Below, in pieces: positions 1 to 64,000 of a stretch of 64,000 bases of DNA. The first letter of the stretch is position 1. The number at the start of each line of letters is the position of its first letter. The stretch covers positions 36,709,743-36,773,742 of the forward strand of contig CM074515.1 in NCBI GenBank assembly GCA_037379345.1, given 5' to 3'. The notes under the pieces were generated by a model. It was not told the DNA's origin. It saw only the letters and a list, made by a program, of their open reading frames with translations, and made no database searches. Source of the stretch: Perna viridis. Taxonomy: Eukaryota. The translations under genes were made by a program, and so were the position numbers.

Positions 1-344
1 GCAATTATTTAAATTTTGGTGGTAAGGATAGCACCAAAAACAAAAAAAATGTATGTATGCAAAGAATAAAACCCAACATGTAGACATGTGTCTCCAATCA
101 TTTAACGGTTCGGGCACAGTTTATTGTTATGTTTTGAAACCAAATGCACTTATATATTTTCAATTAGATCGTTACAATGTAAGGCTTAACTGACAAAAAA
201 AAAAAAACAATGTGAATGGAAACTAGTAATATAATTAAACGTTTGAAATACAATTTTAAAGGCTAATGAAAAGCAAAAATTGAAAGGCGTTTGTCATTTA
301 CAACTTATTATTATTTCAATATCGGTTAATTTGTGTATGTTCAG

Positions 345-3300
345 AATGTAGGAGCCACAATAGTTGACCATCACACTGCTTCAGAGTCTTTTATGACTTT
401 CATGCAAAATGAATACAAGCAAAGAGGAGGTTGCCCTGCTGATTGGGTATGGATCGTTCCTCCTATCAGTGGGAGTCTGACATCTGTCTTTCACCAAGAA
501 ATGTTGCTGTTTAAATTGAAACCATCGTATGAGTACCAGGTATATAGACTAGTTTATGTCTAGTGTTAATCTTTTCCTTGCATTTGTCGGTTTAATGAAA
601 TTCTCGTAAAAGCAACAAAAACCAGTATTTTTGCGTCTGCTTCTGTTATGCCTGAAATGATCTATCAAAACACGTTTTAAGTGTTAGAAGACACTAGTGA
701 TATGCATTAGTAAGGTTTATTACACTTCATATTTTTTTAATTTCAATGGTAAATAAAGTGTAATATTTTTACTAATTATATCAAAAGGCCTTGATTGTAC
801 TGTTTACCCGGACAACAGTTTTCTCTAATGACCGGAGAAAAATAGTTTCGTAATCATATTTTGCGTTTTTTTTTCTTCCGATTTTTATTTGCTAAAGTTT
901 ATATGTTCTCGAGGTTTATCCTTCTCAAAACGTTTAAATTTGATCAGACAACAATCAGCAATCATGGTCGCACATTTTGTTCACGGATTCTGAAAATTTG
1001 TCGACTGTTCCTTCGGGAAACAGTAAATTCATTACCACTAAATACCAACTCTTGCCTCAGGTAATAGAAGATATCTCGGGGTACTAATTTTTAGTTAAAA
1101 TCATTAAGACTCTAATTATTTAAATCAATGTTGCATTCTAAAGACAAGACAAGCAACATATTTTTAAAAAGAGTCTGAAAATTGTGACTGCCTTTTGTTA
1201 AAAATATATCTTTACCAGCGGAATAAGTGGAATAACTTTATCTTATTGGTGTATGCATTTGAAAGGATGAAGCATGGAAAACGTGGCGGAAGGAGATACA
1301 AATGAAACAGGGGATAACAAAACGACGACTTAGTTTCAAGACTATTGCTAGGTATTTATTCAAAAAGAGGCTTGTGAGTATGTTTTTATATATCAGTATT
1401 TTAAGCTCCCAATCTGAGGATTTAATGAAAAAAAATGATCTTCATTATTGAGACAAAGGCTGACCACTAAACAACGGGGTTGTAAAATTGTAAAAGTTTT
1501 GGATGAAAGAAATGTTTACGACTCAGATGGAATCAACAAAAATTATAATTAAACCATTGTTGTCTTCTGTTTATACCATGTGTGTTTCTCTAGTTTTCAC
1601 AGAGTTCAAGATTATTAATTTGTTCATTGTAAAATCCTTATTATAGAGCGTCAGTGATCAAATAACGACGTATGGATAGTAAATTAAAGTGAAAAAAATT
1701 GTAAATTCTCAAATTGAATGAAAATTATGAGTGCCACATTTATAAATTATAATCAACTTGGAGCGTGTTCTTCTTGGCCTTTTTAGTGAATATTTAATCA
1801 TTTGAAACATGTCCTAAATAAAAATAAAATTTAGAATAGAACTGCCATTGGAGAAGAGGGTTAGTTGCTAGATCAAGGAATAAAGTTCTACAGCTTTTCA
1901 TTATATATTTCTGAATTTAAAGTAAATTCCACTTAAGGTTGTTTTTTTTTATTTCAGTGCAGTTTTCCAATGGATTAGACTGATGAGACAGTGTATGGGA
2001 GAGCGAGTGAAATGTACCATTTTATTTGCTACCGAAACGGGCAAATCGGAAACGTTTGCCAAAACTCTACATAAAATCTTCAGGCAGACATTTGATTCTA
2101 GGGTACCATTTTTCATAATTTAAGACTAAAATATTCACTTTATTCCGTTTGGTATTCGCTTGTCTTGTATTTTGTATTACTTGTTTTATCATCATCTAAA
2201 AAAGGTTGATTATATCTCAGTTAATTTTATGTCCGATGTTTTCATGTAAATGAGTAAATTTGACATCGACAAATATAAATGATACGATTTTTTTAAAACT
2301 GAAAATAAATAAAAATAAAATAAACTGAATTTAAAAAAAAAATAGTACTTTCACTTAATTGTAACTTCAAATGTAACACAATTTTGTTTATAAAGTGTTA
2401 AGTTCAAACTTTGCTTTATAGTTTTATATTTTCATTTAGTCATTCTTCATAATAAACATATGTATGCTTATATCAGCAATTACCAAATCACCATCTACAA
2501 AAAAAAAACAAGGTATTAAAATACAATTGGAAAATTTAATAGATTTTAAATATGGATCAGTACAGTCTAGTAGATCTCCGGAAGGAAGCACTTGTTTTGT
2601 TTGTTACCAGTACTTTCGGGAACGGAGACCCACCTGAAAATGCAAAGGTAATATATGATACCGCCTTTCCGTACTTCAACATCTATTCATGGTTATATGA
2701 CTGAATTGCCAACCTCTGCCTGCCAATCTGTTTTCAATCACGAGGTAAACTTTATGGCAAGTTGTTTCAGAAGAAAGAATGGATCTGCGACTCCGATTTC
2801 GATAAATAGAAGATTTTCTATCATTTAATAATCAGTGATTAGAAGGAGTTAATATTTTACATCGCATCTATAAAACACAGATAAATGACACTAAAGGTCC
2901 TAAAAAGATCTGCACATTTCTTGAATTATACATGTACAACAAACGTAACAACTTATCATTTATGTTAATATCAAATTTACAAACGTCTCGTGGCGACATC
3001 CTTTGACCCACGCGAATAGAATTGCCATATCGCAGCTCATGATCATATGTTTTGTACCGTACTGAACTTTGTAAGCAAACAAGGGATAAGAATGTCAAAT
3101 GGAATGTTATTACTATAACTTGAACAAAAAGCAAAAAAACCTTAATTATTCAGAGTGTTTTGTTTGGTAAATTGAATGTACAACATTTCTATGAACATTT
3201 CGTTGCAGCAATTTGCACACGACATTACAACAGTCAAAGACCTTCCTATTCGTATGAAGTAAGTTAGAACAATTTAAATTGTAATTATAATTAAAAGAAA

Positions 3301-6300
3301 GTACACATCTAATGGATTGATTCAAAATTCATAAATCCATGATGTATAAGTGAAAATGTTTCGGATTTTACAGCATATGTTTAACGAACTAAAACTTCGA
3401 TTTTAAAGACAATATTCTTTTCCTATAAAGTTATTTATTGATTATTTAAGAAGAACAATTAACAGCTTTGAAACATTAAATTCGATTATATTTAATGCGC
3501 TTCATTTTTTTTCAGCGGCGGCAAAAATGGTGATATCATCAACGGGAGACGTTCACTAAGAACACCAAACGGACGTTCTTTAAGTTCACTAGGACATATC
3601 AAGTTTTCTGTTTTCGGATTGGGATCTAGGGCTTATCCAAAGTTCTGTGCATTTAGCCATTTTATAGACAGAACAATGGAAACATTAGGAGCAACACGGA
3701 TATACAGCTTGGGAGAAGGGGATGAATTGAGTGGTCAGGAGGAATCGTTCCGAAACTGGGCCAAAAATACTTATCAGGTATTATTACTTAATTTCAGAGA
3801 TATTGTATACTTGTTACATATATAAAATATTGAATTGCCAGTAAAAGAATTGAGAACTTTCGTCATTTTCAACAAAGTCACATGAACTGTCAGTTGGATA
3901 ATCAGTTTCCATTTGAAGTCGGTATACAAGAAAATATTTGATTTGGAAATATGTGGACACATTGGAGCAGTATGGAAATATATGTTTAGTGCATATAAAT
4001 ACATAAACACATAAATGATTTCCAAAATGATACGATAACATATTTATTTCATACATTATTCAATGTAAAAGCTTTTACTCCACGTATTTTAATTTTCATG
4101 AATTATTTCGTTAGTCCTAAACATATGTCAACAGTTTTTTATGGTGTACCTAAACGTATGAAAATTATATGATAATCATTTTATATCTGTTTTTCAAACT
4201 ATATAAAAATGCTCCTGTGTATCGGTTAACAATGCTCCTTTATTCCACAGGTAGCATGTAGGTCCTATAATATTGGCAGCAAAAGTGGAGTAAAAAACGA
4301 CGCGTCAGATGTATTGGAAAAAACAGACACAAGTTGGTCGCCTGGAAAGTACAGGATAGTAATGGCAACTGATAGGCCTCTTCCATTACAAGAAGGTAAA
4401 TTTACATAGTGTTAATTAATTACAGCTTCTGTAATAAGGTTATGTTGTTATAGGATTAAAGTCATAACTACAGAAGTTTTATGGTCGTCATCATGAACTC
4501 ATAGATCGTTACGGTGTATCAATCTGTACCATGAAAACTGATTTGTTCAACGTGTCATAGTTTACCTTTCCTCTTTCGGCTACCCCGGACTTGACTTTAA
4601 TTAGCAATTCGGCAGCCGCTTGTAGAAAAACAGAGGACACTTACCCTATCGGTGCACCTGGTCCATGCTCCCAGTTTTTAGTAGATTCCGAGTAGTTCAT
4701 TTACTTTTGTTACTTTGCATGTATTATTTTAGTTACTTTATGTTCTTTGTTGTGTTTTCTGTTTCCCATGTCTGGTCTCTGTCCCTGGATTACATTCTTT
4801 TGATTTCCGCTAGAATCTTGGTACCCTTGATTACTCTCTTACATTCGCGAGTAATTTATTTTCACTATCTTAGCGAGCAAGAAAACACACCGAAAACTAC
4901 TATCCGCGAATGATTATCTTTCTAATAAAGCACCGTTGGATGCGAAACTTAATAACCGCAAAACTGAGTTTTCTTCCAAGATTGCGCAAATATGTATTCG
5001 CGAATATAAATTGGTTAGCCGTATTAATTTTTGGAAAAAAATGCAAGTGACATGGAATAGATAAGCCTGTCTGTTGTAAATATCTATATCTAACCAATAT
5101 ATGACATTTTTCTATGTAGAATTTAGTGGATCAAGACATAAACAATTATTTCTCATTACAGTCATAGGCTCCTTAAACTTTTTTTATTAAGTTATATTTT
5201 TATCAATAAAGAATTAAACATTTAATTCTTTACAAATTCATGATGTTATACTTATACAAAGTTAATTACGTTTAAAAAAATGCAGAGAGAACAGCTCAAT
5301 TTGTATATATTTGACTTTGGATTTTCAAATTAAGATTTGAAGAATTTTTTTTTGTTGAGAATTCTTGATATCCATTTGCAATAATTCCGTTTGCTTCCAT
5401 TCAAGAGCTGGAACGGTTATTCAAGAAGATTGTATTTCCATGTAGACTGAAAGAGAGAAAAAGACTAGACACAAGAGGCTCAAGGTATGTGCAAAGAACA
5501 ATAAAAAAAAAAACAAAATAAAATTAAAGCATTTCATTTTAATGGCTTTCTGCGACCACGCCAAAAAAACTTAGAAATGCTGTACGAATTATGTTTTTCA
5601 AGGCTTTATGTCAAGTTTAATAACGAAGACTATCTTCAAATAAAAGCAATTATGAACCAATTAGAGGATAAGTTCACTTTTTCAAAACTTTTATTTATCC
5701 TAGATTTTTATATTGTTTTATATTTCAGTCGTCGCACTATATTAGCGAAAATCGACATTAGACAGCATCTGGATGCAATGCAGTATAGTCCAGGAGATCA
5801 TGTACTATTGTATCCTGAGAATTCACCTAAACTAGTGTACCAGCTTATTAGACTTCTAGATGATGTTCCTCCAGAGAATCAGCAAATAATGGTAGAAAGA
5901 CGAGCTCACAGTCAGGGTTCTATTTCAGGTAAAGAAAATAGAACCTGCTCTTATGGAACAAGATAAGCTGACCATCTATTCGAACTACTTATTTTGTTGC
6001 TTAAGATGCTTACTTTTCTTTTGCACATTATACCACATGAGTTATATATTTTTTTCTGAAAAATTGTACTAAACGCCGTGATGTTGATAATCTGTACGTA
6101 ATACAATTTTAACACAACATACAAATGACTAACTTCAAAAGATCATGTATAGCGAATTAACTTTTACAGACAACTAAAACCAAGACTAGATAAGGTATGC
6201 TGTACTTGGTTGGCAAAAAAAAACACATTGAGTGGCATGAGGCATCAAGTTTAAATCATTCTAACTTTATCATTTTTAAAGATAATTTAATCATTCTTTT

Positions 6301-9300
6301 TGTCCCTAAACTGCAAATAATAGTCATAAAATTTTAATAATAACTTTATCTAGAAATAGAGGTTTACATATAAATATGATTACAAATTTATTTTCTAAGT
6401 AAAAGTGTTATAAATTCACATACAAAATGCGAATTTCTTTAGCTAAATGATTCATTTTACATAACCAAAATTGGATATAAAATTACAAAGTTTTGAAAAT
6501 TGGGATTCTAATCATGAAATTGTCAATTGTTTATTTAGTTGTTTATTTGCAAATTGACACTTAATGATATGCAAATTAGTGAATATGACATCAATAATAA
6601 GATTGGGGAACTCTCTCATACATTTTTACTTAGTCTGTAGATAGATATATGTGAGATTTATTTCAACTAGCTGGAAGGAAAGGCTTTTTAATTTCAAAAG
6701 CATGTCAAAATGTAACACTTTTTAATATTTAGAAATAAGTAGTTGGAAGCCACATGACCGATTACCAGTTGGAACATTAGAGAGTTTACTGACTACATAC
6801 CTTGACATAACAACACCACCCACTCAAGAATTTCTCAGCTTACTGTCAACACTTGCTGAATCAGCAGAGGATAGAATAAAAATAAAACGTCTAGTTAATG
6901 TAAGGATTAGTATTCAAATTAAAACAAGTAAGGTTAAAGAAATGATGAACAGAAAAAAATTCAAAAGCAGACAAAAGGTGAAACAAACCAAAGACATAAA
7001 CAACACGATCTACATTATGAAAAAAGAGCAGATCCACCAGTAGTGTAAGCGTCATCTACTTCAAGCCACGCATTTACATCATATATGTTATAAATATGTA
7101 TATAAATTGGCATAGTTTCAGGTGGCATTTTTCATGACGATAATGACTTGTGCCTTTTTGTGTTCTTTTATATGGTCTGTACTTGGCATTTCAAATTTGT
7201 TTTCAACAATGATAACAATTTTATGTATACTTTATTATCTTGAGTTTGTTTCAGAGCTCCCTGGCTTACAATGAATGGAAGAATTATGGAATGCCCTCTG
7301 TACCAGATACAATGAAAATGTTCCGATCTTTGCGAGTGCCCGCCGCCTTTCTTTTGACTCAGCTCCCCCTACTACAACCGCGGTATTACAGTATAAGCTC
7401 CTCCTTAGATGCTTGTCCAGGTGAAGTACACGTAACGGCTGAAGTAGTGGAATATCAGACACAAGGTACTGTTGTGAGAGAGCTTAATTGATGTTCGTAT
7501 CAAGCGTATTTTGAAAAAAAAAATTATTCTGGCAGAAGCAATGTACTTTTCATCAGATTTTTTTGTGTGTCAAATTCGGAACTCCGTTTGGATTGCCGGC
7601 ACATATTCTCTCCGTTATTGACTAGGCATGGAAGGTGATATTTTATTTTTTTATAATATCATATTCACAACTACGGCTTGTCGTGATGATATTTTTTCTT
7701 TTTAATTTCTCTTCATTTACTATATGTGATATATATTTCCAGATGGCTCATTACACAAGGGTGTTTGTAGTAACTACTTGAATGACTTACCCATAGGAGA
7801 AAATATCATGTGTTCTATACGAGTGTAAGTTAGCCTGTTCGTATAACTTTAAAGAACACACCTACTTTACCCATATAGGTTTTTTCAACTTCTGAATGAT
7901 TTTATTACTATTCTCACAGTAAGCAACAAGTGGCATGCAATAGTTGATTTCACCAAAGTTTCAACGAATCTCTGCATAATATCCTTTCTAAAGGTCCCAA
8001 GTACCGTGAACCACGTTCATAAATTGGAATTATAACTTTAAAGTTCTTATGGATGCCGTCGAGGACTATGCAAGAAAAAGAATAAAACGAGAACAAGAAG
8101 ATAATGATTTTCTGTCAGAGTGGTTAAAGGCCGTGAGGTCTGTAATTTTGAAACGAATGAAAGTTTTAAGTTTGTCAATGAGTGCCAAGGCTACATCAGT
8201 TTTCAAAGACCCCGATGTAGCAAAAACATTGTCTACTAGACATGAAAAATATGTTGTCATACCAGCAGACAAAGCCCAAAACAACATTATTTTTGTCTGC
8301 TAAACGTTTTACATCCAATGTTTACTATCAGAGGTAGGCGAAGAAAATAATAGCAGTGATTAGTCTTACACTGCTACCACACTCTCCAAAGAAGAGATTG
8401 TGGAAAACCATAAATCTGTGCTATTCTCGTTTGGTCTCCCTACCAAGGACGATGATTGGGATTTACCATCTATGTACTGGATTCCTGAACTCCACAAAAA
8501 TCCATACAAACAACGTTTCATAGCTGAATCTGAAAAATGTACCTCTTTCAAAACTTGACTTCTATACTCACAACTGTCAAAGAGGGTCTGCAGTCCTACC
8601 ACAACACTTGTTACTCCCGTAGTGGTATTAAGGTTACAGACCACCAATTCAACCAATGAGCATTTGGAACGTACGCAAAAATAGTCCTACGCAGAAATTA
8701 CCCCTGTTCCTCATAGTGCTGTGAAAAAAGTTCTCATCTTATTTAAAAAATTTAAACAGTTTCTGACAGGAAAAAACATTTCTGTACATTTTATAGGTGC
8801 ATTTTGCTTCTCGTGATGTGAAGCCTAATCTCCATAATGATTTTTAAATATACCCCTATCTTGTGAAAACACTGGGATTTCCCATGCTATTTATAGACCC
8901 TTCACTTCCGGTGACCAGTACTGCACTGCAAGTCTGCTAACCCCACATGCCATTCTGAGGATTGTGAGCTGACATATGTAGAATCATGCTGATATATAGT
9001 CCTCTGCAGGTTAAAGTTAAGGTAAAGTCCAGAGAAGCCATTGAATATTGTGAAATTAGCATAGAAGCCTATGGGAAGTGGAATTAGTGGTTTTTAGCCT
9101 TAATTCAATGTGGATTCTGAAAAATTCGAAAGATCTTTTGGAGACAATTAGTTCAAGACTATTATCTTAATATAATAGCATTAAAATCTATGATTTTTCA
9201 ACACTGTATACTTCTATTCCACATACTCAGTTAAAATCCCGAATTAAAACATTATACATCGTTGTTTTTCAAAAAAGATGGTACACCTAGATAAAAATAT

Positions 9301-12135
9301 ATAGTTCTTGGTAGAGATTCCTCATACTTTGTAAGAAATAATTCCAAGTCATCTTCCAATTATACAGAAGAAAATGTCTACAAAATGCTGGAATGTTTAA
9401 TCGACAACATATTTGAGTGTGGTGAACGTGTTTTTCAACAAATGGTCGACACTCCAATGGGAACAAATTGTGCTGCTTTACTTGCTGGCCTATTCCTTGA
9501 CTCTTATGAGGCTGACTTTATAGTTGATCTGCGCCATGAAAACTGGTTTATTCAACGGGTCATAGTTTTCTTTTCCTCGTTTGACTACCCCGGAGTTGAC
9601 TTTTTATGAGCAACTCGTTCGGTGCACCTGGTCCATGTTCCCAGTTTTTAGTGGAGTCCGAGTTGCTCATTTGCTTTTGTTACTTTGTATATATGTTTTT
9701 AGTTACTATATTTTCTTTGTTGTGTATGTCTGTTTTCCATGTCTGGTATTTGTCCCTGGATTACATTCTTTTGATTATCGCTATAACCTTGGTTTCCTTG
9801 ATTACTTTTTCATAATTAGAATTGTTTGTATGAAATAATGTCATGACAGCAAATAACATATAACATGAATATTTACTAAGGATTACACTTAATAGAATTT
9901 TTGCGAGGTATACCACTAAACTTTAATTGCTACTTTACATATCAATTCTGTTCATTTTATTACATATAGGGCACCATTGTTTCACTTACCGAAAGATCAA
10001 TCTGTTCCAATATTAATGGTTGGTCCTGGAACTGGAATAGCTCCTTTCCGGAGCTTTTGGATGCAAAGGAAATTTGACACAAGATATTCTAGAGGTGGGT
10101 TTGTTTTCGAGTACCCACCTTGTGTTGTTAGTAATCGCAGTATTTTTTTTACACTCAACGACCTTTTCATTCTTTATTACTTGTTGTCCTACTTTTCTTT
10201 CTGTCAATCAAAATTTTTCAAAGTTTTGAAGAATTTGTGAAAATTTTAAAATTTAAAACATGACAGTACCTTTTTTGACAAAATTGTTAAATTATCAAAT
10301 GGCTAATTGTTCAAACGTCTAGCTTACATCATATTTTTTTTCATCCTTTATATATGTTTATCATCTAATTGTATCTTTCACAGATTTTCTTTTCCCAGTT
10401 CTACGTTTGAAATATTGTCATTGCGTTGCTAAGTATTAATGTCTGTATTTGGTTGTTCTCTTAATATTATCTGTTTTCCTTGTACTTAGTCATCAAAGGC
10501 ATGGAATTTTCCACTGATTACATTGGAGAAACTCTACGTAGATGAATTTAATGCCTGTTTTTTAATATTTAATTTTTTTAAATTTTTATATTTCTTTTGC
10601 AGGTTACTATGGGAGTACATATGGCGAGATGTTTCTTTATTTTGGTTGCCGGAATGCAACTGATGACAACATCTATGTTGAGGAACTGCAGATTTGTGAG
10701 AGAGAACGAACTCTGACAAAATGTTTCTATGCGTTTTCGCGAGAAGTAGGAATCAGGAAAGTTAGTAATTAATCCGCTTTTTGTTTTTTTGTTTTTGTTG
10801 TTTTTGTTGTTTTTATTCTTTTTGTTATAGATATAAGCAAAATGTATTAAACAAAGAGCAACAAAAGTTGATGAAAATTATGTATCATATCTAATCAGAC
10901 TGCTATAAATATTTTATACGGTTGAAAATATGAAGAAAAAATTGTAAAATTTGATTTTTACTGGTAGTGATTTGGTGACATATTAAGAGGTCATCTTAAG
11001 GTCAATCTGTATCTTCTACGAATGAAAATAAAGCTAAATAATGAAGGTATTTTGGCAACATATCCAGAGAGTATTGATATAATATTTCAGTGGGAAAAAT
11101 ATATAGATTCTAGTCGTCATGGGTCATAATAGCCATTTGTAGGATTTATTTTTGTTCATTTCCAAATAATCTGCATTGTTTTAATCTGGTCAAACATTTT
11201 ATGTTTCTATAGACCTACGTCCAGGATCTTCTGAACAGAAATGGTAGAGATGTATACAGGAAGCTTATCATAGAAAAAGGACACTTATACATATGTGGTA
11301 ATGTGCAGATGGCTTCTGATGTGAAAGCAATGGTTCGAGATATTATCATGACTCTAGGAGGAATAAATGAAAGACAGGCAGACGAATATTTGTACAAAAT
11401 GAAGGTGAATTTTATTTTTATAAGCGCCGTGCGAAAAAGTAAATTAAAACGTTTCTCGATCTAAAGGGAGCTTTGCACTTTTGAGGTTGCAACTCTAATT
11501 AATTTTCAGGCCGATTTCCTGAATTTAAGACTCCCTTTATTTTTTTTTAATTTTATTTGTCTAGTTCTTTTTCTATTATCATTTTACTTTGTTCATTCTG
11601 GTCACCGTGCCTGACAAAATCTAATATGATTTGTTGATTATTTATGCCTATATATGAGATAATGGTTACTAGTATGTGAGAGGTCTTTGCCTTGAAAATT
11701 GGGCAGTTATGCACATAAATATTTTATGTTCGGTTGAACAGGGTGAATTTAAAATATAATTTCTATTATCATTTTTACTTTGTTCACCCTTAGCTCTACG
11801 TCACAAGATGTCTTGTTTAGTTCTTGTACTGTCTGCATGAATAAGAAAGGATTTCATTTCTTGTAATTTAAATCTGATGATTGAATTAAACCACTCACAA
11901 CACTGAATTTGAATCAAACTATTCAAGATTTTCCTCTTTCTTACCCTGACAGACTTTTCCCAAAAACGTTGCTGAACCTAAATGTAGCAGTTTAATTGTT
12001 CGCCATTAAGGTTGAGCATAGCTTAAGATTAAAGTCTGGGATATTTTGTGATTTCAGGATGATAACCGTTTGCATGAAGACATTTTTGGACTGGCAGTAA
12101 GAAAAAGGAGAAGTGCATCTGCAAGGCGTTATTAA
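345..12135 (+). CDS. NOS: Nitric oxide synthase, 3' part (end of oxygenase domain, CaM-binding linker, FMN/FAD/NADPH reductase); 5' exons lie upstream of the window
   Basis: 16 phase-consistent GT-AG exons: 345-539, 1266-1351, 1958-2102, 2543-2647, 3209-3258, 3516-3777, 4251-4395, 5406-5484, 5729-5928, 6733-6899, 7255-7465, 7743-7824, 9970-10094, 10603-10760, 11213-11404, 12058-12135 (2280 nt, 759 aa + stop). Motifs: [102 protein letters not shown]. Confidence 0.96.
800..1023. mobile_element. Small TA-flanked MITE in NOS intron
   Basis: Imperfect TIR: ta-ctgtttacccggacaacag ... ctgttccttcgggaaacag-ta. Confidence 0.5.
4420..4838 (+). mobile_element. 5'-truncated Penelope-like element 3' end (ORF C-terminus plus terminal repeat)
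   Basis: Translates to ..[30 protein letters not shown], followed by the cttaccctatcggtgcacctggtccatg...cttgattactct block also seen at 9530-9810 and 46750-47374. Confidence 0.75.
7985..9810 (+). mobile_element. Decayed Penelope-like retroelement (RT region; probably Naiad-type with C-terminal RT) in NOS intron, interrupted by a DNA transposon
   Basis: Broken frames [99 protein letters not shown]. Contains stops, frameshifts and an internal deletion, and ends in the shared 3' repeat block. Confidence 0.85.
8632..9099. mobile_element. Non-autonomous TTAA-specific DNA transposon (Kolobok-like) nested in the Penelope-like element
   Basis: TTAA at 8628-8631 and 9100-9103. Imperfect TIR ggttacagaccaccaattc / gaattagtggtttttagcc with GG...CC termini. 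Removing it rejoins the host RT reading SGIN.MWILKNS. Confidence 0.75.
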
Positions 12136-14937
12136 GGTATTGATTGATGATGTTTTCTGCAAAGGCACGAAACTCAAAAGCGACAGAGCATTTCAGAAAG
12201 ATTATGCCTATCACGCGCATCCTTTTCTGTCATCTTGCAAAATCCTACAAGTGACGGACATATGTATTTACTATCAATTAAAAGCATTTGAAGTGATGTG
12301 AGATAATTTATTTTAATTATTTCAAATGATTTTCACATCAAAATAAGAATGGTAAAATTAAAAACATTATTTTAAAAAGGATGATAATAGACGGGAAAAC
12401 GTTCCATTGAAATGTATACGGAAAATTAGTATTTTTAATATTGTAAGATAAAAAGTTCGGTGACCCCAGTTTTTGTTTTGACCGTGGATTTTTTCACTTT
12501 CGTTGTCGGGGCATTTTGGGGCTTACTTGAAGATGTATTTACACTTTTGATGATTTCTGTAAGTATTTACTATTTTTAGAAAGGTATGTTATACGAAGGT
12601 TCAATTGTTGCGTTTCTACATATTTTTTTCCTTTTTCTACTATACGATATTTTACATTTCACTTTTTTTTCGTTTCTTTTATTTGTATGTTTGTTTCTTG
12701 GTGTTGTGTGGATATTATTATAGTTTTCCTCTTTTTTAACGTCATTTTAAACTTATTTTGTTATATTTATTTGTCTATTTTCATTTTTCAGAGATTCTGT
12801 AGATACACAGTCGTCAAAATCATAAAAGGTGATGAATTGTTTACCTTAGTAGTTAAAAATTCATTATCATTACAACAATCTGTGATATTCAAAATGTAAA
12901 TCGATTTTCTTGTGTGCATTAAAGCATTTAATTTTTGCAAATTATTCAACCAAGGAGTTCGTCATAACAGATAAGGTATTAATAATGTCTGGCAAGTTAC
13001 ACAGTTTTTCCGACGCTGTCGGTATAGTTTCACTTTTTACCCTTTGACTTTAAGGAGGCTCTTCTATGGCAATGCAAGTCACCTGATAGCAATTCCGTTT
13101 CCCGATTGGCCAAATACTGATAACTTATGGCGTTCAAAAAACGGTATAGAAAATTTTAATTTGCGTTGGCAAAAAAAAAAACTGTAGTGAAATTTGAAAT
13201 TGCGTGCCATGTGTTATTTTCTTGAAAGAAATTTTGAAACTTAGAAGTAAAATTTTACTGCGTCGGCTCTCTTATTTTTAAAAGATAGTACTTGTTTTCA
13301 ATAGCATACTTTATAATTTGGTATGAAGATTATTTATGAAATTAAAATTAATTTCTAGAAACATAATTTGGCACTTTCTTTGTCAATTTATGGTGTTTCA
13401 TTTCGAGTAGCCGTTCTGTCATGTCAATTTCTTAACACAAATTAGGAAAAACATACAATTATTTTATTCACGTGCAATTTAAACTAGTTTTGCAAAAGCT
13501 TGACATTGCTTAGTGCAGAAAGTTTCAGCCAAATACGTTATACTTGCATGGCATCTATTAAAGTGCTTTCTGAGCAAATATGTGCTATCTGAGCAAGTAT
13601 ATAGACAAGTAAAAATCAATATTTTTGTACGATTTTCCCTCCCTTTCTATAAATTCATTCGTTTTCTGTCTATAGTTTTAAACCTGTGTATAAACATATA
13701 TCTAGTCATTATGATATTCAATTTAACCGGTTTCATTTGTTCTACAATGAGACTTCTTCTACAGTGCGTAAAGATAAAATTGTGCGGTGAATAGGCCTAG
13801 GTGGTTGGAGAGGACAGGAATGAGAGAGGATGATGAGGATTACTATTATTATTATAATAATTGATACTTTACATTAGATAAATAGATCTTTAATACATAG
13901 ATATATTTATAGCTACTCTACTAAATTTATCAATGTTTATTAATTTATATAAACCAATTTATAAGACATACGCTATTGTACAGTTTAAATTGAATCATTT
14001 CGCATCCGTGGAAAATGAAAACTGAAAACTCAAAAATAAAATTAATCCAAAACAGAAAAAAAATTGTTTTGGTGTATTACTTCGAATTCTTTCTAAAGAA
14101 TACTTTGATTTTGTGGCAAAACAGAGCTGGAAGATTTTTTTTTCAAAGTAAAGCCAGTTGGCTAATTTCAAACAAATCGTCATTTGAAATCGTATTTTAT
14201 TAAAGTATGATCTAGTTTAATTTTTGTGAGTATGTTTTGTACTTATAATCATATGAATATACATAATATTGTTATCTGACTCAATATATAATATGGGAAT
14301 ATGAATATTATATATGTAATTATTAATTTATTTGCACCTGTTTGTGATGCTTCCAAACACATTATCATGACTACACTGTCAAACATGCCATTCATCAAAG
14401 TCATAGAGCTACAACTTATTTATCTCTTAAGGAAATATGAAACGACAAAACATAATTTTCTCTCAACCAAAACAAACTTATGGTTTTTTCATTTATCATG
14501 TTGTTGAGTACAAAAAAATATCCATATAATTACTAGTATTCTTACATTATCATTGGTAGAGGTGTTAAAAGAATCGCAAAAACCTCCCGAACAAACGTTG
14601 TTTTTTACCGGTCTACATATTTTTTTATGTAGCTAAATTTCTTTCTGTATGCAGATATGTATTTTGGTGATAGGCCATGCACTCTTATCCCATTAAATCA
14701 ATCAAAGCAAGAATATTTTTTACTCTTCCAAAGTACCAACTCCATATACAATTTATTTTATTTTTATCTCAAAAGTGCATCAATCGAAAGACAAACTAAG
14801 AATGGTTATGTGGTCTGTTACAAATTCTAAGAAATAAAAGTGAATTATGCGTGTTTATACAGACTGCTTCTCAAAGCATGTGTCAAGATTTAACACGCGT
14901 CCGTTTGGTATTTTCTAAGAAAAATATGACTTCTTTT

Positions 14938-15230
14938 TTCATCCTGAGCTCGTTTCGCATTAGTTTAATTGATATGCTAATCGTATTTGTCCATTATCAT
15001 ATGATTATCAATTTATCATATGTTTACTCTTGAGGATCATATATAAATCATGTGACTGCCATAAGTAAATTAGCGTATGTCTCTTTCACCCTGAACTCGT
15101 TTCACATTAGTTTAATCGATCTCATTTACATGTTAAGTCAAGCAAATGCTAATCATCAAATGATTATCAAATGCTTACACTTAAGGATCATTTATAAATC
15201 TTTTGACTACCGTAAGTAAATTATCGTATG
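14938..15230. repeat. Diverged tandem duplication, about 150-bp unit, 2 copies
   Basis: ttcatcctgagctcgtttcgcattagtttaat...aggatcatatataaatc...taagtaaattagcgtatgt repeated as ttcaccctgaactcgtttcacattagtttaat...aggatcatttataaatc...taagtaaattatcgtatgt. Confidence 0.7.
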
Positions 15231-16699
15231 TTTTACATGATTTTAGAAGTTTATCTCATTAATCGAGCGTCATATATGATTATCTTACATGCGTGGCATG
15301 TTTGGCTTTTAATATGCTGCGTTGGTTCAATAAAGCAGTTTACTATTTTCGCTGTATTTTAAATTTATCTACCATTTCGATGCATGTTACCAAGTAACAC
15401 ACTTCATGTTTATAGATATGAATATTTAATCATATTGAATTAAAATGTATTGATATATATTTTAGATAAAATAATAAAGTTATATTCATACAATTTGAGA
15501 ATACTTATTAATTCTATTAACACTACTACATAGATGGAAAACATAACATCAGCTTGCACAAGGTCTGCCACCAGTGGCAAGTCTAAAAATTCCGAAAAGA
15601 GAAAGGGCTCAGACTGTGCGGAAAGGAGGGGGCTCCATCGATTTCATCTTTTTGTTAAACCAACCAAACTTTTGAAGCATAAAAATGGTCTGCCTAAGAA
15701 AAGGGTTCACCTGGTAAGTACATTGTATTTACTACTCTACACATACATTCAATTACTTCAAAGAAACAGACATGAGTAAAAAACAATTTACTGAAAAAAT
15801 GCAAATAAAGGGAGTAAAAAATTTAAAATGAACAAAACTACTTTAACTAAAATCTGGGATAAGGGATCCAAATGAATGGAAAATGGCCAAGAAAATGTGA
15901 CTATGAGTTTCCAACTTTTGTCCATCTATATAACGAGGTCGAGATCACAGGTATGGGGCACGGATGGTTTCGACCTCCCCCTTTTTCTCGACAACCTATA
16001 TTTCCTTCCGATTCGTTAATTTGCTTTGAAATACAACAAACTACAATTCTTATATGCACATTCAAATTTTTGGTATCTTGTATACCTGGTTTCTAGGGGT
16101 AACCCCTCATCAGCAGAATTAGAACAAATTACATAGGAAGATCAAACTCCAATAAAAAAAAGTCTACAAGAAGTACTCGACAACAACAAAAATCATAATA
16201 GGAAGCCAAATTAAGCACAGAGAAGATTTACCATAATCAATACAAGGAATAGACCCTCATAACTGTTTTAAGGGGTGGGCATTTCTTTGTTAAATTTCCA
16301 TCATACATCATCAAAAAATTTGAATTGTGAAAAGGAAGTAGATAAGTAAAGAATCTGGTAGAGGAAAATAGGTACAAATCATGCAAAAGCAAAACACCAG
16401 ATATCTAAGCATTCTCTCAAATAGAACCAGAAAAAGGTGTAAAGGACAGATGGAATAGGTGATTGCAATATAGTCCCATTCTAATGTGGGGTATAAAAAA
16501 ATTGTCTGTGTAGTTTCGTTTTATCCGACTTTCAGTATGGATATTCATGTGTTCATTGAGCAATGTTTTACTAGTAGGTGTACCTTTCCTTTGTTTACAC
16601 ATGCACACCATATTATGATCGTGAGCAGTATATACACACTTAAACTCTTAATTTGGATTGTGATTCAATGCTGGACAAGATCCTGACCAACATGAAAGT

Positions 16700-18480
16700 A
16701 GTCAAATAACTTTATATCTAGACATCGGGAATAAGCAAGTTATAAACAATTTTTTTAAAATTGGTCATTAATCCAAACCACCCTTTTGTGGTGTGGAATC
16801 TAAAATTGCAATTTCATACAGATCAAATTACTCTGACTTGCCCTGACACCAGAAAATTGTTTGACTTCTTTGTTCCTAATTTCAAAATGGATATGTTAAC
16901 CACCCAAAATGAAATAAATGCTAGCATAACTTTGGCTATATAGCGATCTATATGCTATTTAAGTTAAATTTCATCAAATGCTTGCTTCTGATCAAAATTC
17001 CAAAATGGATGGAACCATAACCACTAAAATCAATACCTAGTTTATTTTTGAGGTTTACAACCTTGTTATTAAATTTTATCAAGAACTACTCACATATATT
17101 CAAATTTCAAGGTATCAAATGATAATTTAATTTCAGATGAAATTATGATGAAAACATGTTTACCGATTGGATAAAAAAACTGTCCATCATGACATAGACC
17201 AAATTGTGTAATGTGACTGTGATGTCATCAACATTTTTGCTGCTTTTCCTCTAAAATTTGATACTGAAATTAAATTATAAGGAATGACTGCTATAATTTT
17301 TCGGTCTATCTGAAATAACCTCAATGTTCGTGGTGCACACTTGAAAATAACCTGCTACCCAAGTTATTTAGTCTGCACTACGTAATTGAGATTGTTTCCT
17401 TATAGATTGAAAATATAAAATTCCTAAAAAACTAAGTGTCCATGAATGAAAACAGAGAAAATAAAAAGACATTACAGACATCAGTGTGATATCATGATAA
17501 AACTGCAATTTTATCTTTTTTTTTCCAGTTGTATAAAAATGAAAGCTACCAATTACACTTTATAATACCACTGAGTTAGTTAGTTGAATTATTAGTTCAA
17601 ATAAAATACTTCAAAGGGTGCAGCTTGATACAACTGGAGAGGTCAAACACTGAACCATTGGGGCAAGTATGGACTCACCATTCAAACTTGATACAGCTTT
17701 AAATTTTTAGGGCAGTTTGACATTTGACCAAAATCAGAGTGGTCCCTTATGCATCTGGTTTCAGACAAAACCTCCAAAACCTATTCCAACCTTGCTTTGA
17801 GAATATGGCACGTTGATGCACAATTTCAAAGCAGTGCATTTCCTTTTCAAAAGTCAATTAATTCAAAACTCAGAAAAATGCTTGTTTCTGGACCCTCTGT
17901 ATGCCCTAATTTATAACTGGATCATGTCACAATCTCTAAGATAAATACCAGTCTTCATTTGGTGGTGTGTGACCTTGTAGTTAAAGTTAATAGATCACTT
18001 CACTTTTACTCAGATTACAGTCAGAACATTGGGAAAATGCAGGTTTCTGGCTCCTAACTCTTAATTGGTCATAACACCCAAAATTAATTCTTTTCTTTTG
18101 GTGGTATGGCAATTTCAAAGAGATCCATTTGCCTATAATCAAGTTATTGTGCTAATGTCAGAAAAATGCTTATTTCTGGCCAATGTTAAAGAGTCTTAAC
18201 CCTGAAAGCCAAGTCTGGCCTTTAATGGTTCAGAATATTGTGGAACAAAATCAATATCCATATGCTTTTATCGGAGTTATATAGTTAAATTCTATGAAAT
18301 GTTTATTTTTGGGCCCCTTTCTGGTCCCATATTTTAAAATTGTTGGTGCCATAACCTCTTTAATCAATACCACTTCATCTTGTATACTGGAACCATGTGA
18401 GACAAAAAGAACAACAAACTAATATTTAAGTAATTCCACTACAACCAAGTGTCTACAGAAGACTAATGCCATTATACCAA
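16700..18480. repeat. Old interspersed repeat with degenerate internal tandem units; related copy at about 59490-60940
   Basis: Shares tatgga..caccattcaaacttgatacag with 59545-59571. Recurring accaacc...tggtgtggaa / ggcccctt / ccataacc units. Boundaries approximate. Confidence 0.5.
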
Positions 18481-18691
18481 AACAATCCTTTTTACATCTA
18501 TATAAATAATAAGCATATGTCAGGCAAAAATATTTTTTAATATTTTCAGAGTTGTTATAATGTATGAATAACAAAAACTGACTGATGTGTAATGTATTGG
18601 TCCTTCAGACAGTGCAAACACATCCAAAGAATATCTCCTTATTTACTAATACTGTAAAGTCAAAAATTGTAATGTGAAGGTGTTATATATA

Positions 18692-19130
18692 AAGTGAAAC
18701 CTGTCCAAACAGAACCCTGAATTAACCCAAAACCTGTCTAAACTGAACCCTGAATTAACTCAAAACCTGTCAAAACAGAAATCTGAATAAACCCAAAACC
18801 TGTAAAAACAGAACCCTGAATTAACCCAAAACCTGTCTAAACAGAACCCTGAATTAACCTAAAACCTGTCTAAACTGAACTCTGAATTAACTCAAAACCT
18901 GTCAAAACTGAAATCTGAATAAATCCAAAACCTGTAAAAACAGAACCCTGAATTAACCCAAAACCTGTCTAAACAGAACTCTGAATTAACCCAAAACCTG
19001 TCTGAACCAAACCCTTTTTGAGTCCTTCCACATCAGTTTAAATGTTTAAAACCTGGTTAAACCGAACATCTGTCTAAACCTGACAAATTTTGAAAGTCCA
19101 GAAGGGGTTTGGTATAGACAGGTTTCACTG
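18692..19130. mobile_element. Tc1/mariner(pogo)-type MITE carrying an internal 33-bp tandem array
   Basis: TA flanks; TIR aagtgaaacctgtc / gacaggtttcactg. cctgt recurs every 33 nt from 18700 to 18997 (9 full units). Confidence 0.85.
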
Positions 19131-22100
19131 TACTTAAACCAAACAAATTTATAGATTTGTCCTTCATAAATAAAATTGTAGCACAGCATTCAATATTTGT
19201 TCAATTCATGTATATAAATTAAGTTAACATTTTTATGCAAAAGTGCAAATACATTATCAAATATTTGGGAGTAAAGCACTTGTGTCATATTTAAAACAAA
19301 TCATTTGGAACTTAGCAACAATCAAGCAAATAACACCTCTATAAGACATTATAATTACACATATATTATTGTCTTCACATACGTGTACAACCACACACAT
19401 ATCATGCATCACCACAAAATACATACTCATTTTTAACACTGAAGTTTGAACCAAGACTGGGAACACACAAGAAAATTCATGATATACCATGAGTATAAAA
19501 CAAGTAGGAGTTGAGACAAAATGTTTTTATACTATATAATTCAATTGTAATTGTTTTTGTTGACAGGACATATTTAAAGGTGATTGCGTATTGTAAATAA
19601 TTGTTGTAATCTTATAGTACAATATGAAAACAGCGAAAGAAACAAAATTATTTTACTATCTAAACATTAACTGTATATTCAGGCCGTTTATATCAAAAGC
19701 ACTACCAATTAGCCTGATACATAGGGTTTCACTTTAGTGAGATAAAGGTTGCAAAAGCCCCCCACCCTACCCCAAAAAAATAAATAACCATTTGATAAAT
19801 CTTCAGTTTCTAAAAAAGTATCTATCACTACTATTTCAATATAAAACAGAAAATGATTGACTCTTAAATTTGTACATGTAAAGCTTCTTTCTATTTAACT
19901 GATATAAAAATAAACTTTCTAATTAATACCTGAACTTACAAAGAGGAGAAAAGGGTACATGCTTACAGATCTTCAACACATCACAATCAAAACCATACAG
20001 CATGCATATATATATGGCCTCTACCATTGGTATAATCTGGTGGAATGAAAGACACTGAGCACTAAATTTAAGTACAATTTCTCTTAAGATCTTGCTGTCT
20101 ATGTTAATCAAATGCCCAACCATGATTACAGTACATATCATAGCTTGTAACCTAAAAATAGTAATACATTGTACATGTACAGGTATATAAAGAAAAGATG
20201 GCACTTATGGAAGACTGCTAAATTCTCACGCAATATGAAATAATGTCCACGTCATTTTATAGTATAAATTCATTATGAGAATTTCAAAGTTCTTATAACT
20301 GCTTATAATCAATAGAATCAATAAAAATATTCATTAGGAAATTTACTCTCCCTCTCTAAGCCAGTGATTTAAAAAAAAAAAAGCATGTGACTTAATCCTC
20401 CGAGCAGTTATCAAATTTTTGCAAGATGTTCCCTGTCATTTTACAAGTTTTTTTTTAATACAGATTTTGCGGGAAAAAAAATTGTCTTTAGCTAATTCTT
20501 GATTTAACCATTTCTCCGCTCTTTATGGTAAAATTCTGATTTTTTTACATGCTCACTACAGCTTGTATGTTGAAGATCTAAATTTTTCCACTTCGAATTG
20601 AGAAAAAATTTAAACCAATCATTACTCAAGGTGAATCTACATGTAAACACTGTATAATCCTTATAGTTGTCTTGTTTAATATTTCTCATTTATTTAACAA
20701 TGACAGTAGGACCTTATGAGACTAGTACTATAGAATGTCAAGCAGTTGCTAATACACACTTAAAGATACAACAAACTCATAATAAACCATTTTCATGTTT
20801 ATGCAAATTAATCTTTAGACATAAATGCTCTTGTATTGATTAGCAATTAATCATGGAAAACGCTTAGCATAATAGGCTTCATCATAAAACTAATTCTGAA
20901 AATAGGCAAATTTTTAATTGGGATGATTTTCACTATATTTCTTGTTATGAAATATCCACAAAAAAAAAAATAACCCCAATGTCAAAATGTTCATACTTAC
21001 CACGAAAATTTATTGTCATTCATAAATACTTAACAGGACAACTATTCTATTTAATGTCAGTAAATGTAAGAAAACATGGGGTTTACAAAATTCTTTAACA
21101 CGGCTTTTTAATGCAAAATTAAGAAATTAGTTAAGGGTGCAGGACAAACTAAAAACTGTAAACAGAAAACTAAATAATCAATGGGTTTTTTACTTGAAAT
21201 ACATGCAAGAATGATTAATTTCTGCACAGTCAGGTTAATTCATGGTAGGACTTGCCAAAGTTGCCACAATCTTCCAGTTGTTTTTATCATCTGGATTGAA
21301 GGTCAGAGACAAGATATATCCTGATGACAATATTATGGAATGAAGAAGAAAATAAGAGATCACTCTAGTAAAGCTTTGTAATATTAAAAAAAAACAGTAA
21401 AAAGGTCAGTATTCATAGATTTTGCAAAAGCCTTATTTTACAGGGGTTAAACTTTACCTATAAGAGTGAAAAGTTCTGTTCTTTCTCCACTCAAGGAAAA
21501 CAAGTCCCCAATAGAGTGACAATCATGAAGTTTATAGTCAAGGGCCAAGGTAAATGAAAATTTTAAAGGTCAGAGGTCAGAAACTGGGAGTCCTGGACCT
21601 CAGACCACAACTAATTTAATCCCATTGTTGTGTAACACATTGTATATGTAATTTTGAAAATCAATGCATTTTTTCTATACAGAAAACACCAAGATGTTAA
21701 GTTATTAATACTTCAACAAGTATATACTTAAATATTATAAGCATTACGGTAAAAAATAGCACAATATACAAAATCTAGTAGTTAATTAAAGTTACTCTAC
21801 TCGAAACAGTTATTGCATCTTGAACATAAATATGCATATAAATAAATTATCATCTATCCCAGCACTAATTTATTAACAAAAAGTCTAAAGCATTTAAATA
21901 AATCAATTCAACAACCTACATAGCACTTTAGTTATGACACTGTGGAATGTTTAGAGGTCTTCATCAATGCAGATTAAAAATCTCAGAAAGGGCAACATTA
22001 CCACATAAAGACTGGTATAATTTTGTCACATGTACAGTACCAGTTAGTACTATGAAACAGAGTGAAATTTCACCAAAGTCTTTGAAATAGTTAGAACAGT

Positions 22101-22829
22101 ATACCTCTTTAGTTTGCAGGGAGGTCAGCTGGGTAAAATTGTGTTATATTCTGTAATAACCAGTTATTGGAATTTGTGTACACAACTCCCTCCTTATATT
22201 AATCATATAACAGATGAAAATTAAAAAGGGGAATAATCTACAAAAGTAAACAAAACCTGGGGAATGGATAACCATAAAACATTACACCCATCAAATTAAC
22301 TTACAAAAATACCATGGTAATTACAGGTAAAGGGTAAATGAACTTACATTAAGGGAGCAGAATGAATAGTTAACACTCTCTCAAATATAAGAAGACGCAA
22401 AGAGAAGCTTAACTGCCATTTTTAAATGCTTTACATATAGACTATTTTTTACATGTAGGTAACAATCATAGACTTACTCCAGTTAACAGTTTTAAAACAT
22501 GTACTTTCTAGATCTTTCACGGTTTATTTATAATCACGGATAGAGAAATGTTTCCATCCCTGAGCATAATGAGCTATTGTATCATAACAAAACAAGACAA
22601 AAAGCAGAACTTTAGTGTTTGTTCACTGGCTCTCACACTTTCAATGCATTATTAGCACAGAGAATCACAGAGTGTGTCTACTGTTTTGATTGGATGATAT
22701 CAGTGAAAAAATATGAGTGATGTAATATGGCCTGTCATTGGTCAGTCTGTTCCAAGGGAACAAATGCCTCCAGATAATTGGTCATGTCCAAGCTGCCATT
22801 CCAACAGCATGCACACAGCAGAATACTTT

Positions 22830-25800
22830 TTAATCTATGACAGACATTAAAATTTGTACTTCTTTATACAATTGTCCCAATTTTCCGGGTGACGACTGTT
22901 TCTTTTGTATCACAACTCTGACTTCACATAAATGATTATAACAACCATTGCACTTCTTGATTCTGCAAAAAAATGAAAATCTAGAACAAGATCCAAGATC
23001 TGTACTCATAGCTTTCATATTCTATCAATTGGGGTCAAATCATAACACAATGTCTTTTATACTGCAACTGATCTATACAACCAGTAAATAAATTGACCAT
23101 ATACTTCCAGGTGAAACACAGTCACTATCTGAATAAAACTGCATTGTGACTTGAAGTTAACAAGATAATCAACATTTTCTTTTTTTTTATTGTTTTGTTA
23201 TGTTTTAAATGCTGGCAGTTGGTCCTGATGATTGTGCCTGAAGAATTTCAATATACATGTATTAATACTCTTCTGTAAAATTGAGACTATATTTGAGGCT
23301 GTTGTCAATATTTAGTTGTGTATAATTTACCTTTCCTCTCTGGACAAATCAACACCTATACTTGGCGCTGATGTAATATTAGACTTTATCACAGGTCCAA
23401 AATTTCTAAGTATAATCTTCAAGGCATTACAGGCAGCTTCAACATGACTGAAAAAAAAGGTCATTTGAAAAGAATTCAATTCCTTCTTGATTTAGCCAGT
23501 AATGAATTATCAAATTTTCGTGTGTAATAAATTTCACTCCTTATGATTTGGTTGTTTCATATGCTTCTTGGACGGCAAGATATTTGTGATATCAAAAATA
23601 TATGCGATATGAAAAATTTGCTGTCATAAATGGTTTTTGTGTATCTTTCTCTACAAAACTGACTTGTTGAAAGCAACCTTGTGATGTTTCTTATGATGTT
23701 CTCCAAAAATATTGGTGAAGTCACAGACAGAAGATCATTAAAATTTCTATCATGGCAGATGCCAAATGTCAAGCAGACAAATATTTAACAATTTTTTGCC
23801 ATAACCTCCAAATTTAATAAAGCTTTTCCATCTTGACTGTATACTGTAAAAGTACTATTGTTTGTGGGTTACCAATATTTTCTCCATGTTTTCATATGGC
23901 ACCTCCATTAAAGAAATAAAGTCCTACACTGGTTTCACACATTTTTCCACTTTCATATAGCAAATATGTATAAAATGAGTATAAGAAAATTTACTAAGTT
24001 ATTTCACAAGGATTTTGACAAAAATGTTTGAATTTGTATTTTATTGCATATATTTTTTTTCATGATATTGCTAAAATCAGTTTTTAATGGTAAATCTGCA
24101 TTTTTCCCTTTGATCTTGTTGACAGACAGTTCCTTATCTCTAACTACGGCTATTCCAGCAAAATTTCCCTGGAGGGAGTGAAATGCCACTTAAATATTTA
24201 TACCTTGGTTGGAGGTATTTCTGATATTCTACACAATTTAATGAATTGGTACCCCTTATGAATTGTGGCATTCCACCTCCTTCTGGGAAATTTTACTGGA
24301 ATAGCCCTTAGAAATATATGACATCTTCTTTTAAAGTATTGAATGAAAATGCGATCACATAGCAACAGTGTGAAGACACACACCTAGATTTTTTTTTGCA
24401 TGACAACAGTCCAAAAACTAAATGTACATTAAAATGATTAAAACTGCATAAAGAAAAAAAATTCCTTTCAATTTGATATTGTCTGTATCAAAACCCAAAT
24501 AAAAATTATTCTGTATATCTCATTACCTTTCATATTTACTAGTCAGGAGATCTTTGACTTGAGGTAATAAACTACTACACAGATCTAGGTTCCATAATCC
24601 ACTAAAAAAAAAACCAAATATTATGTTATATTAGATTCCAGGTCAAATGTCGATTTCGTTCAACTCCCTATGGTTTTGCCAATGGCATTTCAACTTGATT
24701 TTGTCTTTAGGACTATTAAAAAAAAAAAGAATGTATGGGTCTGTCCGAAGAATTTTTTTTCATTTTACCCCACCATGGATAAAACTATAATATATTGTTT
24801 ACTGTCTTTCATAAATCAGGTTGTCAGAAATGACAACCACCCATCAATTATTAATTCAAGTGCCTTCTGACACCACCCCATACAATTATTTCTAAAAATA
24901 GCCGTTAGAGAAGATTAAAGTGTTAGTCTGTAGCAGCATGTTACTTTTCCACATTATTTTATCTTTAGTGTGGCTTGTTCAAAGGTTCAAATTAACTTTC
25001 AAGTGTGGAGGGTCCTGGACTATTTGAAATTTCAAATCAGTGGTACATTTGTGGAAAAAATAAGTATCATTTGGAGTTTTGAAGGTCAAGGACCCAGGTA
25101 AATGAAATTTCAGTTCCTTAGTAATAAATTGAGGGTCCTGGATCTCAAACCACTACTCAACCCTTTCTTAAATTAACCAAATTAAAATCAATAACCCTTG
25201 CAAGGTACCAATTTCATGTACAATCTACTTATATTTAATTCAAAAAGTACAAGTGAATGACAAACTAGAATAAAAAACAAAAAGTGAATTTTGTGTATTT
25301 TTGCCATGCATGAAAAACCTCCTATCTGATAGTTGAAAAGACTGCTATTTACTTTTAAGTACCATTCTGTGTAAGAATCAGGCAATGGGTGGCACAACAT
25401 TTTTCCCAATTTAGTCTTTTTTGCCTAAAATATATCCAGTACATCTAGAAAAAAACCAAAAAGCTAATTAACTTTATCCTGAAGCATCTGTGACATAAAT
25501 ATTTTTGACTACTTATATAGGGAAAGAGTGCAGGAAAATTTTCCCAACATTTTTCCATAGATTTCAACTAAATTTGACTTATCAATATCAAATTTGACTT
25601 ATCAATATCATAAAAGGGCAAATTTTACAAACACTTTGATGGTCACTTCTGGTGGTTTCAGCTATAATTAATTGGTGAATGCAATAAAATCTCTGCGTTT
25701 TTTCCCTTCATGTGCCACACCTTATATACATTTTGCCCGATTCTTAAACAGAGAAGCACTTAATACCATTTTGTAAATCCACTTTACATTCAGTACTTAC

Positions 25801-28800
25801 GTTTTTAAATTAAGAACATTTAATAAATCTACTATCACAGATGGATCTCTCATAGATATTGCTGAGTCTAAGGCAGCCTGGAATAAGACAACTTAAATGT
25901 ACAGATCTGACTAAATATGGTGTTTCATTATATTAAAGAAGGTCCATTTGTTAGGATACAGTTTTGTCAGTATTTATACCAATGTAAGCAAAGCATAAAA
26001 AAAGTTAAAACATGCACATGTATGTATAATGTAAAAACTGTTCAAAAAAGGACATAAAAAGACTACAGCTTATTCTTCTAAAATATAATATGGTAAATAA
26101 AATGCAAGCCATAATGAAGAAAAATGGCTGAGATTTACTATAAAATAACATAATGAATTAAATACAAATTGGATAAAAAATAACTTAATTGTGGCAAACA
26201 TGCCAATTCGTTTGAGAAGCATGTTTAATGATCATACTTTAGTATTCCCTGATGTCCACATGGCTCTTACAATCTGTAAATTTTTACTCCTTGCAGACAT
26301 GACAGCTGACATTGCATCGTGTCCATTATGTATTGTCTGTCTTACACCTTCATCAGTAGCAACAGTTTTCTTATTCCCTGGCTGTTCAGATTTCTGAAGA
26401 GAAAAAGATATTGTAACAAGGCATTTTCTACGATTTGGTTGTTTTATCTACTTCTTGGATGGCTAGATATTTGGGATATCACACCATAAACGATGTGATA
26501 CAAACAAGTGATTAGAAAAATTCATTGTTAGGTTTAGTAGCTGTGTGATTATGTATAATTTTTTTTATCAAACCTGATTGGTCGAAAGCAACATTATGAT
26601 GTTTCTAATGCGGTTCTCTCAAAACCACTGGTGAAGTCAAAGAAGAATCTGACTGATGCCGTATGTCAGGCAGCAAAAATATTCCAAAGGAATCATACAG
26701 AAAACAGCCTGTTTGTTATGATGTTGAAATTAAATAATTGAGTTGATATTCTGAGATATTTAACTTTCACTCATTATGAAACCTATAAATATCCAGCTCT
26801 ACTACAAAAATAGTTCAAATATTTTTTTTTACCCATCAAAACCATAAATTTGACAAATTTCTACTTCAGAAGGTGTCAATCTCTATCTAACTCTTTAGAA
26901 AAGACCAATTTGAAAATCACATTAACTGGTTGCACTAAGTTACAGTAACAAGCTAAGAAAAACTGAAGGGGGACATAAATATGTAATTTACACACCCTGT
27001 TTAGTCAATTCTGTGACTGACTACACAAAGATTAAAAAAGAGATATCACTTACTGGAAGAAAATCTTGAGCTGAGATTGCTGACTCTTTGGGAGGTTCCC
27101 TGGGCGACTTTACAGGCCGTGTCTGTTTTGTTACAGTTTTGGTCACTGGTTTGGATGGATCTGATTCTGTTCTACCTGTAAACAAAACAATGCCCTGTCA
27201 TTTCACATTTAATACATATCTTGCCTATTGAAGATAAGGTTGACAAATTCCAGCGCTCCAACTTCTTTCCCCTATAATCAATCTTCCCTCTCAAATTGGT
27301 AAACAAAAATAGTACTCCAGCCAACTTAACTTCTGTCCCTCTCACTCATTTTTCTAACTCTCTTCCTCCCAGGCCCTCAAACTTTACTTCTGTCAAATAA
27401 ACATATTCCCAGGGATCAATTTCTATGATTTTGAATAATGTAAACAATTAATAGTGTTAAAAATCAGTTTCCCCGATACTACTTTTCACTTGTAAATTAA
27501 TATATTTATATACATGTAGTATAATATTTAATCACATTTCAGTGAAATGGCCTTTATGACCAACATCATAACTCAACAGTAACTTCCTTAACTCAACCTT
27601 TGCACTTAAAAATTGTGGGATTTGCAGAAACAGTAATAGGGTTGTGTACGAAGTAAGTGCTCAATACAAACAAATCTTTTTTTTTAAAAGTGCACTAGAA
27701 GTATGTAGATGATATATGACGTGCAATGCTATTTAGTAATTGCCATTTCTGAAATATAAAGTAAAGTCAATGAAACATTGCCATGTTAACTTCATATTCC
27801 AGCTTGTGATAGAACCCAGAGTAATTAGATTTTCATTACTGTAGTATCTTTTAAACTAATTTCAGTGAGCATTCAACTGAAATGTTCACTCACACACAAA
27901 CCTAACTCAAGTTACTGAGCTTCCATGATACACAATTTGAAATAGAAGAAAACTAAGTTTCATATATAAAAATCACTTTAAAAGTGAATGTAACCTTAAA
28001 AGATGGACTAGTATAATTGTTTAAACCAAAAAAATATTCCCATGAACATGACACAGGTTGAAAATATCTATTAGTACCGGTGTGCAATAACTAAAAATTT
28101 AGCAGTAGTGTCAATTAAGCTCAGTACAAAAAATAAGAAATGTCACAACTAACAGATTCAAATAAAGTGAAAATCTTTCAGGGGTGTGACTGACAGTGAT
28201 CAGCCATTGACAGTCACAGCAAACGAAATTTTACCACGGGATTTTAATTTGGGCCGTTTTCTTGTTCGTTGGGGTCCAAGTATACTTGCTGAAAATTTTA
28301 AGTTAAAACATTTTTGCATTTGATCCTGAAAAGCATTGGGATTGCTCATGGTTGAAAAGAATTGCTTTTCAATTTGATGAAATAAGACTATTTGTGCATC
28401 AATTGGGGTTATAAACTATTTTCAAATGTTAACGAAATCCATATTGAACTGGCTATATATAATTGTGTAAGGTTTTCTATATTGGCTGAGTTATATAATT
28501 GTGTAGGGTTTTCTATATTGGCTGAGTTATATAATTGTGTAAGGTTTTCTATATTGGCTGAGTCCTCAGCTAATCATATTGGATCAATAACTAAGCCAAT
28601 ATGGAAAACCATGTACAACAGTACTATCAAATCTATAATTGACTTATGTACTGTCCAAAGAAAAATAGATGTGCAAAAGCTAATGCAAAATAGTGACTTA
28701 CACTAAATGAAAAGGGAACAAAGGCAATGATTTCACATGATTTTCACTTGAACTTCACAAATGTCACATGAATTTAACAAATAAAGCATGCCACATGTGT

Positions 28801-31800
28801 AACAGTAAATATAACCACTTTCAATAGTTAAATGGGACACCACTGTGACATCATTTAGAGTGCATGTGAAATTCATACGAATTGAGCAATCACATCAATT
28901 TCATAAGAACTACAGTTTCTGAGAATTTCATGTGAATTACAATAAATATGTATTTCATATGAGCAATATTTGCCTCTGTAGCCTAATTCTGAGTAAAATT
29001 TATGATAGTGCTCTATTGCTTAAGATTCAATGCTATCTCTCTTTGAAAAGATCATAATTTGATCTCTACATCACAGGACTGATACGAAACTTTTCCATAG
29101 AATGTTAGAAAATGAGGTTTTGACAGAGTTATCTGCCCTTGAAATGTTCATTGTCAATGCATATCAATGAAATTATAACTTTTTTTTTCATACCATCTTT
29201 CATCCACTGCCTGATTCTTACAAAGACTGCCATAAAACTATACTAAAATGAATTATATAAAATAAAGAAAGTAGATTGATACTGTAATAAAAGAAATGTT
29301 GATTTACTTAAATACATGCAAAATATTGGCATAAAGTGAGAGTGATGCGACTTACTAGTAGTCTTTTTAATAGGCTGTTTGGGAGCAGGTTCAGGCTCTG
29401 GTGCTAAAACAAAACACAAGGTGCAACTCAAAAGCTCATGGTAAAGCAGTCAAACATATAAATGCAAACCCTTCCCCCATAGAATGAAGCTCTAAACAAA
29501 CAAGAAGAAACAACAGTTAAAATATTATCACTCTATCATATCATTCAGCAGGTATGTTTAAATTTTCATTATATTCTAGAGGTAATCAGAGGTATGAAAA
29601 TAAAAGCTCGCTATTTTTTTTTCTACAAAAGTACATACATACCACAAATTTTCAAGGGGAAGAAAGGAGCTTGAATTAAAAACTTGTTCTCATAAAACTA
29701 ATTCCATAATTTGGCTCATGCAAAAATTACCTGCTATGAAATATGTTATAGAGAGATACATGCATATTTCATTATCAATTAGAAATCTTTCATTTTTACA
29801 TAACAGAAATAGCAAGCATTGGTACGTGTTAAAGTCTTTGAATTCACAAAAAAAAAGTGACTTTAAAATCAGGCAAAAGTCACGACACTACTATTTTAAA
29901 GAAATGCATTGGACAACTGACATCATATCTTACTACTGAATTTTTGTTTACACTTTTTGTGAGCATGAAGAATGAATGAACTGGTAATGAAAAATCTACA
30001 CCTAAAAAGACTAACTTTTGAACTTTGCTGGTTTTTGGTTTTTGTTTTGTTATTGTTTTCAATGGAAAAATAAACACTACTATCAAAAAGATTTTTAAGA
30101 GGTAAGTAGTTTCTTAATTCCTGGCTTAAAATATATACAATGTGTTAGTGTGTTTTTCTTATAAGATGTTAGGCTTTGCCAAAGAGGGACAGAGTTATCT
30201 GTACTTTGCTGATGATACACCATGTCATTATGAATGCTGTCTCTAACAAAATAAATATAGCCACCCTACAGCTGTGTTAAAAGTTAAATTTGAATAATCA
30301 CTTCCGAAATATGTACCTTTTCAACAGATAGATTTTCACAATGATTTTGCGCCATTCATGTTTCAGACCCATTAAATAAATAAGACGTTGATGACACTCT
30401 GTCCCTATTGATGTCTAATAAAACTTACTGGTTTTCTTAGGAGGTGGTTGTTTCTTAACTGGTTCTGGTTCACTGGGTGCTGAAATTTAAATTTTTTGTA
30501 GAGGCATGGGGCTTTGACTTAAAATTCAATTCTATGACATAGTTCAATTCCCTTTTTTTCATTTATAGTACATTGAAAATAAAATGAGTTACATTTTTTA
30601 TCGAAATGTCACAGAATATTGTTCCTCTCTCAAAAATGTAAGATCTATAGGTTTTTTGTTTTTAGATACATGTAGGTAATCATCCACTTCAGTAAACAAC
30701 ACATTCAACTCTAAATGTAATACATGTAATCAAAAGTAGCATATGTTATACCTATAATATCAGTTTTGTAAATAAGAAATGTTCCAGAATTAAATGTAGG
30801 GGGAGTAGGAAGGCACTTTTTTCTCTACTCTACCACCCACAAATCAAAATTTATGTTTATTGTCCAACACAAGAAATACAACTAACCCACAACCCATAAT
30901 TTATTTAATAGAAAGGCCTCCCTACACTATACCCCTATTATTCAGGAACAAAAAAAAAACCCAAATTTTTTTTTTCAATTCTGGAACAGTTCTCAAATGA
31001 AAAATTGACAGAAAATAGCACAGACCAAGATAGTAAACATACCACTATGTCAGAAAATAAAAACTTCTTGCATATCACCATGCCAAACTAATCACAGCTG
31101 TTCCATAATAACTGCTTTTATCCCTCCCAAACAATTCTAAATTCTTATTCATCAAGTACAATCCAATTTTTGTTTTATATATAGTTTTAACATGTTACAG
31201 CAAAAAAACGTTAAAATGGAGCAGCTAAACAAAACACATGAACAGCACATATAACATACAAAATAATACCTTCCCTATATATATTCCTGATATACATGGT
31301 ATTAAAAATGTCAATTATCTCCAAATTCCAACATGCATGACTTACTAGATATAACTATGGTACGCCTATTTGTAAGACCTAATCAGTAAACATAAATGTA
31401 ATTATTTGGCATAAATTATCTAGCTAACAGAAATTATTGTTCTAAGAAGACACACATAAAAATATTTATGGTGTAAGGCAATACAAAATAGAGATCTCAT
31501 TTCTAGAATTGATCATACTGGAGCTGGATTGTTTCATTTTAAAGTTAGTATAGTATTTAAATTATTTTTCCTATGTTTTTCTATCAATTTCAAGCTTGTG
31601 AAGCTTCTACAATTTGAGCATGATGCATCAACTTCTAAACTGAATTCAAAGTCCATACATTATTAAACTGATACCAAACAAAACAACAATATTCAAGCCA
31701 TTTTAGAAAAAACCCAAAGAAATGTTAAGTTCATAATCTAGCAAATAGATGCAGAGAGGCAATACTATTTCATCATGCAAGAAAACCAAAACTGCAACTT

Positions 31801-34800
31801 TCCGATTTTTATCCACACACTGCTTATGATTAACTTAGCTTCAAACAGATATGTTCATATACGTTTTATTTTTTCCTGATAATGATGTTTCATTAATGAT
31901 ATCAGGGCCCACCCCAAGAAACTTAAATTTCAAGGATAATGAAAAAAAAAAATTCAAACAAAATTTTGCAATACAACCCTAGCACCATGTAACAATATAA
32001 CTGTTTCATTCTTGAGCTTGAATAGATGAGCAGTAAGCTACATAATTATGCATTGTTACAGAAACTATCTATTGCGGACTCTGACTACTTAAAGTAAACC
32101 ACAGGAGTTTAGATGTGAGAAAAAGAGATAGAAAACTTAGACAAACATGAAAATATAATATGCATCGGTTAGCATGAGTGCAAAAAAAACCTCAAAAAAA
32201 AACAAAAAAACAATGCTTATCATCTTAAATTACTTGCATATGTGTTCACATGACTAAACATATATATATATGCACCTAATGGTAACTTGAGGGGGAGTTC
32301 TGATGTGACCTAATTCGATCGTAAGTATATTTACCATCTTCTGGAGGTGCAGGGAATGGCTCCACCTTCCGTACAGGTGATCTGGAAATACGTGATCTTG
32401 GTTGAAATATTTCTCTATAATCTTCAGGATTCTGTATGTCAGCTGATGAGTTGTCTTTCTCCTCGTCATTGTCATGTGTAGGTTCTTCTGCTTCCTCTTT
32501 CGGTAAACTATCAAATGATAAAAATAATGTGTAATTTTGAATAACGTTTTTCATCTTACGCATATCATAACCAGTTAACAAAATTTCAGATATTTTCATA
32601 ATAGACTGAATTCAAAAATTTTCTGTATATGTAGAAATATTCACCTTGCACTCAAATTCCACAATGTATATTTAGATTCATTATTTATTATTATCTAGAT
32701 TACGCTGTTGAATTTGTCACTAAATCTTTTAAATCTGTTAAAATGTAGGATGTTAGATTTTTGTAAGAATAGCTGACATCGATTTAACACTATGCACTAA
32801 CCTGGCTTGTTTTGTTGAAGCTGTTGGTGGTCTTTCTGTTACGAAACTTTTCCTACTACTGCAATCCAATTCATAGAAAACTCAAGTTATAGAACATATA
32901 AATTTTGGAAGCATGAATATTTCCTTTAGAGTTTATCATTGGCAAATGTGTATAGAAATGTTCACAATCTGTGGTTTTTCTACAGAGGTATTCAGATTAT
33001 GCAGGCTGTGGCATAAACAAGTTTCCCTGTACATAAAGTTTTTTTTTTCCACTTTCTTACTGAAACAATTGACTTAATGATATCATATTATACGCATTAT
33101 AAATGTGTACATTTTGAGAACAAGAACAATGTTATTAGTCTTAAATAGGCAGTTTACCTAAAAACTTCATTTTTAAACAATGCCTTATATGTTTTGTAGT
33201 TATCAATCATACACTGGGCAGAACTATCAGTCCTGTTTGGTAGAAAAATTAACACTCAGAACAACTCTACACAAATTATACATACATCAGAAAATGCTAA
33301 ATCACAAGATACACAAGCATGTAGAAAATTCATTATTATATATAAAATGCCATTAAGATTTATTAACAGAAACCTGAGTCACAGAAGAAAAGCTTCAACT
33401 CTTAACATCGATAGCAGCAGAAAGTAAAAAGATCAACATAACTCTTCCTATTTTGATAAAATGCAATTTTAATATAACAAACCTGTTTAAATGCTGTGAT
33501 CCTTCTTGATGTGGTACACCACCAAATGGTTGCACCTTCTACAATATAAAAAGTATTAAATTTCAGATCTTTGGCAAGAAATAAGCAATAAAGTATTCTA
33601 GGGTCATTATCCAAATATGAAGAAATCCCTAAGTTCACAGATACGATACAGACTGACAATAATCAAACATTTTTTATTCATATTAGGGTGCTTTAAGTAG
33701 TAATTGTAATATATCATGACATTTTTAACCATTGGATTATTACACTGAAAGTATATATGAAATAAGAACTGTTAATACTTTTCTGATTAACAGTAATTTA
33801 GAAGGTACCAGAGATTGATTACCTGTATATCAACAACATAACAAGAGACATTAGTCTGTGAGAAAGAAGCTCCAATCTGTAAAATAAAGAAAAAAACACA
33901 ATGTTACAGTTTAATGTTCTAAAAAATGGTTCAGAAAGAAGATCTGATCTGTAAAGTAGAAACACATAGTTACAGTTTATTTGTTCCCACCCAATAAAAA
34001 TAATTGTTGTGTAGATTTTATGTGTTCTTTTACTTGAATGGGTCAAACATCAATAAAGAGGAATATAAATAACACAAAACTAGTTAATGTTATGAAAATG
34101 CTTGTCATGATAATCAACATTTTCCTGATAGTATAGAAAAAATGACTTAAACAAAATCCTTCACTTGAAGCACGACTGATTAACAAATCTATATACCCCT
34201 AAACTTTGTTGACACATCATGAAAGTCCTATAGCTTAGTTCAAAATGAGAAAAATTAAGTAGGATAAAAAGAAATTTCAATCGTTTATACCCGAGTTTTA
34301 CCATTCTTACAACATGTCACCTACCAACTGATTCTGAGCTAGTGTGATATGTGCGACATCACCCCATGATATTGGCACACTATCGAAACACTCTGGGGGC
34401 TCCCATCCATACACTTTTAACAGATCTTTTCCTCCACTGAATAAACAGACACCATCTGGATGGTACATCATTGTTCTGCAAAATAGGAAAAAATAAAAAA
34501 TATTTATTTCCACTTGTTTATGTATTTCTTTTAACGAAAGCTTTATTTATGTTCATTTTCATTCGACCATTTGCTTTCACTATAAAGGCATCCTGACTGG
34601 AACTCTCAAGCTTGTCTCTAGGTTTAAGAGATTGTGTATGTACCATGGTGTTTCTACAATTTTCTTACTAGCTTACCAATAAAAATATCTATTAAGCTAC
34701 CAGCAAGCTTGCCACTCTGTATGAAACAAAGCAACATCTAGACCTATTACAATCATTAAGGCAAAATTAAACCTGAAAACAGTTTTTTCTATGACTCTTT

Positions 34801-37800
34801 TATCTCCAAGACAATTACCTTATTGGTGTAGCATTTCCATCTGTAGAAGATACCATACTAAATGTTTCTAAATCCCAAAATTTTATTGTCCTGAAAACAT
34901 ATATATATTATTAAGCAAGCTCTATGCAAAGTAATTGGTATACTAGTATCTATCAATGCATAAAAATATTCTTTTTATACATTCATGAAACAGATAAATA
35001 TTCTGTTTTTACAGCATTCATGAACAATAATATAATGGATACAGTTTAACAGATTAAACATTTGTTCAAATTCTATTGCTGCTCCTGCATTTAACTCCAA
35101 CAATCAATCAGTCAATTAAAATTCTATCTCTGAATGATCAACAATTCACTTATTTACTTGTGAAAAAAAGACTACAGTGATAATTTTTTGATGGCTATAT
35201 TTGTTTGCATTCAACTGACTGACACTACAATACTATATAACTACAACTATTACAGATTTTCCATCACATAGGAGCAGTTTAATTCATTTCTGCACAACAG
35301 AAATTTAGTTTGAACTTCTATACTTATAGTGTAGAAATAATAAAAATAAAGACAACCCAATGAGAATAAGTTTCTTCCACGAAATATATAGTTTATTTAT
35401 TGATACCATGACAGGATACAGTTCCAAGAAAATAATCATCACTTAGTGGTAAGTCTAATGCATACCTAATCAGTAGCTGAGAATGAAATCATTGAAATAT
35501 ACCAGAATTCACATACTTATCTGAACTGCCTGTTCCTAAAAGTAATTCTTTCGGATGGAATTCAACAACATTCACTGAATCTGAATGTAATGTCAGGGTT
35601 GTTAATACTTTTCCAGCAGTAAGATCCCATATCTACAAAATTATTCAAAATATATTTGTTTATACTGGAAAAAGGTTTAAATTAATATCAACTGAAATAG
35701 ATAATAACAATGCAATTTTCATAAGTAAAATTACCATGTATCCATTTGAAATAATTTCACAAATTCAGCTAAGTTGTGGAAATTGATCAATTCAGAAGAA
35801 CATATCATGGTTTTTCGTCACAGTAATGGGTTTTAAGTAGTGGGATCATTTCATATACATTTTCCTCCGGAACTCCAACATTCCTATTTCACTATCTGCA
35901 AATAAAGACAACAATACACTACCTTAACCAGACCATCTGCTCCTCCTGAAGCTATCAGTTTACCATCAGGACTAAATCTAAGGCAATTAACACAACCAGT
36001 ATGACCCTAAAATAATAATTTGAAATCCAAATAAAGAAATTAGACAAATGGGTCAAAGACAGAAATGGTTGGGTTGCCGTAAACAGTGGCTGTGATTTAC
36101 TGATCACCATTTTATAAGCCAAATTTGCACGAGTGCAACCAAGCCAAAAATTACTTAATATCTAAATTACTCAAAATGGGAGATAGCTTGAAAGCATCAA
36201 TTTACATAATGAAAAATATTAAGAAGCGATTATAAAAGATTCTATTGGTTCAAAATATGAGATAGCTTAATTTTTTAATTAAAATATTTTAAATTTTATT
36301 CATATACCAGAATGTATATTACTGGAAAATAATAAGTGTATTGATCATGCACCACAAAATGTTACCAAAATCAAATCAAATCTAATCTTGTGTTACATAT
36401 TTATGAAATAAGCATGTAACAATTATCTGTGGATTTTCACATTTAAAAATATACTTGTACTTACTTTATAATTATATATACATCCCTTTCTTCTTATATC
36501 CCATAACTGCAAAAAAAGTTGTAATAGACAGAAGTACAGCTTTAAAACCAACATTTAAATTTGATGATATAAGTTACTGTATGGTTATGAACAAACTATA
36601 TTAATGTTAGACTTCTATCACTTGAATTTGAATGACTCAAACTCAAATTATTTCCCAGTGTTTGAAATAGCTTCATAAATAATGTTTAAACTTCATTGAA
36701 CAGTATCTCAAAAAAATTAAAAATTCAAACTTGTCTCTTTAGTCAATAATTTCAGTATTATTGAACTCATGTTTTTAAATACAATTTCTTTTTTTCAGAA
36801 GTAGTAGATTGTTACATGTCCAGCATTGATCAACATGATTACGACTAATAACAAGAAATTCAAGTACGCTCATGTTCAATCTATTTATAGAATACCTTTA
36901 TATTATAGTCTAAGGAACCAGAAGCTGCATAATCTCCATAAGGATGAAAGTCTAAACTACGAATACTGGATTTGTGACCGGTTAAGGTCCGAATAACTGA
37001 AATAATAAAAATACAACAAGGTAAAATACAAATACACTTGAAATGATCTGTGGGGATGCAGCTTGATAGGACCATACAGTCAGAACTCGTAACATTTGGA
37101 ACATGAATAGATATGTAACATTCAGGTTTGTTTACAGCTTGTGGTGATTCAATCATAAGTTTCTAACACAGTAAAGAAGTGGACAAAGATTAATAAATTA
37201 AAAGCAACCCTCAAAGTCAATCACAGCCTTCCTTTTGTAGCATTGAAACAATGTGGTATAATATTATAGAGATCTGTACATTGATAATCAACTAAGTGTC
37301 AGGAAACCAAATGTTTAGAGACAACAACAACATCCCTATAATATTATTTGACAGCAAATTGTTTTCGTAAAAACAAATCATTACAATAGCTACAAACATG
37401 CAAATCTAAACCATAATTAATCAGACATACATGTATTGCCTTAACGCATTTTCACGTTTTCATTTTCAAAACAAATGTCATTAAGATTAAGTTTCTTTTT
37501 TTCCTGATCAAAATTAAACATCTGTATTTTCCCTAAATGTATTGGTAGAGCAATATGAAGAACAGTGTATTTTACTAACTTTTGGCCTGCTCAAGGTCCC
37601 ATATTTTAAGAGCACCAGATAAAGATCCTGCCATTACCATCTCTTCATCAGGACCAAACCGTACACTGTCTACTGGTGTTGTATGACCTGTCAAACTCTA
37701 CAAAAAGAAATAAAAGGTGTATAATCATAAATAAACTCTACCCCATTTTAAATTAACCTGTACCTATTTAGTCTTTTGCATTGAGAAAATGCTGAAACAG

Positions 37801-40800
37801 AAGTATCTAGAAACAGTGAGAAGGAATCGACTTTGTGAGACCCCTTTATTAAATTGAGTGAAAACTTGACGGTAACCATATGCAAAATTTGAATTTCCTC
37901 TTATGAATGGTAAAAATGTGACACACAAATCTGACCATGAGGCAAAGTTCACAGGCCATGGTACTTAATATATGGTTTGGACGTGGTCTTCACATAAGCC
38001 TGCCAATTACCAAAAGCCTAAAAAAAGGTTAAAGTGGGACATTATTTGATACCGGAACACAAAAAAGTAAAAACACAAAATTTGACTGCACAATCAAAGG
38101 TCACAAACTGGGTGCACAACACATTGCCTTGAGGTGCCCAAATATCAAAAGCACATCTTCAAAAACAAAAACAATATGGCCCAAGCACCATTTGGTACAG
38201 ACAGACGGAACACACATACCATAGGACAGGGCCTAAACAATGCATTGAAAGCATTCATTATATCGCTATAAAAAATTAAGACATTACAAGTGAACTTTAC
38301 ACAAATACATTTGGTGCTCAGATTAAAAAAAATGTAGTTTCTTCTAATCTTGGACTGAATTTCATCTTCCTTGGTCAATAGGCTTGAAACAGCATTTATC
38401 TTTTTTGCTATTGCCAGCTTTCATTCAACTTGTATACACAACATACTAGTACTGTAAATGTATATTCTACTGACAATCTATGCATGTCATTTTAGCTCTG
38501 TCTATAGAAAATAAATTAATTACCATAACACAGTTGGGTTTTCCAACAGCCCATAGATTGACTTTTCTGTCTTCTCCTCCAGTCACCAGAACTCTCCCAG
38601 ACTTTTCTCCCAATGCCAGACAGTTTACACTGGCACTGTGGGCTACAAATTCCTCTGGAAAAGTAAGTAATTGTACATGATGTACCTTTGTTTTCATACA
38701 ACTGGAAATGATCTAAATAATGCAATTAACTTCAAAAGTCATACAAAACGACATGGAAAGTGCATGTAAAAGCATAAATATGGTTAGTAAATATCACAAA
38801 TAACTGCAATAAAAAGGTACAATGTATATGTGTATTTTTTTTAAAAAGTTTTGTTTGTTGTTGTAAAATCTTCCATGTTTAATAAAGACAAATGCATTTT
38901 TTGTAATTATACTGAAAATCTACTGAATACTGTTAGGAAAAACTTACAACCTTTTTCATACATGTATATTTTTATAATTAATACATATACATATGTGTGA
39001 AACTACGTTTATCTTTAAAAACTGTAAGTAACCCACACAAGAATACCTAAATTACTTTACAAGATGCCAGTTGGTGAGCTTCAATTCAACTGATGTCAAA
39101 ATTTATATGGTTAAAAAATATCTTCATCAAGTTCATGATTTGTTCTTGTAAGCTTATTGTCACACATTATTAGAAACATGTTTTAATGATTCAAGATAGA
39201 TAATTCATAATTCACTAGCAACGTATGTTCCTTTGAAATCATTGGATATTATAATATATATGTGAATTGGACAAATGGACTGCACAGGTGAATGGACATA
39301 GGGCATACAGATTCAGAGCATTACTAGGAATGAACCCAATACCTAAATTTTGTGGTGAATGGGCATATTCAAACTTGTGGGTAGTCACTGAGGAAAATTA
39401 TGTATTTTCCAATTGATGAATTTCACATTCATCATTTACATTAAATCAGTTGGTTAACAGTTTTACCCTAGAAAATAGAACTACATTGTATGTACTTTAA
39501 AGACAAAAAGTAAATGAAATGCTTCTATAATGATACAGGGCCTAATCTAGAGGGAGAAATGAGCAAAAAGTTCTCCTTGTTTGTGCTCATTTCTCCCATT
39601 TGTCTTTGACAGGGAGAAATTTTGTACATGTAATAGATTACATAGACAAAAATGTCAATATTGTCATTTTTAAAACAGAATTTACTTCAGCTTTTCACTG
39701 ATGTCCTGATTAAGCCTAAATGATATAATAATAAGTTCTTTGTTAAAATCAAATTCACATTTCTGCTCCCTTGAGTCTCATTGTAATGCTCCCAATCTTA
39801 CAAAACCACATTGACCTCAATACAAATAAAGAACTTTTTCAGAACCTAAGTGAAAGTAATCTATTGTTTTCATCCTGAACTGTCCTTAAACTCAATGATT
39901 AATGATGTCCCAATGTAAATTTACATTGCTTCTCGGAGATCAAAACATCATTCAGAGAAAGAATCTTACGTTGTTCCAGGCAAAATGTCAACTCAGTATT
40001 GTGGCAAAAATGTAAGTGATTGAGCACGACTTATGATCTATTGGCATGTGGAGTTGTGTTGCATGCACATGAACCTACCGGCGGTTGTTCAACTCTACCA
40101 GAATTAGAACCTTTCTACCGTTCTACCATTGAAACAGAAAATCTACCACTATCTGAACATTTTACCATATTAAAACAAAATTTGGACACCATTTCTTTTA
40201 TTTACAAAAGGAAAAAACCTGAGAGGATCAAAAAACGACATTTCAGGTTGATCTCAGGTAGACAGGTGAACATGTTAATTAGGGTCATAAACAGCAATTT
40301 AGAGTTTTAGTGGTTATCAATGTGATAATAATTAAAAGGTGTGATGATTATATAACAACAGGAGATGATTGACCATCATACCAAGTTTTAGTGGCACACG
40401 CTGAAATGATTAAACGATTTATTACCGACAATTAATGGGATTCATTGTGTAAATATTGATGCAGGACTTTAGATCTTTTGATGGTTATGGAAGCATTGAC
40501 CATACATCCACTGAAAATGAAACTGACTCAAAGTATGGCTTGTTTTTTATGCAAGTCAATGGACGAATTATGTGAATTTTTTCAATTTAGAGCACTCTCA
40601 TCAACTGTTAAAATGCCGAAATGTAATATTTCATCTTCAGCAAAGTATTATTCCCAATTCAATGCTGCATAGAAGTCAAAGTGGTGCCAAGCCAGTAATA
40701 ACTATTTGAAATGAAATCATTTTGATGCATATATAGAATTCTTGTCATAATTTCACTTGTTTAATATGGCACCTAGTTAAAATGGCACTTGGTCAAAATG

Positions 40801-42140
40801 GCACCAGTACATAGTTAAAATGGCACCCATCATAAATGTATGTTTAATCATTTCATAATAAAAATATTTTAAATGAATTATTTATAAAAATGGGAAAATA
40901 AATAATGCAATAAAAATACTTAGTGAAATTAAATGAAATACCCCCAAAAAAATAAAATGTGAAATTTATCACAAATAAAAACTATATTAAAATTCAGAAG
41001 TAAATATCACATATATTACTTTGTAAATAATCTTATAAAACATAAATTTTACAAAAGTAATGTGGATATCAGAACATACCAAGATGGTAATTGAAGTAGT
41101 GAAATAATCTAATTAAATAATTATAATACCTGTATCACCTATTAAATAAACCAAACCATAAATTATAGGTAATTAGCAAAGCCATGAACCATAATCCAAT
41201 TCCCAAACTAATTTACTTCCAAATTAAACTTTAGGTCAATCTAATCACTCTCTCAAGTTAAGCCTTTGATCAGTCTAATCATTTTCACAAATTAAATTTT
41301 AATTAGAATGATTAGGCATAATCATCATATAATTATATTTCAGCAGGAACATCAATTAATTTAAAAATACATTTTACAAAAAATACTATAATAAACCAAG
41401 TGCCATTTTATAGAAAATAAGTGCCATTTTGACTACATGAGGTGCCATTTGAACCAGATGCCATTTTAACTATTTACATAGGTACCATTTTGACCAAGTG
41501 CCATTTTAACTAGCACCCCATATTTATACAAAAGTAGTTACTGTAGTGACAACTTTTAAATGAAAATTATTTAATTAATAGTAGATATATAGTAATGATG
41601 ACACTCTTAAATTTAAAGTTATTTATGTTTATGCTGTTCTTGTTATGAAGATATTGTCATTAATAAATAAAATCATTAAGATGTTCAAGTGTTAATCCAT
41701 CAAAACGGTCATTCCAACTATTCCAATGAGTGATCAACATTTTTTCTCATGGATACAGACTTAATGCAATGTTTTTCTATAAGTTTCACACATATTTGAC
41801 TTCTTACACTGCGAAAAAAAAAAGCTGATAAAAAACCTCCAGTTTACAAATAATGTCAGTGACTTTATCACATGTATGCCGGTGTTGAGAGACTCAGTAT
41901 TTCAGTGAGATTGGTGCAATAGGATTAATCATAACAGAAAAGTGATAATTTCACCCAAATTCTGCATCGAATGTGTACTATTGTACAATTATTATTTCCC
42001 TAAGGCGAACCAACCATTCATTTGTAAAAAATATTTTTTGGACTTAACTATAGTATACCTTCACGTTTTGTCTTACATTCGTAAAATATCGTGTTCTTGT
42101 GAAACTTACGTAGCTTCCATGCCCTCTTTGTATGTGACAT
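22830..42140 (-). CDS. KATNB1: Katanin p80 WD40 repeat-containing subunit B1
   Basis: Core exons 5'->3': 42110-42140, 38524-38654, 37580-37697, 36896-36996, 36465-36506, 35923-36006, 35517-35632, 34819-34890, 34325-34475, 33823-33876, 33483-33538, 32802-32858, 32335-32507, 27054-27175, 26238-26393, 25801-25877, 24527-24601, 23331-23447, 22830-22962 (1866 nt, 621 aa), plus optional linker exons. Protein: [16 protein letters not shown]..., [32 protein letters not shown], and con80 domain WNLDLC...[16 protein letters not shown]. Confidence 0.96.
23530..23790. repeat. Interspersed repeat; second copy at about 26430-26690
   Basis: Shared gaaagcaac.tt.tgatgtttct.atg..gttctc...ggtgaagtca core in two KATNB1 introns. 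Confidence 0.55.
25359..25759. mobile_element. TTAA-flanked MITE of about 400 bp (family shared with 44454-44840)
   Basis: TIR gtaccattctgtgtaagaatcaggcaa / ttgcccgattcttaaacagagaagcac with TTAA on both sides; internal 20-bp direct duplication at about 25570-25610. Confidence 0.8.
28235..28288 (-). CDS. KATNB1: Candidate 54-nt symmetric KATNB1 linker exon, (T)[17 protein letters not shown]
   Basis: aaaattttcag|CAAGTATA...TCCCGTG|gtaaaa; GC-richer than flanks, open in frame, phase 1-1. Confidence 0.6.
28450..28620. repeat. Three 36-bp tandem units followed by an inverted copy (small hairpin element with amplified arm)
   Basis: (tatataattgtgtaaggttttctatattggctgagt)x3, then ctaagccaatatggaaaaccatgtacaa, which is the reverse complement of the unit. 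Confidence 0.8.
29356..29403 (-). CDS. KATNB1: 48-nt symmetric KATNB1 linker exon, (x)[15 protein letters not shown]
   Basis: gttttgttttag|CACCAGAG...ACTACTA|gtaagt; in frame and similar to the 51-nt exon. Confidence 0.8.
30169..30418. mobile_element. Probable MITE next to the donor of the 51-nt exon
   Basis: Inverted ends agggacagagttatc / gatgacactctgtccct. Confidence 0.45.
30429..30479 (-). CDS. KATNB1: 51-nt symmetric KATNB1 linker exon, (A)[16 protein letters not shown]
   Basis: aatttcag|CACCCAGT...AAAACCA|gtaagt; in frame, phase 1-1. Confidence 0.8.
31346..31378 (-). CDS. KATNB1: Candidate 33-nt symmetric (phase 1-1) mini-exon of KATNB1, [11 protein letters not shown]
   Basis: tttatgtttactgattag|GTCTTACA...ATATCTA|gtaagtcatgcatg; open in frame, with UGCAUG 8 nt into the downstream intron. 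Confidence 0.55.
40759..41513. mobile_element. Foldback-like element with modular inverted arms
   Basis: Left arm repeats of aaaatggcac (40759-40828) are mirrored by gtgccatttt repeats (41399-41513). ctagttaaaatggcacttggtcaaaatgg is exactly inverted at the right end. Very AT-rich core. Confidence 0.75.
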
Positions 42141-42395
42141 TTTCAAGTTATTTTCTTTTGTTTACTTAAAATAATAGGGTTATGTCTGAAAAATTGCTTT
42201 TAACATCAAAGAAAAGGAGATATCCATGACTGTAAGAAGAAATATGGCAATCGTTAATAAGGCGAGTAAGAACAAAGATTTTGATTGGATGATACAGCCA
42301 CCGGAAACAGAAAAACAACAAATTAAAATCCGTGGTTCTCAAGTGTACTCATACTTTACGCATGTGAAGTGAAAGTAGATTTTATAAAGTAAACA
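42141..42395. promoter_or_regulatory. Putative bidirectional promoter KATNB1 / C8orf82-like
   Basis: Divergent ATGs are only 255 nt apart. Contains gattgg (reverse CCAAT, about 42283), ccggaa (ETS-like, 42301) and local CpGs. Confidence 0.6.
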
Positions 42396-45300
42396 ATGAA
42401 ATTGTTCCAATTATTTAAATCTTCAACTGTAACAAACATTTTGTCAGTAAGATATGTCAGTTACATCCAAGGACAGTCACCAGAACCGAAAATAAGGGAA
42501 TATTTTTACTACATCGACCATCATGGACAGGTAACGACAAAATCTCCAAATCCAACCTGGATGCTCCTACTTTCACTTTCACCAGAATAAACCAAAAGAC
42601 TTGACTAGTGTCAGTGTTAGGTTATTGTCATTGATAGGGACAAACACAATTTTAACATAACACTACACATGAAAATTGAGAATAACATTCATATTACTCA
42701 CTGTTGTACATATTTCATAACCCATCTGAGGGTTCAGTCTTCAATCCTCAATCTCTGGCCTATGCCTATGGTACAAACAAACACAAGCCAACAAGGTACT
42801 AAATCCACACAAGGTACTTTTAACAACTGATAGTAATTTTCTTGCAGTACTTTTATGACTGGTTGTACCTGCATTGAGATTAATTTTTAAGATAATTCAT
42901 TATTGCTTATTCCAAATCCCCTGACTGGTGGCAACCTTCAATAGGAGAGTTCTTGGTGATGTAATCACTTACCTATGATTTGGTTTTGGTTGGCAAAAAA
43001 TACATTGAGTGGCATGGGGCATAAACTTTAAATCATAATAACTTTTTCTTTTTTTTAAGAAAATTTAAAAATTCTTTTGGTTCCCTTCACTGCCAATAAA
43101 GCTCTTTTTATCCATGGAATTTTTAAATAAATATTCAGTAATTAGACTATATGAGCATATCACTTTGATGTTTATTCCAGTTTCCTTCTCCATTTCCATT
43201 GCCTGTATAAGAGTTTTTCCCAAAGATGTTAGGATTAGGTCTTGGTGCTTTCTTCCTTGACACTGTAATGGCTGTTGTTTTACAGGTTCCCTTGTAGCTT
43301 TTGACTGGATTTTAGCTACTTCTGCTATTGCCTTCTCTTCAATCCATAGATCTATTTGAATAACTCCTGCTTCAATTTCCATTGCTATTGATCTGCCATT
43401 GATGGGATATTCAAGTACAAAATAAGTGCTTTCCTCTGTATTCTATCCAAACCCAGGAGGTTTCCTGGGGGTGTGAGTTGTCAAGTAATACTGGTACAAC
43501 CATATTCTGCTATTGATCTTACTATGCTATAGTGCAGTTGTATCATTTTTTGCATTCCAATCTTGCTGACTTGTCTAATGTCTCTCAGTACACTCAGGTT
43601 TCTGTTTGGGTCTTTTTTTCAGTGTATTCAATATGAGATCTAAATGTCATTTTCTCATCAAGAATTGCTCCAAGGAGTTTTGGTTTTGGGTTGTACTTGA
43701 GTTGGTGTCCCATTATCTCTTCATTATGATTGTCAATTTTTCTCTTTGAGAACAAACATATTTCAGTCTTTTCCAGGTTGATGTCCATCCTCCATTTAAG
43801 TATCCATTCTATTGCTTTGTTGATGTCATTGGCCATATCCTCTTTTATTCCTGTAAGTTTTCTAGTTTTCCAGAGTGCCATATAGTGCCATTGTCTGCGA
43901 ATTTGGTGCAGTCTCCCTTGATGTCCTGAAGTAGATTGCTGATATATAGATTGAACAGTGTAGGGGCCAGAATTAAAACCTGTGGAAGCCTCATTTTAGT
44001 CCCAGAAGGTGGTCTTTTGTGAAAGCTACAATTTGCTGATCTGTTGGTTAGAAATGCCTTGATCCACTTCCATATATGTATATATGGAATGGATTTCATA
44101 TACCGGTATATATTTATATTGTAAATTGGGCAAGCTTATAATTGTGTAGTTTGAAAGTTAATAAACATACACCATTTTTGCTTAGTTAGTATTCCATACA
44201 GAAAGGTCACTGGCATATCCAAAAGAAGGACTCCGGGTGTTAGAACCCTAAAAAAATGAGCAAATTATAGCCTGAACCCCCTTTAAAATTTCTGGATCTG
44301 CCTCTGTATTGTAGATTCAGTTGGTATAAAATTTACAATTTACAATTTTAGTGCATTCTTTCGAACTTTTATATACTCTCTTTTGCAGCTGTTTCTTGAT
44401 GATGCCAGAATGAAAAACTTTACCTCTTGCTTTAAAGGTAAAAAACTTTTTAAGTACTTCTCTGTCTAAGAATCAGGCAAAATATGTATAAGGTGTGGCA
44501 CATAAAGGAAAAAAACACAGAAATTTTATTGCATTAACCAAGTATTTATACCCCAAAACCTCCAGAAATAACCATCAAAGTGTTAGTAAAATTTGCCTTT
44601 TTAAGATATTGATAGGTCAAATTTAGTTGAAATACACTAAGGAAAAATGGTGTGAAAATTTGTCTGCACTTTTTCCTTATATAAGAAGTAAAAAAAATAT
44701 CTACGTCACAGATGCTTCAGGTTGAATTTAAATAGCTTTTCAGATATTTTCTTGATGTATTGAATATATTTGATGCAAAAATGACCAAATTGAGAAATAT
44801 GATGTGTCACCCATTGCCCGATTCTTACACAGAATGGTACTTATATTGTTGTTTAAAAGAACAACTACATCTTTTTATATAAGTTACAGTACCTGAACCG
44901 ATCCGTGCAACAAAAATTGCGATTGGTCATTGATCACCGATCAGTTTCCGGTCAGCCATCGATCGGTCAATCCGATCCATTTAACTGGTGATCGCATCAC
45001 GTGACCCCATAGCAGTCAATGTATATTTTACTGTTTTTGTTGTTTTCTATATTAATTTTACACATATTTAAATAATGTAATAGATATAAACATCAACTTA
45101 TACTTTTATTTTACATTTCTTTACTTTAAAACAGATCTTACGTTATTTTACATAACAAAACTGCGATCAGATGGGTCAACGGTCATCGGTCATCAATCCA
45201 TCAGCAATCAATCAGTCAACAGTCATCGATCGGTCAAATTGTTGAGTGGATCGGTTCAAGGACTGTAGACATTGTGGAAAAGACAAATAGGTTATTGCTC

Positions 45301-46621
45301 TAATGTGCCTGAATTCATCACAACTTCAGCTTCTTCTACATCCAGTACCAAGATTAAATAGTTAAAAAAAAAAAACAGAAATATAAATTTAATGAAAATG
45401 GAGATAATATGAAATGTCAAAAAAAGTTAAATTTCCATTACAATAACAATATTATTAATTGAATTATTGTCTCATAGCTAGTAAATCAAAACATATGCAA
45501 TGTCTTCAAATTTGAAATAATATGGAAACATTTTGTACATGTACACCAGCATTTTCATGAAGAAAGTATGAATCATTGATCCTATTATGAATCCACTAGC
45601 CACACAGATACATGTTTCATAGGCCAAGAAAAAAATACCTGTGTTTTTGCTAACATGCTTCAAAATCTAGGGTTGGTAGGAAGGGAAGGTGATACTTTTT
45701 ATTTTTTCAAAAGTTTTTGACTGGTTTGTTCTGAAGACTCATTCAGACTTTAATAGTGCTTGTTAAAAATGACAATATGACACAAGGGTAGGCAAAAAAA
45801 AATTAGGGTTGATAGGGTTAGTGTTAACAAAAGTAGTTTTTTTTTAGGTTTTTTATTGTTGAGATAAGTTAGGTCTTAGGTATTGCTGATCTTCCATATG
45901 GAACTTCAACTGAACTGGCAAGAAAATCAGGCTTTATAGACCTTCTAGTTTTAAGTCCACTTTGATAAATCAACATTAGTAATGCTTTAAGTATTCAGCA
46001 GAGCTTTCAGTTGCTTATTTAATTTTGAGTGGATGTGTATGTTATTTTGGTTATTTCATGTTTTTTGCTGTTATCCATTGATTTCTATTGCAGTCAAAGA
46101 CTGCATTGACTTACTAGGTCAGGATCACTTTTTCACTTGATTTCATCATTATTTCTTTTGTAGAAAAAGACTTTTTGGTATTTTTCTTTAAAAGACTCCG
46201 AATGAACAATACCAACAGATATAGAGAGGATTTCCCATTTTTATCACTCTGTGGCAGGGAAAGAAATTTTGTGCGGTGTGATGATAAACCTATTGTGTAT
46301 ACCCATATTATTCCTTCTAATAGTGATACTGAATTAGACAAACTTTCTTATGGAGGGGCTGGACCTGCTATGACAATAGAATTTGAACCTGAAAAAATCT
46401 GCATGTTACCACATTCAGGAAGAGTTTATTATCCTGCCTTTGAAAAACTTGGAGGAATTGGTCTAATCAAATCTAGTTTAGCAATAGAACTGAGTAAAAA
46501 TTTTGAATTTGGAAACAATGATGAAAATCCACCCACACATTTCAACTGGAAAAATAAACATTATAATCTTACTAATGAACTGATAAAGTTGATGGGGCAA
46601 TATTCTCTGGAAGTTGATTAA
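42396..46621 (+). CDS. C8orf82: UPF0598 protein C8orf82 homologue
   Basis: Exons 42396-42530, 44389-44437, 46164-46621 (642 nt, 213 aa). Sequence VSYIQGQSPEPKIREYFYYIDHHGQ|LFLDDARMKNFTSCFK|...FPFLSLCGRERNFVRCDDKP...GRVYYPA. Basic/hydroxylated N-terminus resembles a mitochondrial presequence. ATTAAA at 46666. Confidence 0.92.
43170..44100 (-). mobile_element. Decayed non-LTR retrotransposon RT fragment in C8orf82 intron 1
   Basis: WIKAFLTNR, LPQVLILAPTLFNLYI (degenerate PQG motif), KFADNG (degenerate FADD), WRMDINLEKTEICLF, KLLGAILDEKMTFRSHIE; multiple frameshifts. Confidence 0.85.
44454..44840. mobile_element. Second copy of the TTAA-flanked MITE (inverted relative to 25359-25759)
   Basis: ttaa|gtacttctctgtctaagaatcaggcaa ... 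ttgcccgattcttacacagaatggtac|ttat; interior aligns with the reverse complement of copy 1. Confidence 0.8.
44887..45265. mobile_element. Tc1/mariner-type MITE
   Basis: TA TSD; 18-bp TIR cagtacctgaaccgatcc / ggatcggttcaaggactg; CGATC/GGTCA-rich subterminal repeats. Confidence 0.8.
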
Positions 46622-46749
46622 TTGTCAATGTAACTGTTAAATCATTGTTGAGAAATGTATACATATTAAACTTTAAATCTGTCATCTAATTTTATTCTGT
46701 CATAAAAATATAGAAAAAATGGTAATGAGAGTATTGTACATAGCAAGAC

Positions 46750-47374
46750 TAATCAAGGGAACCACGGTTATAGCAGTAATCAAAAGAATTTAATCCAGGG
46801 ACAAAGACCAGACATGGAAAACAGACATACACAACAAAGAACATAAAGTCACTAAAATTAATCATACATACAAAGTAACAAAAGCTAATGAGCAGCTGGG
46901 AGCATGGACCAGGTGCACCAGTAGGGTAAGCATGCTCTGCTTTTCTAGAAACACCCCCCGAGTTGCTTATAAAGAGTCAAGTAGGGGGTAGACAAACGAG
47001 GAAAGGAAAACTATGACCGGTTGAATAAATCAGTTTTCATGGTGCAGATGGATACACCATAACAATCCACAAGTTCATGATGATGATGGTCATAGTTTTC
47101 CTTTCCTCGTTTGTCTACCCTGGACTTGACTTTTAATGGAAAACTCGGCAGGTGTTTCTAGAAAAGCATAGGACACTTACCCTACCATTGCACTTGGTCC
47201 ATACTCCCAGTTTTTAGTGGAGTCCGAGTTGCTAATTTGCTTTTGTTACTTTGTATGTATGGTTTTAGTTACTTTATGTTCTTTGGTGTGTATGTCTGTT
47301 TTCCATATCTGGTCTTTGTCCCTGGATTACATTCTTTTGATTGCCGCTATAACCTTGGTTCCCTTGATTACTCT
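46750..47374. mobile_element. Head-to-head inverted pair of Penelope-like 3' ends
   Basis: 46750-47085 is the reverse complement of the repeat block (including the HHEL...MKTDLFN C-terminal codons); 47088-47374 is the forward copy. Confidence 0.85.
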
Positions 47375-48186
47375 TTCTATTTAAATTTGTCCATAAATGT
47401 AGTTAATTGTTCTCTCTGCATTGTAATGTATATTGCTTGAACTTAAAGGTGTAATTTTGCAATTAAGATTTATAGGTGCAACCTATCTAGGTACACTCGC
47501 ATACTATTTATTAGCTATACATCTGAATAGCATTTTAGGATTTATTAATTGATAGATTGATTGTGGTTTAACTTTCTGTGGCAAAAATTAAATGCAATCG
47601 AGGAGAACCTTTGACCAGTGTAAGAGACCCTGCTTATTAGAAAGCACATTTAGAAATTATAATTTTTTTATGTAATATTGTTATGAATTATTTAAGTTGA
47701 ACCAAACATGATTTGTATTAGAAGTATTAAACCATCACTAACATTCAAAAATATCACAATTTTTGGAAGTTGGAAGCCTTAAGAAAAAAGTGATGAATTT
47801 GTTATATTTTCAGGAAATTAACTGAGTCCAAAGCTGGTAGTTTTAAAGCTTATCGAAGTGTAAACAAATGTAACTCAATCTATAACCCAATAAGATACAA
47901 TCACATACCAAAAAAGCATTTTACCTATGTCCCTCTAAAGAAAGTGGTACTCAAAAGTTTTATGTGAAAACTAATCCAAGCTTTTATATTTACCAACACT
48001 TCATCCAAGTTTGAAGAAAACTGGACAAATTGTAAGGCCGTATCTACTCACAAGTCATGACAGGCAAATAGACTGACAGCCATACAGATTGATGGAACAA
48101 AAACTTTATAACCCATAAACTATTGCAAGGCATTGAAATTTATTTTCTGGCATTAAGTATTATAAACAAAGTTTATAGTTTAATCA

Positions 48187-51100
48187 CTATTTATTTTTCT
48201 TCAAAATAATTTTCTCATTTGGCTGATAACTTTGAAGTATTACAGACATGATCCAAATATTTGTTGCAAAAAATAAAATCCCTGCTATCCAAATGTACAG
48301 AAAGGTAGATTGTGCTTCAAATTCCAGATAGTAGGCGAATAATAACCATATACCCTGCAAATAAATACATAAAAATCATCATATATTACTGAATAAAATT
48401 TTTTTTTTTTCAAATGAAGTGAAAAAAAAAACTGCCTTTTTGTACATGGCTAACTTGATTGTTTGTCATATTTTTTCCACATTAATTGTAATTTTTATGA
48501 AGGTTATCAAAATGTATTTGAAAAGATGACCATCAATTGTACACTTAAATAAAATGAAAATTACACACAGATAAAAAACATAATTCTGAGTAACAATAAC
48601 ACTCTAAAGATGACTTCCAATTTCATATAAAACAGTTTAAGAACAAAAAAATATGTTGTTATAGAGAGTACTTCAATTTTCATTAGCAATTGATATTATT
48701 GGAAAATTAAGATTTCCTGAAAAATGAAAATGAAAAGATTTTAGAAAGTACTAAAAGAGATGATTTAGAAAAGTATACAAATGTATGCAATGAAATTACT
48801 AACCTGACTAGCAATCCAACATAATACAGTTAAAATAGCTTTAGAGGCAGACATTTGTAGCTTTGGAATGATGACTGGTAACAGGCTAAGATACCATAAG
48901 AAATACTGGAATGTATAAATGGTCACATAGCTTAAGACATGAAAGATTACACTTTATATATACTTGACTACTTGAATAGCAATGATCTGTATGTATTTCT
49001 AGAAAAATTGTACTTGTACATGTGTATTACAGTACTAGGAAATTCATGTCATAAACACACCTTATGTTAGATTTCAGATTATCCATAAAAAATTAATTAG
49101 TTCTCCAATAATTTTAAGTGTGTTGCTTTCATAGGAAATTATTTTGAAGAGGCATAACTCAATTTACATTTTAAATTATGCCAGTCTGAAATTGGTCTGT
49201 ACATTTATACTTAAGTACGCAAGTTTCAAATCAATATCATGGAAACTTTTCATGTATATCAGAAGGTAAACAAGTACAAGAAAATGTTCATCTTTTGGGT
49301 AATTAAAACATACATCAACAGAATATTCCTTGAAGGTGCAATCTCAAGCATTGTAAGTTAACTTACTTGTGAAGTACACACTTTGTTGAAAGTGACAAAA
49401 ACAAATGTATTTAGGAACCAACACAGTGCAGTGTCTTTTCTGTATTTAATTGAAAACACCAGTAAAAGTATCATCTGTGGTATGAATGAGAGGAGGCCAA
49501 TGATTGTTGGGTAGTCTGACAGTGCTGTCAGGTAGAGCATGTAGAAATATACAGAGAAATTGTGTCTAATGTCTCTCCTGGTTAAATGGTAAAAGTAAGT
49601 TTCATGGAGAAATTCCCAACCATACCTTGAAAGAGAAGGATACTAAATCAAGATGCATTTATGTAACTGCAAATTCATGTTAAAAAATATGTAAAGAAAA
49701 TGTGCAAAATGCTAAATATCCTAATAGATTATTTAACATTTCGCTTCAAAATTTTGAATATTCAATAATGGTCAATAGTTCACTGTCTGAACGCAAATCA
49801 TCGGAGCCACAAAGGCTGTTGTTCATCCCAAAATGAAATGTCAATATAAAGTTTTGAAATTACATGTACTGTACTTAAAATTGTGGAGTTATGCCACAAT
49901 ATTTACTATGCTGGTGTGTTCAAATCCTGAAATACTATCATAAACACATACATGTACAGGTATATCTATCAAATCATAATATTACATAGTTAGTAGATTT
50001 AAGAAATATGAAGTTTCAATTTTAAAAAGTATAGGCACATTTGTCATATGACATATATAAACAAGTTCACACACATGTATATTCAATATATAGGATAGTA
50101 TTATGGGTTTTAAATTAATTAGCTGAAAAAAAAATCTTTAGTTAAAGTAAACAATAAAAAACATGTTCTATTTCAAATATCTATTACAGATTTCCTAACA
50201 ATTTTACAAAACATTTACTAAAGGTCTGAAACTGTGGTCCACATTGACCACATACAAACTACCTTTTGTTCTTTGTTGTTTTTGTGCTTAACTCTCACTT
50301 GTGATCTCTAGGGTGTAATTTTGCAAAATAATAATGCTTAATACTTATCACACATACCAGTGATAAAACACTCCTGTCAGCAATGAGAAAACCAACCCTG
50401 CAACTACTGCAAATATCAACTTTTGTTTATTTGGCAACATGTCTTCAGGAAGACTGGCATGACTGTTATTTTTTTTGCTAGTAGGAACTCGTTTTAAATA
50501 CAAGTAAATCTGTAAAGCATAAACTGCAGGATAAATCTTCACATGAACTGACATGGCATACACCATAGCTGCCAATTTAAGTTTATTTTCCAGTAGAAAT
50601 ATCAATGATAGTAGCACAAGGGCTGACATAATGGATTCAGCATTTCCTCTGCTTGAGACAGTGGCAGGCATAGGATTTAGAAGCCACAAGGAAGAGCAGA
50701 TAACTGCTTCACGCTTCTTTACTCCTTGATTTATACATAATTTGTAAATGAAATAACCAGTCAATATGTCAAAGAAGACAAAAATGAGCTTTCCGAACAC
50801 CGGCGTCAATGTTACATTCGGTGTCAGAACCAAAGCTAATAAGGGTGTGTATCTGTATGTTGGTCTTAAGTATGGAGATTCTCCCTGAAAATATGTAAGA
50901 AAATACATTTACAAGATATGATAAGATAAATGAAAGACAAATTTTTATTAACATAAAAACTATTCATTTGCAATCTCTTTTTTTAAATCCTAGTTGCTGG
51001 AATCAATTGGTATTATGAGTTATCTCCCCTCTGAAAATGATAAAATATTGGATTAAGATTTTAAATAAATAAATAAACAAATGGTTATTATAGACAATAG

Positions 51101-53637
51101 ACAATAGACAATTTTATTTGCACAAACACATTTACAATAAATAGCTATGGCATGAACAAAAACCGAACAATATAGTATACATTACATACAAACTAAATTT
51201 ATGACCATGGTGCGACAGTGGTGTAAATCTGATCAAAACAGATTAATCTATAGTTTTAACGTTATATATTAATATAACTTCTATTAAATTAAATTGATCT
51301 TCGATTCCAACATTCATTCATGAATATGATAGTTATTTTTAGTATTTCTATAGAGCTACTGTTTAATATATATGCTATGTCTCTTGGTGTGAGGTGAGGT
51401 TTTGATGAAGAAATTAAATTATGGTTGTCCAATTTCATTCTGTATTGATTTCTTTGTGGTGTGTAGTGGGTGCACACCGAGAAGAAATGATATTCCTCCT
51501 CTATGTTCTCACTATCACATGATTTACAAATACGTTTTTTTCTTTCAATGTTTTTGTACCGACCCCTTTCTATTTCTAGTGCATGTGCACTCAGACTAAA
51601 TTTACTAATAATAGATCTTTCTATTTTAGATGTACATAAATCAATATATGGGGGTCTTTTAGACAGAATAAATATTTTATGGAAAAATGACAGATTTTCA
51701 CTCATAGCTAGTGAGCCTACTAAATTTTACTTAAACTGATCATGTAGTCTTTGTACGATTCTTTTGATATAAAATTGAAGGTTATTAAGTTGTAAGTTAA
51801 GATGACAGAACCCTAATTTATTTAGTATAATTTTTACATGGGACATCCACAAGCTGTTATTTTTAACTTCTCTGAACATTTCGTAGATCAGGGGAGTTAA
51901 GGATATGGTTTAAAACTTTAATTGTATTCAATTGAACTTTTAGATGTAGAGATGTTCTGTTCAGTTTTGCTAAGCATACAATGTTAATTTGTAGTTTTAC
52001 TATTTACTCCAAGGATTCCTTTTATGAATTTCAAATGTAAGTGTTCATATGGGTCAAAGTCACTGAAAGTTTTTCCATCTCCCCAGATCTTACTTCCATA
52101 AAGAGTAACAGGTATTAACAGTGTCAAATAACTTTTCAAGTAAATTACAAGGAACATCTATAGATATGACTTTTTTATTTTAACCAGGCCTTTCTTCCCT
52201 TCTCCATTAAGTTATTTTTGATAGATTCAAATTACCATTGTAGTTAAATGTAATGCCCAAGTAGCAGTAAGATTTTACTGTTTCTAGCATATTTTTATCA
52301 ATACTGAAGTGGTTGAGAAAACATTTACCATTTGAATTGAATATTTTTATTTTTGATTTTTTAGTGTTTACTTCGAGTTTCCATGAAATGCAAAAATCAT
52401 TAAGAATGTTAAGTGCATTTTTCAGGACTTTTTCTGCCTCTGACAGCAGAACAATATCATCTGCATACATCAGTGATGCAATTTTTAAATTACCAATTAT
52501 TGGTTCAGTGTTCCCATTTTCAAGCTGATCAAAAATGCCATTTATTAACAGATTAAATAGGGTAGGACTGAGGACATCACCTTGTTTAACTCCACAACTG
52601 GAGGGAAAATATTGACTTAAACGTTTGGGAATTTAATTCGGCATTTTGTGTTTTGATATATAGAATAAATGATATTAAATATTTTATTCGGGACTTTATG
52701 TTTTGATAATATATAGAAGAGGCCCTCTCACCAAACCGTATCAAACGCCTTTTTAAAGTCTATAAAGGCGACAAAGACTTTCTTTTTCTTTCTTTTGTAG
52801 TTATCTATTATTGATTTTAAGGTAAAAATGTGATCAGTAGTTCTTGATTTTGGTTTGAATCCAATTTGATTTTTATCGATCAGTTTATTGGATTCAATAA
52901 ATTGATACAATCTTTCATGAATAATTTTACTACAAAGTTTACCTAGATTAGAGGTAATTGATATCCCTCTATAGTTTGATTGGTCTAATTTATCTCCTTT
53001 TTCAAATATTAAAGAAAGGTAACTCTAGTTCCATATTTTAGGGAATGATCCTGTATTGAATATTAGGTTAAAGAGTTTACATAGTGGTTTCAGTAAGACT
53101 TGTGTACCACACTTAATCATTTCATTCGAAATTAAATCAGCTCCTGCTGATTTGCCATTTTTTAGTGTCTTTATTGCTTTTAATATTTCATTTGAGTCTA
53201 TTCTGTGTTCATTATTGAGATTATTTTCTGCAAGATTATTCTTAAGATTTGAAATTATCATTTTATGAAAATTGTTATTTTTTGAATGACCAGAATTTAT
53301 GTCATGTCCTTAAAAAAATTTATAAATTCTTCTTCTTAAACTTTTCATCTTTACTGCTTTCTGATAACCTGTTTAGTTTATTTATAAGGTTCCAAAAAAT
53401 CATGTTTAAAGGAACAAGTTTCAGTGATCCAATAATTAAACAAAAATGGAATATGTTTCATATGCTTGCTACCTTAGTAATAAACTGTGCAGCATCTGTG
53501 AATACATTATAATCAACATCAGTGTACTTGACCATCTGAGTCCTATCTTGCCAGTCTCCATAAACAATCAGACCAAGACGTAAAACTGTTCCAACCACAA
53601 GAACAGGTATAATACTGATGTCATCTAATGATACCAT
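48187..53637 (-). CDS. PIGM: GPI alpha-1,4-mannosyltransferase I catalytic subunit
   Basis: Exons 53473-53637, 50358-50884, 49367-49625, 48804-48905, 48187-48354 (1221 nt, 406 aa). Motifs [15 protein letters not shown] (DXD), [60 protein letters not shown]-terminal KKNK di-lysine signal. Confidence 0.95.
51090..53400 (-). mobile_element. 5'-truncated LINE (CR1/L2-group-like) in PIGM intron
   Basis: [92 protein letters not shown]-terminal [28 protein letters not shown] followed by an (ATTGTCT)n tail at about 51090-51118. Few frameshifts. Confidence 0.92.
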
Positions 53638-54009
53638 TTTTTCCTTAGCAGGAATCTGGTGAAAAACATGAATACATGTAGTGAAAAATATGGTTGAATT
53701 TTTGCTTGAATCTTCAATGAAAAATTTTCCCATTAGAAGTTACGGAGCTATCATTATCTAAAGCATAATCTAAAAAAAATATCCAGTACACATGTCATCT
53801 TTAATTAAATGTCATTGATTCCATTAAGAAGGTTATTTTAGTTTTAGTGAAATTAATTACATCCACCTTGTGTATATATCATACTATGATAGTAATATAA
53901 AGTCCCCATATATGAATGACATATAGATTTGCACAGCTGCCTACGCTGATTATCTAGACAAAAATTTAGTTATCCCTGCACCATAAATTTTGAACAAAAA
54001 TATATTATC

Positions 54010-54520
54010 TTACTTGTCTTTGATATCCAACTTGTTCCTCTAGTAATTCAAAGCCACCGTTCTTCATTACTTAAACATTAATATAAACTTACTTACTTCG
54101 TGATAAAAAAACTGCCTTAAGAACAACTTTAAGCACCGCAATTTATCAAGAAGCTCGATGCTGTACTGAGCAGACAGGTCGTTGCACTTGTTTTGTGTTA
54201 TTGTTGGTATTAGTACAAACCTTGGAGGTAAGGTGTTTGTTCCTATGTCTTTTTTAGATGATTTGCAGCGAAATAAGATAAATTCCACTGCAATATCAGC
54301 CTATTACATTATTGATTAAAATATTTCACAGTCGAAGATTTAAATTATTAATGTTATCGCCCAAATTTTCGTTAAAAATCCGACCACTTCTTGTATACAA
54401 AAGGGGCGTTACTCTGAAAAATCAGGGAGAGAAAAATCATCAACGTGGTTATCCTGAACAATTTGGGTGTCAACTAAACTGAACAGGCTTTGAACTTACA
54501 GGTATAAAGAGTTCGAACGC
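54010..54520. promoter_or_regulatory. Probable shared promoter / first non-coding exons of PIGM and ASTE1
   Basis: CpG-enriched stretch with minus-strand donors (cttac at about 54010 and 54090) and a plus-strand donor (cag|gtataa at about 54502). Both CDSs have an acceptor shortly before the ATG (53656, 56328). Confidence 0.4.
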
Positions 54521-56391
54521 GATAATAACTTAACTAAAACTCTGTATTTTCCCATGCATTTCCTCAGCCTCAGGGACTTTACATTTCTGTACAAAAAGTC
54601 AAATTAACAGATGAAGTCATTAGTTGAAAAAAAGGTAAATGGATTAATATTTTTGTACGATGTGTCTGACTTCGTGAAATGAAGAACTTTCATTTTAAAT
54701 AGATTTCTAATAACTCCTTTTTCATATCTATGAATCATTTGTCCGTCAGGGAGTACCACTAATTCATATATTATATCTAAATTGACAGATACAAGGATAG
54801 ACTGACATGTAATTCACTATTTAAAAAAAAAACAAAAAAAAAACATCTTTAATAGAAAATGGAACATTCTTTTCAGGAAACCATGCTGAAGTGTGATGAC
54901 AATAATGTAATTTCAGGTTCAAGATGTTAACCCTTCATGCTGCATTTAAATGAAAGATGCATTTTCAGCTATTGTTATTTTATCCATTTTATTGACCCTA
55001 ACTACCAGTAAATGGAAATTAATAATGTGTAACAGATAAGAGCCAGGTATTGTTCAGTTGAATAGGAGCATACTGACCCTATTTACATACTTGATCATCA
55101 TTATTGAAGGTCAATGGAACAGTTGAAAAAAACAAAAGAAATATTATAAACTGGCAGGCTCAAGAAATGCAGCATGCAACAAAGAAAATACTTTTTGGGC
55201 TCAGTAGGGGTCATATATTGGGTTTTATTTTGAAAGTGATGCACCATTCCCAAACAAAGAATTAATTTTGATAAACAGTGAATTATATATCAATTGGTCT
55301 ATCCTTGTATATGTCAATTTGTGGATTATATGTCAATCAAGATATAATATGTCAATTTGTGGTTCTCCCTGACTGTTTTGATACTTTAGAATGACACCCC
55401 TGTGGTGGCTATTGTGCCTTGAGTGGAGGGGGTCATACTTCTATACCTGCCAAGATATAACGAATACTCTTAGATTTCTGTCAAACATGTGGCATACAGA
55501 TAATAGGTTGAAGACTGGTTTGGATAGAGGTACATGTTTGTACATTTTGTAATAATATGTCTGATTGGGGGTTTCGGGATGATGTTGCTTCTGTGAGCTT
55601 GCATGTAAAAATCTGACTCAGCAAGATGGACTGGTACATCATGCACAAAGCAAGGTCTATTCAACTGATCAATCATGCAGAAATTCATGAAATATCTGCC
55701 ATAGAAAGAAAAAATAAAACCAGAGACCTATAATTAAAGAGATAAGAAACTTGTTAATTAGCCAGTTTATTGATAAAATTATCATGCGGTGGAGAATGTG
55801 ATTCCCTGACTTTTCCACTTATTTATTAAACAACTTGTTCCCCTTTTGATAAAATGATCTGAAATATTTGTAGCAGACACTCAGAAGACGTAAGAATGGG
55901 AAACTGAAGATTTTATTCAATTGTCTTTAAAAACAAAAAAGCTGTGATATGTTATTGTGAAAATTATGAATTTAATTTTGAATTATTTTCATTTTCGTAA
56001 AAATATAGGGGTAGGTAACTTGTTTTCTTCATTTTTGATTGTTTTGGTAGAAAGAAAAATTTGGTAAGAACGTGAAGCTAAGATATTGTAAAATGGAAAA
56101 CTGAAGGTTTTATTTCTATATTCACAATACTTTTTTAGTTATGATCATTTAAAGTCAAGTTGTAATTGTCAATTCAGTAAGTAAGTGATTTCGTATCCCG
56201 CCACTTGTTAATGCAAGAGTTTCAGTTACTTCCGAAACTCTTTAATTACAGGTTTATGATAAAACCAATCTATCAATATTTTGGAATAAAAAAAGTACTT
56301 GTGTAACTATCAGCATTTTTATTGACAGGTTGTGAAACTATTGAATATGACATTAGCTGCTTGATGATATTGTTGCCAGATCAAAAATACT

Positions 56392-58551
56392 ATGGGGATA
56401 CCTGGTCTGACAACATTGATTGATGAGAACCTTCATCTGTTAGACGATTTCAAGCTTCATCATTCCAAAGTCATCATTGATGGAAACAATCTTCTCCATC
56501 TTCTTTTCTACAATTACAACATTGACTTCACACATGGAGGAGACTATAATAAGTTTTACAGAAGAATTAAGGAGTTTTTTGGCATTTTGAAATCATGTGA
56601 TATTGAACCATACATTATACTGGATGGAGGCTATGAACCTGATGATAGAAAATTGAAAACTGTACTCGACAGGGCTAAAAACAGGATACATCTAGCAAGT
56701 TTCATTGCTTATGAAAAATGTGGAAAGATTCTTCCTATCTTGTCATATGAAGTTTTTATTTCTGCATTAGATGATCTTGGTATTCACCATGTTACATGTG
56801 ATTTTGAGGCTGACAACCAAATTGCTGTTTTAGCTAACGATTTTAAATGTCCAGTTATTTCGTTCGACAGCGATTTTTACATTTTGAATGTAGAACATGG
56901 ATTTATACCATTTGACAGTGTCAACTATGAAGTTCAACCAATAGCAGCTGATGATAAAGGGAGACAATTCAAATATTTACCTGTAAAGATATATTTTACG
57001 CAAAACTTTATTTCCTGTTTTCCAGTACTTGATAAGAGAGTCCTGCCTTTGATGGCTACAGTATTAGGTAATGATTATGTTCATATCAAGAACTTTGAAG
57101 AGTTTTATTCATCACTTAGGACACCTAAACATTTACAATCTTCCATAACTGTTTCTAGAACAAGAACAAAAATGTTGAAAGTAGTTCATTGGTTGGGTAA
57201 TTTGAAAAGTGTTGAGAGTGGAGTCCTAAGTCTGGTTATGTCTGTCAAACCAGAAAACAGAGACAAAGTCAGATCATTGATAGACAAATCTATGGAGGCA
57301 TATACAAATGTAGCAGGGTACTCATCTTTCAATCTGTACCAATTTTTCACAAACAAGAATGATTGTATTGAAAGTAAGTCTATCAACAGCTACAATGATA
57401 GATTTGTTCAAGAATGGTTCGTCAAATTTCACAGAAAAAGTAAAATGGCTGTATTCATGCAAAATACGCTGGTTCTACACAGGAATATACTTCTTTGTCA
57501 GGTAGAGGATATGAAGCTTCTGTCTTCTTACAACCCCTCGCTACGCCTCCGTAGAGTTCTCTATGGTATTTTACTCAAAAGTGAATTGGAAGCAGTTGAA
57601 AGAACAGAGACTTTGTCAAAGGATTGCTGTGTTGAGGAATATGAGAGACAAGATTGCACAAAAAATCTGAAGAAGACGCTTGTTGAGCCGGTTTTCACCC
57701 TTGACGGTTATGGACCCATTCCCAGCTTATGTGATCTTGAACTCCTTAAAGTTAATGAGAAACGGTCACTTATGTTCACTTTACTTGATGTGACCTTAAA
57801 GGAAAATACCAAGATGTTTACAGATGACAATCTATTGTTTCTTATGACAATGATTTATTGGATCAGGAACTCTAACCCCAAAGTGAACATGTTCATGGTA
57901 CAGGCATTGATAATTTGTTGGATTCTGTTATCACTTAAGTCTTATGCTGATGATATAGAACTAAGAGATGATGAAATGAGTAAATTATTCTGTAAAGCTT
58001 CATCCCAGCAAAGAGAAAGAGTAAGGAAGAATTTGGAGAAGTATTTAGCAGTACCCCAGCATAATAAACGACATCCTTTAGATATTGACATTCTGCACGG
58101 ATTTGCTCAATTTCAGACATGTCTACTGACAGTCATACATTTGAATCAGGTTTTAGATCTACCTTTCAGTGTCATTAATCCTGCGACTTTCTTGAATGGC
58201 AGTTTTTTATACAGCTTTTATAAGGATTTGCTAACTAGGCCTAAACCAGAACTTTTCATTGCTGAAATGTTAGTGAAGCAATCACCAATTCTTGATTATT
58301 TTCAGAAATTGGTACTGCTCCTTTCTTCTCAAGTTGATGAATGTATACTGAGTACTAGTTGTACATCTGGGCATAAAAAGTCGAGACAAAGAAAGAAGAA
58401 AAATGAAGCTACTGACTCAACTTCTGTGTCAGTAAGTGATGGGGAGAGTGCTAGAAAATCCCCCAAAAAGACTACCGGTAAACAAAATATGACAGCAGAA
58501 TGTGTACTATCAAATAGATTCAACTTTTTAGAGGTCGAAGACTCGGATTAG
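56392..58551 (+). CDS. ASTE1: Protein asteroid homologue 1 (XPG/FEN1-like PIN-domain nuclease), 719 aa, uninterrupted CDS
   Basis: MGIPGLTT, IIDGNN, GGDY, ILDGG, FEADNQIA, SFDSDFYI, VLGNDY acidic metal ligands; asteroid-type HGFAQFQ..LNQVLDLP..FLNG; basic tail KKSRQRKKK and SNRFNFL. Confidence 0.93.
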   Translation: MGIPGLTTLIDENLHLLDDFKLHHSKVIIDGNNLLHLLFYNYNIDFTHGGDYNKFYRRIKEFFGILKSCDIEPYIILDGGYEPDDRKLKTVLDRAKNRIHLASFIAYEKCGKILPILSYEVFISALDDLGIHHVTCDFEADNQIAVLANDFKCPVISFDSDFYILNVEHGFIPFDSVNYEVQPIAADDKGRQFKYLPVKIYFTQNFISCFPVLDKRVLPLMATVLGNDYVHIKNFEEFYSSLRTPKHLQSSITVSRTRTKMLKVVHWLGNLKSVESGVLSLVMSVKPENRDKVRSLIDKSMEAYTNVAGYSSFNLYQFFTNKNDCIESKSINSYNDRFVQEWFVKFHRKSKMAVFMQNTLVLHRNILLCQVEDMKLLSSYNPSLRLRRVLYGILLKSELEAVERTETLSKDCCVEEYERQDCTKNLKKTLVEPVFTLDGYGPIPSLCDLELLKVNEKRSLMFTLLDVTLKENTKMFTDDNLLFLMTMIYWIRNSNPKVNMFMVQALIICWILLSLKSYADDIELRDDEMSKLFCKASSQQRERVRKNLEKYLAVPQHNKRHPLDIDILHGFAQFQTCLLTVIHLNQVLDLPFSVINPATFLNGSFLYSFYKDLLTRPKPELFIAEMLVKQSPILDYFQKLVLLLSSQVDECILSTSCTSGHKKSRQRKKKNEATDSTSVSVSDGESARKSPKKTTGKQNMTAECVLSNRFNFLEVEDSD

Positions 58552-59489
58552 GAAGAAGATAAATTTAATACTAAAATTTTAGTCAAAAGTTTCTAATAAC
58601 TTTACATTGAAATTATGTTTCAATTATGGATTTCAAATTAAATCAACAGCCAAAAAAAAATTTATCATATCATATCATGATTTCAAGTGGAAATTAGGCA
58701 TTATAAGTAAAAAAAATAGAGAAAAAAATCATGATCAGCATTTAAAAAATATGTACACAAAATATATTTGCCAAAGACTTGCAGTTTTGGTCAAATTCAT
58801 ATAAGAAGGTTTTTGTTATTTTTATGTAGAGATTTCGTGGTCTATAATGTTAGTGTATGCCAGCTTTATAAAGTTATCATGTTTGTTTATCATTCTTAAA
58901 GCCTACATTTACATTAAAATTATGTAAGTTTTTATGTAGTTGATTTTCTTAATTTGACATAGAAGTTTACAAAACAACCACTGTGTCTGTTTCTCTGTGT
59001 TTTTGTTAGTAATAATCAGAACTTAAAATATGGTGTAGTAGTGAAATCAAACAAAATTACAAGAAGGTACATTTTAGCCTTAGCAGACTATACACTTAAA
59101 TCCAAATTTCAAAATGAGGGTTGATGCATGAGGGCTCAATATTAAGTTAAATAATGTATTAATTGTATAAACCATTAAAAATGGACAGAAATTGAATTTG
59201 TAGCTCAAATATACATTTTCACTCAAATGAACAATAACCAATTAAATTCCAATCATTTGAAATGTTTGAAGTTATATCTTGGTTGTGGCTTGTTTGATAA
59301 AGAGACAATGAGTTAGTATGTACCTGGTTCTAACTTGCTAGAAATACATTGGTACAGTGTTGTATCAAAACTGTGATACATTTACTCACATCATATTATT
59401 CTTTTTCTAACCCAAACTCTGAACAACCTGAAAACCTGTCTAATCAGACACTTTCAACAGTCCCTTTAGAAAACTCTGAACAAGCTCAC

Positions 59490-60940
59490 AGTAACATGCT
59501 TCACAGGGCCCAGCCTGATATGACCCCAGAGGTTAAACCCTAGTATGGATACACCATTCAAACTTGATACAGGATTAAGATTAGACATTTGACACAGGAT
59601 AATAAAGAGCTTTGCAGAGCCCAGCATGATACAACCACAGTAGTCAAACCTTAAACACTTGGGACAAATGTGGACACAATATAAGTTTTTGACACACTGG
59701 AGCATAGGGATTCACAATTCATTATGGACACAACAACTGACACAATATAGTACAATATTTGAAATTAAATTAAAAATTTACAAAATCAGACCAAAACGAA
59801 AAAGTCAATATTTTCGGGTGTTGTGCCTTTGACTCCTTATAGCTTGAATACAGAATGAGATATCTGAAAACTGATTACAAATGCATGCAGGGATTTTCAT
59901 AAGGAATCCAATTTTAAAAAATGCAAAATTGGACTGAAAACAAACAAGTAACTGTGTGGACGTCGGGAAAATGCATGTTTCTTGTCCATAATTTCTGAAA
60001 AGTTCAAGTCTTTAACCCCACACTCAACCAAAGTCTGACCATCATTGGGTAGAATATTGTGAAACAATATCATAGATATTTCTATGCTCATACTGAAGTT
60101 TTACAGATGAATTCTACTAAACGCTTGTTTAAGGCCCTTTTTGGCCTCTACTTCTAAAATGGTCAGGGCTATAACTCTGAAGATAAATACCAACCTTCTA
60201 TATGCGGTTTGAAACCTTATAAAATTTTATAAAGATCAATCAATAAGTATTCAAGTTATTGCACAAAGTCAAGTTCTTATGGACAACAACAGTGCCATTT
60301 CAATATACGACCGCACATTGTTTGCATTCCTATAAAAATTTCATCTTAGCTGAAGTGGTCAATTTTTGGCCCTTATTCCTAAGTGGTTCCAGTCAAAACC
60401 TGCAAAATCAATCTCAAAATTTTTTTTTGTGGTACAGCACCTTTTAAAATGTTGTAATTGGTCCATTCACTTTTATTCATTTTATTATGTGGACATAAGG
60501 CCCCTTTTTGGCACCTAATTCCTACAAGCTGGAAGTCATAACCCCCAAAAACAATCCCAGTCTTCCTGCGGTGGTATTCAACTTAGTTTCCCCCATGTTT
60601 TTGCCACTAATTTCTGAAAAATTAAGTCTTTACCCCCAAAATCAATCCAAGACCGACAATTGTATAGAATATTATGGAACAATATCATAGATATTTCTAT
60701 GCTTTTATTAGAGTTACATAGTTAAATTCTATGGAATGCTTGTTTTAGGCCATTTTTTTGGCCCTAAATTTTGTGACAGTTTGGGCCATAAACCCCAAAA
60801 ATCAATACCAACATTTTTTTTGTGGTATTGAATGTCAACTAAAACTCATATTATCATTGCACAAAAACCAAGTGTCTACAGATAATGGCCACAACTCCAT
60901 ACCAATATATGACTGCAATTTTTTTTGCGGTCATATAAAA
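59490..60940. repeat. Old interspersed repeat related to 16700-18480
   Basis: Shared caccattcaaacttgatacag core and degenerate aataccaac / ggcccttt / ccataa units; boundaries approximate. Confidence 0.5.
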
Positions 60941-63900
60941 AGGATACCCTCGATACCCTTCTCTGAAATTTGGATTGTCTCCCCTTGCAAGCATCTGACA
61001 ATTACATGTAATAATCATATCCCCACTTCATAACAAGATCATGTGTTCTGCTTTAAGATTGACTATTTAAACGTGACTAACATTAAATAAGACTTCAGCA
61101 TTGAGCAATTTTGTTGTAATGCATTTACTTGTTTTAAATATCATGTTCTACTTCCATAGTTCTTTTCAGTTTCCGGGTTTATCTCCCGTATTTAAGGGTT
61201 GTCTTTCATTACAGTAGAAAGATAGGGGAAATTAGGTTCATATATTTTCTAATTAACTTAAAGGGCCTGGTCACCCTTAACAAGACTGTCAAATTAGTTT
61301 ACAGAACATATAAATAAATTTTTCTTTCAACTCTGCCATTAGTGATTAAAAATAAAATGCGGAAAAACTGTTTTTCCTCTACACTATCAAGTAAAATATA
61401 CCTACTGAAAAGAGAAAATAACTCTGAATATGTGATAAAATGTAGTAACTGAAAAAGGGAAATCAGTAAGCATTTAATGCCAGAGAAAGGGGGAGGTAAT
61501 TTTTTTTTTTTTTTTTTTTTTGGTGTCATGTAAATCAAGTACAATAAAACCTTTCAAACGGGAACCCTGAACAATCTGAAAACCTGTCTTCAACCAGACT
61601 CTTAACAAACACTACTAATCCAATCTATAATCAAGTCAAGTCCAAAACGAATCTGGCAAAATAGATGTTACACCACTGGAGCAGATGGTACCACAATGAT
61701 CCTGACTTGGTACAGGCATTTCAAACAAAATGATGGGTTAAATCTTGGTTTTATGGCATGCTAAACCTCCCTCTTAAAATGTGGCTTGAATATACCAGTG
61801 GTGATTAAATAGCATTTGCATGCTATTGTATCATAATTAGTTAATAAAACAAATATACATGATTTCAAGGCTACGATTAACATAAACAATAACACAATTA
61901 AACACAAACCATACTTTAATGCTATTCAATTAACTTCAACAAACACATGACTATGATTTATAAACAACAAGATGGTAAAATGTCAGATCATAAATCTTCT
62001 GATTAAAGACTTAAGAAAAGTTTAAATGTATTTAACAAAACAAAGAAAAAGGATATTAACTGAATTATATATCATATATGTAGGCCAAAGAAAATACCAC
62101 CTAATATTTACTTTGTACCGAAACCAAAACATAAGATAACATCTCTCTACCTTTAAAAAATAAAATCCTGATGTCAATATTATAGAAGTTAAATGAATTC
62201 TGCCCAAACTGAACCCCCAATAAACAAAAAGCCTGACACTTCTTGATGGTCTTTCATAAACAGCTTAAATGTGTTTTGAACCAGGATAAACCACACACTT
62301 ATCTAAGCTGGATAAATACTATAGTCTAAAAATGGTTCAGTTTCAACAGTGCTTATTGCATTTCTAAATTACTTAACAAGTAATGCTGTTAACCTCACTA
62401 TTTTCATCATAAGAGTCATATGGGTTAAAAATTCTCAATCTGATGTAAAGAGAAGAGAAAGAACTACATGTACATATCATATTACATAGAATGCAAAAAG
62501 GAAGATTTCTCTAGTACCAGTATATATATTCCTTATGTTATATTTTGATTTGCTTTTAGAAAGAAATACAACTGCAAGAAATATACATATGAAAATTTAC
62601 ATTTTTTTTTAACTTATTTAATTACTGAGGTATTAATTAGAAGAACCAAAGTCTGCTTAATGCAACAATCTAAAAATCACTAGAGCTATTTAAGAAAACA
62701 TCTGAATTGTTTTCCATAAAGCTGTCATTGTGTTCCAATGAAGTGAACATTTTCTAAAATTCATTCTTGCAGGACTGTCAATTTTTGATCGTGAAAATGT
62801 TTGAAATTTCGAGACTTAGCAACCCTGCACTTAATCAAATTCTTTTCCATAATCCCTAATTTTTTTATTCCTCCTTCATGGTAAAGGATGACAATTTGAT
62901 TCTGATGAGGTGGGGACTGACAGTTTTTATAAATAAATATTTTGGTCTCATATTCTATTTTATAGCATAGTCTAAATAATAAATAGTTGAAAGCATTTGA
63001 AAATAAATTTCTGATTGGCAAAAATTCTGCCCCAACCAAAACTGCCAGCTCCCTTCAGAATCAAATTAAATACAATCTACCTCATACTATTCAAACAAAA
63101 AATAAAAAAGCATTAAAACAAAGTTTCTCTATATTTAGTCCACTTAAAAAGTACATATATTTCTTAAAAGATAAAACAAAACAAAATGAGAAGTACATGT
63201 ACAATAGGTGGTGTGTGTTGTAATTTAATGAGTAAAACATTATATACAAGTATTCTATACAAGTAATTAAAATAGATTACAAATGCCCTATAAAATACCT
63301 ACCCTAAAATCCTGTCGACTATGTACAAACTGTATAGAATTTATTAGGATTAGTGCCTGCTTATGAGGACCATACTTGTACTTCGATTTTCAAAACACGC
63401 ACAAAAAACAAACTGTTCATTTGAAATTTACTATAAACAATAAAAATACATGAACATTTTAACTCACTTTAGGACTTTTTTCTTTTCACATTTATGAAAT
63501 ACCTGAAACAAGCTAGAACTGTGCTGAAGACCTCAAATTGCATAAATCATTTTTTTTTACGAAATTGTGACCTTGACTTTATATCTACTGATAACAAAAT
63601 TAATAAGCCTCATTCTTGTCACCAATACATCAATCAGTGGGACGTTTTTTAAATCCATAATGGCAACCTTAACCTGTGTGAAGGAAACCTTTTTTTCATA
63701 TAAATTCTATTTTTATTAACAAAGACTTTACAATAAATATACTGGCCTCAATATCAGAAAGGGTCTTTTATGTCTTTAAAGCTATTTAATTAAAATTCAT
63801 GATGGCAAATTTACAAGTGATTTGGCAGTAACCAGCAATAGATGGAAGGAAGGACAGATGGGAAAGCTGAATTCTATATTCCCCTAAACAAAAATACTTT

Positions 63901-64000
63901 GTTTGTATTGTGAACTATTGTAATGTTTTTTTTAATAACACAAAATATCTTTATATATTTATACACCTTGTAGCATATAATAATACATAATTCACAACTC

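Follow-up and report, generated by a model that had tools for sequence, protein, structure and literature searches.

Katanin p80 is the targeting and regulatory partner of p60, the enzyme that severs microtubules; it binds p60 through its C-terminal con80 domain, and its linker is, to our knowledge, poorly understood. The closest described system comes from mussels of the genus Mytilus, in which a 51-nt and a 48-nt exon encoding part of this linker are used alternatively. Among the RefSeq records for Mytilus katanin p80 B1-like, isoform X1 (657/661 aa) contains both exons, X2 (641/645 aa) the 51-nt exon only, and X3 (624/628 aa) neither, with the forms spanning 624 to 661 aa. The three isoforms have been annotated independently in three Mytilus species (e.g., XP_071174981.1 for M. 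edulis X1, XP_052061328.1 and XP_052061330.1 for M. californianus X1 and X3, and XP_063439261-63 for M. trossulus), and each form was found on Logan contigs of spliced size, 1.9 to 3.0 kb (P0031 and P0062-64, P0026, P0035-37).

Frame-neutrality together with a size that is kept across relatives is typical of regulated cassette exons. For Rbfox proteins, (U)GCAUG upstream of an exon is a repressing position. Exons enhanced by Rbfox are known to carry (U)GCAUG within 200 nt downstream, and many UGCAUG sites in transcripts are found without Rbfox binding (Jangi et al. 2014, PMC3967051). An earlier reading of the 64-kb stretch of Perna viridis DNA analyzed here (the window), referred to below as the sequence-only reading, had proposed that the katanin p80 linker contains a combinatorial cassette of four or five frame-neutral mini- or micro-exons, included in nerve and muscle by Rbfox acting on clustered UGCAUG motifs. 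We found that the gene is an ordinary ortholog of one whose splicing pattern is already annotated in Mytilus.

A katanin p80 gene on the minus strand

The minus-strand gene is the katanin p80 of a mytilid-type bivalve (Table 1). Using tblastn of the window with M. edulis X1 (P0060) and a third mytilid (P0032) as queries, we obtained collinear exon matches that were mostly 70 to 97% identical, and the WD40 region matched Mytilus collinearly with 85 to 95% identity. Pfam was run on the exons singly, with a cut-off of 27 bits. WD40 exceeded this value in the exons at 38524-38655 (27.8 bits) and 37581-37697 (32.4 bits), as did Katanin_con80 in the exons at 23330-23449 (38 bits) and 22836-22964 (27.5 bits), with the exon at 26238-26399 slightly below it (26.5 bits); combined, the last three exons covered positions 2-30 and 81-160 of the Katanin_con80 profile. 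The two core linker exons and the 51- and 48-nt exons between them gave no Pfam match, were Pro/Glu/Lys-rich, and aligned to the Mytilus p80 linker. Both the identity previously given to the gene and the placement of this region between the WD40 and con80 (p60-binding) domains were thus confirmed by the exon-wise domains and the Mytilus alignments.

Between the core exons lie AG-bounded stretches of 33, 51, 48, and 54 nt on the minus strand, open in phase 1-1, and their coordinates, lengths, and phases, like those of the core exons, were all as originally proposed. The three perfect GTAAGT donors that had been pointed out were present on the 33-, 51-, and 48-nt stretches, and the 54-nt stretch has GTAAAA.

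Table 1. Features of the katanin p80 gene and its linker region (positions in the window)
Feature	Position	Strand	Remarks
Katanin p80 (KATNB1-like) gene	22833..42140	-	Coding exons collinear with Mytilus isoform X1
Upstream core linker exon, 173 nt	32335..32507	-	Phase 1 at its end; translation 82% identical to the corresponding M. edulis p80 residues
UGCAUG deep in intron	31774..31779	-	555 nt after core exon donor
33-nt candidate exon	31346..31378	-	AG / GTAAGT, open phase 1-1; unsupported
UGCAUG	31332..31337	-	9 nt after donor of the 33-nt candidate
51-nt cassette exon	30429..30479	-	Pro/Glu/Lys-rich; conserved; in Mytilus X1 and X2, missing from X3
Two UGCAUG	29717..29764	-	313 and 355 nt upstream of the 48-nt exon, flanking a hypothetical 3-nt exon
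48-nt cassette exon	29356..29403	-	Paralog of the 51-nt exon; conserved; among Mytilus isoforms only in the longest, X1
UGCAUG	29315..29320	-	35 nt after donor of the 48-nt exon; sole motif with cross-genus support
54-nt candidate exon	28235..28288	-	AG / GTAAAA; encodes a basic peptide; chance most likely
Downstream core linker exon, 122 nt	27054..27175	-	Phase 1 at its start; conserved in Mytilus

Conservation and duplication of the 51- and 48-nt exons

Judged by their conservation, the 51- and 48-nt stretches are genuine coding exons. Length, phase, and splice sites of the 51-nt exon (AG/GT[AG]AGT) were kept in M. edulis and M. californianus, those of the 48-nt exon (AG/GTAAGT) in all three Mytilus genomes compared, and the sequences of both exons recur in the third of these, M. 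coruscus. Compared with Mytilus and the third mytilid, nucleotide identity was 82 to 88% for the 51-nt exon; it was 75 to 83% for the 48-nt exon, where 5 to 6 synonymous codon changes stood against 2 to 3 non-synonymous ones, and in both exons synonymous changes were at least as many as non-synonymous ones. The intron between the two exons aligned to that of Mytilus no better than shuffled sequence did. All three cDNA assemblies of the third mytilid contained both exons.

The two exons are also alike, sharing a Pro-Glu-Pro-Glu-Pro ... Lys-Lys-Thr unit and nearly identical splice-site contexts, and the pair probably originated by a tandem exon duplication earlier than the split of the present lineage from Mytilus. 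Mutually exclusive use of the pair was considered and rejected, as Mytilus X1 and the third-mytilid cDNA carry both exons in tandem.

Alternative use in Perna viridis

Both exons have a length divisible by three and phase 1-1, so skipping of either leaves the frame intact. By analogy with Mytilus, we infer that they are used alternatively in P. viridis as well, and the gene products would most likely contain both exons, the 51-nt exon alone, or neither. Inclusion is predicted to lengthen the disordered, Pro-rich linker between WD40 and con80 by 17 and then by 16 residues, and to add a small net positive charge.

A word search of the protein collections with the core-exon ORF returned its own genomic ORF only, with no spliced product of P. 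viridis, and the species was represented neither by a protein among the word-search matches to the Mytilus linker region nor by a product among those to a frog fragment (word search reaching 134-425 aa), which were all named vertebrate or unnamed entries. The Logan contigs L009 and L010 carry the core-exon ORF and are collinear with the genome, indicating unspliced genomic DNA. Sixteen sequencing runs marked "RNA?" contained 5 to 24% of the words, values that are compatible with anything from exon-only to intron-containing coverage and silent on junctions, and none of the runs matched by words was certified as RNA. Degenerate patterns of the two exons were also used to look for third-mytilid host DNA in two metagenome scans, neither of which gave a match.

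The 33-, 54- and 3-nt candidates

For the remaining proposed exons, chance is the most likely explanation: they would be stretches of AT-rich intron that happen to be open. Neither the 33- nor the 54-nt candidate occurred in any katanin p80 protein compared or had a counterpart in the orthologous Mytilus introns, and the 3-nt candidate lacked support among the proteins, the transcript-derived contigs, and the Mytilus conservation compared. The frame-neutral cassette is supported for the 51- and 48-nt exons, which are conserved and seen in the Mytilus isoforms, but not for the 33-, 54-, and 3-nt stretches, and the same division applies to conservation in the orthologous introns, where the two exons were found and the 33- and 54-nt stretches were not.

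Stretches of the 54-nt donor class arose by chance about 2 times per 5.16 kb in shuffles and 40 times per 117 kb elsewhere in the window; a comparable candidate, missing from the earlier list, lies at 29800-29835. For the 33-nt type, the corresponding rates were 0.22 per 5.16 kb and 1 per 117 kb, and 0.04 to 0.22 open, phase-compatible mini-exons with AG/GTAAGT are expected in the interval between the core exons. With this low expectation, its GTAAGT donor, and a UGCAUG at +9, the 33-nt candidate is harder to dismiss. Since the 33- and the 54-nt candidate each occur once in their own genome, an origin from repeats was rejected. Mytilus is the sole other genus with genomic sequence here, so lineage-specific exons would escape the comparison.

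UGCAUG motifs around the linker exons

All five sense-strand UGCAUG motifs listed by the sequence-only reading were present (plus coordinates 29315, 29717, 29759, 31332, and 31774), where nominally 0.7 to 1.0 are expected in 2465 nt. However, the enrichment beyond chance that had been claimed for them did not survive a scan correction: the probability of a five-site cluster anywhere in the 64-kb window was 0.05 with 18 sites (the shuffle expectation) and 0.21 with 25 sites (the number observed), and 23% of hexamers with similar abundance cluster equally densely somewhere in the window. The orthologous Mytilus regions contained 3 and 1 UGCAUG, compared to about 1.1 and 1.6 expected at the sense-strand rate of the window. 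The five-motif cluster as a whole is probably due to chance. An Rfam search of 22000-32180 gave no match, and the motifs are thus not explained by a known intronic RNA family.

Three of the motifs had been described as lying just downstream of a donor. This is the case for the one that follows the validated 48-nt donor at 35 nt, but the others follow the unvalidated 33-nt candidate (at +9) and the hypothetical 3-nt exon. The remaining sites lie 300 to 700 nt from any exon, and no UGCAUG was found within 200 nt of the 51-nt exon on either side. The 48-nt exon of P. viridis has UGCAUG at +35, -313, and -355. In M. edulis, M. californianus, and M. coruscus, AGCAUG is found 9 nt after the donor of the same exon, and one UGCAUG lies about 155 to 160 nt upstream of the exon in Mytilus. 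In each of the two genera compared, a GCAUG thus follows the donor of the 48-nt exon, but with introns that cannot be aligned, orthology of the sites cannot be demonstrated. There may be an Rbfox-type enhancer directly behind this exon. A search of the P. viridis genome for Fox-1_C (PF12414) was blank, but equally so in all control genomes, and is hence uninformative on Rbfox.

Discussion

Taken together, we consider it fairly probable that the linker of P. viridis katanin p80 contains two conserved, duplicated exons of 51 and 48 nt, most likely giving three forms as in Mytilus, and that the 33-, 54-, and 3-nt stretches and the five-motif cluster are chance. It could be argued that P. viridis uses both exons constitutively and that skipping is either peculiar to Mytilus or splicing noise at a low level, caught by annotation pipelines. 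Consistent with this, both exons have consensus GTAAGT donors in P. viridis, where the Mytilus 51-nt exon has GTGAGT, inclusion of both was seen throughout the third-mytilid cDNA, and protein-collection searches found no skipped form of that species. Against it, the three isoforms are annotated independently in three Mytilus species, with full-length spliced contigs for every form, and the exons are frame-neutral and of a size kept among the mytilids compared, as is usual in regulated cassettes. We regard constitutive use as unlikely. A different question is whether Rbfox acts on the 48-nt exon only, the exon by which X1 and X2 differ, enhancing it through the downstream (U)GCAUG, with the upstream copies neutral or repressive. 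The motif follows the donor in both genera (+35 in P. viridis and, as AGCAUG, +9 in the three Mytilus species), and the upstream intron also has UGCAUG in both. At a GCAUG background of 0.45 to 0.88 per kb, the joint chance of finding it within 40 nt in both genera is about 0.001, or about 0.004 when two exons and two sides are allowed for, although these estimates were made post hoc. The distances are also unequal and the motifs unalignable, the first U is missing from the Mytilus copy, and the three Mytilus species are not mutually independent. This restricted role of Rbfox is a tentative possibility that we find somewhat doubtful.

The full combinatorial cassette originally proposed appears highly improbable. 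It draws on the AG acceptor, GT donor, and open phase 1-1 frame of every candidate, on the UGCAUG at +9 of the consensus donor of the 33-nt candidate and at +35 of the 48-nt exon, which fit the known downstream position within 200 nt of Rbfox-enhanced exons (PMC3967051), and on alternative splicing of the linker in other bivalves, as seen in the oyster isoforms. Against it, neither the katanin p80 proteins nor the transcript-derived contigs compared contain the 33-, 54-, or 3-nt candidates, which are not conserved in Mytilus; stretches of the 54-nt type are expected about twice by chance, with an equivalent at 29800-29835; the motif cluster is of the density noted above (P = 0.05 to 0.21), and the Mytilus regions contain 3 and 1 UGCAUG where about 1.1 and 1.6 are expected; and many transcript UGCAUG are unbound by Rbfox (PMC3967051). 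The more striking parts of the proposal, the extra exons and the motif cluster, are not supported. The 33-nt candidate by itself could be a micro-exon of nerve or muscle that is specific to this lineage and enhanced by Rbfox, which would make the linker a recurrent site of exon birth; we consider this quite unlikely. If true, it would be a third, non-Pro-rich module in a linker that is spliced variously among bivalves, and the basic 54-nt candidate could be a fourth.

Comparison with described systems

The two exons favored here as the cassette are closest to those of Mytilus katanin p80 B1-like X1/X2/X3. The gene is orthologous, and exon order, the 51- and 48-nt exons, their phase, and the splice-site positions are the same; the exon peptides are of the same Pro/Glu/Lys-rich type, with 2 to 3 substitutions in each. 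Mytilus is another genus, with 82% identity in the preceding exon, and the introns are 2 to 3 times longer in P. viridis and unalignable. The 51-nt donor is GTAAGT in P. viridis and GTGAGT in Mytilus, and documented alternative use is limited to Mytilus. The pattern is already visible in the automated Mytilus annotations, and its practical use lies in a correct annotation of the gene and in the 48-nt exon as a candidate for Rbfox-type regulation in molluscs.

Compared with Rbfox-enhanced cassette exons (PMC3967051), the likeness is confined to the 48-nt exon, which is alternatively used in Mytilus and has (U)GCAUG within 200 nt downstream, recurring in another genus. In contrast to that system, the motif positions here are unalignable, the overall motif density is not above chance, and most of the listed UGCAUG lie far from validated exons.

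In Saccostrea (isoform X3 versus X4) and Pinctada, alternative coding sequence likewise enters the p80 linker directly behind the upstream core exon, at the identical phase-1 junction. This insert is longer, Ser/Arg/Lys-rich, and without similarity to the mussel exons. In the genomic ORFs of two relatives (P0003 and P0004), a segment similar to the oyster insert continues directly from the core exon, which points to an alternative donor and less to a cassette exon of its own. With a pair of duplicated mini-exons that can be skipped in mussels, and a different kind of variation at this junction in oysters, the length or charge of the linker may be a tuned property.

Two small exons in the katanin p80 linker are shared with Mytilus

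Minus-strand ORFs upstream of the small exons contained WD40-type sequence. Pfam searches, run exon by exon without a joined spliced model, matched WD40 on two single exons and Katanin_con80 on three, and when Mytilus katanin p80 was compared with the window by local tblastn, exon matches ran collinearly from approximately 42140 to 22833. Given the domain matches and this collinearity, the gene is katanin p80, with the region under discussion encoding the linker between its two domains. The sequence-only reading had proposed that four small exons of 33, 51, 48, and 54 nt, plus a possible 3-nt exon, form a combinatorial cassette in this linker. When 26900-32700 was read on the minus strand, both core exons were located exactly as claimed, and so were the four open stretches, each of which is a multiple of three in length.

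Coordinates of the features discussed (window positions)
Feature	Position	Strand	Description
WD40 exon	38524-38655	minus	Pfam WD40
WD40 exon	37581-37697	minus	Pfam WD40
Upstream core exon	32335-32507	minus	173 nt, one base left over
33-nt candidate	31346-31378	minus	open, AG/GT-bounded, donor GTAAGT
51-nt exon	30429-30479	minus	open, AG/GT-bounded, donor GTAAGT
Further open stretch	29800-29835	minus	36 nt, AG/GTAAA, phase 1-1
48-nt exon	29356-29403	minus	open, AG/GT-bounded, donor GTAAGT
Intronic repeat	28456-28563		36-nt unit, three copies, 97% matches
ORF through repeat	28392-28706	plus	104 codons
54-nt candidate	28235-28288	minus	open, AG/GT-bounded, donor GTAAAA
Downstream core exon	27054-27175	minus	122 nt
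Con80 exon	26238-26399	minus	Pfam Katanin_con80
Con80 exon	23330-23449	minus	Pfam Katanin_con80
Con80 exon	22836-22964	minus	Pfam Katanin_con80
ORFs just upstream of gene	43065-44099	minus	84-105 codons
Longest ORF in 15-50 kb	46175-46621	plus	148 codons

The 57-residue core exon retrieved a 641-aa protein, 82% identical over the exon, in a profile-free search of a representative library, and a word search identified this protein as the Mytilus edulis katanin p80 B1-like isoform X2, which places the window in a mytilid-type bivalve outside that genus. The RefSeq isoforms of Mytilus differ at exactly this place. In X1 (657 or 661 aa), a 17-residue unit corresponding to the 51-nt exon and then a 16-residue unit corresponding to the 48-nt exon stand between the two core exons; the 48-nt unit is missing from X2 (641 or 645 aa), and both units are missing from X3 (624 or 628 aa). 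All three forms were present in M. galloprovincialis, M. trossulus, and M. californianus, while the M. edulis listing gave X1 and X2 only. Each form was also found on Logan contigs (assembled from sequencing runs) of 1.9-3.0 kb, which can only be spliced RNA since the gene spans >30 kb. Among the isoforms and contigs compared, no form carried the 48-nt unit without the 51-nt unit, and since X1 holds both, a mutually exclusive pair was ruled out. A third mytilid, known from cDNA assemblies, also carries both units (three ENA assemblies and one Logan contig), and in the longer M. coruscus models the differences fall elsewhere in the protein. The proposal of a length-variable linker was borne out in Mytilus.

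For Perna viridis itself, the protein collections searched yielded no spliced products, and two Logan contigs bearing the core exon were plain genomic sequence. Two metagenome scans for DNA of a third mussel genus gave no match. On a 920-nt JGI metagenome contig (L007), a con80 exon of katanin from the third mytilid was identified, so the metagenome in question contains DNA of the host mussel.

We then compared three Mytilus loci, L002 (M. edulis), L003 (M. californianus), and L008 (M. coruscus), each reached via its longest isoform. In blastn searches with exons and their flanks, the two core exons and, between them, the 51- and 48-nt exons came out in the expected order. In M. edulis and M. 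californianus, the small exons were exactly 51 and 48 nt long, in the same phase, with AG acceptors and the donors GTGAGT and GTAAGT, respectively, and in M. coruscus their sequences recurred. The two exons were 75-88% identical between the window and its relatives, with at least as many synonymous as non-synonymous codon changes. The intron between them gave a local alignment score of 26 against a shuffled null mean of 25.6. Such a contrast, between conserved exons and an intron that aligns no better than shuffled sequence, is the mark of coding constraint. In peptide and splice-site context the exons are also alike, a likeness that an old tandem duplication would fit. The part of the reading concerning the 51- and 48-nt exons was supported by conservation in Mytilus and by variable use in X1, X2, and X3, and represents the orthologous counterpart of alternative splicing that the Mytilus RefSeq annotations already record.

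The ORFs just upstream of the gene look, on visual inspection of the ORF list alone, like reverse-transcriptase-type retroelement fragments. Between 15 and 50 kb of the window, the longest ORF could be an exon belonging to an adjacent opposite-strand gene. In Mytilus (L002:1-235 and L003:1-279), a gene with a DUF4505 domain adjoins the katanin p80 5' end on the opposite strand.

The remaining candidate exons

No peptide resembling the 33- or 54-nt candidate was present in any Mytilus or third-mytilid protein compared, and neither candidate had a match in the orthologous Mytilus introns by blastn or by a permissive peptide search. Both are single-copy in their own genome, which ruled out an origin as repeat fragments. 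We counted all AG-to-donor stretches of 27-60 nt whose length was divisible by three, which stayed open in the phase needed, and which followed a pyrimidine-rich tract. With a GTAAGT donor, 0.22 such stretches were expected per 5.16-kb interval in first-order Markov shuffles (P(≥1) = 0.18), and one occurred elsewhere in the window (117 kb, counting the two strands together); the rarity of this type makes the 33-nt candidate somewhat surprising, and a UGCAUG lies 9 nt past its donor as well. Stretches of the GTAAA class were common, with approximately 2 per interval in shuffles and 40 in the rest of the window; the 54-nt candidate accordingly matches chance expectation. A further 36-nt stretch, absent from the original proposal and just as good, shows how easily pseudo-exons arise in these AT-rich introns. 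The claim of 33-, 54-, and 3-nt exons was left without support. Splicing of the 33-nt candidate into any transcript seems unlikely, that of the 54-nt candidate improbable, and that of the 3-nt candidate at 29740 extremely so.

Approximately 170 nt upstream of the 54-nt candidate lies an intronic triplicated repeat, probably a minisatellite or the remnant of a small mobile element, with a plus-strand ORF running through it.

UGCAUG motifs and the Rbfox model

In its full form, the sequence-only reading held that Rbfox, acting at clustered UGCAUG motifs, drives a combinatorial cassette of four or five exons. The five sense-strand copies it had located were all found in place, and Rbfox-enhanced exons are enriched for the motif within 200 nt downstream (PMC3967051). 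Many transcript UGCAUG copies are not bound by Rbfox (PMC3967051), and the significance claimed for the cluster did not hold. Both strands of the window contain 44 copies, versus 35.3 in dinucleotide shuffles, and the sense strand 25. Five copies within 2465 nt anywhere in the 64 kb occurred in 5% of placements with 18 sites and in 21% with 25 sites, and 23% of hexamers having 15-35 copies cluster just as densely in some part of the window. The orthologous regions contain three copies in M. edulis and one in M. californianus, against approximately 1.1 and 1.6 predicted from the sense-strand rate of the window. Clustering by itself carries no evidential weight, and the full model is very improbable.

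Where the motifs lie with respect to the validated exons tells more. Downstream of the 48-nt exon, UGCAUG occurs at +35, positions 29315-29320, in the window and AGCAUG at +9 in all three Mytilus species, and the intron upstream of it has UGCAUG at -313 and -355 in the window and at about -155 to -160 in Mytilus. Against a GCAUG background of 0.45-0.88 per kb, the joint chance that both genera carry a GCAUG no more than 40 nt from the donor was ~0.001, or ~0.004 once two exons and two sides are allowed for; both are post hoc estimates for sites that are not alignable. The 51-nt exon has no UGCAUG within 200 nt on either side, and no Rfam family matched in 22000-32180. A search for the Fox-1_C domain came back blank for this genome and equally for every control genome. 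Rbfox-type enhancement of the 48-nt exon is possible, although we regard it as somewhat doubtful.

The same linker junction in other bivalves

No publication on linker isoforms of this type in katanin p80 came up in a literature search. Directly past the same core exon, proteins of oysters (Saccostrea P0050/P0051 versus P0046/P0047) and of Pinctada (P0048) have an inserted Ser/Arg/Lys-rich segment of approximately 46 residues. In genomic ORFs of two relatives (P0003/P0004), a similar segment runs on unbroken from the core exon, which suggests an alternative donor (5' splice site) rather than a cassette exon. Oysters and the pearl oyster vary the same junction as the mussels, so that in pteriomorph bivalves alternative splicing recurs at the katanin p80 linker, by different means: the Ser/Arg/Lys-rich segment belongs to the oysters, the 51- and 48-nt cassette exons to the mussels.
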